Assembly (NCBI RefSeq): GCF_965219595.1
Contig: NZ_OZ244781.1
Span: forward strand, 133,429-197,428
DNA: 64,000 bases
Direction of reading: 5' to 3'
Source of the DNA: Candidatus Poriferisodalis sp.
GTDB lineage: Bacteria; Actinomycetota; Acidimicrobiia; Acidimicrobiales; Poriferisodalaceae
Positions 1-64,000 of the stretch are shown here, one piece after another; the first letter of the stretch is position 1; the number at the start of each line of letters is the position of its first letter. The notes beneath the pieces were generated by a model. It was not told the DNA's origin. It ran no database searches and saw only the letters and a list, made by a program, of their open reading frames with translations. The translations under genes were made by a program, and so were the position numbers.

Positions 1-1
1 G

Positions 2-424
2 GACTTTCTCATTGCATCTGACCGCGCCATCTTCGGCATGCCCGAGGTGAGGATCGGTGTGCCGACCATCGTGGGCTCCATGCGGATGCCGCACAAGATC
101 GGCTGGGCGAACGCCATGGAGATCCTGCTGACCGGTGAGAACTTCGACGCCGAGCAAGCGCACGAGATGGGGCTCGCGTGGAAGGTTGTGCCGCACGACA
201 CGCTCATGGACGAAGCTCGCACCCTGGCCGAGCGCCTGTGCCAGGGAGCGCCCCTTGCCGTGCGGGCCGTGAAGGAAGTGGCGTGGCGCAGCCAGCGCAT
301 GGGCTGGACCGAGGCCCTGCGCATGGGCGAGTCGATCCGCAAGATCGTGGGCGACAGCGAAGACGCCAAGGAAGGCGGGCGGGCCTTCGCCGAGAAACGC
401 CCGCCCGAGTGGACGGGCACCTGA
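2..424 (+). CDS. enoyl-CoA hydratase/isomerase (crotonase) family protein, 3' portion (5' end outside window)
   Basis: Frame is open from the window edge. DFLIASDRAIFGMPEVRIGVP...GAPLAVRAVKE...AFAEKRPPEWTG matches the crotonase-fold core and typical C-terminal tail. Confidence 0.85.
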   Translation, partial: DFLIASDRAIFGMPEVRIGVPTIVGSMRMPHKIGWANAMEILLTGENFDAEQAHEMGLAWKVVPHDTLMDEARTLAERLCQGAPLAVRAVKEVAWRSQRMGWTEALRMGESIRKIVGDSEDAKEGGRAFAEKRPPEWTGT

Positions 425-445
425 CTGTCCAACCCCTGAACAGAG

Positions 446-1297
446 CTAGCCGGCCAGGGTGAGTCGAGCCACGAGGTCGGTGCCGAAGCCGGTCAGGATC
501 GCTAGGTAGAGCAGCCCGGTGGCCGCCATGACGGCCGCGTACTGGCGCTCGCGCAGCGCCGCCATGGCCACAGCGGCCAACGCCACGGTGGTGACCGCGC
601 ACGCAATCCAGAACCAGCCCAGCAGCCCGCCGTAGCCGTCGTCAATGCTGCCGGTCAGTACCGCAATCATGCCGGTGGGCAGCAGCAGCAATCCCACCTC
701 GATCGGCCAGATGCCGCCGAGATGGCGCACCAGCTCCCGCAGCGGCTCCCGGCGCAGACCGGGCTGCACGAGATACCAGTGGCCCAGCAGCATCGAGTTG
801 CTCACGACTCCGAGGAACGCAGCGCCGACCACGACACGGGCGAGGTGAAGCGCCGGTGCGATGTCACCGCTCGCGCCGAGCCCTGCAGCGATGACGCCGA
901 CCAGTCCGACAAGAGGCGCCGCGAGGTCCCAGCGCGGGTCGAATCCCTCGATTGTCCTTCTCGGGGAGGAATCAACGGTTGTCCCGCCGTCGCTGCCGGC
1001 ATCTCCGAGTTGCACCTGGAGATCCGCCCCGGGCAGGTTGGGCATTGCCGAACGCACGAGTGTCGCACCGGCGCACAGCGCCATCGCTAGGCAGGCCACG
1101 TCGCGCACGGTGTTCGGCTGGAACACGAATCCGGTGACGGCCGCGACGGCAGCGATCACCGCGTAGAGCGACCGCAGCAGCCATCCGTAGCCGAGCCCTA
1201 CTTCCCGCCGACGCGTGGTCACCCACAGGTACGCCAGCCCCCCAGTGGCCCACTGGCACATCACCGTCGCCACATCCACCGGTGCACCCTCAGCCAT
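446..1297 (-). CDS. hypothetical polytopic membrane protein
   Basis: 283-aa ORF with several hydrophobic helices (LLRSLYAVIAAVAAVTGFVF, LVGLVGVIAAGLGA, GWFWIACAVTTVALAAVAMAAL). No family recognised. Confidence 0.6.
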   Translation of the reverse strand: MAEGAPVDVATVMCQWATGGLAYLWVTTRRREVGLGYGWLLRSLYAVIAAVAAVTGFVFQPNTVRDVACLAMALCAGATLVRSAMPNLPGADLQVQLGDAGSDGGTTVDSSPRRTIEGFDPRWDLAAPLVGLVGVIAAGLGASGDIAPALHLARVVVGAAFLGVVSNSMLLGHWYLVQPGLRREPLRELVRHLGGIWPIEVGLLLLPTGMIAVLTGSIDDGYGGLLGWFWIACAVTTVALAAVAMAALRERQYAAVMAATGLLYLAILTGFGTDLVARLTLAG

Positions 1298-1328
1298 CGC
1301 CGTGCTGCCTCTCGCTGACCGAGGTGCG

Positions 1329-3011
1329 CTAGGCCGGGACGGGACGGGCCCGGGGGCTGAGCTCTACGGCTGCGGCGGATTCGGCGGCGTGATAGCTCGA
1401 ACGGGTCAGCGGGCTCGACTCGACATGGTCGATGCCGAGCGCGGTGCCTGCCTCCCGCCAACGTTCGAAGGACTCGGGCGGCACCCAGCGAGCGACCGGA
1501 ATGTGATGGCTCGTCGGTCGCAGGTACTGGCCGATCGTGACAATGCTCACGCCGACAGCCGCCAGGTCGGCCAGCGTGAGATCGACTTCTGCGTCGTCCT
1601 CGCCCATGCCGACGATGATGCCCGACTTGGTGATGTGTCCCGCCGAGGCGCTGCGCGCCAGCAGAGCGAGGCTGCGGGCGTAGCCCGCCGAGGGCCGTAC
1701 CGCCCGCTGCAACCGGGCGACGGTCTCGATGTTGTGATTCAGAGTGTCGGGGCTCGCATCGAGAACTGTCTGCAGCGAGGAGGCATCGCCGGCGAAGTCG
1801 GGCACCAGCACCTCGACGGTCGTGCCGGGCGACCGATCCCGGATGGCGGCGATGGTCTCGGCGAAGGCAGCGGCCCCGCCGTCGGGAAGATCGTCCCGGG
1901 CCACGGCGGTGACCACCGCATGATCCAGCCCCATTTCGGCCACCGCATCGGCGACGCGGCGGGGCTCGCCGGGATCGAGCGGCGCAGGCTGGCGAGTGTC
2001 CACGAGACAGAAGCCGCATGCACGCGTGCACCGCTCGCCGTTGAGCATGAACGTGGCCGTGCCTGCCCCCCAGCACTCGAAGATGTTCGGGCAGCCGGCT
2101 TCCTCGCACACCGTCACCAGCTCGTGCTGTCGCATCACCCGGCGCAGCCGGAGATAGCCGTCGTTCAGGTCCATCCCGGCACGCAGCCACGACGGCTTCC
2201 GCTCGCCGAGACCCAATCCGCCGTCTACCCCAGCTTCGGCCAAGCGCGCTCTGCTACGAGGCGGCGAGACCTCGACCGGTCTGGAGGGTTGCCCTGGACC
2301 CTGGCCCCGGCTGAATGCACTGAGGTCGGAAGGGCGGTGGCGCCACGCCACGTCTGCGCGCTCGCAGCCGGTTGCGCTCCATCTCTCGGCTGCACGCCCG
2401 ACCACGGCGTCGGCCACCTCGCGCATGGTTGCTGCGCAGCCCTCGGCTCGCAACGACGTCGGCCGGAAGTCGCGGATGCCGCACGGGATGATCCGTTCGA
2501 ACCACGACAGATCCGTCTCGACGTTCAGCGCGAAGCCGTGCATCGTGCGGCCGCGGCTCAGGCGCACGCCGATGGCGGCAATCTTGCGCGGTGTGCCCTC
2601 GAGATCCAGCCACACCCCCGGATACCCGCGGAAACGGCCGCAGCCGGGCAGCCCCAGGTCGGCCAGCGCATCGATGAGCACCTGTTCCAGATCGCACACG
2701 TACGCCGAAGTCTCCGCCAATCCCCCGCCGCGGCGACCGGGCAGCGTCAGGATCGGGTAGCCGACGAGCTGGCCGGGACCGTGGTAGGTGAAGTCGCCGC
2801 CGCGGTCGATGCGGACGCAGTCGGCGCCAACGTCGCCGGGATCGACGAGCAGGTTGGCCTCGTCTGCGCTCGGGCCCGCAGTGAAGACGTGGTGGTGTTC
2901 GAGCAGCAGCAGGTAGTTCTCCGCGCTGTGCGCCCACAGGCGCCGCTGCAAGTCGAGCGCTTCGCGGAAGCCGACCCTCCCGAGCCAGCGCACCTGCAGC
3001 ACGGAGCGCAC
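1329..3011 (-). CDS. lipB-lipA: fused octanoyltransferase LipB / lipoyl synthase LipA in one 560-aa reading frame
   Basis: GTG at 3011 lies 2 nt after the E2 stop. The N-half has LipB signatures (HHHVFTAGP, RGGDFTYHGPGQLVGYPIL, KIAAIGVR..TMHGFALN). The C-half has LipA radical-SAM signatures (CEEAGCPNIFECW, CTRACGFC, SGIIVGMGE, TIGQYLRP). There is no stop codon between the halves. Confidence 0.85.
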   Translation of the reverse strand: MRSVLQVRWLGRVGFREALDLQRRLWAHSAENYLLLLEHHHVFTAGPSADEANLLVDPGDVGADCVRIDRGGDFTYHGPGQLVGYPILTLPGRRGGGLAETSAYVCDLEQVLIDALADLGLPGCGRFRGYPGVWLDLEGTPRKIAAIGVRLSRGRTMHGFALNVETDLSWFERIIPCGIRDFRPTSLRAEGCAATMREVADAVVGRAAERWSATGCERADVAWRHRPSDLSAFSRGQGPGQPSRPVEVSPPRSRARLAEAGVDGGLGLGERKPSWLRAGMDLNDGYLRLRRVMRQHELVTVCEEAGCPNIFECWGAGTATFMLNGERCTRACGFCLVDTRQPAPLDPGEPRRVADAVAEMGLDHAVVTAVARDDLPDGGAAAFAETIAAIRDRSPGTTVEVLVPDFAGDASSLQTVLDASPDTLNHNIETVARLQRAVRPSAGYARSLALLARSASAGHITKSGIIVGMGEDDAEVDLTLADLAAVGVSIVTIGQYLRPTSHHIPVARWVPPESFERWREAGTALGIDHVESSPLTRSSYHAAESAAAVELSPRARPVPA

Positions 3012-3013
3012 AG

Positions 3014-4414
3014 CTAGAACTCCGCTCCCCAGTCGTGCTGTTCGAGCATCTGGCGGATGTGGCCCAGGAACCCTGCGGCGTAGCTGCCGTCGAATGCACG
3101 GTGATCCCAGCCCATCGCCAGGTGGCCCACCGAATGCACCACAATGCTCTCGTTGCCGAACCGGTCCGTGACCACGACTGGGCGCCGGGCCACGCCGTCG
3201 GTGGAGAGCACAGCCACCTGGGGCTGGTTGATGATGGCTGCCGTGGTGTAGGTGCCGAAGGATCCGTTGTTGGAGATGGTGAATGTGCCACCGCTGATGT
3301 CGTCGGGCGTCAGGCGCCGTTCCCGGGCACGCGCCGCGAGCTCGTTCATCGTGCGGGCCACGCCTCGCAGGCTGAACGAGTCGGCGTCTCGCAGCACCGG
3401 CACGATCAGCCCGTCGTAGTCGAGGTCCACGGCGACGCCGATGTTGCGACGACGCCAGATGCGCAGGCCGCCGTCCTCCACCGAGGCGTTCAGCCGTGGC
3501 CATTGGGCCAGGGCGTCAGCGACGGCAACCACGATGAACGGCAGGTAGGTGAGGCTGAATCCCTCCGCAGCCCGCCACGCCTCGCGGTGGGCCCGGCGCA
3601 CCTGCTCCACATTCTCGTAGTCGACCTCGACGACGGTGAGGGCGTGCGGCGACGTGGCCATGGAGTTCACCATGTGCTCGCCGGTTCGGCGGCGGATGTT
3701 GTTGAACGACTCGTAGCGCGAGTCGCCGTCGGTCCATTCAGCCGCAGCAGCGGCGGCGACCGGTGCTGGCACGGGCGGCGGACCGGGCGCCGAAGTGCGT
3801 TCGCCGGCAGCCGGTCTGGCCGGAGACGTCGTGGGGCCCGCACTCGCAGCTGCGGCACGTTGCCGCTCGTCGATGGCGTTGAGCACATCGGACCGGGTGA
3901 TACGACCGCCGACGCCCGTGCCCACGAGGGCGGCAGGGTCGAGGCCATGCTCTCGTACCAGGCGCCGGACGACGGGCGAGAGCAAGTGGCTGCCATGGTC
4001 GGTTGCAGGCCCGTTCGCTGCGCCGTTGGCCCGTCCAGCAGCCGCACTCGCAGCGACAGGTGCAGCGGCGGGCACCGCTGGCGGCTCAGCCGGTGCAGCC
4101 GTCGGAGCGGCAGCCGGTTCTGCTGGCGCGCCACTGGGCACGGGGATTGCCGCATCGGGCGGCGGCGCGACAGCGCCTTCGGGCAGCTCGACGATCGCCA
4201 GCACCGTCCCGACGTCCACGGTCTCGCCCTCGGGGACGCGTATCTCGGTGAGTACCCCCTCCATCGGCGAGGGCACTTCGCTGTCGACCTTGTCGGTCGA
4301 CACCTCGTAGAGCATCTCGCCCACCGAGATCGCATCACCCGGGTTCTTGAACCAGCGAGTGATGGTGCCCTCGGTGACGGTCTCGCCGAGCTGGGGCAGC
4401 ACCAAGTCAGCCAT
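3014..4414 (-). CDS. sucB: dihydrolipoamide acyltransferase, E2 component of a 2-oxoacid dehydrogenase complex
   Basis: Lipoyl domain (LPQLGETVTEGTITRWFK...EVSTDKVDSEVPSP), Ala/Pro linker, E3-binding domain (LSPVVRRLVREHGLDPAALVGTGVGGRITRSDV) and catalytic domain with DHRAFDG. Confidence 0.93.
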   Translation of the reverse strand: MADLVLPQLGETVTEGTITRWFKNPGDAISVGEMLYEVSTDKVDSEVPSPMEGVLTEIRVPEGETVDVGTVLAIVELPEGAVAPPPDAAIPVPSGAPAEPAAAPTAAPAEPPAVPAAAPVAASAAAGRANGAANGPATDHGSHLLSPVVRRLVREHGLDPAALVGTGVGGRITRSDVLNAIDERQRAAAASAGPTTSPARPAAGERTSAPGPPPVPAPVAAAAAAEWTDGDSRYESFNNIRRRTGEHMVNSMATSPHALTVVEVDYENVEQVRRAHREAWRAAEGFSLTYLPFIVVAVADALAQWPRLNASVEDGGLRIWRRRNIGVAVDLDYDGLIVPVLRDADSFSLRGVARTMNELAARARERRLTPDDISGGTFTISNNGSFGTYTTAAIINQPQVAVLSTDGVARRPVVVTDRFGNESIVVHSVGHLAMGWDHRAFDGSYAAGFLGHIRQMLEQHDWGAEF

Positions 4415-4453
4415 ATGGCACCCCAGAACGGCGCACGGCGGCTGCCGCCGAGC

Positions 4454-5917
4454 TCATCCGTGCAGACCTCGCCCGGTGAGCGAGAGCATCGTCTCGCCGA
4501 AGAGCTCTGACAGCGTGGGGTGGGGCTGCACCAGCGCCGCCACTTCGGCGACCGTGGCCTCCCAGTTCACCGCCAGGTAACCCTGACCGAGCTGCTCGGT
4601 GACCCACGGCCCCATCATGTGAACGCCGAGCACGCGCCCGGCAGTGCCGTCGGCCTCGCGCTCGGCCACGATCTTGACGAGGCCCTCGGTGTCGTTGACG
4701 ATCATCGCCCGAGAGTTGCCGGTGAAGCGGTGCTTGGACGTCACCACCTCGTAACCGGCTTCGCGAGCCGTCGCCTCGGTGAGCCCCGCAAACGCCACCT
4801 CGGGATGGCAGTAGATCGCCCAGGGCACGTTCGCGTAGTCGACCGGCGCCGGTTCTTCGCCGAGCATGTCTTTCGTGGCCACGATCGCCTCGGCGAACCC
4901 GACATGGGCGAGCTGCGGCGTATTGATGAGATCGCCGATGGCATAGACGCCGGCCATGGTGGTGCGGCACATCTCGTCGGCCACTACGAAACCCCGCTCG
5001 TCGAGCTTGACCTCGGTGCCGTCGAGGCCGAGATGATCTGCGTACGGTCGGCGTCCCACCGACACCACCACGGCATCGACCTCGAGGGACGCTTCGGTCA
5101 TGTCGCCGTCGCCGGAGCGGGGAGCGATCTCGTACTGCACGGTGGTTCCGCTGCCATCGGGAGTGTGGCCGGTGACCCGGCAGCCGGTCAGCACCGTGAT
5201 CCCCCGCTTGGAGAACGCCCGAGCGAGGGCCTTGGCGATGTCGGCGTCGACGCCGGGGATGATCTGCGGCGCGTATTCGAGGACGGTGACTTCGGCGCCG
5301 AGATCGGCCAGCATCGAAGCGAACTCGCAACCGATGGCGCCCCCGCCGATCACGGCCACACGGCTCGGCACCTCGTCGAGTGCCAAGACCTCGTCGGAGG
5401 TCATCACCAGCGTGCCGTCGCGATCGAATCCCGGCAGCGTGATCGGCACCGAACCCGCTGCGAGGAGCACCTGATCGCCCTGCAGCGTCTGGATGCCGGA
5501 CTCGCCTGCGTCGACCTCGACTGAACGGTCGGCACGCAGCCGTCCCGTGCCCTCGTAGGTCGCGACCTTGCGGCGACGCAGGAGCCCCTTCACCCCGGTC
5601 TCGAGGCCGTCGACGATGCGCTGCTTGCGGCCCTGCGAAACGGCGAAGTCCAGCTCAGGCGGCTCGACATTGACGCCGAATTCGGCGGCCTCGCCGACGG
5701 TGCGCCAGACCGCTGCTGTCTCGAGCAGTTCCTTGGCGGGAATGCAGCCTCGATGCAGGCACGTGCCGCCGAGCCGGTCGCGTTCCACGAGGGCGACGCT
5801 CATGCCTGCGGCGCCGGCGTACAGGGCTGCCCCGTAGCCCGCAGGGCCTCCGCCGATCACCACGAGGTCGTACCGAACCGGGCTGCCTGTCTCGCCGGAG
5901 TTCGTGTCATCTGCCAT
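4454..5917 (-). CDS. lpdA: dihydrolipoyl dehydrogenase (E3)
   Basis: Internal ATG at 5917 gives MADDTNSG..YDLVVIGGGPAGYGAALYAA (FAD fold), GGTCLHRGCIPAK redox disulfide and a C-terminal HPTLSE interface motif. The longer upstream ORF extension is low-complexity. Confidence 0.93.
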   Translation of the reverse strand: MADDTNSGETGSPVRYDLVVIGGGPAGYGAALYAGAAGMSVALVERDRLGGTCLHRGCIPAKELLETAAVWRTVGEAAEFGVNVEPPELDFAVSQGRKQRIVDGLETGVKGLLRRRKVATYEGTGRLRADRSVEVDAGESGIQTLQGDQVLLAAGSVPITLPGFDRDGTLVMTSDEVLALDEVPSRVAVIGGGAIGCEFASMLADLGAEVTVLEYAPQIIPGVDADIAKALARAFSKRGITVLTGCRVTGHTPDGSGTTVQYEIAPRSGDGDMTEASLEVDAVVVSVGRRPYADHLGLDGTEVKLDERGFVVADEMCRTTMAGVYAIGDLINTPQLAHVGFAEAIVATKDMLGEEPAPVDYANVPWAIYCHPEVAFAGLTEATAREAGYEVVTSKHRFTGNSRAMIVNDTEGLVKIVAEREADGTAGRVLGVHMMGPWVTEQLGQGYLAVNWEATVAEVAALVQPHPTLSELFGETMLSLTGRGLHG

Positions 5918-6095
5918 CGCGCGACGAGGGTACGCCGCGTTTCCGACCGGTTCGCACCGCGGCCCCGCAGCATGCACTTCGCCCGAGCACGGCAGTGCTA
6001 CAGCGCGATGAGCACCTGGACTGCGAACGCCATCAGGATGACCATCCCGGTCACGAGTGCCAAAGCAATCAATGCCCGGGTGCTCACCGGGCTGA

Positions 6096-6761
6096 ATGTA
6101 TCCCGCGCTATTGCATCCTGGACCCAGGGATAGGCTCGGCAAGGTGACGCATCCGCGGTACCGAGCGGTCATCGTGCTGCTGGCCGGGCTGGCAGGTCTC
6201 GGCGTTCTGGCCAGCTGCGGGAGCGTTGAGGTCAGCGTGTCCCGGGATACGGCGGCCACGGCATCTGCTGCCGAGGTGCCCACGACCACCTCCGGCGGCA
6301 CCGACACCGGTGCGGCTGTCGAGCCAGCAGCGACGACTGCCCCGGTCACCCAGGAGACCCGGGCCGAGATCCTGCTGCTGGAAGGCGCGCTGCTCGACGG
6401 GCAGCAGTTCGATCTGGCTGCAGCGGCTGGCAACGATGTCCTGCTGTGGTTCTGGGCGCCTTGGTGACCGGCGTGCAATCGTGAAGCGCCTGCGGTCGCA
6501 GCGCTGAAGGCAGAGCACGGCGACAGCTTGGTCCTGGTGGGCGTTCCGGGCGGCGACTCCCAGGATTCCTACCGGAAGTTCGTGGCCAAGCACCAGCTCG
6601 GCGACGTCCCGCAGCTCAGCAACGAGGACGGCGATCTGTGGGACCAGCTCGGCAACAGCTACCAGCCGAGGTGGATGCTGGTGCGGGCCGACGGAAGCAT
6701 CGAGCGCGGCGGCGGCACGCCCCCGCCCGACATCGTTCACGACGCGCTCACGCCCGCCTGA
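6096..6761 (+). CDS. TlpA/ResA-like thiol:disulfide oxidoreductase lipoprotein, predicted selenoprotein (in-frame TGA 6465-6467 read as Sec, motif W-U-P-A-C)
   Basis: ORFs 6096..6467 and 6528..6761 share one frame and are interrupted only by the TGA. Signal peptide plus lipobox LASC; ...DVLLWFWAPW[TGA]PACNREAP...LVLVGVPGGDS...YQPRWMLVRADGSI is a complete thioredoxin-fold TlpA pattern. Alternative start GTG 6144. Confidence 0.7.
6485..6505 (+). promoter_or_regulatory. candidate bacterial SECIS hairpin downstream of TGA 6465
   Basis: A-GCG-C-CUGC[GGUC]GCAG-CGC-U: 8 bp in two helices, one bulged C on the 5' side and a GGUC apical loop about 29 nt after the UGA. Confidence 0.55.
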
Positions 6762-6769
6762 GAACAGCC

Positions 6770-7228
6770 ATGGCCAAGCCGAAGCAGCGGAGCGTGAGTG
6801 TGGAACGGCTCATTGTCGCTCCCGCGGAGAAGATCTTCGCGGTGCTGACCGATCCCGGCCGTCATTGCGAGATCGACGGCTCGGGAACACTGGCTCGCCT
6901 GACCACCAGCGCTGCCCCGCTGACGCTGGGCAGCACGTTCTCGATGCGCATCAAAGTCGGCGTTTCCTACACCGTGAAGAATCGGGTGTTGGAGTTCGAG
7001 GAGAACCGCCTGATCACCTGGGCGCACTGGCAGGGCCAGCGCTGGAGCTACCGGCTCGAACCACAGCCCGACGGCAGCACGCTGGTGCGCGAGACCTTCG
7101 ACTGGTCCACTGCGAAGCTGCCGCGGAGCGTCGAGCTCATCGGAGCTCACAAGAAGAACGTGGCCAACATGGAAAAGACGCTCGAGCGGCTCGCCGCACT
7201 CGTCGAGACCCCCGTCGACGGCGACTAG
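6770..7228 (+). CDS. SRPBCC (START/polyketide cyclase-like) family protein
   Basis: ATG 6770; MAKPKQRSVSVERLIVAPAEKIFAVLTDPGRH...TFDWS. Size (152 aa) and N-terminal pattern are typical of SRPBCC ligand-binding proteins. Confidence 0.75.
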   Translation: MAKPKQRSVSVERLIVAPAEKIFAVLTDPGRHCEIDGSGTLARLTTSAAPLTLGSTFSMRIKVGVSYTVKNRVLEFEENRLITWAHWQGQRWSYRLEPQPDGSTLVRETFDWSTAKLPRSVELIGAHKKNVANMEKTLERLAALVETPVDGD

Positions 7229-8289
7229 TCGCCGGGTTCGATCACCCAGACATCGTCCAGCGCATCCTCCAGGCGCCGGTTCAGATCGCCCAGCGTGCGG
7301 TCGTCAGCGCGGCGAACCAGCACGGCTTCGTCGCAGTTGTGCATGAACCAGGTGTCCCGGCGACGCATCGCCTTGCCGAATGCCTCGGTGTCCGCCGGCA
7401 CGCGGTTCGCGAGCACGAATTCCTGCTCTGCACGCTGGCGCAGCTCTGCAAAGCGCTGGCGTGACGGCCCCGGCCACCGCCGCTCGACGCCCTCGAATGC
7501 CAGCACCACCACATAGGGCACACCGGCCGCGAGCGCAGCCTCAGCACCCAGGGTCTCGGCGCCGAGCCCCAGGCCCGTCGCTACGACGAGATCGGCATGC
7601 AGCTCGCGCTTGGCCGCAATGACGTCGCTCAGCTGCCGGAGCACCTTGCGCGAGACCGGGTTCTCGTTGTAGCCGCCGAGTTCCGGCGGCCGGTGGCCCA
7701 GCACGGCCACCGAGTGACCGGTGATCTCTCGGTTCCCCGACGTCGGTTCGTCGGTGCTCACGGCACCCTTCGCCGGGCGGTTCGGTGTCGAACGCGGGTC
7801 GCTCAGCCGATCGAGCACGTCATCGTCGAACCGGTTGCCGCTCTGGCCGGCACCTGCCCCCGCAGCATGCACAGCCAGCGCGTCGGCAGCGGAGTTCAGC
7901 CGCTGGCCGGCATGACCCTTCACCCACTCGAACGTCACCTCGCTCCGCGCCAGCACGGCCTCGATGAATGGCTCCCACAAATCCCGGTTGGCCACCGGCT
8001 TCTTCGCAGTGTTCAGCCAGTTGCGCCGGTGCCAGCCCTTCCACCACTCGTCGGTGAAGCACTTCACCACGTAGGTGGAGTCGCTGACGATCCGCAGCGG
8101 TCCGTCCAAGTCCTCAACGGCTTGCGCCGCGGCCGCGACCTCCATGCGCTGGTTGGTGGTGGAGGGCTCGAAGCCGCAGGCCCACGGCCCGCCGTCGACC
8201 ACGTAGGCCCAGCCGCCCGGACCTGGATTGCCCAGGCATGACCCGTCGGTGAAGACCTCTCGCGCTGCCGCGTTCGATTTCTGGCTCAT
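7225..8289 (-). CDS. rnhA: RNase HI fused to a C-terminal YpsA/DUF1273-like SLOG domain
   Basis: N-terminal FTDGSCLGNPGPGGWAYV...RMEVAAA...SDSTYV...WVKGHAG is RNase HI. The C-terminal VLGHRPPELGGY...VATGLGLGAETLGAEAALAAGVPYVVVLAFEGVERRW parallels B. subtilis YpsA (ITGYKPFELG...ISGQLGVELWAAEAA...VITPF..W). Confidence 0.8.
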   Translation of the reverse strand: MSQKSNAAAREVFTDGSCLGNPGPGGWAYVVDGGPWACGFEPSTTNQRMEVAAAAQAVEDLDGPLRIVSDSTYVVKCFTDEWWKGWHRRNWLNTAKKPVANRDLWEPFIEAVLARSEVTFEWVKGHAGQRLNSAADALAVHAAGAGAGQSGNRFDDDVLDRLSDPRSTPNRPAKGAVSTDEPTSGNREITGHSVAVLGHRPPELGGYNENPVSRKVLRQLSDVIAAKRELHADLVVATGLGLGAETLGAEAALAAGVPYVVVLAFEGVERRWPGPSRQRFAELRQRAEQEFVLANRVPADTEAFGKAMRRRDTWFMHNCDEAVLVRRADDRTLGDLNRRLEDALDDVWVIEPGD

Positions 8290-8310
8290 CCAAGTGCGAC
8301 ACTAGAACCC

Positions 8311-11013
8311 ATGCTCTTCGACGGGTTGCATGAGCAGATTCCCGATATCGACCCCGACGAGACCGACGATTGGCTGCAGTCGTTCGCAGCAGTCGTCGAG
8401 GAACGGGGCAAGAACCGCGCACGTTTCCTGATCCGGCGGCTCATGTCCAAGGCCCGTGAGATGCAGGTCGACTTCCCCGCCACCGTCTCGACGCCATACA
8501 TCAACACGATCGCCCCCGAAGACGAGCCGTGGTTCCCCGGCGACGAGGAGATCGAGAAGCGCCTGCGGGCCTTCATCCGCTGGAACGCCGTGGCCATGGT
8601 GACCCATGCGAACTCGTGGGCCGACGGCATCGGCGGCCACCTGTCAACCTTCGCCAGCTCCGCGGCGCTCTACGACGTGGGCTTCAACCACTTCTGGCAC
8701 GGCAAGGACGACGGCGAGCCCGGCGACCACATCTACATCCAGGGCCATGCGGCGCCGGGCATCTACGCCCGGGCCTACCTCGAAGGCCGCCTCGACGACA
8801 CCGATCTCGAGCACTTCCGGCGCGAGATCGGCCGCACCGGCCTGTCGTCGTACCCCCATCCCCGCCTGATGCCCGAATTCTGGGAGTTCCCGACGGTGTC
8901 GATGGGCCTCGGGCCGATCACCGCCATCTATCACGCCCGCTTCAACCGCTACCTCCACAACCGCCGAATCGACAACACGTCGGAGTCGAAGGTGTGGTGC
9001 TTCGTGGGCGACGGCGAGACCGACGAGCCCGAGACGCTCGGCGCGCTGCACCTCGCCGCCCGGGAGCGGCTCGACAACCTGATCTTCGTGGTGAACTGCA
9101 ACCTGCAGCGGCTCGACGGTCCCGTACGCGGCAACGGGAAGATCATCCAGGAGCTGGAGGCCAACTTCCGCGGTTCGGGCTGGAACGTGATCAAGGTGAT
9201 CTGGGGCGGTCGCTGGGACGAGCTGCTCGCGCGCGACCGCGACGGCGTGCTGCTCAACAAGATGAACGAGACCATCGACGGCGAGTACCAGCGCTATTCG
9301 GTGGAGAGCGGGCAGTACATCCGTGAGCGGTTCTTCGGCCCCGATCCGCGGCTGCGCGAGATGGTGCAGCACCTCTCCGATGAAGACCTCCAGACCCTGC
9401 CCCGCGGCGGCCACGACTACAAGAAGCTGTACGCGGCCTACCAGGCGGCCGTCGAGCACGAGGGCAGTCCCACGGTCATCCTGACCAAGACGGTCAAGGG
9501 ATGGTCATTGGGGCCCGACCTCGAAGCCCGCAACGCCACCCACCAGATCAAGAAGCTGAACCGCACGCAGCTCATGACGATCCGCGAGCGACTGCGGCTG
9601 CACAACGAGATCGACGCCGAGTTCGATCCCGATGACCCGCCCTACTGCCGGCCGGCACCCGGCAGCGCCGAGCACGAGTACCTGATGGCACGCCGCAAGG
9701 CGCTCAACGGCCCGCTGCCCAAGCGCATCGGCAACTGGTGCCGCAAGGCGCTGCCGATGCCCAGCTCCAAACCCTTCGAGGAATTCTCGGCGGGGTCGGG
9801 CGAGATGGCGGTGTCGACCACCATGGCGTTCACCCGGATGCTGCGGGCGATGACGCGTGAGCCGGGTTTCGGCGACCGGGTGGTGCCGATCATTCCCGAC
9901 GAGGCCCGCACGTTCGGCATGGACTCGCTGTTCCGCGAGCTGGGCATCTACGCCAGCCAGGGGCAGCTGTACGAGCCGGTCGATCACGACCTGCTGCTGT
10001 CGTACACCGAGCACATCGACGGCCAGATCCTCGAGGAGGGCATCACCGAGGCGGGTGCGCTGGCCAGCTTCACCGCCGCGGCCACGTCGTATGCCACTCG
10101 CGGCGTGGCGATGGTGCCCTTCTACACCTTCTATTCGATGTTCGGCTTCCAGCGGGTCGGCGACATGATCTGGGCGCTGGCCGACATGCGGGGGCGCGGT
10201 TTCCTCATGGGGGCCACGGCGGGTCGCACCACCCTGATGGGCGAGGGTCTCCAGCACCAGGACGGCCACTCGCCGCTGCTGGCCTCGGTGGTGCCGCCAT
10301 GCCAGGCCTACGACCCTGCGTTCGCCTACGAGCTGGCTGCCATCGTGCAGGACGGCATCCGGCGCATGTACGGCGTGGGCGAGGACATCTTCTACTACCT
10401 GACCATCTACAACGAGAACTACGTCCAGCCGCCTGAGCCCGACGATCTCGCTGTGGAAGATCTTCTGGCCGGGCTCTACCGCTACGCCCCGTCGCCGCTC
10501 GGACGAGCCCACTCCGGCACAATTCTGTTCTCGGGCTCGGCGCAGGGGGCTGCGCGAGCGGCCGCCGACCTGCTGGCGGCCGAGCACGACGTGGGCGTCG
10601 ACCTGTGGAGCGCCACGTCCTACAAGGCGCTGCGCGAGGAGGCGCTGTCGTGCGAGCGGTGGAACACGCTCCATCCCGACGATCCCCAGCAGGTGCCCTT
10701 CGTGACCCGGCAGCTGGCCGACGGCATGGGGCCGGTGATCGCCGTGACCGACTTCATGCGGGCCGTGCCCGACCAGGTGTCGCGCTGGATCGGCCGCGAC
10801 TACACGTCGCTGGGTACCGACGGCTTCGGCCACAGCGACACCCGCAGCCGGCTGCGGGAGCACTTCGAGATCACCGCCGAGCACATCACCGTGGCCGTGC
10901 TGTGGCGCCTCGCCGAACTGGGCGAGATCGACTCGAGCGCGGCGGCGGAGGCCATCAAGCGCTACGGCCTGGCCACCGACAGCGCCGACCCCTGGTCCGC
11001 CTCCGCACACTGA
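8311..11013 (+). CDS. aceE: pyruvate dehydrogenase E1 component, homodimeric type
   Basis: 900 aa. N-terminal IPDIDPDETDDWLQSF, INTIAPEDEPWFPGDEEIEKR.RAFIRWNA and the ThDP-binding region GDGETDEPE..NLIFVVNCNLQRLDGPVRGN. Confidence 0.95.
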   Translation: MLFDGLHEQIPDIDPDETDDWLQSFAAVVEERGKNRARFLIRRLMSKAREMQVDFPATVSTPYINTIAPEDEPWFPGDEEIEKRLRAFIRWNAVAMVTHANSWADGIGGHLSTFASSAALYDVGFNHFWHGKDDGEPGDHIYIQGHAAPGIYARAYLEGRLDDTDLEHFRREIGRTGLSSYPHPRLMPEFWEFPTVSMGLGPITAIYHARFNRYLHNRRIDNTSESKVWCFVGDGETDEPETLGALHLAARERLDNLIFVVNCNLQRLDGPVRGNGKIIQELEANFRGSGWNVIKVIWGGRWDELLARDRDGVLLNKMNETIDGEYQRYSVESGQYIRERFFGPDPRLREMVQHLSDEDLQTLPRGGHDYKKLYAAYQAAVEHEGSPTVILTKTVKGWSLGPDLEARNATHQIKKLNRTQLMTIRERLRLHNEIDAEFDPDDPPYCRPAPGSAEHEYLMARRKALNGPLPKRIGNWCRKALPMPSSKPFEEFSAGSGEMAVSTTMAFTRMLRAMTREPGFGDRVVPIIPDEARTFGMDSLFRELGIYASQGQLYEPVDHDLLLSYTEHIDGQILEEGITEAGALASFTAAATSYATRGVAMVPFYTFYSMFGFQRVGDMIWALADMRGRGFLMGATAGRTTLMGEGLQHQDGHSPLLASVVPPCQAYDPAFAYELAAIVQDGIRRMYGVGEDIFYYLTIYNENYVQPPEPDDLAVEDLLAGLYRYAPSPLGRAHSGTILFSGSAQGAARAAADLLAAEHDVGVDLWSATSYKALREEALSCERWNTLHPDDPQQVPFVTRQLADGMGPVIAVTDFMRAVPDQVSRWIGRDYTSLGTDGFGHSDTRSRLREHFEITAEHITVAVLWRLAELGEIDSSAAAEAIKRYGLATDSADPWSASAH

Positions 11014-11089
11014 ACGACCTGCTCCGCCAGCATCCGGCTCAGCAGGCCAAGTCGGGACACCAACGGACAGATCCGAGATTCGTGGCCGC

Positions 11090-11581
11090 TTGGGCGGTCG
11101 CAGTGAGCAGACTGTCCCGGTGCCCAGCGACATCCCGTGCCCGCAGCGGTGGTTCGACGACTACGAGGCCGGCGAGCGTTTCACCTTCGGCTCCACGACG
11201 ATCGACGAGGCCGAGATCATCGAATTCGGCCGCAAGTTCGACCCCCAGCCCTTCCACATCGATCCCGAAGCCGCCCGTGACACGGTGTACGGCCGGCTGA
11301 TCGCCTCGGGATGGCACACCGGCTCGATCATGATGAAGCTGCTGGGCGAGCACCTGCTGGGGCCGTCCAGCATGGGCTCGCCCGGTCTCGACGAGCTGCG
11401 GTGGCTGGCGCCGGTGCATCCGGGCGACCGTCTCACGCTCGTGGTGGACGTGCTGGAGCTGCGCCCGAGCCGCTCCAAGCCCGACCGGGGCATCGTCAAG
11501 ATGGCCCATGAACTCGTCAACCAGCACGGCATCACAGTGGTGCGCTCAGTGGCGAACATGATGATCGCCCGCCGCCCCTGA
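11090..11581 (+). CDS. MaoC-like (R)-specific enoyl-CoA hydratase, hot-dog fold
   Basis: FGRKFDPQPFHIDPEAA...YGRLIASGWHT...RPSRSKPDRGIV is the MaoC dehydratase pattern. Confidence 0.85.
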   Translation: MGGRSEQTVPVPSDIPCPQRWFDDYEAGERFTFGSTTIDEAEIIEFGRKFDPQPFHIDPEAARDTVYGRLIASGWHTGSIMMKLLGEHLLGPSSMGSPGLDELRWLAPVHPGDRLTLVVDVLELRPSRSKPDRGIVKMAHELVNQHGITVVRSVANMMIARRP

Positions 11582-11611
11582 AACAGCCCGATCCACGAGC
11601 GCTTCGCTCGG

Positions 11612-12376
11612 CTAGGCGTACTGGGCGGCTGCTTGGCGCTCCAGCCAGCCCAGCAGGATGGCCACCGCTCGCGGATCGTGACGGATGCGGTGGTCGGCAC
11701 CCTCGATGAGACGCAACTCTGCACTGGGATGCCCCGAAGCCAGATGTCGGGCCTCTTCGTAGGGCACCTGCCGGTCGTTGATGCCGTGCAGGATCAGCAG
11801 CGGCCGGTCGGCCAGCTGTCCCACAGCGTCCATCGCCCGGTTCTGCTTCAGTTCACGATTCCAAGCGCCCGTCGACTTCGGAAAACCGTCAGTTCGGATC
11901 ACACCCACGTTGCGACAGTGCTGCAGGAACGCCTTGGGGTCGCTCGCCCAGTCGTCAAAATCCGCCCTGGGCGCCATTGCGGCCACGCCGCGAATCCGGG
12001 CGTCGCGCGCCGCCGCCAGGATCGCCACAGAGCCGCCGGTAGTCGAGCCCACGAGCCATACACCCCGGCAACCCTCGGAGAGCACACGGGTGACCGAGCG
12101 GCCGATGTCGTCAATCCAGCCGAGCAATGAGAAATCGCCGTCAGACTCGCCGCAGCCGCGCATGCTCACCGCAAGCACTGTCCAGCCTTGGGCCTCGGCG
12201 ATGCGCTCGGCGAAGAGCTGGTAGGTGCGGTTCGGCACGCCGGGCCGCTGCATCGACGGGAAGCCGTGGCAGAGCACCACTGCGGGCCCGCTGCGGACAG
12301 GTCGTTTCGGGCGCACCAGGATCGCTGCGAGGCCCGGGCTGCCCTCGATGGTGGTCTCGGTGACGTCGGTGCTCAC
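11612..12376 (-). CDS. alpha/beta hydrolase family protein
   Basis: VVLCHGFP...MRGCGESDG...LVGSTTGGSVAILAAA...LILHGINDRQVP...GADHRI follows the alpha/beta hydrolase layout. Confidence 0.8.
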   Translation of the reverse strand: MSTDVTETTIEGSPGLAAILVRPKRPVRSGPAVVLCHGFPSMQRPGVPNRTYQLFAERIAEAQGWTVLAVSMRGCGESDGDFSLLGWIDDIGRSVTRVLSEGCRGVWLVGSTTGGSVAILAAARDARIRGVAAMAPRADFDDWASDPKAFLQHCRNVGVIRTDGFPKSTGAWNRELKQNRAMDAVGQLADRPLLILHGINDRQVPYEEARHLASGHPSAELRLIEGADHRIRHDPRAVAILLGWLERQAAAQYA

Positions 12377-12438
12377 GTCGCTGCGGGCTGTCGGCCGAAT
12401 ACCGCATGCGCGGCCGTTGCAAGGCGCACCGTCATGTC

Positions 12439-12660
12439 CTAGCGGCAGAGCCGCGACAGGCGGTAGCCGCGGTTGCGCGCTTCTGGCAGCTCGTCGGGGC
12501 CGAAGGTGGCGTAGGACTGCGCTGCCACGATGTCAGCGACGGCTGCGGCGAGCTGTTCGGTGACCGCCGGATCATCAGTCTCGAGTTCCATGTCGTAGAC
12601 GATCTGGTTGCGCTTGTCGCCGACGAATCGGCAGCCGGCGAGCTCCCTCGGGATGTCCAT
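12439..12660 (-). CDS. hypothetical small protein (73 aa)
   Basis: ATG 12660; balanced acidic composition (MDIPRELAGCRFVGDKRNQIVYDMELETDD...). The upstream extension of the ORF runs into a nucleotide-level repeat, so the short form is preferred. Confidence 0.45.
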   Translation of the reverse strand: MDIPRELAGCRFVGDKRNQIVYDMELETDDPAVTEQLAAAVADIVAAQSYATFGPDELPEARNRGYRLSRLCR

Positions 12661-12747
12661 GGGAACATTCTGCCGTCCTGCTGCGGGCTCAGCGTGCGTT
12701 AGAGGATGCGCGGACAGGTGAGCCCTCTGCTGTTTGCACCTGACGCT

Positions 12748-12813
12748 CCCCGCTCTTGTTCGCTGGCGCTCACGGGCCGCTCGGGCCACGGCTTTGCCTA
12801 TCGGCTCAGCCTC
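12748..12813 (+). repeat. dispersed intergenic repeat, copy A
   Basis: CCCCGCTCTTGTTCGCTGGCGCTCACGGGCCGCTCGGGCCACGGCTTTGCC..CGGCTCAGCCTC. Near-identical to 57535-57601 and shares its core with the tandem units at 44706-44809. Confidence 0.85.
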
Positions 12814-13252
12814 AATCGGGGTCCACGACGGCAAGCGCGCCGATCAGGCGGAGGTACTCCAAGTGCGCATCAGCGACCGCGGTGACCTGCTCCAGCGACA
12901 CCTCAAGCCCGTCTCGGCGGACGCTGCGATACAGATCGGCTGCCGAGGATTGGTCCTCGGTGACCGTCGTGCCCGTTTCGCCCTCGGCATCAGGATCAGC
13001 GTCGTCCGACGTAGGTGGTGGCGCGAACTGCAGCTGGTTGAGGTGTGCCCGCAGCAACGTCTCGAGCTCGCTGGGCTCCAGTGCCGCAGCAATGTCGAAC
13101 GGCACGAGATCGGCGACAACTTCGGCCGCCTCGGCGAGACGCCACACCGGCTCGCGTCGCTGGCGGCCCAGCCGCTGCGCCTGCGTGCCGACCACGCCCG
13201 CGGCAACGACGAAGCCGATCACCAATGAGATGACGATGACCGCGACAATCAC
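12812..13252 (-). CDS. hypothetical membrane-anchored protein
   Basis: N-terminal TM helix MIVAVIVISLVIGFVVAAGVVG followed by an acidic soluble domain. No family recognised. Confidence 0.6.
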   Translation of the reverse strand: MIVAVIVISLVIGFVVAAGVVGTQAQRLGRQRREPVWRLAEAAEVVADLVPFDIAAALEPSELETLLRAHLNQLQFAPPPTSDDADPDAEGETGTTVTEDQSSAADLYRSVRRDGLEVSLEQVTAVADAHLEYLRLIGALAVVDPD

Positions 13253-13312
13253 CGGTGCCTCCCCGGCAGCTCAGATGTCCGTGCGGCGCGCCTCAGTCTG
13301 ACTTGTCCTGGC

Positions 13313-14425
13313 CTACAGGCCGATGCGCTGGGCCAGCTGCTCCCGGTGGTAGGCGGGATCGCCGAAGATCAGCTCGGAGCTCTTGGCACGCTTGAAGTAC
13401 AGGTGCGCAGGGTGCTCCCAGGTGAAGCCGATGCCGCCGTGGATCTGGATGTTCTCCGCGGCGCAATGGAAGTACGCCTCTGAGCAGTAGGCCTTGGCGA
13501 GCGACGCCACCGACGGCAGCTCGTCGTTCATCTCCGCAGCGCACCAAGCCGCGTAGTAGGCAGCCGACTTGGCCGACTCGACCTCGAGCAGCATGTCGGC
13601 GCACTTGTGCTTGATGGCCTGGAACGAGCCGATCGGGCGCCCGAACTGCACACGGTCCTTCGCGTACTGCACGGCCATGTCGAGCACGAACTGCGCACCG
13701 CCGACCTGCTCGTTGGCCAGCGCCACCGCAGCCAAGTCGAGCACCTGATCGATGTAGGCGAAGTTGTCGGTGTCGCACAGGTGCTTGGCCGGCGTGTTGT
13801 CGAAGGTGATGCGGGCCTGCTTGCGGGTCTGGTCCATGGTGGCGAGGTTCTCGCGGCTGAGTCCCGCAGCATCGCCCTCGACGGTGAACAGGTGAATCCC
13901 GCCGTCGCAGCGCGCCGCCACCACGAACAGGTTCGCCGTGCCGCCGTCGGTCACGAACATCTTCTCGCCCGAGATCGTCGCCGAGTCGCCCGTGTCGGTG
14001 GCCTCCACCTCGACGCCCTCGGCATCCCAGCGGCCGCTGGCCTCAGCCAGCGCCAGCGTGGCGATGATCTCGCCCGAGGCAATGCCTTCGAGCAGCTCTT
14101 CTTTGGCCTTCTCATTACCCGAGTGCAAGATGGCGTTGCCGGCCAGCACCACAGTGGAGAAGTAGGGCGAGCACAGCAGGCTGCGGCCCATCTCCTCGAG
14201 CACGATTCCGAGCTCCACGTAGCTGGCGCCCTGGCCGCCGTACTCCTCGGGAATGATCAGCGCCTGCAAGCCGAGCTGCTCAGCCATCTGCGACCACACG
14301 GCGGGGTCGTAGCCGTCGTCGGTCTCCATCAGCTCCCGAACGGTGGTCTCCGGGGACTTCTCCTCGAGGAACGAACGGACGAAGTTGCGGAGCTCTTCCT
14401 GCTCCTCGGTGAATGCGAAGTTCAC
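13313..14425 (-). CDS. acyl-CoA dehydrogenase
   Basis: GTG 14425 gives VNFAFTEEQEELRNFVRSFLEE (classic ACAD N-terminus). C-terminal IQIHGGIGFTWEHPAHLYFKRAK. Confidence 0.9.
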   Translation of the reverse strand: MNFAFTEEQEELRNFVRSFLEEKSPETTVRELMETDDGYDPAVWSQMAEQLGLQALIIPEEYGGQGASYVELGIVLEEMGRSLLCSPYFSTVVLAGNAILHSGNEKAKEELLEGIASGEIIATLALAEASGRWDAEGVEVEATDTGDSATISGEKMFVTDGGTANLFVVAARCDGGIHLFTVEGDAAGLSRENLATMDQTRKQARITFDNTPAKHLCDTDNFAYIDQVLDLAAVALANEQVGGAQFVLDMAVQYAKDRVQFGRPIGSFQAIKHKCADMLLEVESAKSAAYYAAWCAAEMNDELPSVASLAKAYCSEAYFHCAAENIQIHGGIGFTWEHPAHLYFKRAKSSELIFGDPAYHREQLAQRIGL

Positions 14426-14686
14426 GGACGCGCCTCCGGGCTGGTGCGGCCAGCACAGCTTGAGCACTGGCGCATGAGTCAGGCGAAGTTCTATCACCCA
14501 GCGGCCCGATCGACTCAGGGACGGCTCATCAACTCCGGCACCAACGGTGGAACCTCCGGCACACGTCGAGCGTTAGCTTTCGTGACGGGCGCCCCCCAGC
14601 GGGGTACGCCGGTTCGGCCCCCCGACCGGTGCCCGTCCAACTCGACCCGGAGGCTGAGCCGGCCTCCTCCAGCGAAACGGGCAGAC

Positions 14687-16432
14687 ATGAGCGACAGTTC
14701 CCACGAGGCCGCGGCCGATGCGCCCTCCGGTTCCGAGGCGCCGGGCGGCCGGGGCATCGGCCGGCTCATCCGCCGGCCCGGCTCGGTTGCCGGATTGCTG
14801 GCCGGCGTTGCCGGTGCCGCGGTCGCGCTGGCGTTCGGCGAGTTCATCGACGGATTGGTGGACACGATCCCGTCGCTCGTGGTGGCCGTCGGCGAGGCAC
14901 TGGTGGACTACTCGCCCGACTGGGCAGTGAAGCTGAGCATCGAGCTGTTCGGCGAGAAGGACAAGGCCGTGCTGGCGATCGGCATCGTCGGAGTGTCGCT
15001 GATCATCGGCGGACTGCTGGGCGCCTGCGCCATGGCGCCACGGCGCCGGTGGGTACCCTTCGCTGGATTCGCTGCGTTCGGCGTAATCGGCGGCTGGACT
15101 GCTGCGCGCAACCCGATGAGCCCGTTCGTGGGCTCCTGGGTGGTCGCGTTGGCTGCTGCCGCACTCGGTTACCTCACGCTACGGCTGCTGTTGCGAGTCG
15201 CTCCGGCCCGCGGTGCGGTACCGGGAGACGATGACGCGCCCCCTGAGCCTGCTGGCACGGCGATGCCCGAGGCAGCCCCCGACGCCAGTCGCAGGGCCTT
15301 CCTGCTCGGCATCGGCGGCGCCGGTGTGGCCGCCGTCGGTCTCGTCGCGCTGGGTCGGGGCGTGCGCGGTCCCTCAGCGGCTGAGACGGCCCGCGCTGGC
15401 ATCGACTTGAGTGCGGCGAGGCCTCCGTCGACAACCGCTGCCGCGGGCACGGCGACCGCTGCCCAGCCCACCGCCACCACGGCGGCAGGACCCTCGGTCG
15501 CCACCCAGGTCGCCGCGCTCGACACGCTCGACGAGGTCGTCGGCATCTCCAGCTACGTCACCCCCAACAGCGACTTCTACCGGATCGACACGGCGCTGAC
15601 GGTGCCGCAGGTCGACCCCGCCAACTGGAAGCTCAGCTTCACCGGCATGGTCGACAATCCCTATGAGCTGACCTTCGACGAGATCCTGGCGATGGACCTC
15701 CAAGAGCACGTGGTCACGCTGTCGTGCGTGTCGAATCGAGTCGGCGGCAGCCTCGTCGGCAACGCCGTCTGGACCGGTGTGCCGCTGGTGGACCTGCTGG
15801 AGCGAGCCGGTGTGCAGGCGGGTGCCGATCAGGTGGTGGGCCGCTCGGTCGACGACTGGACCGCCGGCTTTCCCACCCCGCTGCTGTACGACGGCCGCAA
15901 CGCATTGCTCGCCGTCGGCATGAACGGCGAGCCGCTGCCCACCCGCCACGGCTTTCCTGCCCGCCTGATCGTGGCAGGACTCTATGGCTATGTGTCGGCG
16001 GTGAAGTGGATCGAAGAAATCCACCTCACCACGTGGGATGCCTTCGACGGCTACTGGGTGCCGCGGGGATGGTCCAAGCGCGGCCCGATGAAGACGCAGA
16101 GCCGGATCGATGTGCCCGGCAGCGGCGACCGCCCCGTCGCGGGCACAGAAACGGCCATTGCCGGCATTGCCTGGGCGCCGACGCGGGGCATCAGCGCCGT
16201 CGAGGTTCGCGTCGACGACGGGCCCTGGCAGCAGTGCGATCTGGGCGAGGCGCTGGGCGATGAGAGCTGGGTGCAGTGGCACCTGCCCTGGACGCCCACC
16301 GCTGGCACGCACTCACTGCAGGTGCGGGCGATCGACGGCACCGGCATGACCCAGCCCGAAGGTCCCAAGGACGTCCGCCCCGACGGCGCCGAGGGCTGGC
16401 ACCGCGTCGCCGTGCGGGTAGACGCCGCCTGA
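14687..16432 (+). CDS. membrane-anchored molybdopterin-dependent oxidoreductase (sulfite oxidase family)
   Basis: ATG 14687. N-terminal TM segments, then SYVTPNSDFYRIDTAL, TLSCVSNRVGG (Mo-ligand Cys region) and MNGEPLPTRHGFPARLIVAGLYGYVSAVKWI. Confidence 0.88.
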   Translation: MSDSSHEAAADAPSGSEAPGGRGIGRLIRRPGSVAGLLAGVAGAAVALAFGEFIDGLVDTIPSLVVAVGEALVDYSPDWAVKLSIELFGEKDKAVLAIGIVGVSLIIGGLLGACAMAPRRRWVPFAGFAAFGVIGGWTAARNPMSPFVGSWVVALAAAALGYLTLRLLLRVAPARGAVPGDDDAPPEPAGTAMPEAAPDASRRAFLLGIGGAGVAAVGLVALGRGVRGPSAAETARAGIDLSAARPPSTTAAAGTATAAQPTATTAAGPSVATQVAALDTLDEVVGISSYVTPNSDFYRIDTALTVPQVDPANWKLSFTGMVDNPYELTFDEILAMDLQEHVVTLSCVSNRVGGSLVGNAVWTGVPLVDLLERAGVQAGADQVVGRSVDDWTAGFPTPLLYDGRNALLAVGMNGEPLPTRHGFPARLIVAGLYGYVSAVKWIEEIHLTTWDAFDGYWVPRGWSKRGPMKTQSRIDVPGSGDRPVAGTETAIAGIAWAPTRGISAVEVRVDDGPWQQCDLGEALGDESWVQWHLPWTPTAGTHSLQVRAIDGTGMTQPEGPKDVRPDGAEGWHRVAVRVDAA

Positions 16433-16462
16433 GCAGCAGTAGCTGCGTCTTAGGATGCGGCC

Positions 16463-17104
16463 ATGGCTCTGCACTGGTCCGCCACCGGTATCGAAGTCCA
16501 CAAGCACGTCGTGCGCCCGCTCGAGGGCAACCTGCCCCACGGCTTTCCCGACGACTTCGACAACAACGTCTTCACCATCCGTTGCACCGAAACCGGCGAG
16601 GCGATGCTGATCGACGCTTCGAACGAGCACGAACGGCTGCTGGAGGTGTGCCAGAAGCTCGGCGTCGTCACGGTGGTGGAAACCCACGGCCACTGGGACC
16701 ACATCCAGGCCGTGCCTGCGGTGCGCGATGCCGGCATCGAGGTGGGCATCACCGCCGAGGACGCGACGATGCTGCCCAGCTACGACTACATCCTCGAAGA
16801 CGACTCAGTGATCGAAGTGGGCCGCCTGCGGATCCGCACCATCCACAATCCCGGTCACACCGCCGGCTCCATGAGCTTTCACGTGGAGGGCACGCCGCTG
16901 CTGTTCACCGGCGACACGCTGTTCCCGGGAGGGCCCGGCGCCACCAGCGGCGGCGGCGACTTCGACCAGATCATCCGCAGCATCGAGGACCGGATGTTCT
17001 CGGCGTTCCCCGCGGACACGATGGTGCTGCCCGGCCACGGCCTCGACACCACGATCGGCAACGAGACGCCCCACCTGCAGGAGTGGATCGACCGCCGCTG
17101 GTAG
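16463..17104 (+). CDS. MBL-fold metallo-hydrolase
   Basis: ETHGHWDH metal-binding motif and NPGHTAGS; about 210 aa, glyoxalase II-like. Confidence 0.88.
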   Translation: MALHWSATGIEVHKHVVRPLEGNLPHGFPDDFDNNVFTIRCTETGEAMLIDASNEHERLLEVCQKLGVVTVVETHGHWDHIQAVPAVRDAGIEVGITAEDATMLPSYDYILEDDSVIEVGRLRIRTIHNPGHTAGSMSFHVEGTPLLFTGDTLFPGGPGATSGGGDFDQIIRSIEDRMFSAFPADTMVLPGHGLDTTIGNETPHLQEWIDRRW

Positions 17105-17124
17105 CGCCTGCCTGAGATCTGGGC

Positions 17125-17970
17125 TCAGCCCGTAGCAACTCGACGCGCCAGCGACCTGAACGCCATGAAGAACGTCACCACGGCGAGGCCGAGGATTGCC
17201 GCCGCGCCCTTGGCGAGCGCAACGCCGTCCCAGCCCGTCGACAGGATCGTGCGCATGCCTTCGAGCAGGTAGGTGACCGGGTTCCAGGCTGCAACAGCGC
17301 GCATCCAGCCCGACATCAGCTCCCGGGGCAGGAACGCCGGCGTCAGGAACGCAAACGGGAAGAAGATCAGGAACGCGGAGTTCACCGCAGCAGGGTTCCC
17401 GGTGCGCAGCGCCACGGTGTACGGGAAGCCGGTGAACGCAAGGCTCCACGCAATCGACAGCAGCAAGAACACGGCCAGTCCCAAGACTCCGGTCTCGAAC
17501 CACACGCCGAAGGCCAGCCCCATCACGATCACGAACAGCGCCAGCCCCAGCGCCATCACGATGTCGGCCACCATGAGGCCGAGCAGCAGGGTGGACCGTC
17601 GAATCGGCGTCACCAGCATGCGGTCGAGATAGCCGGACTGGATGTCGATCACCAGCACGCTGGCGCGTGAGATGCCGGTCACGGCGAAGATGATCGCCAC
17701 TGGCAGCTGGAACGCCCGGTAGTCGGCCACGCCGCCCGACATCGGGCCAGCCCCTGCGCCGGCCGCTGCACCCGCTTCCACGAACGGCTCGAGCGCACCG
17801 ACGTTCACTACGAAGAAGAAGACCGGGATGATGAGCGCCGGTCCTACGAACTCGGGTTCGCGCAGCACGCTGCGAACCGCCCGCCGGGCGATGGTGGCGA
17901 TGTCGGTCACAAAGCCGACCCGTCGGGTGAGTCCGCCGCCCGTCAGCGCAGGGGCCGTGGTGTCGGTCAT
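17125..17970 (-). CDS. ABC-2 type transporter permease
   Basis: Six hydrophobic segments; 4-nt overlap with the upstream ATPase gene. Confidence 0.85.
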   Translation of the reverse strand: MTDTTAPALTGGGLTRRVGFVTDIATIARRAVRSVLREPEFVGPALIIPVFFFVVNVGALEPFVEAGAAAGAGAGPMSGGVADYRAFQLPVAIIFAVTGISRASVLVIDIQSGYLDRMLVTPIRRSTLLLGLMVADIVMALGLALFVIVMGLAFGVWFETGVLGLAVFLLLSIAWSLAFTGFPYTVALRTGNPAAVNSAFLIFFPFAFLTPAFLPRELMSGWMRAVAAWNPVTYLLEGMRTILSTGWDGVALAKGAAAILGLAVVTFFMAFRSLARRVATG

Positions 17971-18974
17971 AGCGTGCCCTTCGTCGCTTCGTCTGCAGCC
18001 GCTTCTTCGGCAACGGCCATGCGGTAGCCGGTGGCCTGCAGGAATACGTCGTCGAGCGTGGGCGTGCGTACCGTCAGCGCGGTGGGATGCACGTCGGCGT
18101 TCGCCAACGCCACGGCGGCCGCGCCGATGAGCCCGGCACCGTCGGATGTCGCGATGGTGACGCCGAGCCGGCCCGCCGTCACGCCGTCTGCGCCCGGCAC
18201 TGACGACGCCACTTCGGCTGCCCGGCTGATGTCGCTGGGCTCGAGATCCACCACGATGACGTCGGCGCCGACACCCCGCTTCAGCTCGACCGGCGTTCCC
18301 TGCTCCACGATCCGGCCGTCGGCCAGGATCGCGATCCGATCCGCCAGCGCATCGGCTTCCTCCAGGTACTGGGTAGTGAGGAACACCGTGACGCCCAGCT
18401 CACTGTTGAGACGTCGCACCTCCTCCCAGACCTGCGCACGGCTCACGGGGTCGAGGCCGGTGGTGGGCTCGTCCAGGAAGATCACCTCTGGTGCATGGAT
18501 CAGCGACGCCGCCAGGTCGAGGCGTCGCTTCATGCCGCCGCTGTAGGTGCTGACACGGTCGTCGATGGCATCGCCGATATCCGCGAGGTCGATGGCCTGG
18601 GAGATGGACGAGGCCCGGTCGGCCGGGCGCAGCCCGTACAGGCGGGCCTGCAGGTCGAGGATCTCGCGGCCGGTCTGCTTCTCGTCGAGGGCCGCCTCCT
18701 GCATAGCCACACCGATGCGGACGCGGACCTCGCCGGGGTTCTTGGCCACGTCGTAGCCGGCAACACGTGCTGAGCCCGCCGTCGGAGCCAGCAGCGTGCA
18801 CAGCATGCGCACCGTCGTGCTCTTGCCCGCGCCGTTCGGACCCAGGAAACCGAAGATCTCGCCCTGATGAACGAGCAAGTCCACGCCGTCCACCGCCCGC
18901 TTGGCCCCGAACTCACGCACCAGCCCGTGGGCTTCGATCGCCGTTACCGGCGCTAAGGAATTCGATTCGGACAC
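17967..18974 (-). CDS. ABC transporter ATP-binding protein (DrrA-like)
   Basis: Walker A GPNGAGKST, signature YSGGMKRRL and Walker B IFLDEPTTGLD. Confidence 0.92.
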   Translation of the reverse strand: MSESNSLAPVTAIEAHGLVREFGAKRAVDGVDLLVHQGEIFGFLGPNGAGKSTTVRMLCTLLAPTAGSARVAGYDVAKNPGEVRVRIGVAMQEAALDEKQTGREILDLQARLYGLRPADRASSISQAIDLADIGDAIDDRVSTYSGGMKRRLDLAASLIHAPEVIFLDEPTTGLDPVSRAQVWEEVRRLNSELGVTVFLTTQYLEEADALADRIAILADGRIVEQGTPVELKRGVGADVIVVDLEPSDISRAAEVASSVPGADGVTAGRLGVTIATSDGAGLIGAAAVALANADVHPTALTVRTPTLDDVFLQATGYRMAVAEEAAADEATKGTL

Positions 18975-19034
18975 CGGCGGCAGGCTACCGAGCGGCCTGC
19001 GCTGGAGACCCGGGAATTTAAGGCAACTTGCTCG

Positions 19035-20477
19035 CTAGCCGGGAAGCTGTGGCAGGACGTCGATGTGGCGGGTGGCCGACTCCCACGCGTGGGCCAGCTC
19101 GAGCACCGAGCGGTCGGCGCGGTGGCGGCCGACGAGCTGCAGGCCTACCGGCAGCCCGTCGGGGGTGAATCCGGCCGGCACCGAGATGGCGGGATGCGTG
19201 GTGACGGTGATGTCGCTGCATGAGCGCATCCAGTCGATGTAGGTCTCGAACTCGACGCCGTCGATCTCAGTGGGGTACTCGACCTCGACGTCGAACGGCG
19301 GCACCTGGGTGGTGGGACACGCCAAGAAATCGAAGCCGCCGCTGGGCGACATGAATTCGTTCATGCGGGCGAAGAGCTGGGTGTGCCGTCGGGCGACGTC
19401 GGTGTACTCGTGGATCGACATCTCGAAACCCTTCTGGATGTTCCAGGCGAGCGTTTCCTTGAACTGGTCCCGGTGCTGTTCGAGAAGCGGGCCGAAGCCG
19501 ACGGCAAACAACCAAGCTCGGCGAGCCTGGAAGATCTGCGGGGCGTCGGACAGGTCGGGCCAGGCTTCGACGACCTCACAGCCCAGGTCGGCGAGCACAT
19601 CGGGCACGTTCGACGTCGCGGCCCGGACCGCCGGGTCAACCGGGAGACCGCCGGCGTCAGGCGACCATGCCACGCGTACGCCGTGCAGGTCGCGGTCCAG
19701 CGAGCCGGCGAAGACTTCCGGCAACTCTTGATTCGACACCGGCGAACGGTCATCGGGGCCGGCGAGCGCCCGCAGGAAGAACGCCACGTCGCCGACCGTC
19801 CGCCCCATCGGGCCCTCGACGGCCAGCGGAAACCAGGCATCCATCGCCGTGGTCGACGGCACCCGTCCAGGCGAGGGCCGGAAGCCCACGATGTTGCAGA
19901 ACGCCGCCGGGTTGCGCAGCGAGCCGCCCAGGTCTGACCCGTCGCACAGCGGCAGCATCCGGGCGGCCAGCGCCACTGCTGCGCCCCCGCTGGAGCCGCC
20001 GCAGGTCTTGCTGACGTCGTAGGGGTTGCGGGTGATGCCGAACACCGGGTTGAACGTGTGCGAGCCGGCGCCGAACTCGGGCGTGTTGGTCTTGCCCACC
20101 ATCACAGCGCCAGCCTCTCGCTGACGCTCCACCACCAGCGCATCGATGTCGGGGACGAACTCGGCGAACAGCGGCGAGCCCATGGTGGTGCGCACGCCGG
20201 CGGTCAGCGCCAGGTCTTTGTGGGCCACGGGCAGCCCGTGCAGCAGTCCCAGCGACTCGCCTCGGGTCCGCGCGTCGTCGGCAGCGGCCGCACGTTCGGC
20301 CGCCAGCTCAGGCGTGAACGTGACAATGGCGTTGAGGGCAGGGTTGACCTGCTCGATGCGCTCGAGATGTGCCGCCAGCAGCTCTCGCGCCGAGATCTCT
20401 CCGTCGGCCAGCATGGCCGCCATCTGTGTGGCAGGCAGCCCGCAGACGCCCGCATCATTCCCAGAGCCCGAGTTCAT
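19035..20477 (-). CDS. amidase (amidase-signature family)
   Basis: GGSSGGAAVALAA and the HKD...GSP pattern. Start set at ATG 20477 to avoid overlap with the divergent peptidase gene; ATG 20540 is also possible. Confidence 0.88.
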   Translation of the reverse strand: MNSGSGNDAGVCGLPATQMAAMLADGEISARELLAAHLERIEQVNPALNAIVTFTPELAAERAAAADDARTRGESLGLLHGLPVAHKDLALTAGVRTTMGSPLFAEFVPDIDALVVERQREAGAVMVGKTNTPEFGAGSHTFNPVFGITRNPYDVSKTCGGSSGGAAVALAARMLPLCDGSDLGGSLRNPAAFCNIVGFRPSPGRVPSTTAMDAWFPLAVEGPMGRTVGDVAFFLRALAGPDDRSPVSNQELPEVFAGSLDRDLHGVRVAWSPDAGGLPVDPAVRAATSNVPDVLADLGCEVVEAWPDLSDAPQIFQARRAWLFAVGFGPLLEQHRDQFKETLAWNIQKGFEMSIHEYTDVARRHTQLFARMNEFMSPSGGFDFLACPTTQVPPFDVEVEYPTEIDGVEFETYIDWMRSCSDITVTTHPAISVPAGFTPDGLPVGLQLVGRHRADRSVLELAHAWESATRHIDVLPQLPG

Positions 20478-20527
20478 CGGGTCATTCGACCACAGTCGCA
20501 CGCCCGCCGCCGCGTAAGTTTCAGGCC

Positions 20528-21901
20528 ATGAGCCAGTCATTCACTGCTGGGACCAGCGACGAGAACCGTCGCACCGGTCAGACCGTCGAGCTGCTGCAAA
20601 CGCTGATCCGCAACGAGTGCGTCAACTACGGCACGGCCGAATCCGGCGGCGAAGTCCGCAACTCCGACACCATCCAGGCCTACCTCGAAGGCGCCGGACT
20701 GGATCTCGAGGTGTTCGACGCGGCGCCTGGCCGGCGATCGCTGGTGACCCGCATCGAAGGCAGCGACCCGAACGCTCCCACCCTGTGCCTCATGGGCCAC
20801 ACCGACGTGGTGCCGGTGAATCGTGACGGCTGGAGCCGCGACCCCTTCGGCGGGGAGCTCATCGACGGCGAAGTCTGGGGCCGCGGCGCCGTCGACATGC
20901 TCAACCTCACGTCCTCGATGGCGGTGGCGATGCGGCACCTGGCCCTGACCGGCTACCGGCCCAAGGGCGACCTCATCTATTTCGCCTGTGCCGACGAGGA
21001 AGCCGGCTCTGCTTATGGCGCTCGCTGGATGGCCGAGAACCACTGGGATGTCATCGGGGCCGACTACGTGCTGACCGAGAACGGCGGCCTGCACTCGGGG
21101 TCGCCCGACGCCCCGTTCATCGGCATGAACATCGGCGAGAAGGGCGTGGCGTGGCGGCGACTGCGAGTGCGAGGCGTGCCCGGCCACGGCTCACGTCCGT
21201 TCCGGCAGGACAACGCGCTGGTGAAGGCCGCCGCAGTAGTGCACCGGATCTCGGAGTACCGGCCACCGCCGAAGTTCCACGAGCTGTGGCGCGAGCAGGT
21301 CGACACGCTCGGCGTCGACGACGAAACCAAGGCCATCATGCTCGACGAGAACCTCATCGAGGATTGGCTCGACGCCCATCCGAGCGCGTCGGCGGCCGCT
21401 CACCTGTACTCGTGCACCCACACATCGTTCTCACCGAATGTCCTCGGGGCGCCCACCGCCATGAAGACGAACGTCATCCCTGATCACGTCGACATCGAGG
21501 TGGACGTGCGGACGCTGCCCGGCGAGGGCGCTGCGGAGGTGCAGGCGCATCTCGACGAGGCGCTCGGTGATCTCGCCGACCAGGTCGAGGTGGAGATCAT
21601 CATGAACGACCCGGCATCGCTGAGCCGGGTCGAGACGCCGCTGTGGGACGCGCTGGAGGTGGCGGTAGGGCGCCGCTTCCCGACTGCCCGGCTGACGCCC
21701 CAGCTCATCATCGGGTTCACCGACTCCCGGGTGTATCGCGACATGGGGGCAGTCGCATACGGCGCCGGCCTGTTCAGCCCCGAGCTCGACGGCGCCGACT
21801 TCGGCGCCCGGTTCCATGGGAACGACGAGCGCATCGACATCGAGTCGCTAGCGCTTACCACCCAGCTGTGGCTCGACGTGGTCGACAGCCTCTGGGGCTA
21901 A
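20528..21901 (+). CDS. M20 family metallopeptidase/deacylase
   Basis: ATG 20528. LCLMGHTDVVP, ADEEAGS and GHGSRP motifs. Confidence 0.88.
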   Translation: MSQSFTAGTSDENRRTGQTVELLQTLIRNECVNYGTAESGGEVRNSDTIQAYLEGAGLDLEVFDAAPGRRSLVTRIEGSDPNAPTLCLMGHTDVVPVNRDGWSRDPFGGELIDGEVWGRGAVDMLNLTSSMAVAMRHLALTGYRPKGDLIYFACADEEAGSAYGARWMAENHWDVIGADYVLTENGGLHSGSPDAPFIGMNIGEKGVAWRRLRVRGVPGHGSRPFRQDNALVKAAAVVHRISEYRPPPKFHELWREQVDTLGVDDETKAIMLDENLIEDWLDAHPSASAAAHLYSCTHTSFSPNVLGAPTAMKTNVIPDHVDIEVDVRTLPGEGAAEVQAHLDEALGDLADQVEVEIIMNDPASLSRVETPLWDALEVAVGRRFPTARLTPQLIIGFTDSRVYRDMGAVAYGAGLFSPELDGADFGARFHGNDERIDIESLALTTQLWLDVVDSLWG

Positions 21902-21974
21902 GGGCGGGGCCTACGGGCTGACCGGGAGGGGTCCGGCGCCGGTTGGGGCATTTGGGGCCAGCCATACACTGCGG

Positions 21975-22772
21975 TTGATGGCATTGGCCAACACAGGGCC
22001 GGACGCCGCATCCGGTACACCGCTCTTCGAGATCGACGACTTGGGGGTGCGGGCCGTCGACGGCCCGCAGATCCTGCGCGGCGTGGATCTGGTGGTCAAC
22101 GCGGGCGAGTGCCACGCCATCATGGGCCCCAACGGGTCGGGCAAATCGACCCTGGCCACCACGATCCTGGGCTCGCCGGAGTACGAGGTGACCGGCGGGG
22201 AGATCCGCTACCGGGGCGACGACGTGGCCGAGTGGGATCCCGATGCCCGCTCGAAGGCCGGGCTGTTCCTGGCGTTCCAGTACCCGCAGCACATCCCAGG
22301 CGTGTCGGTGCGCAATTTCCTGCGCCAAGCGGTCTCGGCACGGCGGGGCGAAGACGTGTCGGCCATCGAGATCTACGTCGCCATGGGCGAGTGGATGTCG
22401 CGGCTGGGCATGGACGAGTCGTTCATGGACCGCTACCTCAACGAGGGCTTCAGCGGCGGCGAGCGCAAGCGCAATGAGATCCTGCAGCTTGCCCTGCTCG
22501 AACCTGACGTAGCCGTGCTCGACGAGACAGATTCGGGCCTCGACATCGACGCGCTGCGGGTGGTGGCCACCGGACTGCAGCAGGTCCGCGCCGAGCGGCC
22601 GCACATGGGCGTGGTGCTCATCACGCACTACGAACGCCTGCTGGGCGAGATCGAACCCGACTACGTCCACGTGCTGGTCGACGGGCAGATCGTGGCCTCG
22701 GGCGGCCCGGAGCTCGCCGCCGAGCTGGAACGAGACGGCTACGAGCCCTTCGAGCAGAAGGCGGCGGCGTGA
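21975..22772 (+). CDS. sufC: Fe-S cluster assembly ATPase SufC (canonical copy)
   Basis: GPNGSGKSTLA, LAFQYP..IPGV, NEGFSGGERKRNEILQ and LDETDSGLDIDAL. 4-nt overlap with sufS. Confidence 0.93.
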   Translation: MMALANTGPDAASGTPLFEIDDLGVRAVDGPQILRGVDLVVNAGECHAIMGPNGSGKSTLATTILGSPEYEVTGGEIRYRGDDVAEWDPDARSKAGLFLAFQYPQHIPGVSVRNFLRQAVSARRGEDVSAIEIYVAMGEWMSRLGMDESFMDRYLNEGFSGGERKRNEILQLALLEPDVAVLDETDSGLDIDALRVVATGLQQVRAERPHMGVVLITHYERLLGEIEPDYVHVLVDGQIVASGGPELAAELERDGYEPFEQKAAA

Positions 22773-24016
22773 GCGCCCGGGTCAGCCCCGAGATCGACGG
22801 GGCAGTGAAGGCGCAGTTCCCGCTGCTCGAGCGCAGCGTCCACGGCCGTCCGATCGTCTATCTCGACTCTGCGGCGTCGTCGCAGAAGCCGATGGCGGTG
22901 CTCGACGCCATGGACGACTACTACCGCACCGTCAATGCCAACGTCCATCGCGGCGCGTACGAGATCGCCGCGGCCGCGACAGAGCAGATGGAACAGGCAC
23001 GGGCCGACGTTGCCCGGTTCATCTCGGCCCCGAGCGCGGACGAGATCGTGTTCACCAAGAACGCCACCGAGGCCATGAACCTGGTGGCCCGCTCGTGGGG
23101 CGGCTCGAACCTCGGTCCGGCCGATGCGATCGTGCTCACCGAGATGGAGCACCACGCCAACATCGTGCCGTGGCACATCCTGGCCGCCGAGCGGGGCTTC
23201 GAGATCCGCTGGATTCCCATCACCCACGACGGCTGCTTGGACCTCACCGACCTCGACCGCCTGCTCGACGGGGCGAAGCTGCTGTCGGTGACCGCCATGA
23301 GCAACGTGCTCGGCACGCTCAACCCGATCCCCCGCCTCGCCGCCGCGGCTCACGACGCCGGTGCGCTGCTCAGCGTGGACGCCAGCCAGTACGTGCCGCA
23401 CCTGCCCACTGATGTGGGGGAACTGGGCGCCGACTTCATGGTGTTCACCGGGCACAAGATGTGCGGGCCGACCGGTGTGGGCGTGCTGTGGGCTCGCATG
23501 GAGCTGCTCGACGCCATGCCGCCGTTCCTGGGCGGCGGCGAGATGATCCTCGACGTCACCAAGGAAGGCTTCCGGCCCAACACGGTGCCGCACAAGTTCG
23601 AGGCGGGCACCCCGCCCATCGCCGAGATCGTGGGCCTCGGGGCCGCGGTGAGATACCTCGAGGGGCTGGGCATGGATGCCGTGCGAGCCCACGAGGTCAG
23701 CCTCACCGGCTACGCCCTGCGGACGCTGACCGACCGCCACGGCGACGACATCACCGTGCACGGGCCTTCGGAGCCGGCGCAGCGCGGTGGCGTGCTGTCG
23801 TTCGTGTACCGCGACGTGCACCCGCACGACATCTCCCAAGTGCTCGACCAGAGCGGCGTGTGCGTGCGCGCCGGCCACCACTGCGCCAAGCCGCTCATGC
23901 GATGCCTCGGCGTCTCTGCCACCACACGGGCCTCGCTGTACGTGTACAACGACACTTCCGACATAGATTCGCTGGCCGATGCGCTTGACGAGGTCGGCGC
24001 ACTGTTCGGCCACTAG
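22769..24016 (+). CDS. sufS: cysteine desulfurase SufS
   Basis: HHANIVPW, FTGHKMCGPTGVGVLW (PLP lysine) and RAGHHCAKP (catalytic Cys loop). Confidence 0.93.
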   Translation: MSARVSPEIDGAVKAQFPLLERSVHGRPIVYLDSAASSQKPMAVLDAMDDYYRTVNANVHRGAYEIAAAATEQMEQARADVARFISAPSADEIVFTKNATEAMNLVARSWGGSNLGPADAIVLTEMEHHANIVPWHILAAERGFEIRWIPITHDGCLDLTDLDRLLDGAKLLSVTAMSNVLGTLNPIPRLAAAAHDAGALLSVDASQYVPHLPTDVGELGADFMVFTGHKMCGPTGVGVLWARMELLDAMPPFLGGGEMILDVTKEGFRPNTVPHKFEAGTPPIAEIVGLGAAVRYLEGLGMDAVRAHEVSLTGYALRTLTDRHGDDITVHGPSEPAQRGGVLSFVYRDVHPHDISQVLDQSGVCVRAGHHCAKPLMRCLGVSATTRASLYVYNDTSDIDSLADALDEVGALFGH

Positions 24017-24046
24017 AGGCGACGGACCGGGACGAAGCAGGATCCG

Positions 24047-24547
24047 ATGGCTGGGCTCGAAGACCTGTACCGGGAGATCATCCTCGATCACTACCGGAAC
24101 CCGCGCAATCGCGGCGAGCTGGAATGCCCGCCGGCGCATCGCAGCGAGGGCTTCAACCCGCTGTGCGGGGACGAGGTGGTGCTGACCTTCGAGATGGACG
24201 GCGATGTGGTGACCGATCTTCGTGTCGGCGGCTACGGCTGCTCCATCAGCCAGGCATCCGCGTCGATGATGTCGGCTGCGGTGATCGGCAAGACCATCGA
24301 TGAGATCCGCGACCTGACTCGGTCCTTCAAGGCCATGATGTCGATTCACGAGGAGTCGATCGGCGGCGACGGGACCGAAGCGCTCGACGGAGCTGGTGAG
24401 TCAGACGGCTCGACAGACGGCGCTCTGCGGCTGGGCGATCTGGAGGCCTTGCGGGGCGTGGTGAAGTTCCCCGTGCGCATCAAGTGCGCCACCCTCGGCT
24501 GGAACGCGCTCGCCACCGGCCTCGACGAGACGGTCGGTGCAAGTTGA
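24047..24547 (+). CDS. sufU: SUF-type sulfur acceptor/scaffold SufU
   Basis: YRNPRN, NPLCGD, GYGCSISQAS and KCATLGWNAL with the SufU-type insertion before the last Cys. Confidence 0.9.
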   Translation: MAGLEDLYREIILDHYRNPRNRGELECPPAHRSEGFNPLCGDEVVLTFEMDGDVVTDLRVGGYGCSISQASASMMSAAVIGKTIDEIRDLTRSFKAMMSIHEESIGGDGTEALDGAGESDGSTDGALRLGDLEALRGVVKFPVRIKCATLGWNALATGLDETVGAS

Positions 24548-24615
24548 GGGCTCAAACGCATCGGCTCGCCGGGTCGCGCCGCTAGTCCTGCGCCGAATCT
24601 GCGGAGCCTGCTTCT

Positions 24616-25806
24616 ATGGGGACTGTGTCTGAGGAGGCCGAGCGACGCGGCGAACTCGTCGAGCGAGCACGGCAGCTCGCGCCGAAACTGGCTGCCCGGG
24701 CAGCGGCCGACCCCTGGGCTCGCCGGGTCGAAGCCGATGTCATCGACGAGTTGCGCGGCGCGGAGCTGCTGACGATCGGCCAACCGAGCGCCAACGGCGG
24801 CCAGGAGCTCGACTGGATCACCTACCTCGAAGTGAATGCGGCGCTGGCGGAGGGCTGCCCGTCAACCGCGTGGCACTCATGCGTCGGCAACGCGCACGCC
24901 TGGCTGGTGGGCCATTGGCCTGATGCGTGCCAAGAAGAGATCTATGGCGACGGGCGCGACATCTACGTGGCCGGCGTGCTGGTCGACCGGGGCGACGCTG
25001 TGCCCGTCGACGGCGGCTGGACGCTGAGCGGTTTCTGGACGTTCGGCTCGGGCATCGATCACGCCGGCTGGGTGATCCTGGGCGGCCACTTCCCATCACC
25101 AGATGGCGACGGACTGGTCTCGGGCATGTTCGTGCTTCCCGCCGACGATGTCTCGGCACTCGACGACTGGCACTCCAGCGGGTTGCGGGCCACCGGCAGC
25201 AGCAGCATCGTGGTGAAGGACGCATTTGTACCCGAGCACCGCTTCATTCGCGGCGATGTGCTGGCGTCAGGCCAGACGCCGGGCATGGCCCGCAATCGCG
25301 GCTGGATCCAGCGCAGCTCGCTCATGCCGACGCTGGCATACGCGCTGGTGCCGCCAGCTCTGGGCGCCGCTCGGGCGTCACTGTCCGCATTCGCCGAAGA
25401 AGTTGAAGGCAAGATCATCAGCCACGTCGACGTGCCGCAGACCGACTGGCCGCTGACGCACCGCCAGTTCGCCGAAGCCCACGCACTCGTCGACCAAGGC
25501 GAACTGCTGATGCGGCGCACCGCCGAGCTGCTGATCGACACCGCACGCAACGATGAGGCCCTGGAGCTCGCGCTGCGGGCGAGGGTCCGGCTCGACTGCG
25601 CATACGCCGTCCGCCGCTGCCTCGAAGCCGTCCAGACGCTCTACCTGGCCACCGGCGGTCGCGGCGTGCGCGATTCCAACCGCATCGGCCGCCTACAAGC
25701 CGACCTGCAGGCCATCAACATGCACGCCATCACAGCGCTCGACCCAGCTCTGGAGGCCTACGGCCGCATCCTCATGGGCCACCCCCCTCGCACCCCCCGC
25801 CTCTAG
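24616..25806 (+). CDS. acyl-CoA dehydrogenase-fold flavin-dependent monooxygenase (two-component oxygenase subunit-like)
   Basis: 396 aa. The ...GGWTLSGFWTFGSGIDHAGWVILGG... pattern is typical of HsaA/DszC-like oxygenases; there is no ACAD catalytic-base context. Confidence 0.7.
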   Translation: MGTVSEEAERRGELVERARQLAPKLAARAAADPWARRVEADVIDELRGAELLTIGQPSANGGQELDWITYLEVNAALAEGCPSTAWHSCVGNAHAWLVGHWPDACQEEIYGDGRDIYVAGVLVDRGDAVPVDGGWTLSGFWTFGSGIDHAGWVILGGHFPSPDGDGLVSGMFVLPADDVSALDDWHSSGLRATGSSSIVVKDAFVPEHRFIRGDVLASGQTPGMARNRGWIQRSSLMPTLAYALVPPALGAARASLSAFAEEVEGKIISHVDVPQTDWPLTHRQFAEAHALVDQGELLMRRTAELLIDTARNDEALELALRARVRLDCAYAVRRCLEAVQTLYLATGGRGVRDSNRIGRLQADLQAINMHAITALDPALEAYGRILMGHPPRTPRL

Positions 25807-25824
25807 CCTCGCTTCATGGCATCA
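25791..25824 (+). repeat. left copy of a 34-bp direct repeat (30 bp perfect, 25795-25824)
   Basis: CAC(C)CCCCGCCTCTAGCCTCGCTTCATGGCATCA spans the monooxygenase stop (TAG 25804-06) and the ATG of the RCC1 gene. It recurs at 29181-29214. Confidence 0.95.
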
Positions 25825-27744
25825 TGCGCTCGCTGCACAGCACCGAGCGCCCGCAATCAGCGGCGGTACAGCCACAAGCTGCTGGCTCTGGCGCTCGCAG
25901 CCGCCGTGGCACTCGCCGCATGCACCTCTTCATCGACTGAATCGCCCGCCGCTGAAACCGGCGTCGGCGACGTCCCATCGGCTGCAACGGCCCCCGGGAC
26001 CTCATCGCCCGATGCGGTCGCAGTAGCCGACGAGAACGCCTCAGCGCCGACCACCGGCACTGTCGCAGCACATGACAGCGCGGCAGGTACCGAAGCAGGC
26101 GACGCTCAACATCTGCCGACCGATGCGCCGTCGACCGGCTACATCGCCGTCAGCGTCGGTACTTCCCATGCGTGCGCCATCACCGTCACGGGCGAGATCG
26201 AGTGCTGGGGCGATCGGACCGACCGGCGGACGGAGGCACCGTCGGGTACCTACACCGCTGTCTCGGCGGGCCGACGCCACTCATGCGCCATCGATACAGC
26301 AGGCGGCCTCACGTGCTGGGGGCGCTACAGCTTTCATCGTCCACCGCCCATCCTCTTCAACGACGGCATCAACCCTTTTGTCGCGATCGATGTCGGCGAG
26401 GACCGCGCATGCGCCGTCAAGGCCACCAGCCATGTGAGGTGCTGGGACGGCGCGATGGAGTCGTCCTCGAAGAGCATGTCGACGTACACCGTCCGTGCCC
26501 TAAAGCCGCACCAGGACGTCGCCGTGGGCTCGGCGAGCACCTGCGCTCTCACTCAAGACAACCAGGTGGACTGCTGGAGCACGTGGTCCGATGAACCACC
26601 TACGCCGCAGCGGCTGCGCGGCGGAACCTACGAGTCCATCGAAGGAGATGCTCAGCACGGTTGTGCGCTCTCGCATGAGGGGCACCTCACATGCTGGCCC
26701 TTCTCCGTCGAGCAAGAACTCAAGCAGGCCGATGGCAGCGAGACGACGTTCATCGACGTGTCTGCCGTCGAGGGGCATGCGTGCGCGGTGACGTCTGAAC
26801 GGGAACTCGCATGCTGGCGTCAATACGGCGGCGCTCATACACGCTCTGGCGAGTACGAGTCTGTCTCCGTGGGCCCCCAGAATGCATGCGCGATCAGAGT
26901 GGACCACCGCCTCGTCTGCTGGGGCTACGCGTACACCGTCGCCGAGAACCCGCCCGCTGACTCATTCACTGCAGTTTCTGCAGGCCGCGGGCGCACGTGC
27001 GGATTGACCGTAGGCGGCATGGTGCGCTGTTGGGGCTCAGCAGAGTGGGACAGCTCGGATGCCGGTTCCTCGGAATTCACATCAATCAGCGCCTCGTGGG
27101 ATCATCACTGCGCAATCAACAAGAAGGCCGAACTCCGTTGCTGGGGACTCAGCTACGCCGGTCGGTTCGACGTCCCATCGGGTAGCTACATCACTGTTGC
27201 CACCAACGAACACCACACCTGCGCCATCACGACACAGGATGAGCTCCGGTGCTGGGGCTTCGACGAGCACGGCCAGACCGACAACCCTCCGGGTCGATAC
27301 TCGGCTGTCGCCACCGGACGGAGGTTCACCTGCGCCATCGGGATCGACGGTCACGCCGCGTGCTGGGGCGACAGCCGGCACGGACGCACCGACCCCCCGC
27401 CTGGCACCTACACCTCCATCGCGGCGGGCTGGTGGCATGCCTGCGGCATCCGAGACGGCGGCGCTGCTGTGTGTTGGGGCCGCAACGACTACGGCCAGAT
27501 GGACATCCCCGAGGGCACGTACTCGCGCATTGCCACGAACGAACGCCACACCTGCGCGATCACAACCGAGGGAGAACTTCGCTGCTGGGGTTTCAACGAC
27601 ATGGGCCAGCTCGATGCACCCCCGGGGCGCTACCTCGAGGTCACTGCGGGCCAAGATCACACCTGCGCTCTCACCGCCGACAAGCGGGCCGTCTGCTGGG
27701 GCCACGGAGGTCGCAGCAAGTTTCGAGCAGATCGGACTGGCTAG
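25816..27744 (+). CDS. RCC1-like repeat lipoprotein (14 blade repeats)
   Basis: Signal plus lipobox LAAC, then 14 repeats of ~40 aa of the form H.CA[ILV]....G...CWG (e.g. HACAITVTGEIECWG ... HTCALTADKRAVCWG). Confidence 0.9.
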   Translation: MASCARCTAPSARNQRRYSHKLLALALAAAVALAACTSSSTESPAAETGVGDVPSAATAPGTSSPDAVAVADENASAPTTGTVAAHDSAAGTEAGDAQHLPTDAPSTGYIAVSVGTSHACAITVTGEIECWGDRTDRRTEAPSGTYTAVSAGRRHSCAIDTAGGLTCWGRYSFHRPPPILFNDGINPFVAIDVGEDRACAVKATSHVRCWDGAMESSSKSMSTYTVRALKPHQDVAVGSASTCALTQDNQVDCWSTWSDEPPTPQRLRGGTYESIEGDAQHGCALSHEGHLTCWPFSVEQELKQADGSETTFIDVSAVEGHACAVTSERELACWRQYGGAHTRSGEYESVSVGPQNACAIRVDHRLVCWGYAYTVAENPPADSFTAVSAGRGRTCGLTVGGMVRCWGSAEWDSSDAGSSEFTSISASWDHHCAINKKAELRCWGLSYAGRFDVPSGSYITVATNEHHTCAITTQDELRCWGFDEHGQTDNPPGRYSAVATGRRFTCAIGIDGHAACWGDSRHGRTDPPPGTYTSIAAGWWHACGIRDGGAAVCWGRNDYGQMDIPEGTYSRIATNERHTCAITTEGELRCWGFNDMGQLDAPPGRYLEVTAGQDHTCALTADKRAVCWGHGGRSKFRADRTG

Positions 27745-27748
27745 AGAC

Positions 27749-29137
27749 GTGGCCGACACCACCTTCACCAGCTGCGATGAACGCTGCGCCTTCGGTCGAA
27801 CGCCTCGGAGACTGTCGCCAGCTGCACGGCACCTGCTTTGGTCTGCCGCGGTGTTGATCGCTGCGTGCCAGCCCAGTGCTGAAGACTCCACGTTGGCAGA
27901 CACCGCTCAAGGCCCGCAATCATCCCTAACCAGCCCTTCCGCCAGCACGGAAGCGACGACGGTGGCACCTGGCTCGACTGCCCCTGTCCAAGTGGAGCTT
28001 GGGACCTCGCCACCTCCCGATTGGTTACGCAGGGCAGCGTCACGATGGCCCTCCACCCCGCCCGTGTCAGTGGCTGACGCCGTCGATAGCGATACCGATG
28101 ATCAGGCCGAGGTGCCTTCCTGCAACGAAGTCGACTTTCCCGTCGGCTCGGGAGAGGAACTCGTCTGGGGGTCTCGCGCCGGAGTGCCGGATCCTGCACC
28201 TGCCAGTACTGATCGGCACAAGATCGCCGCGTTGCGCTTACCCCGACATCCCGGTGATCCACAGGAACTGTTAGTCGTCCACACTGACGATGGGGGCACA
28301 GCCGCCATGCACAGCGTCGAGCTGAGTCCTACGGGAGCCATGCACCCATTGCTCCGCACACACTCGAGCGTCGGCGACATCGTCGTCACCTCCGAACGCT
28401 GGTTCATTCCGGTAACCGTCACGCCGTTTCTGGATCCGAGCCAGCTCATTCCAGGAGATGTCGCTCGCCAGGTGATCGACGTCTACGACATCTACGAATA
28501 CGGACGCGGGCCGCAACAACTCCCTGGAATCGCACTCGGCGGTGAGTACTACGACGCGGACGGCGAGCTTGCGCCGTTCAAGTGCTCTGTCCTGTGGTCG
28601 CAGATCGGTGTGACCTCGGAGCAGTTTTCTGAGTTGTTCTCCGAGTACGCGTACAACATCCAATTGCACGGGACCGACTTCCCGACGTACGTCGGGTATC
28701 CCAACATCGATCAGACATCCGGGTACATCTTGACGGCGACTTGGGGCGAGGAACCCGCCCGCGCTCAACTGCCAGACAACCGCGGGCATTGCTGCAGCAT
28801 CGAAGTTCTAGATACGGGATTCGTCGCCATATCGAACGTCGTGCCACCTGGGCGGTACCGGTGGCCCGAATATGCGCCGCCGGTGCACTACTCCTCGGAC
28901 GGCTTGACGTGGGAAGTCGTCGACGTTCCCACGCACTATGTCGGCCATCAACCAGGAGAACCACGATGGGAGGTCCCCATTTGGGTGTGCTCTGCCGAGT
29001 CCACCGATTCCGGCAGCGCCATCATTCGTGAAGCACTTCACTCATTTGACGGCTGTAGCGATTTCGCGTACTGGACAGCCGACGGGGATCTCACGAACTG
29101 GCGGAAACTGCTCGCGCCGCCGCCCGGATACGACTAG
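27749..29137 (+). CDS. hypothetical lipoprotein
   Basis: GTG 27749 lies 4 nt after the RCC1 stop. Signal RRLSPAARHLLWSAAVLIAAC has a lipobox. No family recognised. The upstream 230 aa of the 692-aa ORF overlap the RCC1 gene out of frame. Confidence 0.65.
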   Translation: MADTTFTSCDERCAFGRTPRRLSPAARHLLWSAAVLIAACQPSAEDSTLADTAQGPQSSLTSPSASTEATTVAPGSTAPVQVELGTSPPPDWLRRAASRWPSTPPVSVADAVDSDTDDQAEVPSCNEVDFPVGSGEELVWGSRAGVPDPAPASTDRHKIAALRLPRHPGDPQELLVVHTDDGGTAAMHSVELSPTGAMHPLLRTHSSVGDIVVTSERWFIPVTVTPFLDPSQLIPGDVARQVIDVYDIYEYGRGPQQLPGIALGGEYYDADGELAPFKCSVLWSQIGVTSEQFSELFSEYAYNIQLHGTDFPTYVGYPNIDQTSGYILTATWGEEPARAQLPDNRGHCCSIEVLDTGFVAISNVVPPGRYRWPEYAPPVHYSSDGLTWEVVDVPTHYVGHQPGEPRWEVPIWVCSAESTDSGSAIIREALHSFDGCSDFAYWTADGDLTNWRKLLAPPPGYD

Positions 29138-29180
29138 GGGCTGAACGGTCAGTCTTGAGGAGAGACCCAGCGCCATGCGC

Positions 29181-29214
29181 CACGCCCCGCCTCTAGCCTC
29201 GCTTCATGGCATCA
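29181..29214 (+). repeat. right copy of the 34-bp direct repeat
   Basis: CAC(G)CCCCGCCTCTAGCCTCGCTTCATGGCATCA. It retains a relic TPRL-TAG identical to the monooxygenase C-terminus and supplies the ATG of ORF 29206. Confidence 0.95.
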
Positions 29215-29484
29215 ACACCGCCCCGCGGTGCTGAACCGGTCCGCAACGGCCTGCGGTCCAGCGACAACGGCGCGAGCAGCGATGAGGATTGGGTGGAACT
29301 CGTCACCCACGCAATGCAGCTCGCGGCCAAGCAGGCTCATCTGGTGGCGTACCAGACCGGCACGGGGGTGCTGTACCGGCGTGCCGACGGAGCAGTGGGC
29401 GTCTTCAAGCCTGATCCGGCGATGTACGAAGACCTGATCCCGCCGCCATTCGAAGACGAGCAGATCCTGCGCGTCGAGTCTTGA
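29206..29484 (+). CDS. hypothetical small protein (92 aa)
   Basis: ORF starts with the same ATGGCATCA as the RCC1 gene. Acidic, non-repetitive composition. No family recognised. Confidence 0.5.
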   Translation: MASTPPRGAEPVRNGLRSSDNGASSDEDWVELVTHAMQLAAKQAHLVAYQTGTGVLYRRADGAVGVFKPDPAMYEDLIPPPFEDEQILRVES

Positions 29485-29602
29485 GACGGGTGCGCTCGCA
29501 GCGACACCTGCAACGAGTGCAGACGCCGCAACCGCAGATGCCGTCACTGGGGCCGCTCCCGCCACGACTGCGGTGGCCGATCCAAGCACCCGTCAGCTTG
29601 GA

Positions 29603-30052
29603 CTATCCACGTTCCGGCGCCTGCTTGTCGAGCAATCGATAGTCCGCGCCGATGCCGGCCATCGCAGCGCCGATACGCGGCCCGTGATCGCCGGACCACA
29701 CGCAGAGCGGCGCGGCGAGGAATTCTGCCGCCGCCACAGCTTCCGCGCCGAGGCTGGAGAGCCCGAATGTCGCAGCCAATTCGGCCATGCGAAAGGCGAT
29801 CGATCGCATCGGCACGATCTGGACATCCTCATCGAGGATGACAAGGCGATCGCCGAGAGCGCGTTGGGCAGCCCGCGGCCATGCACCCGTGAGCGCCCCG
29901 CCGCTTGATCGGACAACCGAGCGACACAGTCGCACCAGATAGAGATTGGTGGTTGCCGGCGAGTTGTCGGCGAGCGTCTGGCTGAGCGCCGGATCTGCCT
30001 CGTCTGCGAGCAGGTCGCGTAAGAGATGATCGTCCAGAATGACTCGGCTCAT
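29603..30052 (-). CDS. putative toxin of a type II TA pair, degenerate PIN-like
   Basis: ATGA overlap with the upstream AbrB-type gene. N-terminal VILDDHLLRDLL and C-terminal AVAAAEFLAAPLCVWSGD resemble PIN strand/helix patterns, but not all acidic catalytic residues are evident. Confidence 0.5.
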   Translation of the reverse strand: MSRVILDDHLLRDLLADEADPALSQTLADNSPATTNLYLVRLCRSVVRSSGGALTGAWPRAAQRALGDRLVILDEDVQIVPMRSIAFRMAELAATFGLSSLGAEAVAAAEFLAAPLCVWSGDHGPRIGAAMAGIGADYRLLDKQAPERG

Positions 30053-30288
30053 GTGGTGGCGAGATCAGGATCGTCGTCAAGGGAACGGACGAACTCCGCG
30101 TGCTGCTCGTGACTCAGCAGATCACCGAGGAGCCGCCGGGCCTGACCTGCAGGCACAGTCAGCACGCAGAATCCCAGATCCAAGACGTCGACCTGACCGC
30201 CATCGTCCAGTTGCCAGCGGTGACGCACCCCAGCGGGCAGCGACATCTGCCCCGACGACGACACCTTGTACTGCTGCACGGCGCTCAT
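30049..30288 (-). CDS. AbrB/MazE/SpoVT-family antitoxin
   Basis: KVSSSGQMSLPAGVRHRWQL is the swapped-hairpin AbrB-type DNA-binding motif. 79 aa with an acidic C-terminus. Confidence 0.75.
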   Translation of the reverse strand: MSAVQQYKVSSSGQMSLPAGVRHRWQLDDGGQVDVLDLGFCVLTVPAGQARRLLGDLLSHEQHAEFVRSLDDDPDLATT

Positions 30289-30290
30289 GG

Positions 30291-30335
30291 CAGTATTTTA
30301 CTTGGTGAAGAGCACTGTATTACCAAGTTTTTGCA
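30291..30335 (-). promoter_or_regulatory. candidate promoter/operator of the TA pair
   Basis: Locally AT-rich stretch immediately upstream of the antitoxin ATG. It contains a 7-bp inverted repeat, ACTTGGT (30300-06) / ACCAAGT (30322-28), with a 15-nt spacer. Confidence 0.35.
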
Positions 30336-30372
30336 GCGACGCCCCGTACCGGGCAAGTCGAGCTTCCTCGGG

Positions 30373-30927
30373 CTACCAGCGGTGGCCGGGGGGGACGCCG
30401 GTCATCCATTCGGAGATGCGGCGTGAGGTGCCCGGTGTGGTGCCTGGGGGGAGTTCGCCGGGGGGGAAGAAGGCCACCTCGGCGATCTCCGGGGAAACCG
30501 ACTCCTCGACACGCCAGTCGGTCACCACGAATACGACGATGTGGTCGCTGCGGTTGCCGTGGCGTGAGGAGTACACGCCGAGCACGTTCTGGGGCGTCTC
30601 GGCGACCACGACACCGGTTTCCTCGCGCAGCTCCCGCGCCACCGCCTCCACCAGCGCCTCGCGGGTCTTGACGCCGCCGCCGGGCAGGAACCAGCCGTCC
30701 CGGTAGGTGTGCCGCACCAAGCAGACACGGCCCTTGTGGTCCACGACCAGACCGCGCACACCGAGCGTGACTCTCGCAGGTCGCAGCCGCACCCAGAACT
30801 CGAAGAGCTGGTGCAGCATCCGGCGCACGCCCGGTTTCGACTCGACCGTGCCCTCCACGACGGGCGCGGGCGCAGCACGCTCGGGGCGCTCCGGCTTGGC
30901 GCGCCGCTTCAGGCGTGGCAGTCGCAT
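30373..30927 (-). CDS. NUDIX hydrolase
   Basis: Nudix box GGGVKTREALVEAVARELREETGV. Confidence 0.88.
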   Translation of the reverse strand: MRLPRLKRRAKPERPERAAPAPVVEGTVESKPGVRRMLHQLFEFWVRLRPARVTLGVRGLVVDHKGRVCLVRHTYRDGWFLPGGGVKTREALVEAVARELREETGVVVAETPQNVLGVYSSRHGNRSDHIVVFVVTDWRVEESVSPEIAEVAFFPPGELPPGTTPGTSRRISEWMTGVPPGHRW

Positions 30928-30937
30928 CGGGAGGCGG

Positions 30938-31234
30938 TCAGCCCGCGGCGCCCGCTAGGCCGTCCATGGCACGCGCGAGCTCGGCGTCCAGTTCGGTCAC
31001 GCCGCCGCGGTCATGGGTGTTCAACGCCACCTCCACCGTGCTGTACACGTTCGACCAGTTGGGATGGTGGTCCATCTTCTCGGCCACCAAGGCGGCAGCG
31101 GCCATGAAGCCGAATGCCTCCACGAAGTTCCCGAAGCGGAAGGTGCGGCGCAGCTCGCTCCCCGACACCTCCCAGGTTCCGAGCTCGGCGGCGAGTTCGC
31201 TCAGTTCGTCCTGCGTCAACAGCTCTCGTGCCAT
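30938..31234 (-). CDS. phhB: 4a-hydroxytetrahydrobiopterin (pterin-4a-carbinolamine) dehydratase
   Basis: 98 aa. W......L.R.F.F.NF..A..F and DHHPNWSNVYSTVEVALNTHD are the PCD/DCoH signature. Confidence 0.88.
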   Translation of the reverse strand: MARELLTQDELSELAAELGTWEVSGSELRRTFRFGNFVEAFGFMAAAALVAEKMDHHPNWSNVYSTVEVALNTHDRGGVTELDAELARAMDGLAGAAG

Positions 31235-31347
31235 CGGATGACCCTCCCCAGGTTTCCCCTTGCCCAGTCAACACCAACCGGCGCGTACATCGAAAGGTCA
31301 ATATGCGCGGGCGTCGAGGGCAGGCGCCAAGCGATGCTCAGCTGCGC

Positions 31348-32247
31348 TCAGCCCAACTCGTCGAGCGGGTCTGCCCAGGGATCGGCGAAAGGATCGTCGG
31401 CAGGGGTCGATCCGACCCCACCGGAGAGAGGGCTGCCGAGCCCTCCGATGGACACTGCCACGCCGGCATCGGGCTCTTCGGGCAGGTAGGGCGTGTAGCC
31501 GTCGGCTTCGAGTGCCTCGGCAAGCTCGGGACCGCCTGAGTCGACGATGCGGCCGTCCACGATCACGTGGACCTCGTCGGGCCGGAGGTACTCCAGCACG
31601 CGGGTGAAGTGCGTGATGGCCAGCACGCCCAGGCCCGCCTCGGTGAGCGCTTCGATGCGGTTGGCGCAGGCGCGCAACGCGTCGATGTCGAGGCCGCTGT
31701 CGATCTCGTCGAGGATGGCGATGCGGGGCTGCAGCACGGCGAGCTGGACGGTCTCGTTGCGCTTCTTCTCGCCGCCCGACATGTCGACATTCAGCGGCCG
31801 CGCCACCAGCTCAGCCTTCAGCCCGACAGCGGCCGCCTCGGCTTCGAGCAGGCTGCGGGTGCGCTCAAGCTGGTCATCGCTCGGGCCGTCATCGCCGGCC
31901 CGCAGCGCAAGCGCCTCGGCCAGTGCTTGGGCGGCCGAGACGCCCGGCACCTCGGTCGGATGCTGCATGGCCAGGAACAGCCCGGCCTGCGCCCGCTCCC
32001 ACGGCGCCAGGCTCAGCACGTCGACGCCGTCGAGGGTGACCGATCCGGCAGTGACCTCGTAGCCCGGGCGGCCCATGACAACGTGCGCCAGCGTGCTCTT
32101 GCCGGAGCCGTTGGGCCCCATGACTGCGTGAACTCGCCCGGAGGACACTTCGAGATCCACGCCCTGGAGGATCTCGGTGTCGCCCGCCGATGCGTGCAGT
32201 CCCTCGATACGAAGCGTGTGCGCGGCCTCGGCGGTCGGAGCGCTCAT
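31348..32247 (-). CDS. sufC: SufC-like ATPase, divergent second copy with a ~50-aa C-terminal extension
   Basis: ATG 32247 overlaps the Rieske stop (ATGA). GPNGSGKSTLA, LAMQHP.EVPGV, SGGEKKRNETVQ and LDEIDSGLDIDAL, followed by the tail ...GSTPADDPFADPWADPLDELG. Confidence 0.85.
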   Translation of the reverse strand: MSAPTAEAAHTLRIEGLHASAGDTEILQGVDLEVSSGRVHAVMGPNGSGKSTLAHVVMGRPGYEVTAGSVTLDGVDVLSLAPWERAQAGLFLAMQHPTEVPGVSAAQALAEALALRAGDDGPSDDQLERTRSLLEAEAAAVGLKAELVARPLNVDMSGGEKKRNETVQLAVLQPRIAILDEIDSGLDIDALRACANRIEALTEAGLGVLAITHFTRVLEYLRPDEVHVIVDGRIVDSGGPELAEALEADGYTPYLPEEPDAGVAVSIGGLGSPLSGGVGSTPADDPFADPWADPLDELG

Positions 32248-32576
32248 GGCAGCACCACCGCCACGCCGTCGTCGCCAGTGCGAATCTCGTACACCGGGAC
32301 CGGCTGGGTGGCGGGGAAGCAGTTCGGACGGCCCGTTCGCAGGTCGAAGCTCGACGAGTGCTGGGGGCATTCCAGCGCGCACTCATCGGGCCACACCCAG
32401 CCGTCGGCCAGCGAGTAGTTCTGGTGACTGCACTGGTCGCCGATGGCGTAGAAGTCGTCGCCGATGCGTGCGAGCGCGATGCGGTGACCCTCGACGTCGA
32501 AGCGTCGGGCCTCGCCGTCGGGCACGTCGTCGTGCTGGCACAGCACGACAGTGCGGGCATCGTCAGCTGTGCTCAT
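32244..32576 (-). CDS. Rieske [2Fe-2S] ferredoxin-like protein
   Basis: CSHQ...(17)...CPQH ligand boxes. 110 aa, in the usual actinobacterial position between sufD and sufC. Confidence 0.88.
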   Translation of the reverse strand: MSTADDARTVVLCQHDDVPDGEARRFDVEGHRIALARIGDDFYAIGDQCSHQNYSLADGWVWPDECALECPQHSSSFDLRTGRPNCFPATQPVPVYEIRTGDDGVAVVLP

Positions 32577-32634
32577 CGCACCGCCTCCATGGCGGTCGAA
32601 CTCATTGCACCGCCTCCGTGGCGGTCGAACTCGT
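32577..32634 (-). repeat. 29-bp tandem duplication (2 copies, 3 mismatches) in the sufD-Rieske spacer
   Basis: CGCACCGCCTCCATGGCGGTCGAACTCAT / TGCACCGCCTCCGTGGCGGTCGAACTCGT. Each copy holds an ACCGCC-N5-GGCGGT hairpin. Confidence 0.9.
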
Positions 32635-33884
32635 CACAGCGCCGCCGTGAAGTCGGCGTCTGACACCAGCTCGTCGATGCGCTGGCGCACCGATGCCGAG
32701 ATCTGCTCAGACGGCAGCGCATCGAGGACTTCGTCGAAGAACCCGCGCACCACGAGCGCCTCGGCAACGTCAGTCGGCACGCCCCGGCTCTCGAGGTAGA
32801 AGCGCTGGTCGGCGTCGACCGGGCCGATCGACGAGGCGTGACTGCACTGCACGTCGCTGTTCTCGATCTCGAGGTTCGGCACCGACTCGGCCCATGCGTT
32901 CGGCGACAGCTTCAGGTTCCGGTTGGTCTGATCGGCCTGGACGTTCGAGGCGTCGGCCTCGATGCGGATCAGCCCGGTGTAGACGGCCCGGGCGTAGTCG
33001 TCGACCGCCCCCTTGAACAGCAGGTCAGATGTGGTGTGCGGTGCGACGTGGGTCTGGAACGTGCGGAAGTCGAGCGTGGAGGTGCCACGGCCGAAGTACA
33101 CGGCGTCGATCTCGCTGTGGCCGCCGCGGCCGGTCATGTCGATGCCGATGCGGGCCCGGGCGTAGTCGCCGCCCATCGCCACATGACCGATCCTCAGGTT
33201 GGCATCGCGGCCCGCGTCTGCGCAGAGGTTGGCGATCTGCCAGGCGGCCTCGCCCAGTTCCTGCACGGTGACGTGGCCGAGATGTGCGCCGTCGCCCACG
33301 CTCAGCTCGGTGAGCGGGCAGATGAGCGCGGGCGTGTTCCCGCCGGTGTGGTGCTCGATCACGGTGGCCTGGCTGGTGCGGCCAGCCATCACGACGAGTC
33401 GAGGGAACCATGCCAGCCCGTCGACGTCGGTGTGGACGTGCACCACGATGGGATCGGTCAGCACCGCCTTCGGATCGATGCTGACCACCACCGGAGCCGA
33501 GGCGAGTGCGAGGTTCCAGTCGCCGAAGACATCCGGCCCCTCGGGCGCCACCGTGCCGATCAAGTCGTCGGCTCCGCTGCCGAGCGTGTCGACGCGGACA
33601 CAGTCGGCTCGCACCGACACGTCGAGGACTGCACCGTTGGCGATGTGAACGACCGCTGCGGCGCCGTCGTCGACACCGCTCATCAGGCCCGCCGGCCCCG
33701 CCGCTCCCCCGGGCGCTGCGAAGGCATACCGCGCCGGGTCGAGATCGTCGATCGGGGTGTAGCGCCACACCTCTTCGGTGAATGACGGCTGGCCCGCCGC
33801 AACCGCCCGATCTGCTGCGGCGCGACGCCGCTTGGCCAACGCGTCGGAGCCGTCGAGCGCGTCGACGAGGTCGGGGCTGAACAC
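32634..33884 (-). CDS. sufD: Fe-S cluster assembly protein SufD
   Basis: 416 aa. C-terminal beta-helix region with ...QTNRNL.LS..A...S.P.LEI...DV.CSH...IG..D..Q.FYLESRGV; suf operon context. Confidence 0.88.
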   Translation of the reverse strand: MFSPDLVDALDGSDALAKRRRAAADRAVAAGQPSFTEEVWRYTPIDDLDPARYAFAAPGGAAGPAGLMSGVDDGAAAVVHIANGAVLDVSVRADCVRVDTLGSGADDLIGTVAPEGPDVFGDWNLALASAPVVVSIDPKAVLTDPIVVHVHTDVDGLAWFPRLVVMAGRTSQATVIEHHTGGNTPALICPLTELSVGDGAHLGHVTVQELGEAAWQIANLCADAGRDANLRIGHVAMGGDYARARIGIDMTGRGGHSEIDAVYFGRGTSTLDFRTFQTHVAPHTTSDLLFKGAVDDYARAVYTGLIRIEADASNVQADQTNRNLKLSPNAWAESVPNLEIENSDVQCSHASSIGPVDADQRFYLESRGVPTDVAEALVVRGFFDEVLDALPSEQISASVRQRIDELVSDADFTAAL

Positions 33885-33950
33885 GCTGCGGAGGCTACCG
33901 GCGCGCCCGTCAGGGCCTAGCGGGCCGGAGCGGCCCGCTCCGAGCCGTGA

Positions 33951-34364
33951 TCAAACCTCGCCGTCCTTGCGATCGTCGCGGTCCGAACGACGCTTCACAC
34001 GCTTTGCCTTGCGGGCAGCCTTGCGATTCTTGGACCTGATGCGGATGCCCTTGCGCCGGGACTGCTCCGCTGCAACCTCTTCGAGGATGCGCGGACCGGC
34101 CTCGTTCAGGATGTCCTCGGCAGCGTCGAGGAGGTCGCCGATGGACTCATCCACGCCGATGCTCTCGGGCTCGGTGGCGAAGTTGCGTACACCCAGCGAG
34201 CCGTGCTGCCAGCCGGCGTCAAGCCGTCGGGGCGAATACGACGGACAGTCCTCGGGGCAGCGCCACGGGGCCTCGGGGGCCAAGTCGAGGTTGCACTTCC
34301 GCACGGTGTCGCCGTTGGGGTAGGACCGGCTCTCGTAGTGGCGACAGTTGGTCCGCATCGGCAT
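33951..34364 (-). CDS. hypothetical 4-Cys protein with highly basic C-terminal tail
   Basis: MPMRTNCRHYESRSYPNGDTVRKCNLDLAPEAPWRCPEDCPSY (C7, C24, C36, C40), then an acidic linker and the RRKGIRIRSKNRKAARKAKRVKRRSDRDDRK tail. Confidence 0.7.
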   Translation of the reverse strand: MPMRTNCRHYESRSYPNGDTVRKCNLDLAPEAPWRCPEDCPSYSPRRLDAGWQHGSLGVRNFATEPESIGVDESIGDLLDAAEDILNEAGPRILEEVAAEQSRRKGIRIRSKNRKAARKAKRVKRRSDRDDRKDGEV

Positions 34365-34378
34365 GGCAGTCGCCTCCT

Positions 34379-35254
34379 TCAGCGCTGCGAAATCGCCTCG
34401 GCCAGCGCTATGGCCCGCCGAGCCTCGTCAACATGAAGATTCTCGACCATCTTGCCGTCTACGGTCACCACTCCACGGCCATCTGCCACCGCCGCCTCGA
34501 ATGCCTCGATCACCTGGCGGTGGAAGTCGAGCTCGTCGAGGCTCGGCGAGAAGGCCTCGTTGGCGGGATCGACCTGGCTGGGGTGGATGAGCGTCTTGCC
34601 GTCGAAGCCCAGGTCGGCGCCTTGGCGGCACACAGCCGCGAATCCGTCGGCATCGCGGATGTCGTTGTAGACGCCGTCGAGGGCGGTGACGCCGGCCTCC
34701 CGGGCAGCCACCAAGCAGGTTGCGAGGTGCGGCACCAGAGCAGCCCGGTCGGGCGTGATGGTGGCGTGCAGTTCCTTGGCCATGTCGTTGGTGCCCATGA
34801 CTACCGCTTCGGTTCGCTCGAAGCCGGCGATCTCGCGGGCATGGGCAATGCCCGCCGGTGTCTCGATCATTGCCCAGATGCGCACCGAATCGGGGGCGCC
34901 CGCGGTGTCGAGCAGGTCGGACACGGCAGCGAGATGTGCGGCGCTCGACACCTTGGGAATGACGACGGCCGAGGGAGCTGCTGCACCCGCGGCCCTGATG
35001 TCGTCGCGACCCCACGGGGTGTCGAGACCGTTGCAGCGGATGGTCAGCTCGCGGTAGCCGTACTCGCCTGACGATGCGGCGGCGCACGCGCCCTCGCGGG
35101 CGGCTTCCTTGGCATCGGGCGCGACCGCATCCTCGAGATCGAAGATGAGCGCGTCGGCGCCGATGGTCTTGGCCTTCTCCAGCGCCCGGGCGTTGGCCGC
35201 CGGCATGTAGAGCACCGATCGGCGCGGGCGGGGGCTGGCGGCGGCAGCGCTCAT
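34379..35254 (-). CDS. HpcH/CitE-family protein, malyl-CoA thioesterase (Mcl2)-like
   Basis: RRSVLYMPAANARALEKA...DALIFDLEDAVAPDAK...IRCNGLDTPWG...WAMIETPAG...GTNDMAKEL...DGVYNDIRD...GFDGKTLIHPSQ. CitE fold closest, from memory, to Rhodobacter Mcl2. Confidence 0.7.
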   Translation of the reverse strand: MSAAAASPRPRRSVLYMPAANARALEKAKTIGADALIFDLEDAVAPDAKEAAREGACAAASSGEYGYRELTIRCNGLDTPWGRDDIRAAGAAAPSAVVIPKVSSAAHLAAVSDLLDTAGAPDSVRIWAMIETPAGIAHAREIAGFERTEAVVMGTNDMAKELHATITPDRAALVPHLATCLVAAREAGVTALDGVYNDIRDADGFAAVCRQGADLGFDGKTLIHPSQVDPANEAFSPSLDELDFHRQVIEAFEAAVADGRGVVTVDGKMVENLHVDEARRAIALAEAISQR

Positions 35255-35271
35255 ATGGAGTCCAGACTCTC

Positions 35272-36341
35272 TCAGGCAGTCTCGAGCCCGTAGGCGGCGG
35301 CCAGCTCAGGGTCGGCCGCCGACAGGTCACGAGCGAGCTGCAGCACCACCCGGCACTGCTTCACCGTGGCATCGTCCTGCATCTTGCCGTCGATCATCAC
35401 GGCGCCGGTGCCGTCGCCCATCTCGGTCACCACCCGCTGCGCCCACGCCACCTCGGCGGGCTCGGGGCTGAAGACCCGCTTGGCGATGGCGATCTGGCTG
35501 GGATGCAGGCTCCACGCGCCCACGCAGCCCAGCAGGTAGGCGTTGCGGAACTGGTCCTCGCAGCCGATGGGGTCGGCGATGTCGCCGAACGGCCCGTAGT
35601 AGGGCAGGATCCCTGCGGTGCCGCAGGCGTCCACCATGCGGGCCAGCGTGTAGTGCCACAGATCCTGCTGGAAGGCAGTGCGAGCATCGTTGCCCGCGTC
35701 GCCGTCGCTCTCGGGCACCGGGTCGGTGCGCACCAGGTAGCCGGGGTGCCCGCCGCCCACCCGGGTGGTCTTCATGCGGCGGTCGGCCGCCAGGTCGGCC
35801 GGTCCCAGCGACAGGCCCTGCATGCGGGGGCTGGCCAGGCAGATCGACTCCACGTTGGCCACGCCGCGGGCGGTCTCGAGGATTGCGTGCACCAGCAGCG
35901 GCTGCTCGATGCCCACCCGGGCTTCAAGCTGAGCCAGCAGCCGGTCCACGTAGTGAATGTCTTCGGGGCCTTCCACCTTAGGCACCATGATCACGTCGAG
36001 CTTGTCGCCGATCTCGTGGCACAGCGCCCAGACATCGTCGAGGAACCATGGCGAGTCGAGGCTGTTCACCCGAGTCCACAGCTGCGTGTGACCGCGCTCC
36101 CACGCCTTGCCCACCTCGATCAGCCCGGCCCGGGCGGCGTCCTTGCTGTCGGCCGACACGGCGTCTTCGAGGTTGCCGAGCAGCACGTCCACCGTGGGGG
36201 CGATGTCGGGCACCTTGGCCCGCATCCGCTCATTCGACGGGTCGAAGAAGTGGATCATGCGAGACGGCCGGAAGGGGATCTCGCGCAGCGGAGCAGGCGC
36301 CCCGAGCGCCAGCGGGGCGAAGAAGTCTTTTGGACTGCGCA

Positions 36342-36342
<1 letters not shown>
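35272..36342 (-). CDS. mcl: L-malyl-CoA/beta-methylmalyl-CoA lyase (Mcl1-type)
   Basis: ATG 36342 overlaps the sufB stop (TGATG). [116 protein letters not shown] and [11 protein letters not shown] match Chloroflexus/Rhodobacter Mcl almost block for block. Confidence 0.85.
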
Positions 36343-37754
<1,412 letters not shown>

Positions 37755-37812
37755 AACCTCAGCCTAACGCCGCCCCCGTCGGGGTCCGAGTGCAGGGCGC
37801 GGCGCGGAGCGG

Positions 37813-38718
37813 TCAGCTGATCAAGACGGGGGCGAGGCGGCGCCAGCCGTCGAATGCGGCTGGGGGGTCGTCGGCCAGAACCTGCACACAGACGTGGTCG
37901 GCGCCGGCGTCGAAGTGGGCGTCCACACGGGCCTTGACGTCGTCTTCGGTGCCCCAAGCCACGATGGCGTCGACCAGCTTGTCGGACGGTCCCCCGTCGG
38001 GGCCGCCGTCGATGTCGGCTTGTGTGAAGCCCAGCCGCAGCAGGTTGTTGGCGTAGTTCGGCAGACCCAGATAGATGGCCATGTTCTTGCGGGCCAGCGC
38101 ACGGGCCGAGTCGGCATTCGTGTCGAGAATGGCCATCTGCTCGGGATACAGCGCCGCGTCGGGGCCCATGGTGTCGCGGGCCACTGCCGTGTGCTCGGGC
38201 GGTACGAAATAGGGGTGGGCGCCGGCAGTTGCGGTGGCCGACAGCTTTAGCATCTTCGGGCCGAGCGCAGCCAGCACGATCTCGGGCAGCTCCTGGGGGC
38301 CATGGGCCATGAATCGGGCCTTGCCCATGCGCTCGAGGTACTCGCGCATGTAGCTGAGCGGTTTGGAGTAGTCGTGCTTGCGGATGTACTCCACCAGGTG
38401 GTGATGGCTCACACCGAGGCCCAGCAGGAACCGTCCCGGGTGGGCTTCGTCGATGGTGCGCAGCGTGTTGGCCATGGTCATGGGGTCGCGGGCGTAGATG
38501 TTGGCGATGCCAGTGGCGATCTTGATCGTGCTGGTGCCCTCCAGCAGCCGGGCGGCGGCCACGAACGGGTCACGCCCGACGGCCTCGGGGATCCAGAACG
38601 CCCCGTAGCCCAGCTCCTCGGCTTCGGCCACGAACTCCACGCCCTGCGCGGACGGCAGTGCGTCGAGCACCCCCGTCCAGATGCCGATGCGTCCCAAGTC
38701 GATGCTTCCCATGCTCAT
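37813..38718 (-). CDS. LLM-class F420-dependent oxidoreductase
   Basis: Luciferase-like TIM-barrel pattern (GIW...AEELGYGAFWIPE..GRDPF, GLGVSH, LGPKML.L). 301 aa. Confidence 0.85.
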   Translation of the reverse strand: MSMGSIDLGRIGIWTGVLDALPSAQGVEFVAEAEELGYGAFWIPEAVGRDPFVAAARLLEGTSTIKIATGIANIYARDPMTMANTLRTIDEAHPGRFLLGLGVSHHHLVEYIRKHDYSKPLSYMREYLERMGKARFMAHGPQELPEIVLAALGPKMLKLSATATAGAHPYFVPPEHTAVARDTMGPDAALYPEQMAILDTNADSARALARKNMAIYLGLPNYANNLLRLGFTQADIDGGPDGGPSDKLVDAIVAWGTEDDVKARVDAHFDAGADHVCVQVLADDPPAAFDGWRRLAPVLIS

Positions 38719-38873
38719 GGGCCGTGACGCTACCGCCGCCGGATTGGCAGCGCCGAGGGCAGCCCTGGGATGCCAGCACTCGACTCTGGGGTGTTAGAGA
38801 TTTCAGTATGTTCTATTAATTCTCGTGCTTCGCCCGGCAATGCCGAATATGGTGCCGTGGTAACTTCTAGGAC

Positions 38874-39125
38874 GTGGGGAGCGTGAGTGCGATGGACATT
38901 GCACAATTCGTCACATTGGTCGTCGGCATCGTGGCACTCATCTGGCACCAGCAACGCTCCATCAACAACCTGCGCAAGGAGCTCAAGGGAGAGATCGCCG
39001 AGCTGCGCGCCGACGTGACCGACGTCAAAGAACGGCTCGCACGCATCGAGGGCTTCCTCGGCATCGGTATGCCCGCTGAGGCCGCTGCCGCAGCGCCCGG
39101 CGCCGGGCTCGCAACGGCCGACTGA
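38874..39125 (+). CDS. hypothetical small TM plus coiled-coil protein
   Basis: TM helix IAQFVTLVVGIVALIW followed by heptad-like LRKELKGEIAELRADVTDVKERLARIEGFLG. Preceded by an AT-rich stretch. Confidence 0.5.
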   Translation: MGSVSAMDIAQFVTLVVGIVALIWHQQRSINNLRKELKGEIAELRADVTDVKERLARIEGFLGIGMPAEAAAAAPGAGLATAD

Positions 39126-39141
39126 GGGTCTGCGAACCGGA

Positions 39142-39375
39142 TTGATGCGTGAAACATCGGACCGGCGACTTGCTCGGCCCACTTCCGTGCAGGAGGCCCA
39201 GCGATACACGACGCAGCCTGTGACTGCGGCCGAGGCATCGCTCGCACTCATTGCCGATTGGGGACCCACCGAAGACTGGTCCGACTGGATTGAGGCAATG
39301 GAGCGAAACTCGGCGAATGCGCACGTAGGCGAATGCGAGACGCTGCCGGCGGCCAGCGACAAATCCTCCAGCTAA
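39142..39375 (+). CDS. hypothetical small protein (weak call)
   Basis: 77-aa ORF following the previous small gene. No family recognised. Confidence 0.3.
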   Translation: MMRETSDRRLARPTSVQEAQRYTTQPVTAAEASLALIADWGPTEDWSDWIEAMERNSANAHVGECETLPAASDKSSS

Positions 39376-39382
39376 GGGCCGG

Positions 39383-39901
39383 TCAGTCGAGGCGGCGGAG
39401 TTCGCCCATGTAGCGGACTCGGCGGTCGAGGTAGTTCTGCACGCCGGGCAGGATGAGCGGGGCGGTGTCGACGCCCTCGCGGATCTTGGCGGGTGTGCCC
39501 ACTGCGATGGTGCCCGGCGGGACTTTCATGCCGCCTGGCACCACGGCGCCGGCACCGACCAGCGCTCGCTCGCCGATCTCGGCGTCGTGCAGCACGATTG
39601 CGCCGGTGCCCACCAGGGCCTCGTCGTGCACCACACCGCCCTCGATGTGCGCCAGGTGGCCGATGGTGCAGCGCTCCCCCACGGTGGTTGACCATTCCTC
39701 TGTGACGTGCAGCACGGCATTGTCCTGCACCGAACTGCCGGCCCCCACGACGATGTCGTTGTCATCGCCACGCAGCACCGCGCCCGACCAGATGGACGCC
39801 TCCGGGCCGATCGTCACCCGCCCGATGATGATCGCCTCGGGCATCACGAAGGCATCGGGGTGGATGTCGGGCACATGGTCGCCAAGCGCATATATCGGCA
39901 C
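39383..39901 (-). CDS. gamma-carbonic anhydrase family / hexapeptide-repeat protein (YrdA/PaaY-like)
   Basis: MPIYALGD..P.IHPDAFV.P.A.IIG.V.IG..ASIW..AVLRGD.N.I.VG and left-handed beta-helix repeats. Confidence 0.88.
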   Translation of the reverse strand: MPIYALGDHVPDIHPDAFVMPEAIIIGRVTIGPEASIWSGAVLRGDDNDIVVGAGSSVQDNAVLHVTEEWSTTVGERCTIGHLAHIEGGVVHDEALVGTGAIVLHDAEIGERALVGAGAVVPGGMKVPPGTIAVGTPAKIREGVDTAPLILPGVQNYLDRRVRYMGELRRLD

Positions 39902-39974
39902 GCCGCCACGCTAGTGGTCAGCCTCCGAATTGACGGAGTGATCGACGCAGCTCGGGCGGTACGGTGCGGGCTCC

Positions 39975-42125
39975 ATGACGCAGGCTCCGGTGGCACCGCA
40001 GCGGCCGCACGTGCGGCGCATTCACGGCACTGAGACCGACGACCCCTGGCACTGGCTGCGCGACCGGGACGACCCCTCGGTGCGGGAGTACCTCGAGGCC
40101 GAGAATGCCTATACGGAAGCCGCGACTGTCCACCTGGCGGATCTTCGGGAGCAGATCTTCGGCGAGATCAAGGCTCGCACCAAGGAGACCCACCAGTCGT
40201 TGCCGACGCCGAAGGACGACTGGGAATACCGGGCTCGCACCGTGGAGGGGTTGCAGTACGTCATCCATGTGAGGCGCCCCCGGGGCGGCACCGACGATGA
40301 CGAGGTGGTGCTGCTCGACGAGAACGAGTTGGCCGAGGGCCACGAGTACTTCGCCGTCGGCGACCTGGCCGTCAGCCCCGATCACCGCCTGCTCGCCTAC
40401 ACCACCGACACCGAGGGCGACGAGAAGTACACGCTGACGGTGGTCGACATCGCGACCGGTGAGGTGCTGGACGGCCCCGACGTGCCCGCAGCGGGGTGCG
40501 GACTCGCCGAACTCAGCTACGGGCTGGTGTGGGCCAACGACAACTCGACGCTGTTCGCCGTGCGCACCGACGACGCCCAGCGCCCAAACCGGGTCATCCG
40601 CCATGCCGTAGGCACCGACCCCGCCGGTGACGTCGAGGCCTACCGGGAGGACGACGAGCGGTTCTGGGTGGGCGTCGGGGCCACCCGCAGCGAGCGGTTC
40701 GTGGTGATCGGCTCGCAGTCGAAGATCACCTCCGAGCACCGCTTGGTGGATGCCGACCGGCCCGATGCTGAGCCGCTGGTAGTGCGGGCACGCGGTGAGG
40801 GCATCGAGTACGGCGTCGACCACCAGGGCGACCGGCTGCTGATCGTCACCAACGACGGCGCGCAGGACTTCCGCCTGGTCGAAGCGCCGGTGCCGAGCGA
40901 AGGCGACGCCCCAGCCAACGGCGATGGCCCCGGCGAAAGCAGCAACCCTGCTAGCGGTGATGGCCCCGACGACGGCAGCACGTGGAGCGAGCTCATCGGC
41001 GACCGGCCCGGCATCCGGCTCGACGACGTGGACTGCTTCGGCGACTTCGTCGTCGTTCACGACCGGCAGGACGGGCTGACCACCCTGAGGGTGCACGACA
41101 CACGCGACGCTGCAGCGGGCGAGCTTGGCACTGCGTTCGAGATCGAGATGCCGGAGCCGGTCTATGAGGCGGGCGGCGGGGCGAATGCCGAATTCGACAC
41201 CCGCCGCTACCGATTCGGCTACACGTCGATGGTGACGCCGCCGTCGATCTTCGAGCTCGACTTAGACAGCGGCGAGCGAGAACTGCTCGACCAGCTGCCG
41301 GTGCTCGGCGATGTCGACCTGACGGCGTACACCACCGAGCGCATCACCGCCACGGCGCCCGACGGCACGGCGGTGCCGATCAGCCTGGTGTGGAAGCCCA
41401 GCGCAGTGAGCTGGCCAGCGCCCTGCCTGCTCTACGGCTACGGGGCCTACGAGATCGGCATGCCGGCGTCGTTCTCGACGGCCCGGCTGTCGCTGCTGGA
41501 TCGGGGCGTGCTGTTCGCCATGGCCCACGTGCGCGGCGGCGGCGAGTTGGGACGGGCCTGGTACGAGGGCGGCAAGCTCGCCAACAAGCAAAACACCTTC
41601 GACGACTTCGCGGCCTGCGCCCGACACTTGGCTGCGGCCCGATGGGCGAACCCCCACCGGATCTGCGCCCGGGGCGGCAGCGCCGGCGGCCTGCTCATGG
41701 GGGCGATGGTGAACCGCCACCCGGAGCTGTTCTGCGGGGTGGTAGCCGAGGTGCCCTTCGTCGACGTGTTGAACACGATGCTCGACCCGGCCATCCCCTT
41801 GACTGTCACCGAGTACGACGAGTGGGGCGACCCGACCGACCCGGCGGCGTTCGAGACGATCCGGTCATATGCGCCCTACGAGAATGTCGAGCCGGCCGAC
41901 CACCCAGCTCTGCTGGTCACCGCTGGGCTGACTGATCCGCGGGTGCAGTACTGGGAGCCTGCCAAGTGGGTGGCCAAACTGCGGGCGAGGACCACTTCGA
42001 CGGAGCCGATCCTGTTGCGCACCGAGATGGGCGCCGGCCACGGCGGACCCTCAGGCCGCTACGACGCCTGGCGCGATGAGGCGTTCATCCTGGCGTTCAT
42101 CTGTGATGTGCTCGGCGTGGCGTAA
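39975..42125 (+). CDS. ptrB: oligopeptidase B (S9A prolyl oligopeptidase family)
   Basis: DDPWHWLRDRDDP.V..YLEAEN.YT, GGSAGGLLMGA (nucleophile Ser) and DPRVQYWEPAKWVAKLR. Confidence 0.92.
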   Translation: MTQAPVAPQRPHVRRIHGTETDDPWHWLRDRDDPSVREYLEAENAYTEAATVHLADLREQIFGEIKARTKETHQSLPTPKDDWEYRARTVEGLQYVIHVRRPRGGTDDDEVVLLDENELAEGHEYFAVGDLAVSPDHRLLAYTTDTEGDEKYTLTVVDIATGEVLDGPDVPAAGCGLAELSYGLVWANDNSTLFAVRTDDAQRPNRVIRHAVGTDPAGDVEAYREDDERFWVGVGATRSERFVVIGSQSKITSEHRLVDADRPDAEPLVVRARGEGIEYGVDHQGDRLLIVTNDGAQDFRLVEAPVPSEGDAPANGDGPGESSNPASGDGPDDGSTWSELIGDRPGIRLDDVDCFGDFVVVHDRQDGLTTLRVHDTRDAAAGELGTAFEIEMPEPVYEAGGGANAEFDTRRYRFGYTSMVTPPSIFELDLDSGERELLDQLPVLGDVDLTAYTTERITATAPDGTAVPISLVWKPSAVSWPAPCLLYGYGAYEIGMPASFSTARLSLLDRGVLFAMAHVRGGGELGRAWYEGGKLANKQNTFDDFAACARHLAAARWANPHRICARGGSAGGLLMGAMVNRHPELFCGVVAEVPFVDVLNTMLDPAIPLTVTEYDEWGDPTDPAAFETIRSYAPYENVEPADHPALLVTAGLTDPRVQYWEPAKWVAKLRARTTSTEPILLRTEMGAGHGGPSGRYDAWRDEAFILAFICDVLGVA

Positions 42126-42179
42126 GCCACGCGCAGACAGCACGGGTGGCGTAAGCCACGCGCAGACAGCACGGGTGGC
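42118..42179 (+). repeat. perfect 29-bp tandem duplication (2 copies plus 4 nt) covering the ptrB stop codon
   Basis: TGGCGTAAGCCACGCGCAGACAGCACGGG x2. The first copy completes a GCGTGGC-GUAA-GCCACGC hairpin (42115-42132). Confidence 0.95.
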
Positions 42180-42188
42180 AGAGACGGC

Positions 42189-42563
42189 CTAGATCAGCGC
42201 AAGCACAGCGAGTGCGGCCAGCAGGCCGTTGCGCAGCAGCGAACCGGCGCCGACGGGTTTGGAGGACCAGCGGCCGAAGCACGCGCAGGCGGGGCGCTCG
42301 TCACGCGGGCGCTGCAGCACCCGCGCCAAGGCTGCGGTGAACACAACCAGCAGCCCGAGCGCCAGCCACGCCGGCCATGGCTCGGCAACTCCCGCCGCCA
42401 ACCCCGCCCCCAGCACGATCTCGACCGGAGCGATGAACGGAACGGTCCAACGGGGTGCGCCCATTGCACGGGCGGCGCCCGGCCATGACGGGTCGCGCAG
42501 CTTCAGCGCGCCCGACACCAGGAACAGCACGCCGAGCGCGACGCGGGCGATGGCGCTGATCAC
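42189..42563 (-). CDS. MauE/DoxX-family redox-associated membrane protein
   Basis: 124 aa with 4 TM helices. LFLVSGALKLRDP and the CACFG motif are typical of MauE-like proteins. Confidence 0.75.
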   Translation of the reverse strand: MISAIARVALGVLFLVSGALKLRDPSWPGAARAMGAPRWTVPFIAPVEIVLGAGLAAGVAEPWPAWLALGLLVVFTAALARVLQRPRDERPACACFGRWSSKPVGAGSLLRNGLLAALAVLALI

Positions 42564-42631
42564 CGGAGCAGCACACCTAGTGCGGTGCAGACGACGGCGC
42601 TGATCACCCCTGCCCGCCTATCAGCCGGCCG

Positions 42632-43126
42632 TCACGCGAAGGTGCCGTAGCCACCCTTCCAGAACAGCAGGGGGTCCTTAGCATCGAGCACTTCGAGCTC
42701 GACGACGCGCCCCACGACGATGTCGTGATCGCCGCCGTCGTGCACGGCTTCGATGGTGCAGTCGATGTAACCGATCGAGCCCTCGATGATCGGCGCACCG
42801 GTGGGCCCGGGCCGCCACCCGACATCGGCGAACTTGTCGTCGGCCCGGCTGGCCATCACGCCACAGGTGGCCATCTGGTCCTGGGCCATGATGTTCACGC
42901 AGAAGCTGCCCGCGGCACGGATGTCGTTCCACGTCGTCGAGTCCTTGGTGGGCAGAAACGCGACGAGCGGCGGGTCGAGCGACACCGAGGTGAACGAGCC
43001 GATGGCCATGCCGACCGGCCGACCCTCGTTCACGGCGGTGACGGCGGTGACGCCCGTCGGAAAGTGCCCCAGCACATCCCGGAAGAGCCTGCTGTCGATG
43101 GAGGGCTGGTCGCTCGAGTCAGTCAC
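42632..43126 (-). CDS. flavin reductase-domain protein (HpaC-like)
   Basis: GTG 43126. FRDVLGHFPTGVTAVT, AIGSFTSVSLDPPLV.F and GDHDIVVGRV. Confidence 0.85.
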   Translation of the reverse strand: MTDSSDQPSIDSRLFRDVLGHFPTGVTAVTAVNEGRPVGMAIGSFTSVSLDPPLVAFLPTKDSTTWNDIRAAGSFCVNIMAQDQMATCGVMASRADDKFADVGWRPGPTGAPIIEGSIGYIDCTIEAVHDGGDHDIVVGRVVELEVLDAKDPLLFWKGGYGTFA

Positions 43127-43193
43127 GGCGCCAACCCTAGACAGCCGAACCTCGCCCGGGCCGCCCCCGGCGAGCCACATATAGCCTCCGGCT

Positions 43194-44690
43194 ATGGCTT
43201 CGAGCGCTGACGGGAACACGGCCGACGACGCGGCAGCGAAGGTGCCGCGGAACGGCTTGGTCGCCGTGGTGAAACGGGACTGTCCGACGTGCGAGCTGAT
43301 CGAGCCGGTGCTCGCGGACATCGAGGCCCGGGGCTCGCTGACCGTGTTCACCCAGGATGACCCCGCCTTCCCCGAGGCGGTCTCAGCCCGGTTGCACGAC
43401 GACGACCTTGGCTTTTCGTGGCATCACGACATCGAGACGGTGCCGACGCTGATGCGGTTCGCCGACGGCGGCGAGGCCGGCCGCATCGTGGGGTGGTCCC
43501 GACTCGAATGGGAATCATTCACCGGGCTCGGCAGCCTGGGCGACGGCCTGCCCGAACACCGGCCCGGCTGCGGTTCGCTCTCGGTCGACCCAGCTCACGT
43601 CGACGCCTTGGAGGCCCGCTTCGGCAGCTCGGGCCTGAGCGCTCGTCGGGTCGAATTCGGCAGTCAGGAAGACGCCCACGAGGCGATGTTCGACCGGGGC
43701 TGGTCGGACGGTTTGCCGCTGGTTCCACCCACAGCTGAGCGAGTCGCAGCGATGCTGGCAGGCACGTCGCGTGCAGCCGACGAGGTGGTGGCCAATGTCG
43801 CACCCGATCTCGCCGACTGCACGGTCGAGAAGGCCGCGGTCAACGCCGTGATGGCCGGCTGCCGGCCCGAGTACTTCCCGGTGGTGCTGGCTGGCCTGAC
43901 CGCCGTGTGCAATGACACGTTCAACATGCACGGAATGCTGGCCACCACTATGCCGGTCGGGCCTGTGTTCATCGTGAACGGGCCGATCGCCCGCCAGATC
44001 GGCATGAACAACGGGATCAACGTGTTCGGCCAGGGCAACCGGGCCAACAGCACGATCGGGCGGGCGGTGCAGCTCATCGTGCGCAACGTGGGCGGCGGGC
44101 GTCCCGGCGAAGTGGACCGGGCGGCGCTCGGCCAGCCCGGCAAGGTGGGCTTCTGCTTTGCCGAGATCGAAGGGGCCGAGGCAGCCACCGGCGCAGGCTG
44201 GGACCCGCTGTGCACCGACTTCGGCTTCGAGGCCGGCACCAACACCGTGACAGCCTTCCCCGGCGAAGGGCCTCGCTCCGTGGTCGACCAGCTCTCTCGT
44301 GATCCCGAGTCGCTGGCGCGCACCATGGCAGCCACGCTGAATGCGATCCACCACCCGAAGCTGGTGCTGGGTTTCGATGCGATCCTCGCGGTGGCGCCCG
44401 ACCATTCCCGCGTGTTCATCGACAGTGGCTGGACACGCCAGCAGACTGCCGAGCGCATCAACGAGCTGACTACCCGGTCAGGCTCCGAGCTGGTGCGCGG
44501 CGCTGGCGGCATCGCCGAGGGCGTGCCGGAGTTCCTCGCCGAGGCGGACCTGCCGAAGTTCCGTGAGGGAGGCCTGCACCTGGTGCACTGCGGCGGCGGT
44601 GCGGGGCTCTTCTCGGCGGTCATCGGCGGCTGGGTGAACGGCGAGGTCGGCGCTCAGCCCGTCTGCGTCGAGATCGATTCCTGGCGATAG
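43194..44690 (+). CDS. thioredoxin-like domain (CPTC) fused to a ~380-aa domain of unknown function
   Basis: N-terminal VAVVKRDCPTCELIEPVL...VPTLMRF..G has a thioredoxin-fold layout. The remainder (GWSDGLPLVPPTAERV..M, EKAAVNAVMAGC.PEYFPV, GQGNRANSTIGRAVQL) is not recognised. Confidence 0.8.
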   Translation: MASSADGNTADDAAAKVPRNGLVAVVKRDCPTCELIEPVLADIEARGSLTVFTQDDPAFPEAVSARLHDDDLGFSWHHDIETVPTLMRFADGGEAGRIVGWSRLEWESFTGLGSLGDGLPEHRPGCGSLSVDPAHVDALEARFGSSGLSARRVEFGSQEDAHEAMFDRGWSDGLPLVPPTAERVAAMLAGTSRAADEVVANVAPDLADCTVEKAAVNAVMAGCRPEYFPVVLAGLTAVCNDTFNMHGMLATTMPVGPVFIVNGPIARQIGMNNGINVFGQGNRANSTIGRAVQLIVRNVGGGRPGEVDRAALGQPGKVGFCFAEIEGAEAATGAGWDPLCTDFGFEAGTNTVTAFPGEGPRSVVDQLSRDPESLARTMAATLNAIHHPKLVLGFDAILAVAPDHSRVFIDSGWTRQQTAERINELTTRSGSELVRGAGGIAEGVPEFLAEADLPKFREGGLHLVHCGGGAGLFSAVIGGWVNGEVGAQPVCVEIDSWR

Positions 44691-44705
44691 CAAGGCCAAG
44701 CTCGC

Positions 44706-44809
44706 GGGCCGCTTGGGCCTGCGTTTCCCGCTCTTGTTCGCTCCGCTCACGGGCCGCTCGGGCCTGCGTTTCCCGCTCTTGTTCGCTCCGCTCACGGGCC
44801 GCTTGGGCC
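44706..44809 (+). repeat. 45-bp unit repeated 2.3x in tandem; shares its core with the dispersed repeats at 12748 and 57535
   Basis: GGGCCGCT(T/C)GGGCCTGCGTTTCCCGCTCTTGTTCGCTCCGCTCAC at 44706-44750 and 44751-44795, with a partial copy at 44796-44809. Confidence 0.95.
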
Positions 44810-44866
44810 CGGGGCGGCTACAGTCGATCAGGACGTGCCCACCGGATCCAACACAGGGGGGACCAC

Positions 44867-45385
44867 ATGAGCACTGTCGTCTTGGACCCGACCAACGAAG
44901 CGGCACCCGCCCATCGTGAGCGGGTCACCCGGCCCGATTCGCTGGACGGCCTCACCGTGGGCCTGCTGGACATCAGCAAGCCCCGCGGCGACCGCTTCCT
45001 GAACCGGCTCGAGGAACGGCTGACCGAGCGGGGCCTGCGCGTCGAGCGCTACTCCAAGCCCACGTTCACCAAGCCGGCCCCGGTCGACCTGCGCCACGAG
45101 ATCGCCACCAAGTGCGACGTGGTGATCGAAGCGCTAGCCGATTGAGGCAGCTGCACGTCGTGCAGTGTGCACGACATCGCTGATCTGGAACGCCGCGGCA
45201 TCCCGTCGGTGTTCGTCGCCACCGTCCAGTTCGTCGACGGGGCCGAGGTACAGGGCAAGGCGCTCGGCTTCGACCCGGCGGCCGTATGGGTGGAGCATCC
45301 CATCCAGGACCGCACCGACGACGAGATGGTCGCCATCGCTGACAAGGCCTTCGACGAGCTGATCGAACAGCTCGTAGCTGCTTGA
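44867..45385 (+). CDS. UGSC-family protein, predicted selenoprotein (in-frame TGA 45143-45145 read as Sec)
   Basis: ORFs 44867..45145 and 45167..45385 share one frame. Read-through gives ...VVIEALAD[TGA]GSCTSCSVHDIADLERRGIPSVFV.T..F, i.e. the U-G-S-C motif that names this family. Confidence 0.72.
45157..45175 (+). promoter_or_regulatory. candidate bacterial SECIS hairpin downstream of TGA 45143
   Basis: GUCGUGCA-GUG-UGCACGAC: 8-bp perfect stem starting 14 nt after the UGA with G/U in the apical loop. An alternative 6-bp hairpin lies at 45151-45165. Confidence 0.5.
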
Positions 45386-45421
45386 GCTACGAGCCCAACC
45401 AGCACAGCGTGGCTGCCTGAG

Positions 45422-46321
45422 TTAACCGAGACGGAGTTGGTCGCCGACTGCGGTGATCAAGCCCTCGGCGGTCAGTTCTTCGACAAGACGTTGAGCGCGT
45501 GCTTCGTCGTGCTCGAGTCTCATCGCCGCGGCAGCCTGTTCCGTCGGGAGCGAACCACCTGACAGCGCTGCGAGCAGGCGGCCCCTGGCCTGGCGGTCGC
45601 TGCCTTCGAACGGTGCCTGCCGCGCACTGACCCCGGCGCTGCGGTCGGCTGGATCTGGTTGACCCGAAGGCTCCGGGCCCAATACCTCAACCGCCCACGC
45701 ACACCACCGCTGTGCAGGGCACTGGCCGCAGCTCGGATCTCGCTTGGTGCAGACCTGTGCGCCGAGATCCATCATCGCCTGGTTCCATGCCCAGCTCTCC
45801 CCCGCAGGCACCAATTCATCGGCGATGCGCTGGGCCTCCCGGGGGCTCAGCCGACGGCCCTGCCAGCGGGCCAGGATGCGACCCACGTTGGTATCGACCA
45901 CGCCGGTATCGATGCCGAAGGCGAAGGCTTGCACTGCCCGAGCGGTGTAGGGACCCACGCCCGGCAGCGCCAGCAGGCCGTCCAGATCGGCGGGCACCCG
46001 GCCGCCGTGGCGCTCGCTGATGATCGCCGCCGTCCGCCAGAGGTTGCGAGCGCGCCGGGGGTAGCCCAGTCCCTGCCACACAGCCAGCACTTCGGCCAGC
46101 TTCGCTGCCGCGCACTGCTCCGGTATCGGCCAGCACTCGGCAAACGTCTCGAAGTACGGCAGCACCCGCTCCACCTGGGTCTGCTGCAGCATGACCTCCG
46201 AGACCAGCACGAGCCACGGGTCGCGGGTGCGCCGCCACGGCAGATCTCGCCGCTCGGCCGCCCACCAGCCGATCAGTTCGGCGTGGCGCGAGCTACGCGC
46301 ATCCGACCCAGCGTGGCGCAA
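45422..46321 (-). CDS. mutY: A/G-specific adenine DNA glycosylase
   Basis: DLPWR..RDPW.VLVSE.MLQQTQV, GLGYPRRARNL and the 4Fe-4S loop CTKRDPSCGQCPAQRWC. Confidence 0.9.
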   Translation of the reverse strand: MRHAGSDARSSRHAELIGWWAAERRDLPWRRTRDPWLVLVSEVMLQQTQVERVLPYFETFAECWPIPEQCAAAKLAEVLAVWQGLGYPRRARNLWRTAAIISERHGGRVPADLDGLLALPGVGPYTARAVQAFAFGIDTGVVDTNVGRILARWQGRRLSPREAQRIADELVPAGESWAWNQAMMDLGAQVCTKRDPSCGQCPAQRWCAWAVEVLGPEPSGQPDPADRSAGVSARQAPFEGSDRQARGRLLAALSGGSLPTEQAAAAMRLEHDEARAQRLVEELTAEGLITAVGDQLRLG

Positions 46322-46325
46322 GCGA

Positions 46326-46847
46326 TCAGCCCTCGCCGACGGCTGCCTCGTCGCTGTAGGGGAAGCGGCGCTCGGGCCCTGCTTCCCGCTTCCAGATCAT
46401 GACCTTGCGGCGGAAGTAGCACACCTCTTCGGAGCGCTGGTTGAACGCCCGGGTCTCCACGGTCACCACGCCCCGGTCGGGCCGCGAGCCAGACTCACGC
46501 TTGTCGAGCACCTTGGTGACGGCGTAGATCGTGTCGCCGTGGAACGTCGGACGGGAGTGGGTCAGCGTCTCGACCTCGAGGTTCGCAATGGCCGCACCGC
46601 TCACGTCGGGCACGCTCATGCCCAGCACCAGCGAGTACACGAGATTGCCCACCACCACGTTCTTGCCGTGCACGGTCTCGTGCTGGGCGAACCACTCGTT
46701 GGTGTGCAGCGGGTGGTGGTTCATCGTGATCATGCAGAACAGGTGATCGTCTGCCTCGGTGATGGTCTTGCCCGGCCAGTGCTGGTACACGTCGCCGATG
46801 TCGAAGTCCTCGAAGTAGCGCCCGAACGGGCGGTCATGGACGGTCAC
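46326..46847 (-). CDS. MaoC-family acyl-CoA dehydratase (single hot-dog)
   Basis: GRYFEDF.IGDVY.H..GKTITE.D.HLF...T.N.HPLH, NLEVE...H..P.F.GDT.YA and RES.SRPDRG.V.V. Confidence 0.85.
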   Translation of the reverse strand: MTVHDRPFGRYFEDFDIGDVYQHWPGKTITEADDHLFCMITMNHHPLHTNEWFAQHETVHGKNVVVGNLVYSLVLGMSVPDVSGAAIANLEVETLTHSRPTFHGDTIYAVTKVLDKRESGSRPDRGVVTVETRAFNQRSEEVCYFRRKVMIWKREAGPERRFPYSDEAAVGEG

Positions 46848-47007
46848 AGGAACCTCCGTGCAATGGTCTGGAGCAGTGGTGCTGGTGCGTGGACCGAGTC
46901 ATCGTACGGCGCAGCATCCCCGCTGACCGGGTCAAGCCGAGTCGTAGCCCGGGCCGCGCGCTGGAGCGGGCTTTAGCCTGTGCGGCTGTGACGACGACGG
47001 GGACGAC

Positions 47008-48606
47008 ATGACTGCGAACGCCGAGGCCACGGTGACTGAACCGGACATGTCCGCCGCAGCGGATGCGCTCGCTGCGGGCAACGCGGCGTTGAGCCGTGCG
47101 TGCAGCCATGCGGTCGGCATGGGCGACGACCACCAGTGCTTCCTGTACGACCTGGCGCACACCGCCTCGGCGCTGCGCATCTGCGATTCGCTGGTCGCAT
47201 GGGGTGCGCTGGGCGACGCCGAGGCCCGCCTCGCCTGCGGTTTCATCGCCGACGCCCTCGGGGAGTTCCACGCCCGGCTGTTCGCCCGTGAGGCCCAGTG
47301 GGGCCTCGAGCCCGGTGCTCTCGACGGCGCTCGCGACTTCGTAGCCGCCTACCGCAATCCCCCCTACATCGCCACGCTGGCCGGCCTCGATGCACCCAGC
47401 CACCTCGACGAAGACTTCGAGCTCGTGGCGGAGACCTTCCGCCGCTTCGGCGAGGACAAGATCGCCCCCGCTGCCGAGCACATCCACCGGGGCGACACCG
47501 ACATCCCCGAAGACATCATCGGCGGGCTGGCCGAGCTGGGCTGCTTCGGCCTTTCGGTGCCCGAGGAATACGGCGGGTTCGCCTCCGGCTCCGAGAGCGA
47601 CTACCTCGGCATGGTCATCGCCACCGAGGAGCTGTCGCGGGCATCGCTGGGCGCGGGCGGCTCGCTCATCACCCGGCCCGAGATCCTCACCCGGGCGCTG
47701 GAGCGGGGCGGCACCGAGGAGCAGAAGAAGCACTGGTTCCCCCAGATCGCCACCGGCGAAACCATGGTGGCGGTCGCCGTCACCGAGCCCGACTACGGCA
47801 GTGACGTGGCCAACCTGGTCGTGTCGGCATCGCCCACCGAAGGCGGCTGGCTGATCTCGGGCACCAAGACGTGGTGCACGTTCGCCGGCCGGGCCGATGT
47901 GCTGATGCTGCTGGCCCGCACCGATCCTGACCGGCGCAAAGCGCACCGGGGCCTCAGCCTGTTCATCGTGCCCAAGCCCCAGTCGGAGGGCCACGACTTC
48001 CAGTTCACCGACGATCGTGGCGGCACCATCGAGGGGCGGGCCATCGCCACGCTGGGCTACCGGGGCATGCACAGCTTCGAGATCGCCTTTGACGACTGGT
48101 TCGTGCCCGCAGAGAACCTCATCGGCGGCGACGACGGCGTCGGGCAGGGCTTCTACCTGCAGATGGCCGGCTTCGAGAACGGGCGGCTGCAGACTGCGGC
48201 TCGTGCCGTTGGCGTCATGCAGGCGGCCTACGACGAGGCCCGCACCTACGCCGACGAGCGCAAGGTGTTCGGCCAGCCGATCGCCGACTACCAGCTGACG
48301 CAGGCGAAGCTGGGCCGTATGGCGGCGATCATCGCCGCCGCCCGCCAGTACAGCTACGAGGTGGCCCGCATGATGGCTCGGGGCGGCGGAGCGCTCGAGG
48401 CGTCGATGATCAAGGCATATGTGTGCAAGGCCGCCGAGTGGGTGACCCGCGAGGCGCAGCAGCTCCACGGCGGGTTCGGCTTCGCCGAGGAATACACGGT
48501 GAGCCGGCTGTTCGTGGACGCCCGGGTGCTGTCGATCTTCGAGGGCGCCGACGAAACGCTGTGCCTGAAGGTGATCGCGCGCCGGCTGCAGACACAGAGC
48601 GCCTGA
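47008..48606 (+). CDS. acyl-CoA dehydrogenase with ~150-aa N-terminal extension, (2S)-methylsuccinyl-CoA dehydrogenase-like
   Basis: ACAD core (AVTEPDYGSDV, GTKTWCTFAG, QLHGGFGFAEEY). The long N-terminal extension and ~530-aa size resemble Mcd of the ethylmalonyl-CoA pathway. Confidence 0.8.
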   Translation: MTANAEATVTEPDMSAAADALAAGNAALSRACSHAVGMGDDHQCFLYDLAHTASALRICDSLVAWGALGDAEARLACGFIADALGEFHARLFAREAQWGLEPGALDGARDFVAAYRNPPYIATLAGLDAPSHLDEDFELVAETFRRFGEDKIAPAAEHIHRGDTDIPEDIIGGLAELGCFGLSVPEEYGGFASGSESDYLGMVIATEELSRASLGAGGSLITRPEILTRALERGGTEEQKKHWFPQIATGETMVAVAVTEPDYGSDVANLVVSASPTEGGWLISGTKTWCTFAGRADVLMLLARTDPDRRKAHRGLSLFIVPKPQSEGHDFQFTDDRGGTIEGRAIATLGYRGMHSFEIAFDDWFVPAENLIGGDDGVGQGFYLQMAGFENGRLQTAARAVGVMQAAYDEARTYADERKVFGQPIADYQLTQAKLGRMAAIIAAARQYSYEVARMMARGGGALEASMIKAYVCKAAEWVTREAQQLHGGFGFAEEYTVSRLFVDARVLSIFEGADETLCLKVIARRLQTQSA

Positions 48607-48716
48607 GCACCCTGACGAACCGACGCCAGCGACGTCGGATTCATCCTGTGCGCGGAAGCGCCGCCGCGACGGCTCGACGCGGGAAGACACGACCGGGCAC
48701 GGGATAGCGTCGGCGC

Positions 48717-49508
48717 GTGCATCCGATGGAGCACCTGCGCTATGTGGCGCGTGCGGGCGACCTGTCGCAGGATGTGCTGGTGCGCGAGGCTGCATCGGCA
48801 TTGGGCGCGCTCGCCTCGGACCCGCTGGAGCTGGTCACGGTGTGCCGCCGCATCCTCGACAAGTACCCGGTCGCCGGCGCGCTGTGGTCGATGGCGGCCG
48901 TGGTGTGCGCCTCGGCCCAGCCGTACCGGGATGCACGCGAGTTCGCGGCCGAGCTGCGAGCCGATGCCACTGCCGACCGCGCCGCTGACGCGCTGCCCGA
49001 GGGAGCCACGGTGTGCCTGCTGGGCTGGCCCGACCTTGCCGCTGAGGGACTGGGGCGGCGCGCCGACATCGAGGTGCGCATCATCGACGCCTACGGCGAG
49101 GGCGCTGGCCTGGCTCGGCGGCTTGCGGGCGACGGTTGCGAGGTGACCGACGTGCCGCTGGCGGGTTTGGCGGCTGCATGCTCAACCGCTGAGGTGATCC
49201 TGGTGGAGGCTGCTGCCGCCGGGCCCGAAGCCGTAATCGCAGCCGGCGGCTCCCATGCCGCTGCGGCGGTCGGGTACGTGTCGGGGGTGGAGGTGTGGTG
49301 CCTCATCGGGCAGGGACGGGCGCTGCCGCAGCCGCTCTTCGAGGCCGCTTCAAGCGCCGTGGCCGACGAGCCGTGGGAATACGACGAGGAGATCGTGCCG
49401 ATCGGCCTGTTCAGCCATGTTGTGGGGCCCGGCGGCATCGAGCCGGCTGCCGGCTGGCAACGGGCCGACTGCCCTCTGGCCGCCGAGCTGCTGCGTCCGC
49501 CGATCTGA
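48717..49508 (+). CDS. hypothetical protein, possibly degenerate eIF-2B/MtnA-like fold
   Basis: 263-aa ORF. The layout ...VCLLGW..(G)..EVRIIDAYGEG..LARRLAGDGCEVTDVP...VILVEAAAAG...AAGGSHAAAAV is reminiscent of the IF-2B family but weak. Confidence 0.6.
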   Translation: MHPMEHLRYVARAGDLSQDVLVREAASALGALASDPLELVTVCRRILDKYPVAGALWSMAAVVCASAQPYRDAREFAAELRADATADRAADALPEGATVCLLGWPDLAAEGLGRRADIEVRIIDAYGEGAGLARRLAGDGCEVTDVPLAGLAAACSTAEVILVEAAAAGPEAVIAAGGSHAAAAVGYVSGVEVWCLIGQGRALPQPLFEAASSAVADEPWEYDEEIVPIGLFSHVVGPGGIEPAAGWQRADCPLAAELLRPPI

Positions 49509-49533
49509 CAACCGGCGCATCGGCGCATGAACC

Positions 49534-50061
49534 GTGGCCGCGCTCACCGGGAGCGCTAGTTTGCCTGCCGTGCTTGACGCGCCGTCCACCGACATCAAGC
49601 TCGAGACGCTCTCCGGCCACACTCACACGCTGGCCGAATGGCTGGTGGTGTTCAACCTCATGGGCGTTGTCATCGACCCCTACACGCACCAGAGCGGCTG
49701 GATCCTGCCCACTGCATCGCGGCTGTTCCTGGTGTACGAGGAGGCCGACGTGCGCTGCGCATTCGTGGTGTGCAGCGATGCGCAGGGCGCCCGCAGCTTC
49801 CTGGGCCGCTTTGCCGACGAGCATCTCGTGCTGCTCGACCCCGAGCGCGAGTTCGTTCGATCGCTGGGCCTGGAACGGCTGCCCGCCCTCGTGCACCTCG
49901 CCCAAGACGCCAGCGTGCTCGGCTCGGCCCAGGGCTGGAACGCCGCCGAATGGTCTGACGTGATCGACGGCGTCGAAGAGGCCATGGACTGGCGGGCGCG
50001 CCCGGTGCTGCCCACAGCCGACGACCCGGGCAACTTCGAAGGCACACCAGCACTCGGCTAG
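49534..50061 (+). CDS. hypothetical thioredoxin/peroxiredoxin-fold-like protein lacking an obvious redox Cys motif
   Basis: GTG start. L..L.G....L.EW.VVFNL...ID......LLDPEREF...LG...LPALV is a TlpA/Prx-like layout without CxxC. Confidence 0.55.
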   Translation: MAALTGSASLPAVLDAPSTDIKLETLSGHTHTLAEWLVVFNLMGVVIDPYTHQSGWILPTASRLFLVYEEADVRCAFVVCSDAQGARSFLGRFADEHLVLLDPEREFVRSLGLERLPALVHLAQDASVLGSAQGWNAAEWSDVIDGVEEAMDWRARPVLPTADDPGNFEGTPALG

Positions 50062-50082
50062 CGCGACAACGGAACCGAACGC

Positions 50083-50685
50083 TTAGGACCGCCAGCCCTT
50101 CTGTCGGTACATCGAGCGGTCGGCGGCGTGGAGCAGTGCGCCGGGTGAGACCTCGCCGCCGCGTCCGGTGGCGCTGCCGATGCTGACGGTGACGCCCATC
50201 TCGGCCAAGGGGTCGCCAGTGTCACTCTGCGCAGGCGCCTGGGTGAGCGACGCGTGCAGACGTCCGGTGATGATCTCCATGTCGCTTGCGCTGCGCAGCC
50301 CGCCGCACACCACTACGAACTCGTCGCCGCCGACGCGGGCAACCACGTCAGACGGCCGCACGGCGTCGCGCAGGCACTGTGCCACGGTGACGAGCACCAG
50401 GTCGCCTACCAGGTGGCCGTGCTGATCGTTGACCTGCTTGAAGGCATCGACGTCGCAGAATGCCACGCCGACCATCCGGCCGGTACGCGTCGAGCGCACC
50501 AGCTCGGCCTGCAGGTGGCGCAGTGCCCCGTCTCGGGTGGCAATGCCGGTCAACGAATCGGCGCGCCACGTTCGCCGCCAGCGGCCCGATGCCAGCCACC
50601 AGCCGCCGCCGAGCGCTGCAGCCAGTGCGGCTGCGCCCACGCGCAGCCTGGATGCGACCGACCGGCTCACCAATCTCCCCCGCAA
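50083..50685 (-). CDS. GGDEF-domain diguanylate cyclase with N-terminal TM anchor
   Basis: FCDVDAFKQVND.HGHLVGD and RVGGDEFVVV. Confidence 0.88.
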   Translation of the reverse strand: MRGRLVSRSVASRLRVGAAALAAALGGGWWLASGRWRRTWRADSLTGIATRDGALRHLQAELVRSTRTGRMVGVAFCDVDAFKQVNDQHGHLVGDLVLVTVAQCLRDAVRPSDVVARVGGDEFVVVCGGLRSASDMEIITGRLHASLTQAPAQSDTGDPLAEMGVTVSIGSATGRGGEVSPGALLHAADRSMYRQKGWRS

Positions 50686-50716
50686 GGCACAAGCGGATCG
50701 GGGTGGCGGGCAGCAC

Positions 50717-51511
50717 TCACCGGGCGGTCCAGCCCCCGTCCACCATCAGCGAGCTGCCGGTCACGTAGCTGCTGGCGTCGCTGGCCAAGAACAGCAGCGC
50801 ACCATCCAGCTCGTGCTCGTGCCCAGGTCGCCGCATCGGGGCGTTCCGGCTGATCCACGCCATCGAGCGATCATCGTCGAACATCGGTGCCGTCAGCTCA
50901 GTCTCGAAGTAGCCGGGGCACAGGGCGTTGACCCGCACGCCCCGGGTGGCCCACTGCACGGCAAGGTCGCGTGTCAGGTTCACCAGGCCCGCTTTGGACG
51001 CCGCGTACGCGGGCTGCAGGTTGGGCGCCGAGGCCACGTGACCGTGCACCGAGGCCACGTTGATGATGCTGCCCGTGGCCTCCCGGCCGATGATGTCGGC
51101 AGCTGCGAGCCCTGCCAGCAGGAAGCACGCATTCAGGTTGATGTCGACCACATGCCGGAAGCTCTCCACGTCGGCCTGCTCGCCGGGATTGATGGCGTCG
51201 CTCACCCCGGCGTTGTTGACCAGCACGTCGACCTTGCCGTAACGGTCCACCACCTGGGCCACTAGGTCTCGGCAGGCGTCGTCGTCGCCCACATCGCACG
51301 GCACGGCGAGTGCGTCGGGCAGCTCGGCCGCCAGCGCTTCCAGCCGGTCGGCCCGGCGGGCGGCCACCGCCACCTTGGCGCCGGCCGCTGCGAACACCCG
51401 GGCGAAGCGCACCCCGAAGCCGCTCGACGCACCGGTCACCAGGCACACCTGCCCGTCGAGCCGGAATGGCGAGGTCAGGTCGATCTGCCCGTTCGCTGCG
51501 GTTTTACTCAT
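50717..51511 (-). CDS. SDR-family oxidoreductase
   Basis: VTGASSGFG, NNAG and YAASKAG motifs. Confidence 0.9.
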   Translation of the reverse strand: MSKTAANGQIDLTSPFRLDGQVCLVTGASSGFGVRFARVFAAAGAKVAVAARRADRLEALAAELPDALAVPCDVGDDDACRDLVAQVVDRYGKVDVLVNNAGVSDAINPGEQADVESFRHVVDINLNACFLLAGLAAADIIGREATGSIINVASVHGHVASAPNLQPAYAASKAGLVNLTRDLAVQWATRGVRVNALCPGYFETELTAPMFDDDRSMAWISRNAPMRRPGHEHELDGALLFLASDASSYVTGSSLMVDGGWTAR

Positions 51512-51746
51512 CGACTGTCCTTCATCGCGGTCGGTGTTCGCCCATCAGCGCACGAGGGTACGGCGCGCAGCAGCACCGTTCATGCCGAAGCGCCAGTCAC
51601 ACAGCAGCGACGACCTCGCAGCGGTAGGTGTCGTGCAGGCCACTACCGCGAGCGCGACCCGGGCCGACCCCGCAGCGGCGCGCGTCGCGCCGGCCGGCCC
51701 AGCGGCACCCGGGTCGAGCTGGCTGCGGTGCCCTAGCGTGGACTCT

Positions 51747-52643
51747 ATGAAGATCCGGATCGGCTTCGGGCTGGGCACGCGCAGCTTCACCAACGACCAC
51801 GCCACCTTCGACCCGTTCGTGGATGCGCTGGAGGACAACGGCTTCGACTCGTTGTGGCTGAGCGAGCGGCTCGGCGGCGAATGCCCCGACCCGATCGTGG
51901 GTCTCGCCTACGCAGCAGGCCGCACCAAGCGCATGAAGTTCGGCATGTCGGTGCTGGTGCTGCCCGGCCGCAACCTCGCCGTGCTCGCCAAGGAACTGGC
52001 CAGCCTCGACCGCCTCTCCGACGGCCGGCTGCTGCCGGCGTTCGGGCTGGGCGTGGCCGATGTGCACGAGCAGGCGGCCTTCGGCGTCGAGCGCCGCGAG
52101 CGGGCGAAGATGTTCAACGAAGCCCTGCCGCTGCTGAAGCGCTTCTGGGAGGACGAGCCCGTCACCCATCACGGCGACTGGTACCACTACGACGATGTGT
52201 CGCTGCTGCCGAAGCCTGCGCAGAAGCCGATGGACATCTGGCTCGGCGGGGCAGCCGAGGTGGAGCTGCGCCGCTGCGGGCGCTTCGGCGACGGGTGGCT
52301 GCCATCGTTCTGCACGCCCGACATCGCCGCAGCCGGCTGGAAGATCGTGAACGAGGCCGCCGACGAGCACGAGCGCTGGATCGACCCCGAGCACTTCGGC
52401 GTGCTCATCCCCTACACGCACGGCGAGATCAGCCCCGGCTACAAGGCCATCCTCGAACGGCGCGCTCCCGATGCCGACCCGGGCGACATCATCCCGACCG
52501 GCTGGGACGGCTTGCGCGACCAGATCCAGCGATTCACTGACGTGGGCGCGTCGAAGTTCGTGCCCGTGCTGGTGGGCGAGCCCGACGATTGGTTCGCAGA
52601 GCTCGAAGGCGTCGCCAACGCAGTCCTGCCACTGCAGAACTAG
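51747..52643 (+). CDS. LLM-class F420-dependent oxidoreductase
   Basis: ATG 51747. MKIRIGFGLG...GFDSLWLSER...; luciferase-like pattern. 298 aa. Confidence 0.85.
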   Translation: MKIRIGFGLGTRSFTNDHATFDPFVDALEDNGFDSLWLSERLGGECPDPIVGLAYAAGRTKRMKFGMSVLVLPGRNLAVLAKELASLDRLSDGRLLPAFGLGVADVHEQAAFGVERRERAKMFNEALPLLKRFWEDEPVTHHGDWYHYDDVSLLPKPAQKPMDIWLGGAAEVELRRCGRFGDGWLPSFCTPDIAAAGWKIVNEAADEHERWIDPEHFGVLIPYTHGEISPGYKAILERRAPDADPGDIIPTGWDGLRDQIQRFTDVGASKFVPVLVGEPDDWFAELEGVANAVLPLQN

Positions 52644-52686
52644 CCAGCCGAGCGGCCGGGCCGTTCAAGGGCTGGGCCGTCCGGCG

Positions 52687-53526
52687 TCAACCGGCGGCGG
52701 TGTCGTCTGCTCCAGAGCGGCCGTCGCTGTCGCGCTTGCCGCCGCCCAGGTAGGACGTGCGCAGGGCTGGGTTGGCCAGCAGCGCCTCGGCGGTGTCGTC
52801 GAGCACGACGCGGCCCGTCTGCAGCACCCAGCCCCGGTCGGCGATGCCGAGCGCCATGTTGGCGTTCTGCTCCACCATGAACACCGTCATGCCGGCCTCG
52901 TGGATCTGGCCGATCAGCTCGAAGTTCTGCTGCACCAGTGCCGGTGCCAAGCCCATCGAGGGCTCGTCCATCAGCAGCACCCGAGGCTGGGACATCAGCG
53001 CTCGGCCGATGGCCACCATCTGCTGCTCACCGCCCGACAGCGTGCCCGCCTTCTGACCCAGCCGCTCCTTGACGCGCGGAAACAGCTCGTAGACATGCTC
53101 CATGTCGGCAGCGATGCCGTCGCTGTCTTTGCGGAGATAGGCGCCGAGCTGGAGGTTCTCGCGCACCGTGAGCCGCTTGAACAGGCGCCGGTTCTCGGGA
53201 ACCATGGTGATGCCCCTGGCCACCCGGTAGCTGATCGGCCGGTCGTTCACGACCTCGCCGTCGAGCACGACCTCGCCGGAGGTGGGTGTCAGCATGCCGA
53301 GCAGTGTCTTGAGCGTCGTGGACTTGCCGCTGGCGTTGCCGCCCAGCAGGCACACCAGCTCGCCTTGGTAGATCGACAGGTCGACATCGCGCAGCGCGTG
53401 CACCGCCCCGTAGTGCGCGTTCACCCTGCGCATCTCCAGCAGCGGCGCGCGCTCGGCGGTGCTTGCGGCGCCGCTGCCGCGGTCTTGACTGGCGCTGCCC
53501 GCCGCGCCGCTTGCGGCGCTGCTCAT
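52687..53526 (-). CDS. livF: branched-chain amino acid ABC transporter ATP-binding protein
   Basis: ATG 53526 overlaps the livG stop (ATGA). GGNASGKSTTLK, LSGGEQQM and LLMDEPS.GLAP. Confidence 0.9.
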   Translation of the reverse strand: MSSAASGAAGSASQDRGSGAASTAERAPLLEMRRVNAHYGAVHALRDVDLSIYQGELVCLLGGNASGKSTTLKTLLGMLTPTSGEVVLDGEVVNDRPISYRVARGITMVPENRRLFKRLTVRENLQLGAYLRKDSDGIAADMEHVYELFPRVKERLGQKAGTLSGGEQQMVAIGRALMSQPRVLLMDEPSMGLAPALVQQNFELIGQIHEAGMTVFMVEQNANMALGIADRGWVLQTGRVVLDDTAEALLANPALRTSYLGGGKRDSDGRSGADDTAAG

Positions 53527-54359
53527 GCCGTCGCCCCGTGGCCGAGGTACGCCTCGATGACCTGAGGGTCCACCGAGACGTCGGCGTAGTCGCCCTCGGC
53601 GATCTTCACGCCGTGGTCCAGCACCACCACCCGGTCGGAAACCTCGCGCACCACCTCCATGTCGTGCTCGATCACCACGATGGCGAAGCCCCACTCGTCG
53701 CGCAGTCGCCCGATCAGGCCGGTCAGCTCGGCCGACTCGGTGGGGTTCATGCCGGCAACAGGCTCGTCGAGCAGGATGAGCTTGGGCTGGGTGGCCATGG
53801 CCCGCGCGATCTCCAGCCGCCGCCGGTTGGCATACGACAGGGTGTAGGCGGGCTGGTCGAACCGGTAGCCCGTCAGACGGCTGCCGAAGAACGACAGCAC
53901 TTCCTTGCCCCGCTCGGTGATCTCGGCCTCTTCGTTGCGGAACGCCTTGGTGAACAGCAGCGCCCCGAACACGCTCTGGCGGGTGCGACAGTGCTGGGAG
54001 ACCATCACGTTCTCGAGCACGGTCATGTTGGCGAACAGGCGGACGTTCTGGAAGGTGCGGGCGATGCCCCGGGAGGTGACCCGGTTGGGGTCGAGACCGA
54101 TGAGCGACTCGCCCTCGAAACAGATGTCGCCCTCGCTGGCGGCGACCGTGGCCGTGATGGCGTTGAACAGCGTGGTCTTGCCGGCACCGTTGGGGCCGAT
54201 GACCGAGACGATCTCGCCCGGATACACGGCTAGATCCAGCCCGTCGAGCGCCTTCAGCCCGCCGAAGTCAACACCGAGGCCCCGGGTTTCGAGAATGGGC
54301 ACCTGCGCAGCTTGGGCGGCGGAATCCTGGGGGGTGCCGGACGGCGTCGTGACGCTCAT
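53523..54359 (-). CDS. livG: branched-chain amino acid ABC transporter ATP-binding protein
   Basis: GPNGAGKTTLFN, ARTFQN.RLF, LSYANRRRLEIARA and ILLDEP.AGMNP. Confidence 0.92.
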   Translation of the reverse strand: MSVTTPSGTPQDSAAQAAQVPILETRGLGVDFGGLKALDGLDLAVYPGEIVSVIGPNGAGKTTLFNAITATVAASEGDICFEGESLIGLDPNRVTSRGIARTFQNVRLFANMTVLENVMVSQHCRTRQSVFGALLFTKAFRNEEAEITERGKEVLSFFGSRLTGYRFDQPAYTLSYANRRRLEIARAMATQPKLILLDEPVAGMNPTESAELTGLIGRLRDEWGFAIVVIEHDMEVVREVSDRVVVLDHGVKIAEGDYADVSVDPQVIEAYLGHGATA

Positions 54360-56278
54360 GACGACTCGCCCGATGGCTGGCGAACATCGTCGCCGCCGTT
54401 GTCGTCTTCGGTCTGGCCGCGCAGCCAGGCGTCTTGAGCCAGCTCTTCCTGGTGCAGCTCACGGGTGCGGCGCACGCTGGGGATCAGGCCCTCGGGCCGG
54501 GCCAGCATCATCCACACCAGCAGCGCCCCGTAGATGAGCAGCTTGAACTCGGAGAACTCCGCCAGCAGGCCCGGCTGCTTCGGCCCGCCGAGCACGCCGA
54601 TCAGCACCGCCGAGCCGGCGATGACGCCGACGATGTTGCCCATTCCGCCGAAGATGACCACCACCAAGATCACGATCGACACCAGGATCAGGAAGCTGGC
54701 GGGGAACACCGAGCCCACCTTCGCCGAGAAGATCGCCCCGCTGAACGACCCCAGCACAGCACCCACCACGAACGCCAGCAGCTTGACGTTGACCGTGTTG
54801 ATGCCCATGGCCTCGGCCACGGTTTCGTCCTCGCGCACCGCCATCCACGCACGGCCGATGCGCGACCGCTCCAACCGCCACGAGACGTAGATGGCGATCG
54901 CGCAGAACGCGAGCACCAGGTAGAAGACGCTGCGCGGATCGGTGCCGGCCACCTCGGCCAGGCCGAAGATCTCCGCACCCGGGATGTTGGTGATTCCCTG
55001 GGAGCCGCCGAACCATCCCGACAGCCAGTCCGACAGGAACAGCAGGCGGATGATCTCGCCGAAGCCGAGCGTGACGATGGCGAGGTAGTCGCCACGCATG
55101 CGGATGACTGGGGCGCCGATGAACAGCCCCACCAACCCGGTCAGGAGCACGACGCCGATGAGCGCCACGAACCACGGCAGCTCGGGGTGGATCTTCGGCG
55201 ATGTGGCGGCGGTGAGCACCGCTGCGCTGTAGCTGCCCACGGCGAAGAACGCCACGTAGCCTAGGTCGAGGATGCCGGCGAGGCCAACCACGATGTTCAG
55301 CCCCAGCGCCAGCAGCACGAACAGGCCGACGTTGGCGAGCAGCTCGTTGGTGAGCTTGCCGGCGAACATCGGCAGGATGACGAGCACTGCAGCGGTGGCC
55401 AGGATCAAGCCCAGATGCGCCCGGTTGCGGGCGGGGCCTTCGAGCGCGTCGATGCGGGCCTTAGCCCCCTTGATGCGGCCCCGGGCCACGAACGCCAGCA
55501 CTCCCGATCCGGCGGCGAGAGCGATGGCACCGGTGATGGTGAGCCCGCCCCGGGGGGCATAGAACCAGTCGATCAGCCCCTCGATGCCCATGCCCTCGGC
55601 CAGGTCGGTGGTCAGCGATTCGAGCACCGCCGAGCCGAACAGGGTGAGCACCATGGTCCACAGCACGCGCCGCATCACCGGCGGCACCACTCGCAGCAGG
55701 CCGCCCGCAGCGCCCACGGCTGTGCCGATGGCGAGCCAGATGAGCACTGCGAACGCCGTGCCGCGGTTGAAGCCCAGCAGGTCGGCCAGGATCGGGCTCC
55801 AGTTGACCAGCGGCTCGCGCAAGTCGAAGTTGGCAATGAGCACCGCCAGCAGCGACAGTCCCCCGCCGACGAGCGCGCCGCATGCGGCCCCGCCGATGAC
55901 TTCGTGGGCGCCGGCGCGGTGGTATGGCACGCCTTCTCGGCGGATCTGGTGGCCGACTCGGCTGCCTGCCGCCAGTGGCAGCACCACCAGCGAGAGATAG
56001 CCGAGGCTGAGAATCCCTTCGATGATCGCCCGGCCGTCGAGCTTGACCGGCATGTTGGACAGCGAGATGAAGATCTGCCCGATGGCGCCGATGGCACCCA
56101 TGCGAGCGATGCGACGCCAGTCCTGCGCGAACGGCGGGCGCGGCGGCGCATCGTCGCTGGTGCCGTCACCGCCGGAACTGGCGGTGGGGCTCGGCCCGGG
56201 CGCGGCCGGCGGCTCAGCCAAGCTCATACCCGATCCTCCGCCCGCAGCCGCCCGCCGAGCAAGCCAGCCCGCAACCAC
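54356..56278 (-). CDS. livM: branched-chain amino acid ABC transporter permease with a long N-terminal membrane extension
   Basis: The C-terminal ~330 aa are LivM-like (GLNIVVGLAGILDLGYVAFFAVGSY). The N-terminal ~300 aa are extra TM segments. Start is GTG 56278 or ATG 56227. Confidence 0.85.
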   Translation of the reverse strand: MVAGWLARRAAAGGGSGMSLAEPPAAPGPSPTASSGGDGTSDDAPPRPPFAQDWRRIARMGAIGAIGQIFISLSNMPVKLDGRAIIEGILSLGYLSLVVLPLAAGSRVGHQIRREGVPYHRAGAHEVIGGAACGALVGGGLSLLAVLIANFDLREPLVNWSPILADLLGFNRGTAFAVLIWLAIGTAVGAAGGLLRVVPPVMRRVLWTMVLTLFGSAVLESLTTDLAEGMGIEGLIDWFYAPRGGLTITGAIALAAGSGVLAFVARGRIKGAKARIDALEGPARNRAHLGLILATAAVLVILPMFAGKLTNELLANVGLFVLLALGLNIVVGLAGILDLGYVAFFAVGSYSAAVLTAATSPKIHPELPWFVALIGVVLLTGLVGLFIGAPVIRMRGDYLAIVTLGFGEIIRLLFLSDWLSGWFGGSQGITNIPGAEIFGLAEVAGTDPRSVFYLVLAFCAIAIYVSWRLERSRIGRAWMAVREDETVAEAMGINTVNVKLLAFVVGAVLGSFSGAIFSAKVGSVFPASFLILVSIVILVVVIFGGMGNIVGVIAGSAVLIGVLGGPKQPGLLAEFSEFKLLIYGALLVWMMLARPEGLIPSVRRTRELHQEELAQDAWLRGQTEDDNGGDDVRQPSGESS

Positions 56279-56329
56279 AGCTCCGCCGAGCTCATGCCCG
56301 ATCCTCCGCGGGCAGCCGCTCGCCGAACA
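56217..56329 (-). repeat. imperfect 45-nt direct duplication (39/45) of the livH-stop/next-start junction, 68-nt period
   Basis: 56217-56261 versus 56285-56329: GCC(A/G)AGCTCAT(A/G)CCCGATCCTCCGC..GCAGCCGC.CGCCGA. Confidence 0.8.
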
Positions 56330-57455
56330 GTCCGGCCGGCCTCACCAGCAGCACGATGATCAGCATCGAGAACGCCACGGCGTCACGAAGCTGCGACACC
56401 CCGCTCACGCCCAGCGGCTCCAGGATCAGCAGTGGCCCCACCGACTCGGCTACCCCGATCGACAGCCCGCCCGCCATCGCACCGCCCAAGTGGCCGATGC
56501 CGCCCACCACCGCCGCGCTGAACGCCTTGATGCCCGGCAGAAAACCGGTGGTGTGGATGACGCTGCGGAACAGGATGCCCCAGAGAATCCCCGCCATGCC
56601 CGCCATCGCCCCGCCCACCGCGAACACCTTCACGATGGTGCGGTTCACGTCGATGCCCATGAGCGAGGCAATCTCGGCGTCCTCGGCCACGGCCCGCATC
56701 GCCTTGCCGGTCTTGGTGCGGTCGACGTAGTACCACAGCGCCGCCATCGACAGCGCAGCCACCACGATCACCAGGATCTTGGCGCCCTCGATCTGCAGGA
56801 AGGTGTGCTTGGCCTTCACCCAGTCCGGCACGTTCGGGTACGACTTGCTGGCCGGCCCCAGCAGCACCACCGACGCGTTCTGCAAGAAGAACGACACGCC
56901 GATGGAGGTGATCAGCGGGATCAGCCGCGGCGCCCCGCGCAGCGGCCGGTAGGCCACCCGTTCCATGACCACTGCCGTCAGCGACGACACGATGATCGAC
57001 ACCACCACGATGAACACCAGCGAGCCGATGAAGTTCGACTCCCACAACCCAGCGTCGGCCAGCTTGTTGGAGGTGATCATGCCGGTCATGGCGCCCACCA
57101 TGAACACCTCGCCGTGGGCGAAGTTGATGAACCCCAGCACGCCGTAGACCATCGAGTAGCCAAGCGCGATCAGCCCGTACATCGAGCCTTGGGCGACGCC
57201 CGAGATCACCAGCCCGCGGAACTGCGCCCCGGTGAGGCCGGTGGCATCTGGGTTCGCCCAGCGGGCGAACGGGTTGTCGGGGTTGATCTCCTGGGCGATG
57301 AAGGCCGTGAAGCCGACGGCCAGGACGATCAGCACCGCCACTCGGATGACCGTGAGGAACCAGTCGACCCGGGTGCGGGGCCGCAAGAGCCGGGCGCGGG
57401 CCCGCGGGAGCCGGGGGCGGGGCGCCCCGTTGGGGGGCGCCCCTTCATCCATCAC
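56292..57455 (-). CDS. livH: branched-chain amino acid ABC transporter permease
   Basis: GSMYGLIALGYSMVYGVLGFINFAHGE and the LivH-type TM layout. Confidence 0.9.
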   Translation of the reverse strand: MMDEGAPPNGAPRPRLPRARARLLRPRTRVDWFLTVIRVAVLIVLAVGFTAFIAQEINPDNPFARWANPDATGLTGAQFRGLVISGVAQGSMYGLIALGYSMVYGVLGFINFAHGEVFMVGAMTGMITSNKLADAGLWESNFIGSLVFIVVVSIIVSSLTAVVMERVAYRPLRGAPRLIPLITSIGVSFFLQNASVVLLGPASKSYPNVPDWVKAKHTFLQIEGAKILVIVVAALSMAALWYYVDRTKTGKAMRAVAEDAEIASLMGIDVNRTIVKVFAVGGAMAGMAGILWGILFRSVIHTTGFLPGIKAFSAAVVGGIGHLGGAMAGGLSIGVAESVGPLLILEPLGVSGVSQLRDAVAFSMLIIVLLVRPAGLFGERLPAEDRA

Positions 57456-57534
57456 CGAATCGACCCTAGAAGGCCGTGACCGACCGACCTAGAGCGTGCG
57501 CGAATTAGCGCAGCTTCTCGTGGTACTGCCATTG

Positions 57535-57601
57535 TTTCCCGCTCTTGTTCGCTGCGCTCACGGGCCGCTCGGGCCACGGCTTCGCCATTCGGTTCAGCCT
57601 C
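57535..57601 (+). repeat. dispersed intergenic repeat, copy D
   Basis: TTTCCCGCTCTTGTTCGCTGCGCTCACGGGCCGCTCGGGCCACGGCTTCGCCATTCGGTTCAGCCTC. Matches 12748-12813 apart from a few substitutions and short indels. Confidence 0.85.
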
Positions 57602-57622
57602 TTGGGACCCGCCCCCGTGTGC

Positions 57623-58984
57623 TCACGGAACGAAGGAGAACACGACGTTGTCCATGCTGGCCACCGCGTTCTCCTCGCCGCCGATGTTCTGAACCACGGT
57701 GATGCGGGCCGCGCCGCAGTCGCCGAAGTCGTCGCAGTTGATGGTGCCGATCAGGCCGCTGAAGCCCTCGATGCTGTTGAGGTAGTCACGGATGCCTTGG
57801 CGGTCGACGTTCAGGTTGCCGTCGGCGTTGACGTACGACGCAGCAGCAATGGCGTCGAGCAGCATCGTGGTGGCGTCGTAACCGTGGGCCCAGAACGGGG
57901 CAGCAGGCGCCTCGCCCCAGCGCTCCTCGTAGGCGGCCAGGAAGTCCTGTGCCGTCTTGCCGGTGCTCTGGTTCACGTTCTCGCCGAAACGAGAGTCGGG
58001 ACCCGAGAAATACATGCCCGCGGTCTGCGGAAGCGCCAGGTAGTTGGTGTTCAGCAAACCGTCGGCCGCGAGCAGCACCGTGTCCTCCAATCCCGACACT
58101 CCCGGTGCCTGATCGGCGACGAAGTCGCCGGCGGGCTGGAAGATCGGGAAGAACAGCGCTGCGGGGCCGCCCGCCGCGATCTCGGTCAGCACCGGCACCA
58201 TGTCGGTGTCTTCCTTGTTGACCGCCGAGAACCCGGTGATCGTGCCGCCTTCGGCCTCGAAGGCGTCGGCGAAGGCTTGCGCGAGGCCCTGCGTGTACGG
58301 GTCTCCATCGTGGATCGTTGCGGCAGTGGTCAAACCGAGCTCGCCGAAGACGAACTTGGCCACTGCAGCACCCTGGAAGAGGTCGTTGTGTGCCGTGCGG
58401 TAGTAGCCGACGTTGTAGTTCTCGCCCGGCGTGCCCGCCAGGTCCGACGTGAGCGCAGGCGACGTGTTGCCGCCTGAGATCATCACCATGCCGGCATCGG
58501 TGATGAGCGGTGCTGCGGCTACCGCTGCACCCGAGCATGACGTGCCGATCACGCCGAGCACGTCCTCATCGGCTACGACGATCTGGGCTGCTGCCTGGCC
58601 GCCGTCGTTGGAGCAAAGGTCGTCGAGCGTGGTGCCCAAGTCGACGTCGAAGCCGTGAATGGGGCCGTAGTCCTCGATTGCGAGTATGACCGCACGTTCG
58701 AGCGGCAGGCCGAAGAAGGCGACGTCGCCGGTGATGGCATTGAGCGAGCGGATCTGCACCGCGCCGCCGGCGTCGACGGTGACCTCGCCGAGCGAGCCGT
58801 CGCCGAGATGGTCCATCATCTCGTCGACGGGTTCGTCGGCCGGCTCGTCGGGCGCTTCGGTTGCCGCTGGTGCCGTTGCTGTGTCGGCGGCCTCGCCGTC
58901 GCCGTCGTCACCGCATGCAGCGGCGAACAGCGACAGCGCAAAGAGTGCCGCCAACAGCGTCATCAGTTTCTTGTTCATACGCAT
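57623..58984 (-). CDS. branched-chain amino acid ABC transporter substrate-binding lipoprotein
   Basis: Signal plus lipobox LFAAAC. Type I periplasmic-binding-fold pattern and operon context with livHMGF. Confidence 0.88.
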   Translation of the reverse strand: MRMNKKLMTLLAALFALSLFAAACGDDGDGEAADTATAPAATEAPDEPADEPVDEMMDHLGDGSLGEVTVDAGGAVQIRSLNAITGDVAFFGLPLERAVILAIEDYGPIHGFDVDLGTTLDDLCSNDGGQAAAQIVVADEDVLGVIGTSCSGAAVAAAPLITDAGMVMISGGNTSPALTSDLAGTPGENYNVGYYRTAHNDLFQGAAVAKFVFGELGLTTAATIHDGDPYTQGLAQAFADAFEAEGGTITGFSAVNKEDTDMVPVLTEIAAGGPAALFFPIFQPAGDFVADQAPGVSGLEDTVLLAADGLLNTNYLALPQTAGMYFSGPDSRFGENVNQSTGKTAQDFLAAYEERWGEAPAAPFWAHGYDATTMLLDAIAAASYVNADGNLNVDRQGIRDYLNSIEGFSGLIGTINCDDFGDCGAARITVVQNIGGEENAVASMDNVVFSFVP

Positions 58985-59147
58985 ATTCCTCCCTGAATTC
59001 GCCTAGCGAGTCCTCGCGAAATCACCTCGTGCGCCTGTCGCACACGGCCGCAGCCACCTGAATCGTGCACGAGCGTCAGCATGGTTCGCCAAGCTGTATG
59101 CGTCTGGCCCTCACCCTAGATGACCACTGTCACGGGAAGGTACCTAG

Positions 59148-60047
59148 TTGAGCGCACCTGTCGAACGCATCTGGAGCGCAGGCAGGGTGTCGCCCGAAGC
59201 GCTGTTCACCGTTGGCGCCGTGTCGCAATACCTCGGCGCTGCCACGGCGTTCGAGCTGTTCGACGAGCTGGGGCCGGGCACGGTCGCACTGCTGCGGGTG
59301 GCCGGTGCCGGAGCGGTGGTAGTGCTGCTGCGCCGGTCGTGGCGACGGAGCTGGTCACGCAACGAACTGGCCTGGACGGCCGCCTTCGGGGCGGCGCTGG
59401 CATCGATGAACCTGTTCTTCTACCTGGCCATCGAGCGGGTGCCGCTCGGCAACTCGGTGGCGATCGAGTTCATCGGGCCGATCGCCGTGGCGGCATTTGG
59501 CACCCGGACGCTGCGCTCGAGCGGGGCGCTGGCGCTTGCCGTCGGCGGGGTGGTGGCGTTGGCGGGACTCGCGCCGCCAGAGGCCCAGCTCGGTGCACTG
59601 TTCTCGCTGATCGCCGGTGCGCTGTGGGCGGGGTACATCGTGTTGGGGCACCGGGTGGCGCGGGCCGGGATGGCGGTGGACGGGCTGGGCGTGGGCATGC
59701 TCATCGGGGCGCTGGTGATCAGCCCGGTGGGCATCATCGACGGCACCGCTGGCGCCGGCGGCCTCGGCGCGGCGGCGGGGGCGCCGCTGCTGCTGGCAGG
59801 CGGCGTGGCGGCAGGTGTGCTGTCGAACGTCATCCCTTACGGCATCGATCAGCTCGTGATGCAGCGGCTGGCCCGGGCGAGATTCGCACTGCTGCAAGCA
59901 TTGCTGCCGGTGACGGCGACGCTGATCGGTTTGGTGTGGCTGTCGCAGGTGCCCAGCATGCGCGAGGCGGTGGGCATCGTGGCGGTGATTGCGGCGATCG
60001 TGATCAACCGCGAGTCGGATCCGGCGCCGACCGACGTGGTCCCCTGA
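59148..60047 (+). CDS. EamA/DMT-family transporter (RhtA-like)
   Basis: Ten hydrophobic segments. FYLAIERVPLG.AVAIEF.GP is the EamA repeat pattern. TTG start per the ORF track. Confidence 0.85.
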   Translation: MSAPVERIWSAGRVSPEALFTVGAVSQYLGAATAFELFDELGPGTVALLRVAGAGAVVVLLRRSWRRSWSRNELAWTAAFGAALASMNLFFYLAIERVPLGNSVAIEFIGPIAVAAFGTRTLRSSGALALAVGGVVALAGLAPPEAQLGALFSLIAGALWAGYIVLGHRVARAGMAVDGLGVGMLIGALVISPVGIIDGTAGAGGLGAAAGAPLLLAGGVAAGVLSNVIPYGIDQLVMQRLARARFALLQALLPVTATLIGLVWLSQVPSMREAVGIVAVIAAIVINRESDPAPTDVVP

Positions 60048-60071
60048 GCGTCTGGTGCTCACGCTCCGGCG

Positions 60072-60941
60072 CTAGAAGAGCGGGTCGCGCCACGTGGTCG
60101 CTGCTGCCAGTGCGATGACGAACGCTGCGGCCCCAATCAATGCCAGCAGAGCCCACACCGCGACCGGTGAGCGGCGCATCCGTGTGTCGATGGGCTCGTT
60201 CGACAGCCGCTCGGCAAGCGTCGGCGGGTGCCGCCGCCTGCTGGTGTCGCCGATGGCGAAACCGGCCAGCACACCTGCCGCCAGCCCCCCGAGATGCCCG
60301 CCGACGGAAATGTTGGGGATGAGGAACGAGATGACGACGTTGATGATGATCAAGCTGCCGAGCCCGTCTCGCCACGGGTTGCCGCCCCGCAGGTATTCGA
60401 CGACAAATGCTGCGCCCATCACGCCGTACACCGCGCCTGATGCCCCCACGACGGCGCTCTCGGGACGGTGCAGCATCGCCCCAGCAGAACCGCCGACAAG
60501 TGACACGGCATAGATGCCCGCCAGCACGTATGGACCCACGAAACGCTCAAGCCGTCGTCCGAGCAAGAACAGCACCGCCATGTTGAACAGCAGGTGGCGC
60601 AGGTCGATGTGCAGGAACGCGCCTGTGAAGATTCGCCACCAGTCTGTCTGCAGGAACGCACCGGTGAGGAGCTCTCTGGCCCCGTAGAAGTCGGCGATAT
60701 AGGGACCGAACGTGCTGTAACCCTCGAGCGCGGAGAATCGCAGCGAACCCTGGGTGAACGCCAAGGCGCGGGTGAGACGGTGCGTCAGGAGGAAGACCGC
60801 CACCGAGACAGTGCCAAGCGCCATCGTCGCCACCGGCTGCCCGCCGTGTCGAATGCCAAGCCCGCGCACGGCCCTGCACCCTACGAGTTGTCTGCCTGGC
60901 GCCCGCAGCAGATCTCCGCAGGGGCGGGCGTATGCAGGCAC
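60072..60941 (-). CDS. rhomboid-family intramembrane serine protease
   Basis: WRIFTGAFLH....HLLFNM, GASGAVYG (catalytic Ser) and GHLGGL (catalytic His). Start uncertain: GTG 60941, GTG 60869 or ATG 60824. Confidence 0.82.
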   Translation of the reverse strand: MPAYARPCGDLLRAPGRQLVGCRAVRGLGIRHGGQPVATMALGTVSVAVFLLTHRLTRALAFTQGSLRFSALEGYSTFGPYIADFYGARELLTGAFLQTDWWRIFTGAFLHIDLRHLLFNMAVLFLLGRRLERFVGPYVLAGIYAVSLVGGSAGAMLHRPESAVVGASGAVYGVMGAAFVVEYLRGGNPWRDGLGSLIIINVVISFLIPNISVGGHLGGLAAGVLAGFAIGDTSRRRHPPTLAERLSNEPIDTRMRRSPVAVWALLALIGAAAFVIALAAATTWRDPLF

Positions 60942-61065
60942 ACGCCGTCCGATGTAGCTTCCAGTTACCCGGCGGAGGTGCGATGATGTGTGATCGCAGC
61001 GACATTCCGCCAGCCGGTGCGGTTTTCCACATATCCAACAGAGACGCCTCAGAAGGCTTGGTGCT

Positions 61066-61785
61066 ATGTCGACGCTGCAGGATGTGATGGCGCAGTTGCA
61101 GCTCGCCGGCACGGCGCAGAATCGCAAGGTGTACGCGCGCCATGGCGCCGCCGAGCCGATGTTCGGCGTCAGCTACAAAGACCTCGGCCGTATCGCGAAG
61201 CCGCTCAAGACAGATCATGCGCTCGCGGCGGAACTGTGGGATTCAGGCAATCACGACGCCCGAGTGCTGGCGCTGCGCATCGCCGATGCGTCTGCGATGA
61301 CCAAGACCCGCGCCCGGCGATGGCTTCGTGATGTCGACAACTACGTCCTCGCCGAGGCGCTCGGCGGGAAGCTCTCCGAGTCGCCGCACGCACGTGAGCT
61401 CAGCGACGAGTGGCGGGATTCGCCCGCCGAGTGGCCTGCATCGGTGGGCTGGTTCATCGTGGCCTGCACCGCCGAGCAGGCCGACATCTGGTCCGCCAGC
61501 GAATTGCGCGGCCTGGTGGCGCAGATCGATGCCGAGATCGCCGAGCGGCCGAACCGGGTGCGTCACGAGATGAACGGCGTGCTCATCGCGATCGGGCTGA
61601 AAGACGAGAGCCTGCGGCGCACGGTGCTCGAGGTCGACGCCCGCATCGGGCCCATACAGGTCGACCACGGCGAAACCGGCTGCAAGACGCCCGCGATCGC
61701 GCCCTACATCGACCGCACGCTTGCACACCGAGAGCAAATGGCAGCACGCCGAGCAGCCAAGGCGGCTGCGAAGGCCGGCGTTTAG
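61066..61785 (+). CDS. DNA alkylation repair protein (AlkC/AlkD-like HEAT-repeat family)
   Basis: L..L...G.AQNRKVYARHGA..P.FGV....L..IAK......LA.ELW.SGNH.AR.LA is the N-terminal pattern of this family. 239 aa. Confidence 0.8.
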   Translation: MSTLQDVMAQLQLAGTAQNRKVYARHGAAEPMFGVSYKDLGRIAKPLKTDHALAAELWDSGNHDARVLALRIADASAMTKTRARRWLRDVDNYVLAEALGGKLSESPHARELSDEWRDSPAEWPASVGWFIVACTAEQADIWSASELRGLVAQIDAEIAERPNRVRHEMNGVLIAIGLKDESLRRTVLEVDARIGPIQVDHGETGCKTPAIAPYIDRTLAHREQMAARRAAKAAAKAGV

Positions 61786-63515
61786 CCGTCGTCTCCCTCG
61801 CCAGCCTCGTCGCCCTCGGGGCTATCGAGGAGCCGGCGGGCCACAACCCGGGCGCCCTCGAGATCGTCGACGAAGTTCTCCGCGGGAACGCTGCGCAGCA
61901 CGTTCAGCTCCCTGACGCTCGTTGCCTGCGACTCCTCGAGTCCCATCACGATGCACTTGGCGCCCGAGTCCAGCGCCACGTCGATGAGCTGGCCCATCAT
62001 GAACGCAGCGCTGTCGTCCATGTGCCGGGTCTCGCTGAAATCGAAAATCACCACCTCGTGCTCTTCGACATCGTGGTTGATCGAGTTGAACAGCCTGATC
62101 GACGACGACGCCGTATAGGAACCGCGCAGCGAGAGCAGTCCGGTACGCGCCGCGAACGGGTCGGGACCGTCGAGATCGAGGTTCGCCAGGCTGATGCCGC
62201 CGGGTTCGTCGCCCTCAGCGTCGTCGCTGCCGGGGGCGTACAGGAACGTCATGTCCAGCAACGGGGTCGACACCACGCCCTCGTCGAGTTCGAGGCGCTC
62301 GAACTGCCGGGCGCCGGTCATCGCTGCGGCAATCAGACCCGCACCCACCGCCACCACGAGATCCGCCACGATCGACAGGGTCAGCGTGAGCGCCATCACG
62401 CCGTACTGGTCGAGCCGGGTGCGACGCACCCGAGCGATGTAGTCCCAGTCGACGATGTCGAAGCCGATCTTGATGAGAATGCCGGCGAGCACCGCATGTG
62501 GGATGACTTCGGCGAGCCGTCCCAATCCGAGCACCAGCGCACCCAGCACCACCGCGCAGAGCACCCCGGACACCCGCGTGCGGCCGCCTGCCTTGACATT
62601 GGCCACGGTCGCCGATGTCGCACCCGCCCCGGGCACCGCACCGATGAACGCGATGAGCACGTTGGCGGCACCGACCCCGAGCAGCTCACGATTGGGGTGA
62701 TGCTGATCGCGAGTCATCGAATCGGCGACCATCGCAGTGAGCAGGCTGTTGACCGAGCCGAGCAATGCGAGCGTGACCGCAGGCGCTATAGCCCCGCCGA
62801 CGTCACCCCAGCTGAACGACGGCATCCGCACTTCGGGCAGTCCTGAGGGCACATCGCCGATAACCGCCACGTCGCTGATCCACAGCACGCTGAGCACCGT
62901 GCAGACGAGCAGCGCAGCGACCGACGGCGGCAACGCCTGGCGCAAGCGGCGGGGCCAGAGCAGGCAGACGGCGACGCTGAGCACGCCGAGCGCGAAGGCG
63001 CCGATGTCGACGTTGCCCACGGCATCAGGGAGCGCTCGTATGGATGCCGACACGCCGCCGAGCGCCACCTCGTGCCCCAGCAGCGGGATCAGCTGCACCA
63101 CGATGATGATCAACCCGACTGCGGAAGTGAATCCCGACACCACCGGGTAGGGCGTGTACGACACATAGCTGCCGAGACGCAGTGCTCCCAGCAATACCTG
63201 CACGATCCCCGCGAGCACCACGATCGCCAGGGCTTTTTCGATGTCGCCGCCGGCGTAGTCGATCACCACCACCGACATCGCCACCGACAGCGGCGCGGTG
63301 GGCCCGGAGATCTGTGTCCGCGTGCCGCCGAAGATCGCCGCCAGCAACCCGACTGCGACGGCGCCGTAGAGGCCGGCGATCGCGCCGAGGCCCGAGGCCA
63401 CGCCGAACGCCAGCGACAGCGGCAGCATGACGACCGCCGCAGTGAGGCCTCCGAAAACGTCGCCGCGCAGCTGCTCCGCGCTGTAGTTCAGCGTCGGCGC
63501 TTTCAGCGTTGGCAT
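61782..63515 (-). CDS. SulP-family anion permease with C-terminal STAS domain
   Basis: DVFGGLTAAVVMLPLSLAFGVASG, GG.RTQISGPT and a C-terminal STAS-like anti-sigma-antagonist fold region. Confidence 0.9.
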   Translation of the reverse strand: MPTLKAPTLNYSAEQLRGDVFGGLTAAVVMLPLSLAFGVASGLGAIAGLYGAVAVGLLAAIFGGTRTQISGPTAPLSVAMSVVVIDYAGGDIEKALAIVVLAGIVQVLLGALRLGSYVSYTPYPVVSGFTSAVGLIIIVVQLIPLLGHEVALGGVSASIRALPDAVGNVDIGAFALGVLSVAVCLLWPRRLRQALPPSVAALLVCTVLSVLWISDVAVIGDVPSGLPEVRMPSFSWGDVGGAIAPAVTLALLGSVNSLLTAMVADSMTRDQHHPNRELLGVGAANVLIAFIGAVPGAGATSATVANVKAGGRTRVSGVLCAVVLGALVLGLGRLAEVIPHAVLAGILIKIGFDIVDWDYIARVRRTRLDQYGVMALTLTLSIVADLVVAVGAGLIAAAMTGARQFERLELDEGVVSTPLLDMTFLYAPGSDDAEGDEPGGISLANLDLDGPDPFAARTGLLSLRGSYTASSSIRLFNSINHDVEEHEVVIFDFSETRHMDDSAAFMMGQLIDVALDSGAKCIVMGLEESQATSVRELNVLRSVPAENFVDDLEGARVVARRLLDSPEGDEAGEGDDG

Positions 63516-63544
63516 CTCAACGCCGAGTCAGGCCGACCGATCGT

Positions 63545-64000
63545 CTACTGGCCGAGGAAGGTGTTGAGCGCCTCGAACACGGTGGCTTTGTCGGGATCCA
63601 CGAAGACGTGGGTGGCACCCGAGCTGTAGATGGAGTCGCCGATGCGTACGAGCACGCCGTAGCGGTTGACCGGCAGCCCCTGGAAGGTGGCCGTGTAGTC
63701 GGTGCCGAACGACTCGTCGCCCAAGCCGGGGTTCTCGCCTTCGCTGAACGCACCCACCGCACCGGTGGACGGCTCGGGGAACTCACCGCAGGCGATGACC
63801 TCCACGATGTAGTTGTTGAAGGCTTGCGAAGCCACGTCGGGCGACTCGAACCGGGAGATGGAGACATCGAGGAACGGACCCGTGAGCGGATCCGCCGCCC
63901 AGACCGACTCGGAGTACGCCACCGGCACGATCCCGCCGTAGGCCGGTGTGCCGGGACAGGTCTCAGCCCGCGGAATGTTGGTGGCGGTCTGCAGGGTGTC
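63545..64000 (-). CDS. hypothetical protein, 3' portion (5' end outside window)
   Basis: Frame is open to the window edge (DTLQTATNIPRAETCPGTPAYGGIVPVAYSES...). No family recognised. Confidence 0.55.
   Translation of the reverse strand, partial: DTLQTATNIPRAETCPGTPAYGGIVPVAYSESVWAADPLTGPFLDVSISRFESPDVASQAFNNYIVEVIACGEFPEPSTGAVGAFSEGENPGLGDESFGTDYTATFQGLPVNRYGVLVRIGDSIYSSGATHVFVDPDKATVFEALNTFLGQ

Follow-up and report, generated by a model that had tools for sequence, protein, structure and literature searches.

The window, a stretch of 64,000 nucleotides from Candidatus Poriferisodalis sp., contains two open reading frames on the forward strand, 6096–6467 and 6528–6761, which share the identical frame and are separated by a single TGA at 6465–6467. 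This TGA ends the first frame, and no further stop codon occurs between the two; translated across it, the sequence reads W-*-P-A-C. The initial annotation had reported the same two frames split by a single TGA, and both the coordinates and the frame were borne out. Its proposal of a complete read-through lipoprotein also stood, apart from the translation start. This had been placed at ATG 6096, and GTG 6144 is more likely because the orthologues start, or have a methionine, at that aligned position. The features of the gene, and of a second gene with an in-frame TGA, are listed in Table 1.

Table 1. Predicted features of the two genes with an in-frame TGA (coordinates of the window).
Feature	Position	Strand	Remarks
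Complete CDS, predicted selenoprotein	6144–6761	+	205 codons; probable start GTG 6144 (alternative ATG 6096); TGA 6465 read through; genuine stop TGA 6759–6761
Predicted signal peptide with lipobox	6144–6218	+	L-A-S-C at 6207–6218; read from sequence
Active-site motif W-U-P-A-C	6462–6476	+	TGG TGA CCG GCG TGC; predicted Sec codon 6465–6467
Pro of conserved Q-P, putative cis-Pro of the thioredoxin fold	6666–6668	+	In the half encoded 3' of the TGA
Candidate SECIS apical hairpin	6485–6505	+	Comparative and folding data
Possible extended lower SECIS stem	6468–6520	+	6468–6470/6518–6520 and 6474–6476/6515–6517; RNAalifold consensus
UGSC-family gene, second predicted selenoprotein of the window	44867–45385	+	Predicted Sec codon TGA 45143–45145; A-D-U-G-S-C
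SECIS-like hairpin of the UGSC-family gene	45157–45175	+	8-bp perfect stem; GUG loop from 19 nt after the UGA

The protein begins with a basic-hydrophobic segment followed by the lipobox, which at the sequence level predicts an extracytoplasmic location. The lipobox Cys (6216–6218) is the predicted lipid-modified residue 1 of the mature protein, and lipoprotein processing would take place there. It was kept in 8/8 aligned sequences of the selenocysteine (Sec) form and in four of six Cys homologues. A low-complexity linker of Ala, Thr and Pro follows and extends up to approximately position 6370. TGA is the normal stop of 29 of the 48 genes here, the commonest ordinary stop codon, and it also terminates the gene itself. 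Consequently, UGA is not globally reassigned.

The read-through product matched the Pfam families Redoxin (PF08534, 6.9e-12) and AhpC/TSA (PF00578, 1.1e-11), both matches spanning the TGA, and exceeded the gathering scores of Redoxin, AhpC-TSA and Thioredoxin_8. The best matches among solved structures were DsbF (Rv1677, 3IOS; 7.6e-21, over residues 80–191) and DsbE/MPT53 (Rv2878c, 1LU4; 5.1e-18) from Mycobacterium tuberculosis. These matches are remote; they extend over about 110 residues and include the active site. DsbF has lWFWAPWCPtC where the protein described here has LWFWAPW-U-PAC. The Q-P loop aligned as well: its Q and P are invariant across the Sec clade and correspond to the QQP of DsbF and the WQP of DsbE, and the Pro is presumably in the cis conformation. 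The protein thus shows the DsbE-DsbF thioredoxin fold with W-C-x-x-C motif and putative cis-Pro loop, in which the first Cys of DsbF and DsbE would be replaced by Sec. All three proteins belong to the TlpA-like superfamily and are exported, which for the present protein is a prediction; the long Ala/Thr/Pro-rich linker after the lipobox is a further difference. M. tuberculosis DsbF is annotated as a lipoprotein, and the mycobacterial DsbF and DsbE were characterized as oxidants.

The gene product had initially been described as TlpA/ResA-like. This holds for the superfamily and the redoxin fold. TlpA from Bradyrhizobium, ResA from Bacillus and CcmG/DsbE, which are reductases in the maturation of cytochrome c or Cu centres, share the superfamily and the membrane-tethered extracytoplasmic location. 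ResA structures matched at about 1e-7 to 1e-8 and the NCBIfam TlpA/ResA models at about 1e-9. However, the scores were far below the cutoffs for TlpA (NF047696, 37.4 bits versus 230) and ResA (NF002854, 36.9 versus 170). Therefore, the protein is a member of the superfamily and not an orthologue of TlpA or ResA, its nearest characterized relatives being the actinobacterial DsbF and DsbE. Genes of the ccm, res or ccdA type were not found adjacent to it; its neighbours are lipA/B, E2, lpd, an SRPBCC protein, RNase H and aceE.

Selenoproteins with a UxxC thioredoxin fold and thiol:disulfide-interchange selenoproteins have long been known (PMC1976440, PMC2398784, PMC13188914), in agreement with the initial annotation. 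The known Trx-, Prx- and TlpA-like selenoproteins follow the same principle, namely Sec in place of the N-terminal Cys of a redox motif and a bacterial SECIS element (bSECIS) just 3' of it (PMC1976440, PMC2398784, PMC13188914). Set beside the published families by description, the present protein differs in its motif, W-U-P-A-C instead of UGC, in its host, a sponge symbiont of the Acidimicrobiia, and in being a predicted lipoprotein. None of the curated NCBIfam selenoprotein models reached its cutoff with this protein (ResA-like WAxxUGC, 27.9 bits versus 300).

The placement of the TGA at the first Cys of the CxxC motif, as originally proposed, agrees with the alignment: in six full-length Cys homologues the TGA column is occupied by the first Cys of WCPxC, and Cys likewise stands there in 81 genomic Cys forms and in the DsbF and DsbE structures. 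TGA stands at the Sec position in 9/9 orthologous loci; eight orthologous loci, drawn from sponge metagenomes and from Candidatus Poriferisodalis, carried it without exception and with conserved synteny. The orthologous loci remain open in frame for 97–103 codons after the TGA. The sequence 3' of it is under purifying selection, with a median dN/dS of 0.25 at dS values from 0.35 to approximately 1.6, and dN/dS 5' of the TGA is 0.14. The same column also holds TGA in seven metagenomic loci of greater distance, which comprise six distinct sequences with 30–37% identity. In a search of 5.8 billion proteins all close relatives (51–97% identity, 14 distinct sequences) were gene calls ending exactly with ...WFWAPW, and the nearest full-length Cys form was 39% identical. 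Over the sequence searches the closest full-length Cys homologues were at most 39–45% identical. Conservation within the protein is highest in P-A-C-x-R-E-A-P-A-V-A-x-L-K, the stretch that contains the resolving Cys and that is encoded by the 20 codons from the TGA to the start called for the downstream frame. Nine of 11 metagenomic matches retrieved with the peptide pattern R-E-A-P-A-V carried the TGA.

A hairpin, GCGC-C-UGC[GGUC]GCA-GCGC, is located at 6486–6504 and can be extended by the pair A6485-U6505. It consists of a lower helix (6485–6489/6501–6505), a bulged C at 6490, a 3-bp helix (6491–6493/6498–6500) and the tetraloop GGUC (6494–6497). The hairpin is part of the MFE fold and has an energy of −10.5 kcal/mol alone (−11.6 kcal/mol by eval). 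The distance to the beginning of its loop is 29 nt from the U of the UGA and 26 nt from the A. In the published bSECIS model the upper stem comprises 4–16 bp, the MFE is at most −7.5 kcal/mol and the UGA is 16–37 nt away from the apical loop (PMC13188914). The hairpin agrees with this model in every constraint, having a 4-nt loop beginning with GG, 8 bp with one bulged C, a distance of 26 nt and an energy of −10.5 kcal/mol. Both the hairpin at 6486–6504 with its loop about 29 nt from the UGA and a spacing compatible with bacterial SECIS models had been suggested at the outset, and both proved correct.

The stability of the structure was unremarkable against the background of 68% G+C, with z-scores of −0.94 over the 61-nt region and −1.58 for the isolated hairpin, and the folding energy did not separate the two forms of the gene (mean of −14.4 kcal/mol for Sec forms versus −14.1 kcal/mol for Cys forms). 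When the bSECIS model was applied in our own implementation to every UGA triplet of the window, 12% had a compliant hairpin 3' of them. For this reason, the hairpin counts as evidence only via the comparative data. Among 36 fourfold degenerate sites with a conserved amino acid only seven were invariant, and the hairpin core holds five of these seven (Fisher p = 5.6e-5). Two rare codons, CCT (6.8% of Pro) and GCA (11.7% of Ala), are kept there. The GGUC loop is invariant in nine orthologues. Covariation inside the close clade is thin and amounts to one pair, 6488/6502, which varies between G-C, U-A and U-G. In the distant forms L093, L095 and L096 the helix CUGC/GCAG is changed to CGGC/GCCG (U-A to G-C) around the same GGUC loop. 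Of 16 Sec forms, 12 had a hairpin with a GGUC loop at this offset, and of 81 Cys forms none did; the Cys forms were a control set from a scan of genome contigs with WFWAPWC, back-translated using a Cys codon. The architecture of 3 bp, GGUC and a 5' bulged pyrimidine occurred only twice in 128 kb (the window on both strands). These data show that the hairpin is under constraint at the nucleotide level and is specific for the Sec forms.

The candidate SECIS shares its apical plan with that of E. coli fdhF: a 3-bp helix, the tetraloop GGUC and a single 5' bulged pyrimidine, followed by a G+C-rich helix. The fdhF element reads GG(U)UGCA[GGUC]UGCACC and the element described here GCGC(C)UGC[GGUC]GCAGCGC. 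The loop begins 26 nt after the UGA in this gene and 18 nt after it in fdhF, and the lower stems differ. Of the fdhF-like SelB determinants originally ascribed to the hairpin, the GGUC loop and the 5' bulged pyrimidine were found, but the bulge is a C rather than the U of fdhF. By analogy with fdhF, the hairpin may be recognized by SelB. An extended lower stem possibly encloses the apical hairpin; it is a weak candidate because it shows no covariation and two of its pairs are broken in some sequences. Rfam, which is without a bacterial SECIS model, gave only chance matches to snoRNAs and lncRNAs, both in a search of the whole window at gathering thresholds and in a permissive search of 6400–6600.

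The UGSC-family gene of the window had initially been noted for a motif-positioned TGA at 45143. This TGA is real and in frame, and it occupies the U position of a curated selenoprotein family, NCBIfam NF041046, which the gene matched with 153 bits (cutoff 125). In its relatives the gene is split by gene callers into pieces of 92 and 72 amino acids (6/6 loci shown), and both halves match Pfam UGSC (PF24696). In the index of the sequence collection, 254 blocks list its exact N-terminal fragment. The SECIS-like hairpin behind its TGA has an energy of −10.9 kcal/mol and a z-score of −3.44. A scan of the window for in-frame TGA candidates left only 6465 and 45143 as credible; four other candidates were rejected as adjacent genes in a shared frame or as non-coding frames.

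According to ARAGORN, neither the window nor any of the fetched loci contained a tRNA-Sec, and tblastn searches with E. coli SelA, SelB and SelD against the same sequences (1.38 Mb of loci plus the window) returned generic GTPase matches only. Since these searches cover only about 1–2% of a genome of approximately 4 Mb, their outcome is uninformative rather than negative. SelA and SelB were reported to be enriched among sponge-symbiont genomes (PMC5649159). The sponge metagenome project that yielded locus L090 also produced an Acidimicrobiia bin which encodes SelA, SelB and SelD and which, like the UGSC-family gene of the window, lends indirect support to Sec machinery in the present genome. 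Another Acidimicrobiia bin of PMC5649159, bin134, which has the higher G+C of the two (68.7%; 90% complete), encodes SelD without SelA or SelB; either bin may belong to a lineage other than the present one (PMC5649159). The G+C content of the window, 68.1%, is close to that of bin134.

Is the TGA at 6465 a defect or a true end of translation? A nonsense mutation or sequencing error could have turned TGC, TGT or TGG into TGA; from TGC or TGT one base change suffices, and a single sequence taken alone could allow it. A sequencing error, which the initial annotation had named as grounds for rejection, is ruled out because the TGA is shared by independent assemblies. It is present in nine orthologous loci independently assembled from different samples and in the seven distant loci, and a single erroneous template for all assemblies is excluded because the sequences diverge. 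Furthermore, the 97 downstream codons acquired neither a second stop nor a frameshift despite dS values of up to about 1.6, and the selection on both sides of the TGA (dN/dS 0.14 and 0.25) is not that of a pseudogene, so that a decayed or misread gene is exceedingly improbable. Termination at 6465, with the small frame from TTG 6528 to 6761 as an independent gene and the two pieces perhaps assembling, corresponds to the split that gene callers annotate in every public relative (downstream calls of 75–83 amino acids). However, the called downstream starts vary among the relatives, the 20 most conserved codons with the resolving Cys in frame would stay untranslated, and the thioredoxin fold would be cut within its CxxC motif, whereas the full-length homologues are all single chains. 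Natural termination in close homologues, likewise named initially as a possible objection, does not apply, for all nine loci combine the TGA with a conserved in-frame C-terminal half. Two separate genes are accordingly very unlikely.

A more serious competitor is read-through without selenium, in which UGA 6465 is read as Trp, Cys, Gly or Arg by a suppressor or near-cognate tRNA and the hairpin only stimulates read-through or pausing. The conserved TGA, the selected frame and the conserved hairpin demand translation through the UGA and leave the inserted residue unspecified, and genes of the Sec machinery did not appear in the 1–2% of the genome searched. Yet the UGA lies exactly at the position of the catalytic Cys, and no residue but Cys or Sec would preserve activity there. 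If Cys were needed, TGC or TGT would be one mutation away, but TGA has been held over dS > 1. The hairpin bears the SelB-recognition features of fdhF and complies with the bSECIS model (PMC13188914), and the same window encodes a member of a curated selenoprotein family whose TGA likewise falls on the Sec position. Hence we regard selenium-free read-through as unlikely, although less so than the two alternatives above.

It is almost certain that the TGA at 6465 specifies selenocysteine, as an active-site residue of a thiol-disulfide oxidoreductase that this sponge-associated actinobacterium anchors to its membrane. We assign a probability of about 90% to the reading that one gene, from GTG 6144 to the TGA ending at 6761, encodes by recoding of UGA a lipid-anchored extracytoplasmic thioredoxin-fold oxidoreductase of the actinobacterial DsbE/DsbF type. 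The Sec-containing extracytoplasmic oxidoreductase postulated in the initial annotation is thereby supported through the alignment of the TGA with Cys, its conservation in orthologues and the constraint on the hairpin. Sec insertion, SelB binding, lipidation, the catalytic direction (oxidant or reductant) and the substrates we infer from sequence comparison. During translation UGA 6465 would be recoded, with the hairpin 26 nt downstream inside the coding sequence acting as bacterial SECIS and recruiting SelB-GTP-Sec-tRNASec to the ribosome. Translation would then run for 97 codons and finish the fold, whose resolving Cys, central sheet and cis-Pro loop all lie in this part. Once the protein is exported and lipidated on its lipobox Cys, its Sec/Cys pair would cycle between selenol/thiol and selenylsulfide and may exchange reducing equivalents with proteins of the envelope.

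Should this reading be true, an Acidimicrobiia lineage of sponge symbionts would be added to the apparent selenocysteine users, which fits the enrichment of SelA and SelB in sponge symbionts (PMC5649159). Somewhat short of even odds, and therefore as a tentative proposal, the protein may be the founding example of a so far unannotated Sec-containing subfamily of DsbE/DsbF-type envelope lipoproteins that is fixed across Candidatus Poriferisodalaceae and is kin to Sec forms of other metagenomic lineages. On this proposal Actinomycetota would possess an extracytoplasmic lipid-anchored selenoprotein, which would hint at selenium-dependent redox chemistry of the envelope as a sponge-symbiont trait. 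UxxC thioredoxin-fold proteins are the commonest class among bacterial selenoproteins. The understanding of Sec decoding is left unchanged, and the protein would be a real but fairly ordinary addition to a known class. For annotation, the public records give two 'hypothetical proteins' in every relative seen, and the UGSC gene is treated likewise; reading the TGA as a Sec codon would restore a complete envelope redox enzyme. The fdhF-type apex with GGUC loop and bulge apparently recurs in a distant phylum. In the proposed subfamily the candidate SECIS would be embedded where the first helix following the active site is encoded, so that its RNA constraints would freeze the residues R-E-A-P-A-V. 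The gene is a clean natural case of RNA and protein constraints acting on the same nucleotides.

The window has a G+C content of 68%. Two of its open reading frames lie in the same frame and are separated by a single stop codon (see table), with the surrounding codons TGG TGA CCG GCG TGC reading W-stop-P-A-C. When the TGA was taken as Cys, the read-through product matched the Pfam families Redoxin (6.9e-12), AhpC/TSA, Thioredoxin_8 and Thioredoxin, all above the gathering scores, and the matched segments crossed the TGA. Codon reading and domain matches thus bear out the initial annotation, which had joined both frames into one gene with one in-frame TGA. Translation most likely starts at GTG 6144, because the starts of the orthologues, or a Met, fall at the aligned position; this placement would refine the start codon of the initial annotation. 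At the N-terminus, basic residues and a hydrophobic stretch precede the lipobox L-A-S-C; a low-complexity Ala/Thr/Pro linker and then the redoxin domain follow. The lipobox Cys is kept in all aligned sequences of the Sec form, i.e. homologues with a TGA at the first-Cys column of WCPxC.

This column was defined by alignment with six full-length Cys homologues and with the solved structures of M. tuberculosis DsbF (3IOS, match 7.6e-21) and DsbE/MPT53 (1LU4, match 5.1e-18). In each case the first Cys of WCPxC aligned with the TGA, as had been proposed, and the Q-P of the presumed cis-Pro loop likewise aligned with both M. tuberculosis proteins. The proposed TlpA/ResA-type identity was retained only in part. 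The protein does match the NCBIfam models for TlpA (37 bits versus a cutoff of 230), ResA (37 versus 170) and ResA-like WAxxUGC proteins (28 versus 300), but no curated NCBIfam model was reached at its cutoff and the nearest family is DsbE/DsbF. The protein is neither TlpA nor ResA proper, nor is its mechanism new.

A search of a 5.8-billion-protein collection with the read-through protein yielded 21 matches. The 14 close ones (51–97% identity in the aligned part) were all short gene calls stopping exactly at ...LLWFWAPW; four are labelled "hypothetical protein [Candidatus Poriferisodalis sp.]", a taxon placed in the Acidimicrobiia, family Candidatus Poriferisodalaceae. The nearest full-length homologues in this search were at most 39% identical and contained WFWAPWCPxC. 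Orthologous DNA was obtained from seven relatives' loci and from MKWU, a metagenome assembly of the sponge Aplysina aerophoba, giving nine sequences including the window. The gene order lipA/B fusion, E2, lpd, main gene, SRPBCC protein, RNase H, aceE was kept.

In all nine sequences the TGA directly follows the W codon and precedes 97–103 in-frame open codons encoding a conserved C-terminal half. Pairwise dN/dS 3' of the TGA had a median of 0.25 at dS values of 0.35 to about 1.6; upstream of the TGA dN/dS was 0.14. The TGA was retained as synonymous sites neared saturation, and translation does extend into the downstream frame. These data exclude a pseudogene as well as a sequencing error, the latter an explanation raised in the initial annotation. 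Natural termination followed by a separate downstream gene, also raised there, is very unlikely, since gene finders leave 20 codons between the TGA and the downstream start that they call, and this stretch, which encodes the resolving Cys, shows the strongest conservation in the protein.

Coordinates of the features in the window.
Feature	Coordinates	Strand	Remarks
Two open reading frames of the main gene	6096..6467 and 6528..6761	+	same frame; TGA 6465-6467 sole stop separating them
Hairpin of the main gene	6486-6504; 6485-6505 with an additional A-U pair	+	bulged C 6490; GGUC tetraloop 6494-6497
UGSC-family gene	44867-45385	+	172 codons; TGA 45143-45145; NCBIfam NF041046
Hairpin of the UGSC gene	45157-45175	+	8 bp; GUG loop beginning 19 nt after UGA; -10.9 kcal/mol, z = -3.44
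Conserved protein 5' of the UGSC gene	43194-44690	+	~500 aa; no Pfam match
Near-palindromic hairpin	6104-6124	both	GCAUCCUGGACCCAGGGAUAG on + strand
LipB/LplA-LipA protein	about 1329-3017	-	
RNase H-domain protein	7225-8289	-	354 aa
Mechanical ORF	4454-6478	-	674 aa; overlaps the main gene

The hairpin downstream of the TGA was recovered by folding with the GGUC loop and 5' bulged pyrimidine initially described. It is part of the minimum free energy (MFE) fold of the region and alone has -10.5 kcal/mol. The consensus model of bacterial SECIS elements comprises a loop of 3–9 nt with G[G/U] first, an upper stem of 4–16 bp, a UGA-loop spacing of 16–37 nt and an MFE <= -7.5 kcal/mol (PMC13188914). 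The main-gene hairpin falls within all of these limits, and its spacing of 26 nt agrees with the earlier statement that the loop lies within the bacterial range. Given the base composition the stability is unremarkable, with z scores of -0.94 (region) and -1.58 (hairpin), and by our own implementation of the published model a satisfying hairpin follows 12% of the window's 1,439 UGA triplets (both strands, any frame). Consequently, seen in a single sequence, the hairpin counts as weak evidence. As an argument for Sec insertion it gains from comparative constraint and specificity for Sec forms, but not from stability.

Among the nine orthologues 36 fourfold-degenerate sites encode a conserved amino acid. 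Seven of these are invariant, and five of the seven belong to the consecutive hairpin codons CCT GCG GTC GCA ... CTG, a significant enrichment (Fisher's exact test, p = 5.6e-5). The codons CCT (6.8% of Pro) and GCA (11.7% of Ala), although rare in this genome, are fixed in 9/9 sequences. In contrast, the Pro codon two positions 5' of the TGA shows all four synonyms. The sole variable stem position shows compensated changes: it is G-C in five sequences, U-A in two, U-G in one and a G/A mismatch in one, so that covariation inside this close clade is thin.

JGI metagenomes were scanned with the C-terminal half only, which made the scan blind to the TGA. Ten further loci with 30–37% identity were found, seven of them (two identical to each other) with a TGA at the same column in the motif W/H/N/T-U-P-[AS]-C-R-R-E-A-P. 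The mutually identical loci L091 and L092 have TGC; the tenth, L100, duplicates one TGA locus and was omitted from later counts. Because the peptide P[AS]C[NR]REAPA served as anchor, the sample is biased to that motif, yet its association with TGA is striking. In L093, L095 and L096 the GGUC loop is closed by CGGC/GCCG, not CUGC/GCAG, with both partners of one pair changed. L094, L097 and L098 instead carry, a few nt further downstream, a hairpin of 5–7 bp whose loop is AGUU[CU]. These loci suggest a broader clade of Sec forms with SECIS turnover. Overall, a GGUC tetraloop with a closing helix of 3 bp or more was present at the same offset in 12 of 16 Sec-form loci versus 0 of 81 loci with a Cys codon, and some Cys forms lacking it still encode the E-A-P-A-V peptide. 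By these comparisons, selection acts on the hairpin at the nucleotide level, and the hairpin is specific to Sec forms.

The SelB determinants of E. coli fdhF are the loop G and U plus a bulged U. The apex of its SECIS (taken from NC_000913.3), GG(U)UGCA[GGUC]UGCACC, combines a 3-bp helix with a GGUC tetraloop and, on the 5' side, a bulged pyrimidine. The main-gene apex, GCGC(C)UGC[GGUC]GCAGCGC, has an identical plan. This strict architecture occurs just twice in 128 kb (the window, both strands).

The only other match in the window to this GGUC loop and bulge pattern is the minus strand of the near-palindromic hairpin in the intergenic region separating lpd from the divergently oriented selenoprotein gene. 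It is located 20 nt 5' of GTG 6144 and could be an operator or 5'-UTR element.

No tRNA genes were found in the window. The genes selA, selB and selD are absent from the window and the fetched loci, which is uninformative because these cover about 1–2% of a genome of roughly 4 Mb. The indirect evidence for Sec decoding in this organism is good. A systematic scan of the window for in-frame TGAs with coding-like flanks gave only 6465 and 45143 as credible candidates. The latter, previously noted as a second motif-positioned TGA, was confirmed and lies in a second selenoprotein gene: this gene matches the NCBIfam model "UGSC family (seleno)protein" with 153 bits versus a cutoff of 125, and the TGA coincides with the U of A-D-U-G-S-C. 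The contig collection indexes an identical N-terminal fragment in 254 blocks. In 6/6 relatives' loci shown, gene callers split the gene into 92 + 72 aa, and both pieces match Pfam UGSC. TGA is the ordinary stop of 29 of the 48 genes predicted for the window, the main gene among them; thus UGA has not been reassigned across the genome. According to Slaby et al. (PMC5649159), most symbiont bins of Aplysina aerophoba have SelA together with SelB. Their Table S4 lists the Acidimicrobiia bin76 with SelA, SelB and SelD and the 90% complete bin134 with SelD only (PMC5649159). Either bin, or neither, may represent the Poriferisodalis lineage, so the contrast cuts both ways. Universal Sec machinery was reported for Actinomarina, another Acidimicrobiia lineage (bioRxiv 10.64898/2026.04.03.716425). 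The indirect evidence for Sec decoding in this organism is good.

Near the UGSC gene, relatives of this region (L102-L107) encode a small MauE/DoxX-family membrane protein (124–145 aa) between prolyl oligopeptidase and flavin reductase genes; these loci are relatives of the window at about 42.1–42.6 kb. MauE/DoxX proteins are linked to envelope disulfide/redox chemistry. Directly 5' of the UGSC gene lies the gene for the conserved ~500-aa protein, which has a counterpart of 493–513 aa without Pfam match at the same position in 6/6 relatives' loci. According to the GOS paper, UGSC is in some organisms fused to an unknown conserved domain, so this protein may be a functional partner of UGSC.

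We consider the main gene a genuine selenoprotein gene with a probability of about 0.9. The proposal of a Sec-containing extracytoplasmic thiol:disulfide oxidoreductase is supported, at the level of sequence, by TGA conservation, Cys-column alignment and hairpin constraint. The product would be a lipid-anchored extracytoplasmic enzyme of the actinobacterial DsbE/DsbF type with Sec as the attacking residue, and the in-ORF hairpin would recruit SelB, which would insert Sec. The neighbouring genes (2-oxoacid dehydrogenase genes, SRPBCC protein, RNase H, aceE) give no clue to the substrate; ccm, res, ccdA and sco genes are not among them. Among bacterial selenoproteins, the UxxC thioredoxin-fold type forms the largest class. 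Since no curated NCBIfam model is reached at cutoff and the gene is split in public annotations, its most apt description is an unannotated new member or subfamily of this class.

The mechanical ORF overlapping the selenoprotein gene was rejected as an artefact caused by the high G+C content; lpd itself encodes ~485 aa (484–487 aa in relatives) with its N-terminus extending to near 5900. Adjoining the E2 and E3 genes, an apparent lipoyl-transferase/lipoyl-synthase fusion combines a LipB/LplA-type catalytic domain and a radical-SAM (LipA) domain in one predicted protein. Counterparts are kept across relatives (e.g. L001 222-1883 and L004 246-2006), with 553–586 aa including the window. The RNase H-domain protein has this domain at its N-terminus, followed by a C-terminal half of ~200 aa for which no Pfam family is listed in any relative; the position of its gene is kept in relatives with contigs extending there.

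Follow-up and report, generated by a model that had tools for sequence, protein, structure and literature searches.

The locus lies within the window, i.e., the whole 64-kb stretch of DNA that was analyzed, and consists of four neighboring genes together with a short repeat. The minus strand carries the genes of a 124-aa MauE/DoxX-like membrane protein (42189-42563), which contains the segment RPACACFGRW and matches Pfam MauE (PF07291; E = 5e-20, 72.4 bits, cut-off 27), and of a divergently transcribed flavin reductase resembling HpaC/HsaB (42632-43126; PF01613, E = 2.8e-45, 154.6 bits, cut-off 27), both being true members of their Pfam families. The HsaB equivalog was the best NCBIfam match of the latter, but was rejected as an assignment since its 202 bits stay below the 230-bit cut-off. 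On the plus strand follow the gene of a 498-aa protein (43194-44690), composed of a thioredoxin-fold domain, a cysteine-bearing linker and a large uncharacterized domain, and the gene of a 172-aa selenoprotein of the UGSC family (44867-45385). The spacer between these two genes harbors 2.4 copies of a 45-bp tandem repeat (44700-44809), which has no further occurrence in the window and was not found in the closest, 89%-identical relative (L002). In most genomes, the corresponding genes overlap or lie less than 60 nt apart, and the repeat is a strain-specific insertion. Genes, repeat and in-frame UGA were all recovered at the positions given by the first-pass annotation.

The UGSC product scored above the cut-offs of both family models, i.e., Pfam PF24696 (E = 5e-44, 150.9 bits, cut-off 25) and NCBIfam NF041046 (153 bits, cut-off 125). 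Selenocysteine 93 is encoded by an in-frame TGA (45143-45145, plus strand) in the context ALAD-U-GSCTSC, belonging to the motif D-U-G-S-C-T-S-C-x-x-H-D, and the homologous codon is TGA in 77 of 78 loci. Within the Sec subfamily, U93, C96, C99, H102, and D103 are invariant. A SECIS-like hairpin of 8 bp, GUCGUGCA-GUG-UGCACGAC (45157-45175, plus strand), begins 14 nt past the first base of the UGA, and a bacterial selenoprotein gene is characterized by such a stem-loop shortly 3' of the UGA. Across 40 sequences, 94% of the cells of this hairpin were paired, a single pair showed a few exchanges among G-C, G-U and A-U, and conservation at synonymous sites was unusually high here; the folding energy of the single sequence was not significant (z = 0.35). 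None of selA, selB, selD, and tRNA-Sec occurs within the 64-kb window, and in nine related loci selA and/or selB, scoring above the NCBIfam cut-offs, directly flank the genes of the UGSC protein and its partner. With its U-G-S-C motif, Sec TGA, downstream hairpin and scores above both cut-offs, the product is a typical member of the family introduced as 'UGSC-containing protein' by Zhang and Gladyshev in 2008 (PMC2398784). In the passages devoted to it in that paper, in a 2022 review and in a 2026 review (PMC13188914), the family is given no assigned function, the latter counting it among the selenoproteins of largely uncharacterized function.

The 498-aa partner had zero matches in Pfam or NCBIfam, and its family comprises more than 8000 matches at 53-100% identity. 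In databases this family is merely named 'thioredoxin family protein.' A thioredoxin fold is nevertheless evident at approximately residues 20-115 (43251-43538), where the active site C30-P-T-C33 (codons 43281-43292) and an ETVPT motif of the cis-Pro type are present; the N-terminus matched thioredoxins of the PDB with a Foldseek probability of 1.0, and the family profile did so with E = 1.8e-4. CxxC, cis-Pro loop and fold are hence all found, although the Thioredoxin model was not reached in the Pfam search. C30, T32, and C33 are invariant in the family. The adjoining linker, a low-confidence and probably flexible segment, contains the motif R-P-G-C126-G-S (43560-43577), of which P124, G125, C126, and G127 are invariant in 55 sequences; in a set of 16 sequences, R123 and S128 do not vary either, with Q and A instead in a few proteobacterial members. 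PGC(G/A) was kept in every fused variant of the Trx or AhpC-like type inspected, the linker Cys being retained even where the N-terminal thioredoxin fold is AhpC/TSA-like, and standalone domain proteins are devoid of this motif. Residues 127-175 were modeled with a pLDDT below 50.

The remaining domain of approximately 340 aa (43671-44687) is marked by the motifs GWSDGLPxVPPT, VEKxAxNAVMAGC223, and GQGNRANxTIGRA and probably equals 'Unknown_1' of Zhang and Gladyshev (2008). It is strongly conserved across phyla (53-100% identity, many invariant polar residues), and its superfamily encompasses 6741 clusters at 50% identity. C223 (codon 43860-43862, motif MAGC) is its sole superfamily-invariant cysteine, replaced by Ala in one Trx-fused homologue (P0256). 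The first-pass description of this domain as unrecognized was borne out, as no Pfam, NCBIfam or PDB-sequence match was obtained, the superfamily profile likewise matched neither Pfam nor PDB sequences, and the AF2 model (pLDDT 80.9, pTM 0.82) revealed no convincing fold match in the PDB (best TM 0.27). The fold of class I (Fe-S) fumarate hydratases was considered for the domain and rejected (Foldseek E of about 3e-3, probability at most 0.6, TM at most 0.27; hhalign against E. coli FumA with a probability of 0.2). This lead bears on the very improbable reading that U-x-x-C-x-x-C of the UGSC protein, with its ferredoxin-like spacing, forms a metal or iron-sulfur site, H102/D103 or C223 of the partner perhaps completing it, which would make the pair a metalloenzyme instead of a thiol/selenol relay. 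The invariance of the five motif residues, a NifU-like domain at the C-terminus of the UGSC protein of Arthrobacter and the weak Foldseek matches to Fe-S fumarate hydratases would suit such a site. It is opposed by the single invariant cysteine of the large domain, by the low hhalign probability and by the third motif Cys, which many proteins of the Cys type or with a fusion lack or replace by Trp (CGSCTSW, CGASSSW, DMGTS); in the fused UGSC-like domains of Sporomusa and Vibrio, which feature DMGTS, every motif Cys has been lost.

The last two genes of the locus are conserved as a pair. Directly downstream of genes of the 498-aa type, a UGSC gene on the same strand was found in all 78 testable genome loci from at least eight phyla, including Actinomycetota, Myxococcota, Spirochaetota, Alpha- and Betaproteobacteria, Chloroflexota, Acidobacteriota, Nitrospirales, and Krumholzibacteriia, with 4-nt overlaps of the ATGA type in many loci and with varying flanking genes. 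The reverse search, starting from UGSC, revealed the domain gene directly upstream in 65 of 69 metagenome loci; three UGSC loci are without a nearby domain gene (L121, L123, L159), and a fourth has a gap of 1 kb (L137). Moreover, both parts occur fused in single proteins (P0330, P0345, P0361, P0369, P0374, P0384, and in Sporomusa and Vibrio), a UGSC/Unknown_1 fusion having already been noted in 2008 (PMC2398784). The linkage of the Trx-fusion gene with UGSC considered by the first-pass annotation is thus supported, the two being co-conserved far above chance. Genes of the standalone domain, lacking the Trx fusion, likewise precede Sec-UGSC genes, and trxA and/or trxB may adjoin such pairs: the gene order is trxB-trxA-domain-UGSC in Arthrobacter, domain-UGSC-trxB in Roseovarius and trxB-...-domain-UGSC in Variovorax. 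No trxB was detected in the window or in the 160 loci of two collection scans. The thioredoxin system fits the role of the genetically linked reductant of the UGSC pair.

The two minus-strand genes behave differently from this pair. Using sensitive HMMs, the flavin reductase was detected in 22 of 80 loci (21 from Actinomycetota and one from Burkholderiales) and MauE in 17 of 80, exclusively in Actinomycetota and always within a synteny block including prolyl oligopeptidase. These frequencies resemble those of unrelated syntenic genes, i.e., MutY (23), prolyl oligopeptidase (16), and MaoC (11). Flavin reductase and MauE are therefore lineage-specific neighbors outside the conserved module, and the conserved unit consists of only two genes, 43194-44690 and 44867-45385; the four-gene redox cluster assumed at first is not co-conserved across lineages, both minus-strand genes being confined to Actinomycetota, apart from one Burkholderiales locus of the flavin reductase, and accompanying the UGSC pair only within the synteny block of one lineage. 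A single chain through all four genes, leading from NAD(P)H via the flavin reductase to the Trx CxxC and on to UGSC, with membrane coupling by MauE/DoxX, is accordingly highly improbable. It could draw on the contiguity of the four genes here and in the close relatives L001-L003, on the divergently adjacent flavin reductase of some Acidimicrobiia (L030, L049), and on its independent adjacency in one Burkholderiales genome (L076/L165), but extra genes separate flavin reductase and MauE from the pair in L008, L032, L042, and others. Reductases of the HpaC/HsaB type pass free reduced flavin to two-component monooxygenases, and to our knowledge none of them reduces thioredoxins; the flavoprotein recurring beside unfused versions of the pair is thioredoxin reductase. 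Of the electron chain proposed at first, only the path from thioredoxin to the selenoprotein is retained, as the separate trxA/trxB genes beside unfused versions fit it; the part assigned to flavin reductase and MauE is not supported, for want of co-conservation.

Taken together, 43194-44690 and 44867-45385 probably constitute a self-contained two-gene operon for a cytoplasmic, two-subunit thiol/selenol oxidoreductase, to which we assign a probability of roughly 60%. The observed basis of this reading comprises the adjacency, the fusions, the conservation of Sec, the SECIS-like hairpin, the thioredoxin fold and the trxA/trxB neighbors of unfused versions; from these, we infer that the two proteins physically associate, that Cys and Sec act in the order given below, and that the chemistry is that of a reductase. 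The domain of approximately 340 aa would serve as substrate-binding and catalytic subunit with C223 (MAGC), and UGSC as a small, flavodoxin-like subunit resembling GrdB/PrdB, which would provide U93 and the resolving cysteines C96 and C99. Turnover would leave the selenium center as a selenenyl-sulfide, which the fused thioredoxin domain (C30/C33) may re-reduce, probably via C126 of the flexible linker. The thioredoxin domain itself would be reduced by the NADPH-dependent thioredoxin reductase of the cell, putatively encoded elsewhere. This reading is opposed by the large domain, in which no catalytic fold is recognizable, by the UGSC loci without a nearby domain gene, by the merely local similarity to GrdB, and by the lack of trxB in the window and in the 160 scanned loci. 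Since fused members with DMGTS are devoid of any motif Cys and C223 is exchanged for Ala in P0256, this scheme of the relay cannot apply to the superfamily as a whole. As to the substrate, the Cys-type relatives reside in inducible catabolic clusters that contain transporters, family III CoA-transferases, and LysR/GntR regulators, and such contexts suggest small organic acids or compounds of the acyl-CoA type.

The closest comparison is offered by glycine and D-proline reductase. Residues 79-123 of UGSC match the GrdB models around Sec (model positions 333-376; E = 4e-5), but this similarity to the GrdB/PrdB family (TIGR01917/TIGR01918) is local and confers no membership, its 22.7 bits lying far below the cut-off of 602; Pfam GRDB (PF07355) gave no match to the UGSC protein. 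The UGSC pair shares with GrdB/GrdE and PrdB/PrdA the combination of a small UxxC-bearing Sec subunit and a larger partner. In addition, a genetically linked thioredoxin system acts as reductant in glycine and D-proline reductase and would do so here, the GrdB system running on NADPH, thioredoxin reductase and thioredoxin (PMC3091704). The differences are considerable. UGSC comprises 172 aa compared with 242 aa of PrdB and 436 aa of GrdB, in which Sec is residue 350 (PMC3091704); its partner domain is unrelated to GrdE/PrdA, as neither the 498-aa protein nor 38 superfamily members matched Pfam Gly_reductase (PF09338), with no sign of a pyruvoyl group; and equivalents of GrdA, GrdC or GrdD are missing from a system whose hosts are mostly aerobes. 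Against this background, a more specific version of the two-subunit oxidoreductase, namely Stickland-type reductive cleavage of C-N, C-S or C-X bonds, seems rather unlikely. UGSC would take the part of PrdB/GrdB: its selenol would attack a carbon of the substrate, and the resulting selenoether would be converted to Se-S by a Cys, with the large domain binding and activating the substrate in the part of PrdA/GrdE. That UGSC locally matches three selenoprotein-B models around Sec, all featuring UxxC (a motif listed for these families in Table 2 of PMC2398784), is consistent with this chemistry, and so are the linkage to thioredoxin reductase and thioredoxin as in glycine reductase, the demanding reaction implied by an almost always retained Sec and the catabolic clusters of the Cys-type relatives. 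Nevertheless, the large domain has no similarity to GrdE/PrdA, standalone domain proteins pairing with Sec-UGSC do not contain the sole candidate Cys for self-cleavage (PGCG, at G125/C126), most hosts are aerobes without Stickland metabolism, and the similarity to GrdB amounts to just the 22.7 bits mentioned.

The N-terminal fusion of the partner, which scores as AhpC/TSA or Redoxin in some homologues, would suit a different role in antioxidant defense or repair, of the peroxidase or sulfoxide/disulfide reductase type. Here, an oxidant or an oxidized biomolecule would be reduced by the Sec/Cys center, with the large domain as scaffold or specificity subunit. The Trx-fused Sec subfamily is without conserved catabolic neighbors, which would suit such a housekeeping function, and a paper entitled 'Peroxidase activity of selenoprotein GrdB' appears among the references of PMC3091704. 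Yet a domain of approximately 340 aa with such strong conservation looks more like an active site of its own than like a scaffold, and the Cys-type relatives reside in inducible catabolic clusters with transporters, making this role quite improbable. With regard to the preferred thiol/selenol oxidoreductase, known Trx-fused enzymes (Trx-MsrA/B, Prx-Grx hybrids) provide a further parallel, in that the enzyme and the CxxC module of thioredoxin fold recycling it form a single protein; where the homologue of the 498-aa protein is unfused, a separate trxA adjoins in a Rosetta-stone relationship. Unlike these enzymes, the catalytic domain of the 498-aa protein belongs to no described family and is accompanied by an invariant linker Cys (PGCG), and a second, Sec-containing subunit would be required.

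On a broader scale, the pair may tentatively be regarded as representing an undescribed class of heteromeric selenoenzymes, in which a catalytic subunit of unrecognized fold would perform thioredoxin-driven reductive bond cleavage in the manner of glycine and proline reductase, with a small organic acid or a comparable molecule as substrate; this possible though doubtful class would be widespread in aerobic Bacteria and occur as Cys-type in haloarchaea. If true, a function would be provided for an orphan selenoprotein family that ranks among the most abundant of its kind in aquatic metagenomes. UGSC hardly ever occurs without a partner, being paired or fused with one domain of approximately 340 aa, whose superfamily has neither a Pfam model nor a solved structure. 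The near-obligate pairing with this domain and the link to thioredoxin appear to be undescribed before; the passages on UGSC in PMC2398784, the 2022 review and PMC13188914 mention neither the pairing as near-obligate nor the link to trxA/trxB. Culturable hosts include Pseudonocardia bannensis, Arthrobacter sp. ERGS1:01, Roseovarius sp. THAF8, Paracoccus ferrooxidans, Variovorax sp. SRS16, and Natrinema spp. Besides, the association described here gives reason to retire the bare name 'thioredoxin family protein' for the UGSC partner.

The description given by the first-pass annotation was confirmed for all four open reading frames, for the TGA codon lying in frame and for the tandem repeat. A database protein with 100% identity assigns the window to Candidatus Poriferisodalis sp., of the Acidimicrobiia. 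The minus strand carries a MauE/DoxX-like protein containing CACFG (42189-42563; Pfam MauE, E=5e-20) and a flavin reductase (42632-43126; PF01613, E=2.8e-45), whose top NCBIfam match, HsaB, stays below the cut-off (202 vs. 230 bits). On the plus strand follow the 498-aa ORF (43194-44690), with its thioredoxin motif C30-P-T-C33 and zero Pfam or NCBIfam matches, and the UGSC ORF (44867-45385), which passed both curated UGSC models and reads EALAD-U-GSCTSCSVHD around the TGA codon at 45143-45145. Between these two genes lie 2.4 copies of the 45-bp tandem repeat (44700-44809). The prolyl oligopeptidase and MauE genes converge, and the DNA separating their ends contains a further tandem repeat, which is perfect (42117-42179; 2.2 copies of a 29-bp unit, GTGGCGTAAGCCACGCGCAGACAGCACGG). 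Downstream of UGSC, a block of MutY (-), a MaoC/mesaconyl-CoA-hydratase-like dehydratase (-) and an acyl-CoA dehydrogenase (+) at 45422-48606 is syntenic in Acidimicrobiia (loci L001-L003, L032, L047, L168), and no evidence was found that this block belongs to the UGSC pair.

The Trx-fusion gene and the UGSC gene are genetically linked. Eighty loci were fetched with the alignment of the 498-aa family from contigs at one genome per species, covering Actinomycetota, Myxococcota, Spirochaetota, Alpha- and Betaproteobacteria, Chloroflexota, Acidobacteriota, Nitrospirales and Krumholzibacteriia. Of the 80, 78 have UGSC as the immediately following gene, in the same orientation; this makes 78/78 testable loci, since the remaining two contigs stop at or just past the query gene. 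In many loci the two genes share a 4-nt stop/start overlap, and the genes flanking the pair vary from phylum to phylum. Likewise, the reverse search with 80 UGSC loci from metagenome contigs, 69 of them with at least 300 nt upstream, revealed a large-domain gene directly upstream of UGSC in 65/69; the exceptions were L121, L123 and L159 (no domain gene) and L137 (1-kb gap). The thioredoxin part was present as well in 39 of the 44 UGSC loci with at least 1500 nt upstream. Two standalone domain proteins (P0281, P0272) are each followed by a TGA-containing UGSC gene with an overlap of 1-4 nt, and thus the core unit consists of the large domain and UGSC; the fused thioredoxin is an accessory. The pair in the window is an ordinary member of this widespread, uncharacterised system; Pseudonocardia bannensis DSM 45300 (L057) carries a Trx-fused pair of Sec type.

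A 2008 study (PMC2398784) already described the UGSC family, together with one case of its fusion to an unknown domain, and neither a 2022 review nor a 2026 review (PMC13188914) gives a function for UGSC. The searched papers that mention UGSC contain nothing on its near-obligate pairing or on the linkage of the system to trxA/trxB, nor on how large the partner superfamily is, which architectures it spans and that Pfam and PDB lack any representative of it.

Of the electron chain of four genes proposed earlier, only half is borne out: the Trx-fusion/UGSC pair is co-conserved (78/78), its two other members are not. Iterated HMMs detected MauE in 17 and flavin reductase in 22 of the 80 genome loci, all of them in Actinomycetota except for one flavin reductase in Burkholderiales. 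Both genes share a synteny block with prolyl oligopeptidase, MutY, MaoC and acyl-CoA dehydrogenase, and insertions of other genes between them and the pair are common. MauE and flavin reductase are lineage neighbours and not components of the system. That flavin reductases had been overlooked through divergence was considered as well; the iterated HMM gained just one non-actinobacterial locus, L076. In this Burkholderiales MAG, a divergent Flavin_Reduct gene (L165:6251-6907, the same locus as L076) stands directly upstream of the Trx-fusion gene in a window-like arrangement, the sole such case outside the actinobacteria, which may reflect coincidence or independent recruitment.

The 45-bp repeat was rejected as a functional element because it is missing from L002, an 89%-identical relative, and from L003. 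In each unit a U-rich stretch comes after a GC-rich hairpin (GUUUCCCGCUCUUGUU), which is loosely terminator-like; a consensus scan called no terminator between the Trx-fusion and UGSC genes. In most other genomes the two genes overlap; here the repeat widens the distance between them.

Among 1.84 billion representative proteins, a profile built on residues 118-498 placed the large domain in a superfamily of 6741 clusters at E<=1e-3 (2032 at E<=1e-30). Four architectures occur: a Trx-fold or AhpC/TSA-like domain joined to the large domain by a PGC(G/A) linker, as in the window; standalone proteins of ~350 aa; tandem double domains of ~715 aa; and an N-terminal UGSC domain fused to the large domain (P0330, P0345, P0361, P0369, P0374, P0384). 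Very probably, this fourth type corresponds to the 'UGSC/Unknown_1' fusion of the 2008 GOS study (PMC2398784). No UGSC gene lies near the tandem genes L083:4001-6154 (P0253) and L171:266-2491 (P0265), which encode ~715-740 aa, and one of them adjoins an SBP_bac_5 ABC-transporter binding protein.

Searches with the 498-aa protein, its C-terminal domain and a 38-member superfamily profile returned no Pfam, NCBIfam or PDB-sequence relative except for the thioredoxin part, and the UGSC profile found none among PDB sequences. AF2 modelled the full-length protein poorly (pLDDT 65.9), and Foldseek returned only thioredoxins for that model; the large domain alone was modelled confidently (pLDDT 80.9, pTM 0.82). 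Its best PDB folds were class I fumarate hydratases (TM <=0.27), then DUF1185 and Toblerone-fold hydrolases. Kinship with fumarate hydratases was dropped as hhalign against E. coli FumA gave a probability of 0.2. C223, within VEKxAxNAVMAGC, is the sole superfamily-invariant cysteine, and C321 is ~90% conserved. An Fe-S site formed by three conserved cysteines of the domain accordingly fails, since C223 alone is conserved across the superfamily. Cys126 of the linker (RPGCGS) accompanies every fused Trx-fold domain and is lacking elsewhere; self-cleavage at PGCG to a pyruvoyl group is disfavoured, as standalone domains do without the motif.

Unfused versions were taken from annotated plasmids and chromids of cultured organisms. 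The gene order is trxB-trxA-domain-UGSC in Arthrobacter sp. ERGS1:01, domain-UGSC-trxB in Roseovarius sp. THAF8, trxB-TctC-SDR-domain-UGSC in Variovorax sp. SRS16 and UGSC (Cys form)-domain in haloarchaea, while Paracoccus ferrooxidans features Sec-UGSC, then the domain, with selB nearby. The trxA and trxB genes beside unfused versions provide Rosetta-stone evidence that thioredoxin, and behind it an NADPH-dependent thioredoxin reductase, feeds the UGSC system; this evidence does not point to the adjacent HpaC/HsaB-type flavin reductase as reductant. Neither the window nor the 160 loci of two scans, mostly of the Trx-fused type, contained trxB, which was seen only in plasmid contexts of unfused versions, so that a housekeeping thioredoxin reductase presumably serves the Trx-fused loci. 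The Arthrobacter UGSC protein (L179:7006-7821) has the Cys form GDCGSCSSC and is extended at its C-terminus by a NifU-like domain (Pfam E=4e-6).

UGSC residues 79-123 align with the Sec region of GrdB, GrdF and PrdB-type models (E=4e-5); in GrdB the position is Sec350 of 436 residues (PMC3091704). In PrdB and GrdB, the selenol attacks and is then resolved to a Se-S bond, and glycine reductase draws on NADPH, thioredoxin reductase and thioredoxin (PMC3091704). The likeness of the UGSC pair to GrdB/PrdB comprises local similarity around Sec and a linked thioredoxin system as reductant. From the match and this chemistry we infer, with a probability of roughly 0.6, that the pair is a two-subunit thiol/selenol oxidoreductase, complex, relay order and chemistry included. 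The large domain would bind the substrate and supply C223, UGSC would supply U93/C96/C99, and the fused thioredoxin (C30/C33) would recycle the oxidised centre, probably through the flexible C126. Against one universal relay count fused UGSC-like domains without any motif cysteine, an Ala at the C223 position in one homologue and a few UGSC genes standing alone. In Sporomusa termitida (L176:5281-7005) and Vibrio europaeus (L178:5323-7008), a UGSC-like N-terminal domain with a Cys-free motif (DMGTS) precedes the large domain in one fusion protein, encoded in each case next to genes for aconitase X and DUF126; these fusions may represent a non-redox family branch.

The Sec/Trx-fused subfamily has no conserved neighbours. 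Cys-type relatives occur in inducible clusters with TRAP/TTT/MFS transporters, family III CoA-transferases and LysR/GntR/IclR regulators, which suggests small organic acids as substrate. A family III (CaiB/BaiF) CoA-transferase, often with TRAP or TTT transporters, adjoins the pair in Roseovarius, two haloarchaea and several metagenomic Myxococcota, Spirochaetota, Nitrospirales and Chloroflexota (L174, L183, L184, L004-L006, L010, L066-L068), a possible hint at the substrate class. Phosphosulfolactate synthase-like genes in two unrelated pair-carrying clusters (L179:3677-4465, Arthrobacter sp. ERGS1:01; L183:1844-2311, Natrinema zhouii) suggest a possible connection with organosulfonate metabolism.

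The Sec codon is TGA in 77 of 78 loci. In Candidatus Blastococcus massiliensis AP3 (NZ_HG931175.1; L052:7656-7658) it is replaced by TAG, with the remaining ORF and the downstream hairpin intact, which could indicate a pseudogene, a sequencing error or unusual recoding. Synonymous sites are unusually conserved in the 21 nt past the UGSC motif, which fold as an 8-bp hairpin, 94% paired across 40 sequences and with G-C/G-U/A-U exchanges at one pair. Support for this SECIS-like hairpin comes from the alignment, as its single-sequence energy is not better than that of shuffled sequences; no Rfam family was found in 41500-46500. In addition, nine loci have selA and/or selB, scoring above NCBIfam cut-offs, immediately next to the pair, an arrangement expected if the pair is a main selenoprotein client in those genomes.

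Follow-up and report, generated by a model that had tools for sequence, protein, structure and literature searches.

According to the criteria applied to bacteria (the fdhF-type element and the bSECISearch consensus), a SECIS element is a stem-loop located 3' of the UGA codon, with an apical loop that contains G/U. Operons of the grd type, which specify a selenoprotein B, encode both trxB and trxA. Selenoprotein B itself carries a UxxC motif (PMC9312934). A further selenoprotein family, which Zhang & Gladyshev termed the 'UGSC-containing protein' in 2008, is among the most abundant selenoprotein families of aquatic environments, and a thioredoxin-like fold was suggested for it at that time (PMC2398784). 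The function of this abundant aquatic family is uncharacterised in the literature (PMC2398784; PMC13188914), which agrees with what a preliminary description of the DNA considered here had said of it, namely that UGSC proteins form a known selenoprotein family without a known function.

The DNA in question (termed here the window) is a 64-kb stretch from 'Candidatus Poriferisodalis', a sponge-associated lineage of Acidimicrobiia. Within it the preliminary description had noted two open reading frames, 44867..45145 and 45167..45385, that share one frame and are separated by a single in-frame TGA at 45143-45145. The sequence agrees with this, and also bears out the read-through product, which runs MSTVVLDPTNE...KCDVVIEALAD-U-GSCTSCSVHDIADLERRG...EQLVAA and ends at a second TGA; its predicted selenocysteine (Sec)-containing peptide is EALAD-U-GSCTSCSVHDIADLER. 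This stretch is very probably one UGSC-family selenoprotein gene in which the UGA is decoded as Sec, because of the position of the U-G-S-C motif, the conservation of the TGA, the existence of distant cysteine (Cys) forms and the selection acting on a downstream hairpin at the RNA level; its product would have a redox role together with the product of the gene upstream (termed here the partner). The features concerned are collected in Table 1.

Table 1. Positions of the UGSC gene, its proposed decoding signals, the neighbouring partner gene and a second candidate selenoprotein gene within the window.
Feature	Position	Strand	Remarks
Partner gene, 498 aa	43194..44690	+	N-terminal thioredoxin-fold module followed by a ~330-aa Cys-containing domain
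Intergenic spacer with 2.4 tandem copies of a 45-nt unit (95% matches)	44700..44809	.	Between the partner and UGSC genes
UGSC-family selenoprotein coding sequence (predicted), complete	44867..45385	+	172 codons: Met start, Sec = codon 93, stop TGA 45383-45385; PF24696 and NF041046 scores
In-frame UGA, predicted to be decoded as selenocysteine	45143..45145	+	U of the U-G-S-C-T-S-C motif; TGA in 80/80 related loci; Cys in homologues
SECIS-type hairpin, 8-bp stem and GUG loop	45157..45175	+	Within codons +4 to +10; covariation, synonymous entropy ~0, RNAalifold
Second candidate selenoprotein, lipoprotein-like redoxin	ORF about 6140-6761, TGA 6465-6467	+	...VLLWFWAPW-U-PACNREAP...

Assignment to the UGSC family, which had been proposed from the motif, was upheld by profile searches in which U was replaced by C: the read-through product scores 150.9 bits against Pfam PF24696 (UGSC; cut-off 25), covering model positions 2-171 of 172, and 153 bits against NCBIfam NF041046 (UGSC family (seleno)protein; cut-off 125), covering positions 1-146 of 147. 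Both curated cut-offs are exceeded and the match spans the UGA junction; the window gene thus adds one more member to a family already catalogued. In GenBank (about 120 contigs) the gene is instead split into two entries, MCY3585364.1 (92 aa) and MCY3585363.1 (72 aa), each annotated as "hypothetical protein". Similar divisions recur across the family: an exhaustive profile search yielded 2,422 cluster representatives, many of which are fragments of ~94 aa that end exactly at the Sec position and others of which are C-terminal fragments of ~70 aa, the pattern that gene callers leave when they split Sec genes.

A scan at one genome per species identified 525 relatives, of which the best 80 loci were analysed. 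These derive mostly from Acidimicrobiia, share 65-99% protein identity with the window protein and have chromosomes of 'Candidatus Poriferisodalis' as their nearest members. TGA occupies the identical codon in all 80 of them, inside the near-invariant segment VIEALAD-U-GSC[TVA][ST]CSVHD, and the coding sequence is strongly conserved on either side. Cys stands in place of Sec in the full-length database homologues P0002, P0004, P0006, P0007 and P0010 (as ADCGSC), and at the DNA level the corresponding codon is TGT in loci L081 and L084 and TGC in locus L082. The Asp codon directly before the UGA (codon -1, 45140-45142) is GAT in 68 of 73 sequences, where GAC accounts for 80% of the Asp codons in the window; this preference suggests that the nucleotide (U) immediately preceding the Sec codon is under selection as part of its context.

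Downstream of the UGA the preliminary description had placed a perfect 8-bp hairpin with G/U in its apical loop. It is present in the sequence as GUCGUGCA-GUG-UGCACGAC, its stem separated from the UGA by 11 nt and its loop lying 22-24 nt from the U. Among 73 distinct sequences, which were used for the analysis of codons and covariation, the codons from +4 to +11 are essentially frozen: ACG in 69/69, TGC in 72/73, AGT, GTG and GAC each in 73/73, and ATC in 70/72. Synonymous entropy over these codons is therefore close to zero, as compared with 1.5-2.1 bits in the four- and six-fold degenerate codons that flank them, and the invariant AGT is a codon used for just 2.4% of the Ser residues in the window. 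Across the alignment 97.4% of the hairpin cells are paired. The sole stem pair that varies often (columns 33 and 45) covaries, being GC in 61-62 sequences (tcG...caC), AU in 9 (tcA...caT) and GU in 2, with no mismatches; none of 500 shuffles attained the observed score, and controls in which the partner column was slid along the alignment collapsed. Because this covariation concerns one pair, whose 9 AU sequences probably reflect one or two evolutionary events, the main weight falls on the suppression of synonymous changes and on the loss of the hairpin in Cys forms: the distant loci L081 (TGT) and L082 (TGC) no longer have it, and their peptide has changed from SV to AI or AV. RNAalifold independently recovers six core pairs of the 8-bp stem. 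Judged by these patterns in aligned sequences, the hairpin behaves like a SECIS element.

The palindrome might instead be a protein-binding site at the DNA level or a by-product of the conserved peptide TSCSVHD, a reading that draws on the high conservation of this peptide, on there being one variable stem pair and on a folding energy that is unremarkable for a sequence of 68% GC (z = +0.69 relative to dinucleotide shuffles). Nevertheless this is improbable: the frozen synonymous positions, among them the disfavoured AGT, go beyond what conservation of the peptide accounts for; G.U pairs are tolerated, which argues for a sense-strand RNA rather than for symmetry in duplex DNA; and the hairpin and the SV residues have both been lost in L081 and L082, where the codon is TGT or TGC.

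A 6-bp hairpin at 45151-45165, which had been described as a mutually exclusive alternative to the 8-bp hairpin, is likewise present, but the notion that it is the functional element had to be rejected: no compensatory change supports it, and in the 9 tcA sequences it is disrupted by a G-to-A substitution for which the 8-bp hairpin, by contrast, has a compensating partner. Covariance modelling of the region downstream of the UGA, as had been advised, brought no confirmation, since Rfam SECIS models gave no match in the window at the gathering score and none within 44800-45500 at E <= 10; Rfam, however, covers bacterial SECIS elements poorly, and these usually escape its models (bioRxiv 10.64898/2026.04.03.716425). 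A separate observation concerns the UGSC gene of locus L084 (947-1486), on a 2.3-kb metagenome contig, in which TGT (Cys) replaces the Sec codon and yet an intact hairpin is retained; this looks either like a change from Sec to Cys that happened very recently or like an error in base calling.

That the UGA is recoded by some means other than Sec (i.e., through near-cognate insertion of Trp or Cys, or as a reassigned stop) is highly improbable. Such recoding could be read from the W, R or G that occupies this position in certain database homologues (P0001, P0005, P0003 and P0011), but these forms lie mostly on short (<1.1 kb) metagenome contigs, and around the G form (P0011), which is on a 98-kb contig, the partner matches in two frames, consistent with a frameshift; a simpler explanation for all of them is gene calling under an alternative code, or errors in the sequence. 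The stop codons of 40 confident genes in the window comprise 23 TGA, 13 TAG and 4 TAA, and the UGSC gene itself ends in TGA; because TGA is thus the commonest ordinary stop, reassignment of the codon is excluded. Moreover, the UGA aligns with Cys, the usual counterpart of Sec, and is followed by a conserved hairpin at SECIS distance. A further point against non-Sec recoding comes from an Ilumatobacteraceae metagenome-assembled genome (L070), in which selA, selB and the tRNA-Sec gene (selC) lie directly upstream of the thioredoxin-family/UGSC gene pair, within 1371-6510; here selA scores 385 bits (cut-off 268), selB scores 280 bits (cut-off 242), and tRNA-Sec lies at 4384-4477 on the minus strand. 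This arrangement occurs in L070 only and in none of the other 79 loci.

The remaining results on Sec machinery are as follows. The 64-kb window contains no tRNA gene; selA, selB and selD are absent among the ~45 window proteins scanned; tblastn with an E. coli SelD sequence gave no hit either in the window or in the related loci; and the SelA of L070, when used as a query, retrieved only other lineages among its top 120 matches. Related Actinomarinales, in turn, are reported to possess the full Sec machinery (bioRxiv 10.64898/2026.04.03.716425). The window holds a second candidate selenoprotein gene, listed in Table 1, whose Redoxin, AhpC-TSA and Thioredoxin_8 domains span its UGA and which has a hairpin with a GGUC apical loop ~20 nt downstream of that codon; this is presumably the other selenoprotein to which the preliminary description alludes. 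The gene arrangement in L070, the reported machinery of Actinomarinales and this second candidate lend good indirect support to Sec decoding in the genome of the window. Together with the UGSC gene, this candidate implies that the sponge-associated Acidimicrobiia lineage uses selenocysteine.

The view embodied in the GenBank entries, that the two halves are separate small genes, with products of 92 and 72 aa, or the remains of a gene inactivated by a nonsense mutation, could also appeal to the lack of Sec machinery in the window, but it is scarcely credible, given that the TGA persists in 80/80 loci at identities as low as 65%, flanked on either side by sequence under strong purifying selection, that no start signal is conserved between the halves, that the Cys forms are single continuous genes, and that the HMM match crosses the junction. 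In none of the relatives do the halves occur as independent genes. The earlier proposal of a genuine Sec codon rather than two small genes has accordingly held up, on the strength of the HMM match, the TGA in 80/80 loci, the Cys homologues and the constraint on the hairpin.

The UGSC gene is tied to its partner by adjacency, by an inverted gene order and by fusions, and in one Cys-form operon also to trxB. The partner, which PGAP labels 'thioredoxin family protein', has a thioredoxin module in its first ~110 residues, with an invariant CPTC at positions 30-33. Its remaining ~330-aa domain is marked by the motifs GWSDGLPLVPPT..., AGCRPEY..., GQGNRANSTIGRA... and GGGRPGEVDR... (also written GWSDGLP...AGCRPEY...GQGNRAN) and is invariant at many positions; among these, Cys223 (in AGCRPEY) and Cys321 (in FCFAE) recur in the distant homologues compared, L082 and P0333. 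Profile and sequence searches revealed no counterpart of this domain in Pfam, NCBIfam or the PDB. For the partner, at least 8,000 relatives were retrieved from the database, the top 120 listed sharing 62-100% identity; its C-terminal part is thus a sizeable domain family that awaits a model.

The partner gene lies directly upstream of, and co-directional with, the UGSC gene in 78 of the 80 loci, and the majority of relatives have the two genes directly adjoining or overlapping each other; in the Cys-form loci L081-L083 the overlap is 4 nt. In L082/L083 (2576-5522), the genes follow one another in the order trxB, partner, UGSC (Cys form), with overlapping stop and start codons, and trxB, for a thioredoxin-disulfide reductase, scores 384.5 bits against TIGR01292 (cut-off 343). 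A tctC/tctA transporter pair lies divergently upstream of this operon, and a GntR regulator gene lies downstream. In L085 the order is inverted: the UGSC gene is followed by a stand-alone form of the ~330-aa domain (E = 5e-48). In P0317 and P0333 a Cys-form UGSC protein is fused to this domain (E = 5e-64, with 37% identity over 292 aa) and the thioredoxin module is absent, an architecture that is probably the 'UGSC/Unknown_1 fusion' named in 2008 (PMC2398784). Two other apparent partner-UGSC fusions were discarded: P0172 merely has an over-extended N-terminus, and P0243 looks like a frameshift-ridden translation. The repeat unit of the spacer between the two genes in the window occurs once each in L003 and L028, which are the closest relatives, and is absent from the rest of L001-L029; the spacer repeat probably represents filler peculiar to the lineage, with no function in the locus.

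The fold of the UGSC protein was modelled on P0004, a natural Cys form that is 64% identical to the window protein, has the same ADCGSCTSCSVHD motif and here serves as its stand-in. The AF2 model (pLDDT 91.8, pTM 0.85) consists of five beta-alpha units in a flavodoxin-like arrangement, with Cys95 (the equivalent of Sec) in the beta3-alpha3 loop and with Cys98 and Cys101 on the first turns of helix alpha3 (96-111). In Foldseek comparisons with the PDB, the best matches of this model were generic flavodoxin-like structures (TM <= 0.52), with no thioredoxins among the 50 listed; when UGSC was searched against the PDB by sequence and by profile, no meaningful match emerged. To the extent that the predicted structure of P0004 is representative, the thioredoxin fold suggested in 2008, in which the redox motif would stand at the N-terminus of helix alpha1, thus finds no support. 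For the partner, AF2/Foldseek and PDB searches match the thioredoxin module only.

By the standard bacterial mechanism, SelB, in complex with GTP and Sec-tRNA(Sec), would bind the hairpin at 45157-45175 and thereby deliver Sec to the UGA at 45143, while the second TGA, which is followed by no such hairpin, would bring about termination. Gene context and motifs further suggest a redox-relay model for the product. In this model, UGSC would be the small, redox-active subunit of a two-component oxidoreductase, its U-x-x-C-x-x-C segment providing selenol and thiol groups, and the C-terminal domain of the partner would be the catalytic or substrate-binding part. Electrons would pass from NADPH to thioredoxin reductase, from there to the CPTC module of the partner, then to the selenenylsulfide of the UGSC U-x-x-C motif, and finally to a substrate held on the ~330-aa domain. 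A more specific proposal, possible though rather doubtful, is that UGSC is the Sec-bearing small subunit of an unrecognised but widespread reductase of two components, driven by thioredoxin reductase, whose large subunit is the ~330-aa domain: it would then be comparable to a minimal version of the glycine/proline reductase protein B systems. Sec would attack a substrate bound to the partner domain, and the CPTC module would serve to recycle the selenenylsulfide formed in this step.

Elsewhere in the window, the segment 25800-30400 has a weak or shifting codon-position GC signal and contains a 645-aa ORF (25807-27744) and others that lack NCBIfam matches, unlike the strongly coding housekeeping genes that surround it; the segment may be an island of foreign origin or one that evolves fast. 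There are also two suf-type sets of genes for Fe-S assembly, at 21852-24547 and 31348-37763, with two copies of sufC within 10 kb: one set comprises sufC-sufS-sufU on the plus strand, and the other comprises sufC, sufD and sufB on the minus strand, with citE-like genes between sufD and sufB.

What this analysis adds is a correction of the annotation, in that two "hypothetical proteins" become one selenoprotein; clear evidence for a SECIS-type element; and a conserved module of UGSC, partner and thioredoxin that serves as a handle on function. The UGSC family has been listed since 2008 without a function, and its coupling to one uncharacterised domain and to thioredoxin and thioredoxin reductase modules opens that function to experiment.

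Compared with the UGSC family as catalogued (NF041046/PF24696), the window gene has a full-length score, U-G-S-C at the family position, an alternation of Sec and Cys among homologues, and an origin within aquatic or host-associated Actinomycetota; it differs in nothing essential, being a copy from a sponge-associated member of the Acidimicrobiia that GenBank carries as two hypothetical proteins. Its hairpin shares with bacterial SECIS elements of the fdhF type a location within the coding sequence directly 3' of the UGA, a loop at a distance of ~22 nt, G/U in that loop and conservation at the RNA level. It differs from them (as judged by the consensus criteria) in having a very short loop of 3 nt, at the small end of the range, a stem that is perfectly paired and shows no evident bulged U, and no match in Rfam.

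The comparison with selenoprotein B is looser. Four models, those of GrdB, GrdF, GrdH and the PB subfamily, give a weak local match between UGSC residues ~79-123 and model positions ~333-380 (best E 4e-5), and this match is weaker still in the fusion proteins; TIGR01917 reaches 22.7 bits (cut-off 602) over 45 residues only, and PF07355 is not reported at E <= 0.1. Membership of the selenoprotein B (GrdB/PrdB) family is therefore rejected, the scores being far below cut-off and the similarity local to the surroundings of Sec; a distant relationship confined to the Sec-bearing segment is possible from this local similarity. Like the glycine/sarcosine/betaine reductase systems represented by GrdB, GrdF and GrdH (TIGR01917, NF040794 and TIGR01918), the UGSC system has a UxxC motif, a second, larger subunit, and trxB and a thioredoxin module encoded alongside. 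GrdB, however, is a protein of ~430 aa whereas UGSC has 172; GrdE and PrdA have no detectable similarity to the partner domain; and the hosts of GrdB are anaerobes that ferment amino acids, whereas those of UGSC are aerobic aquatic or symbiotic Actinomycetota. By analogy, UGSC and its partner may thus resemble the thioredoxin-dependent glycine and proline reductases in outline, though not as members of the same family.
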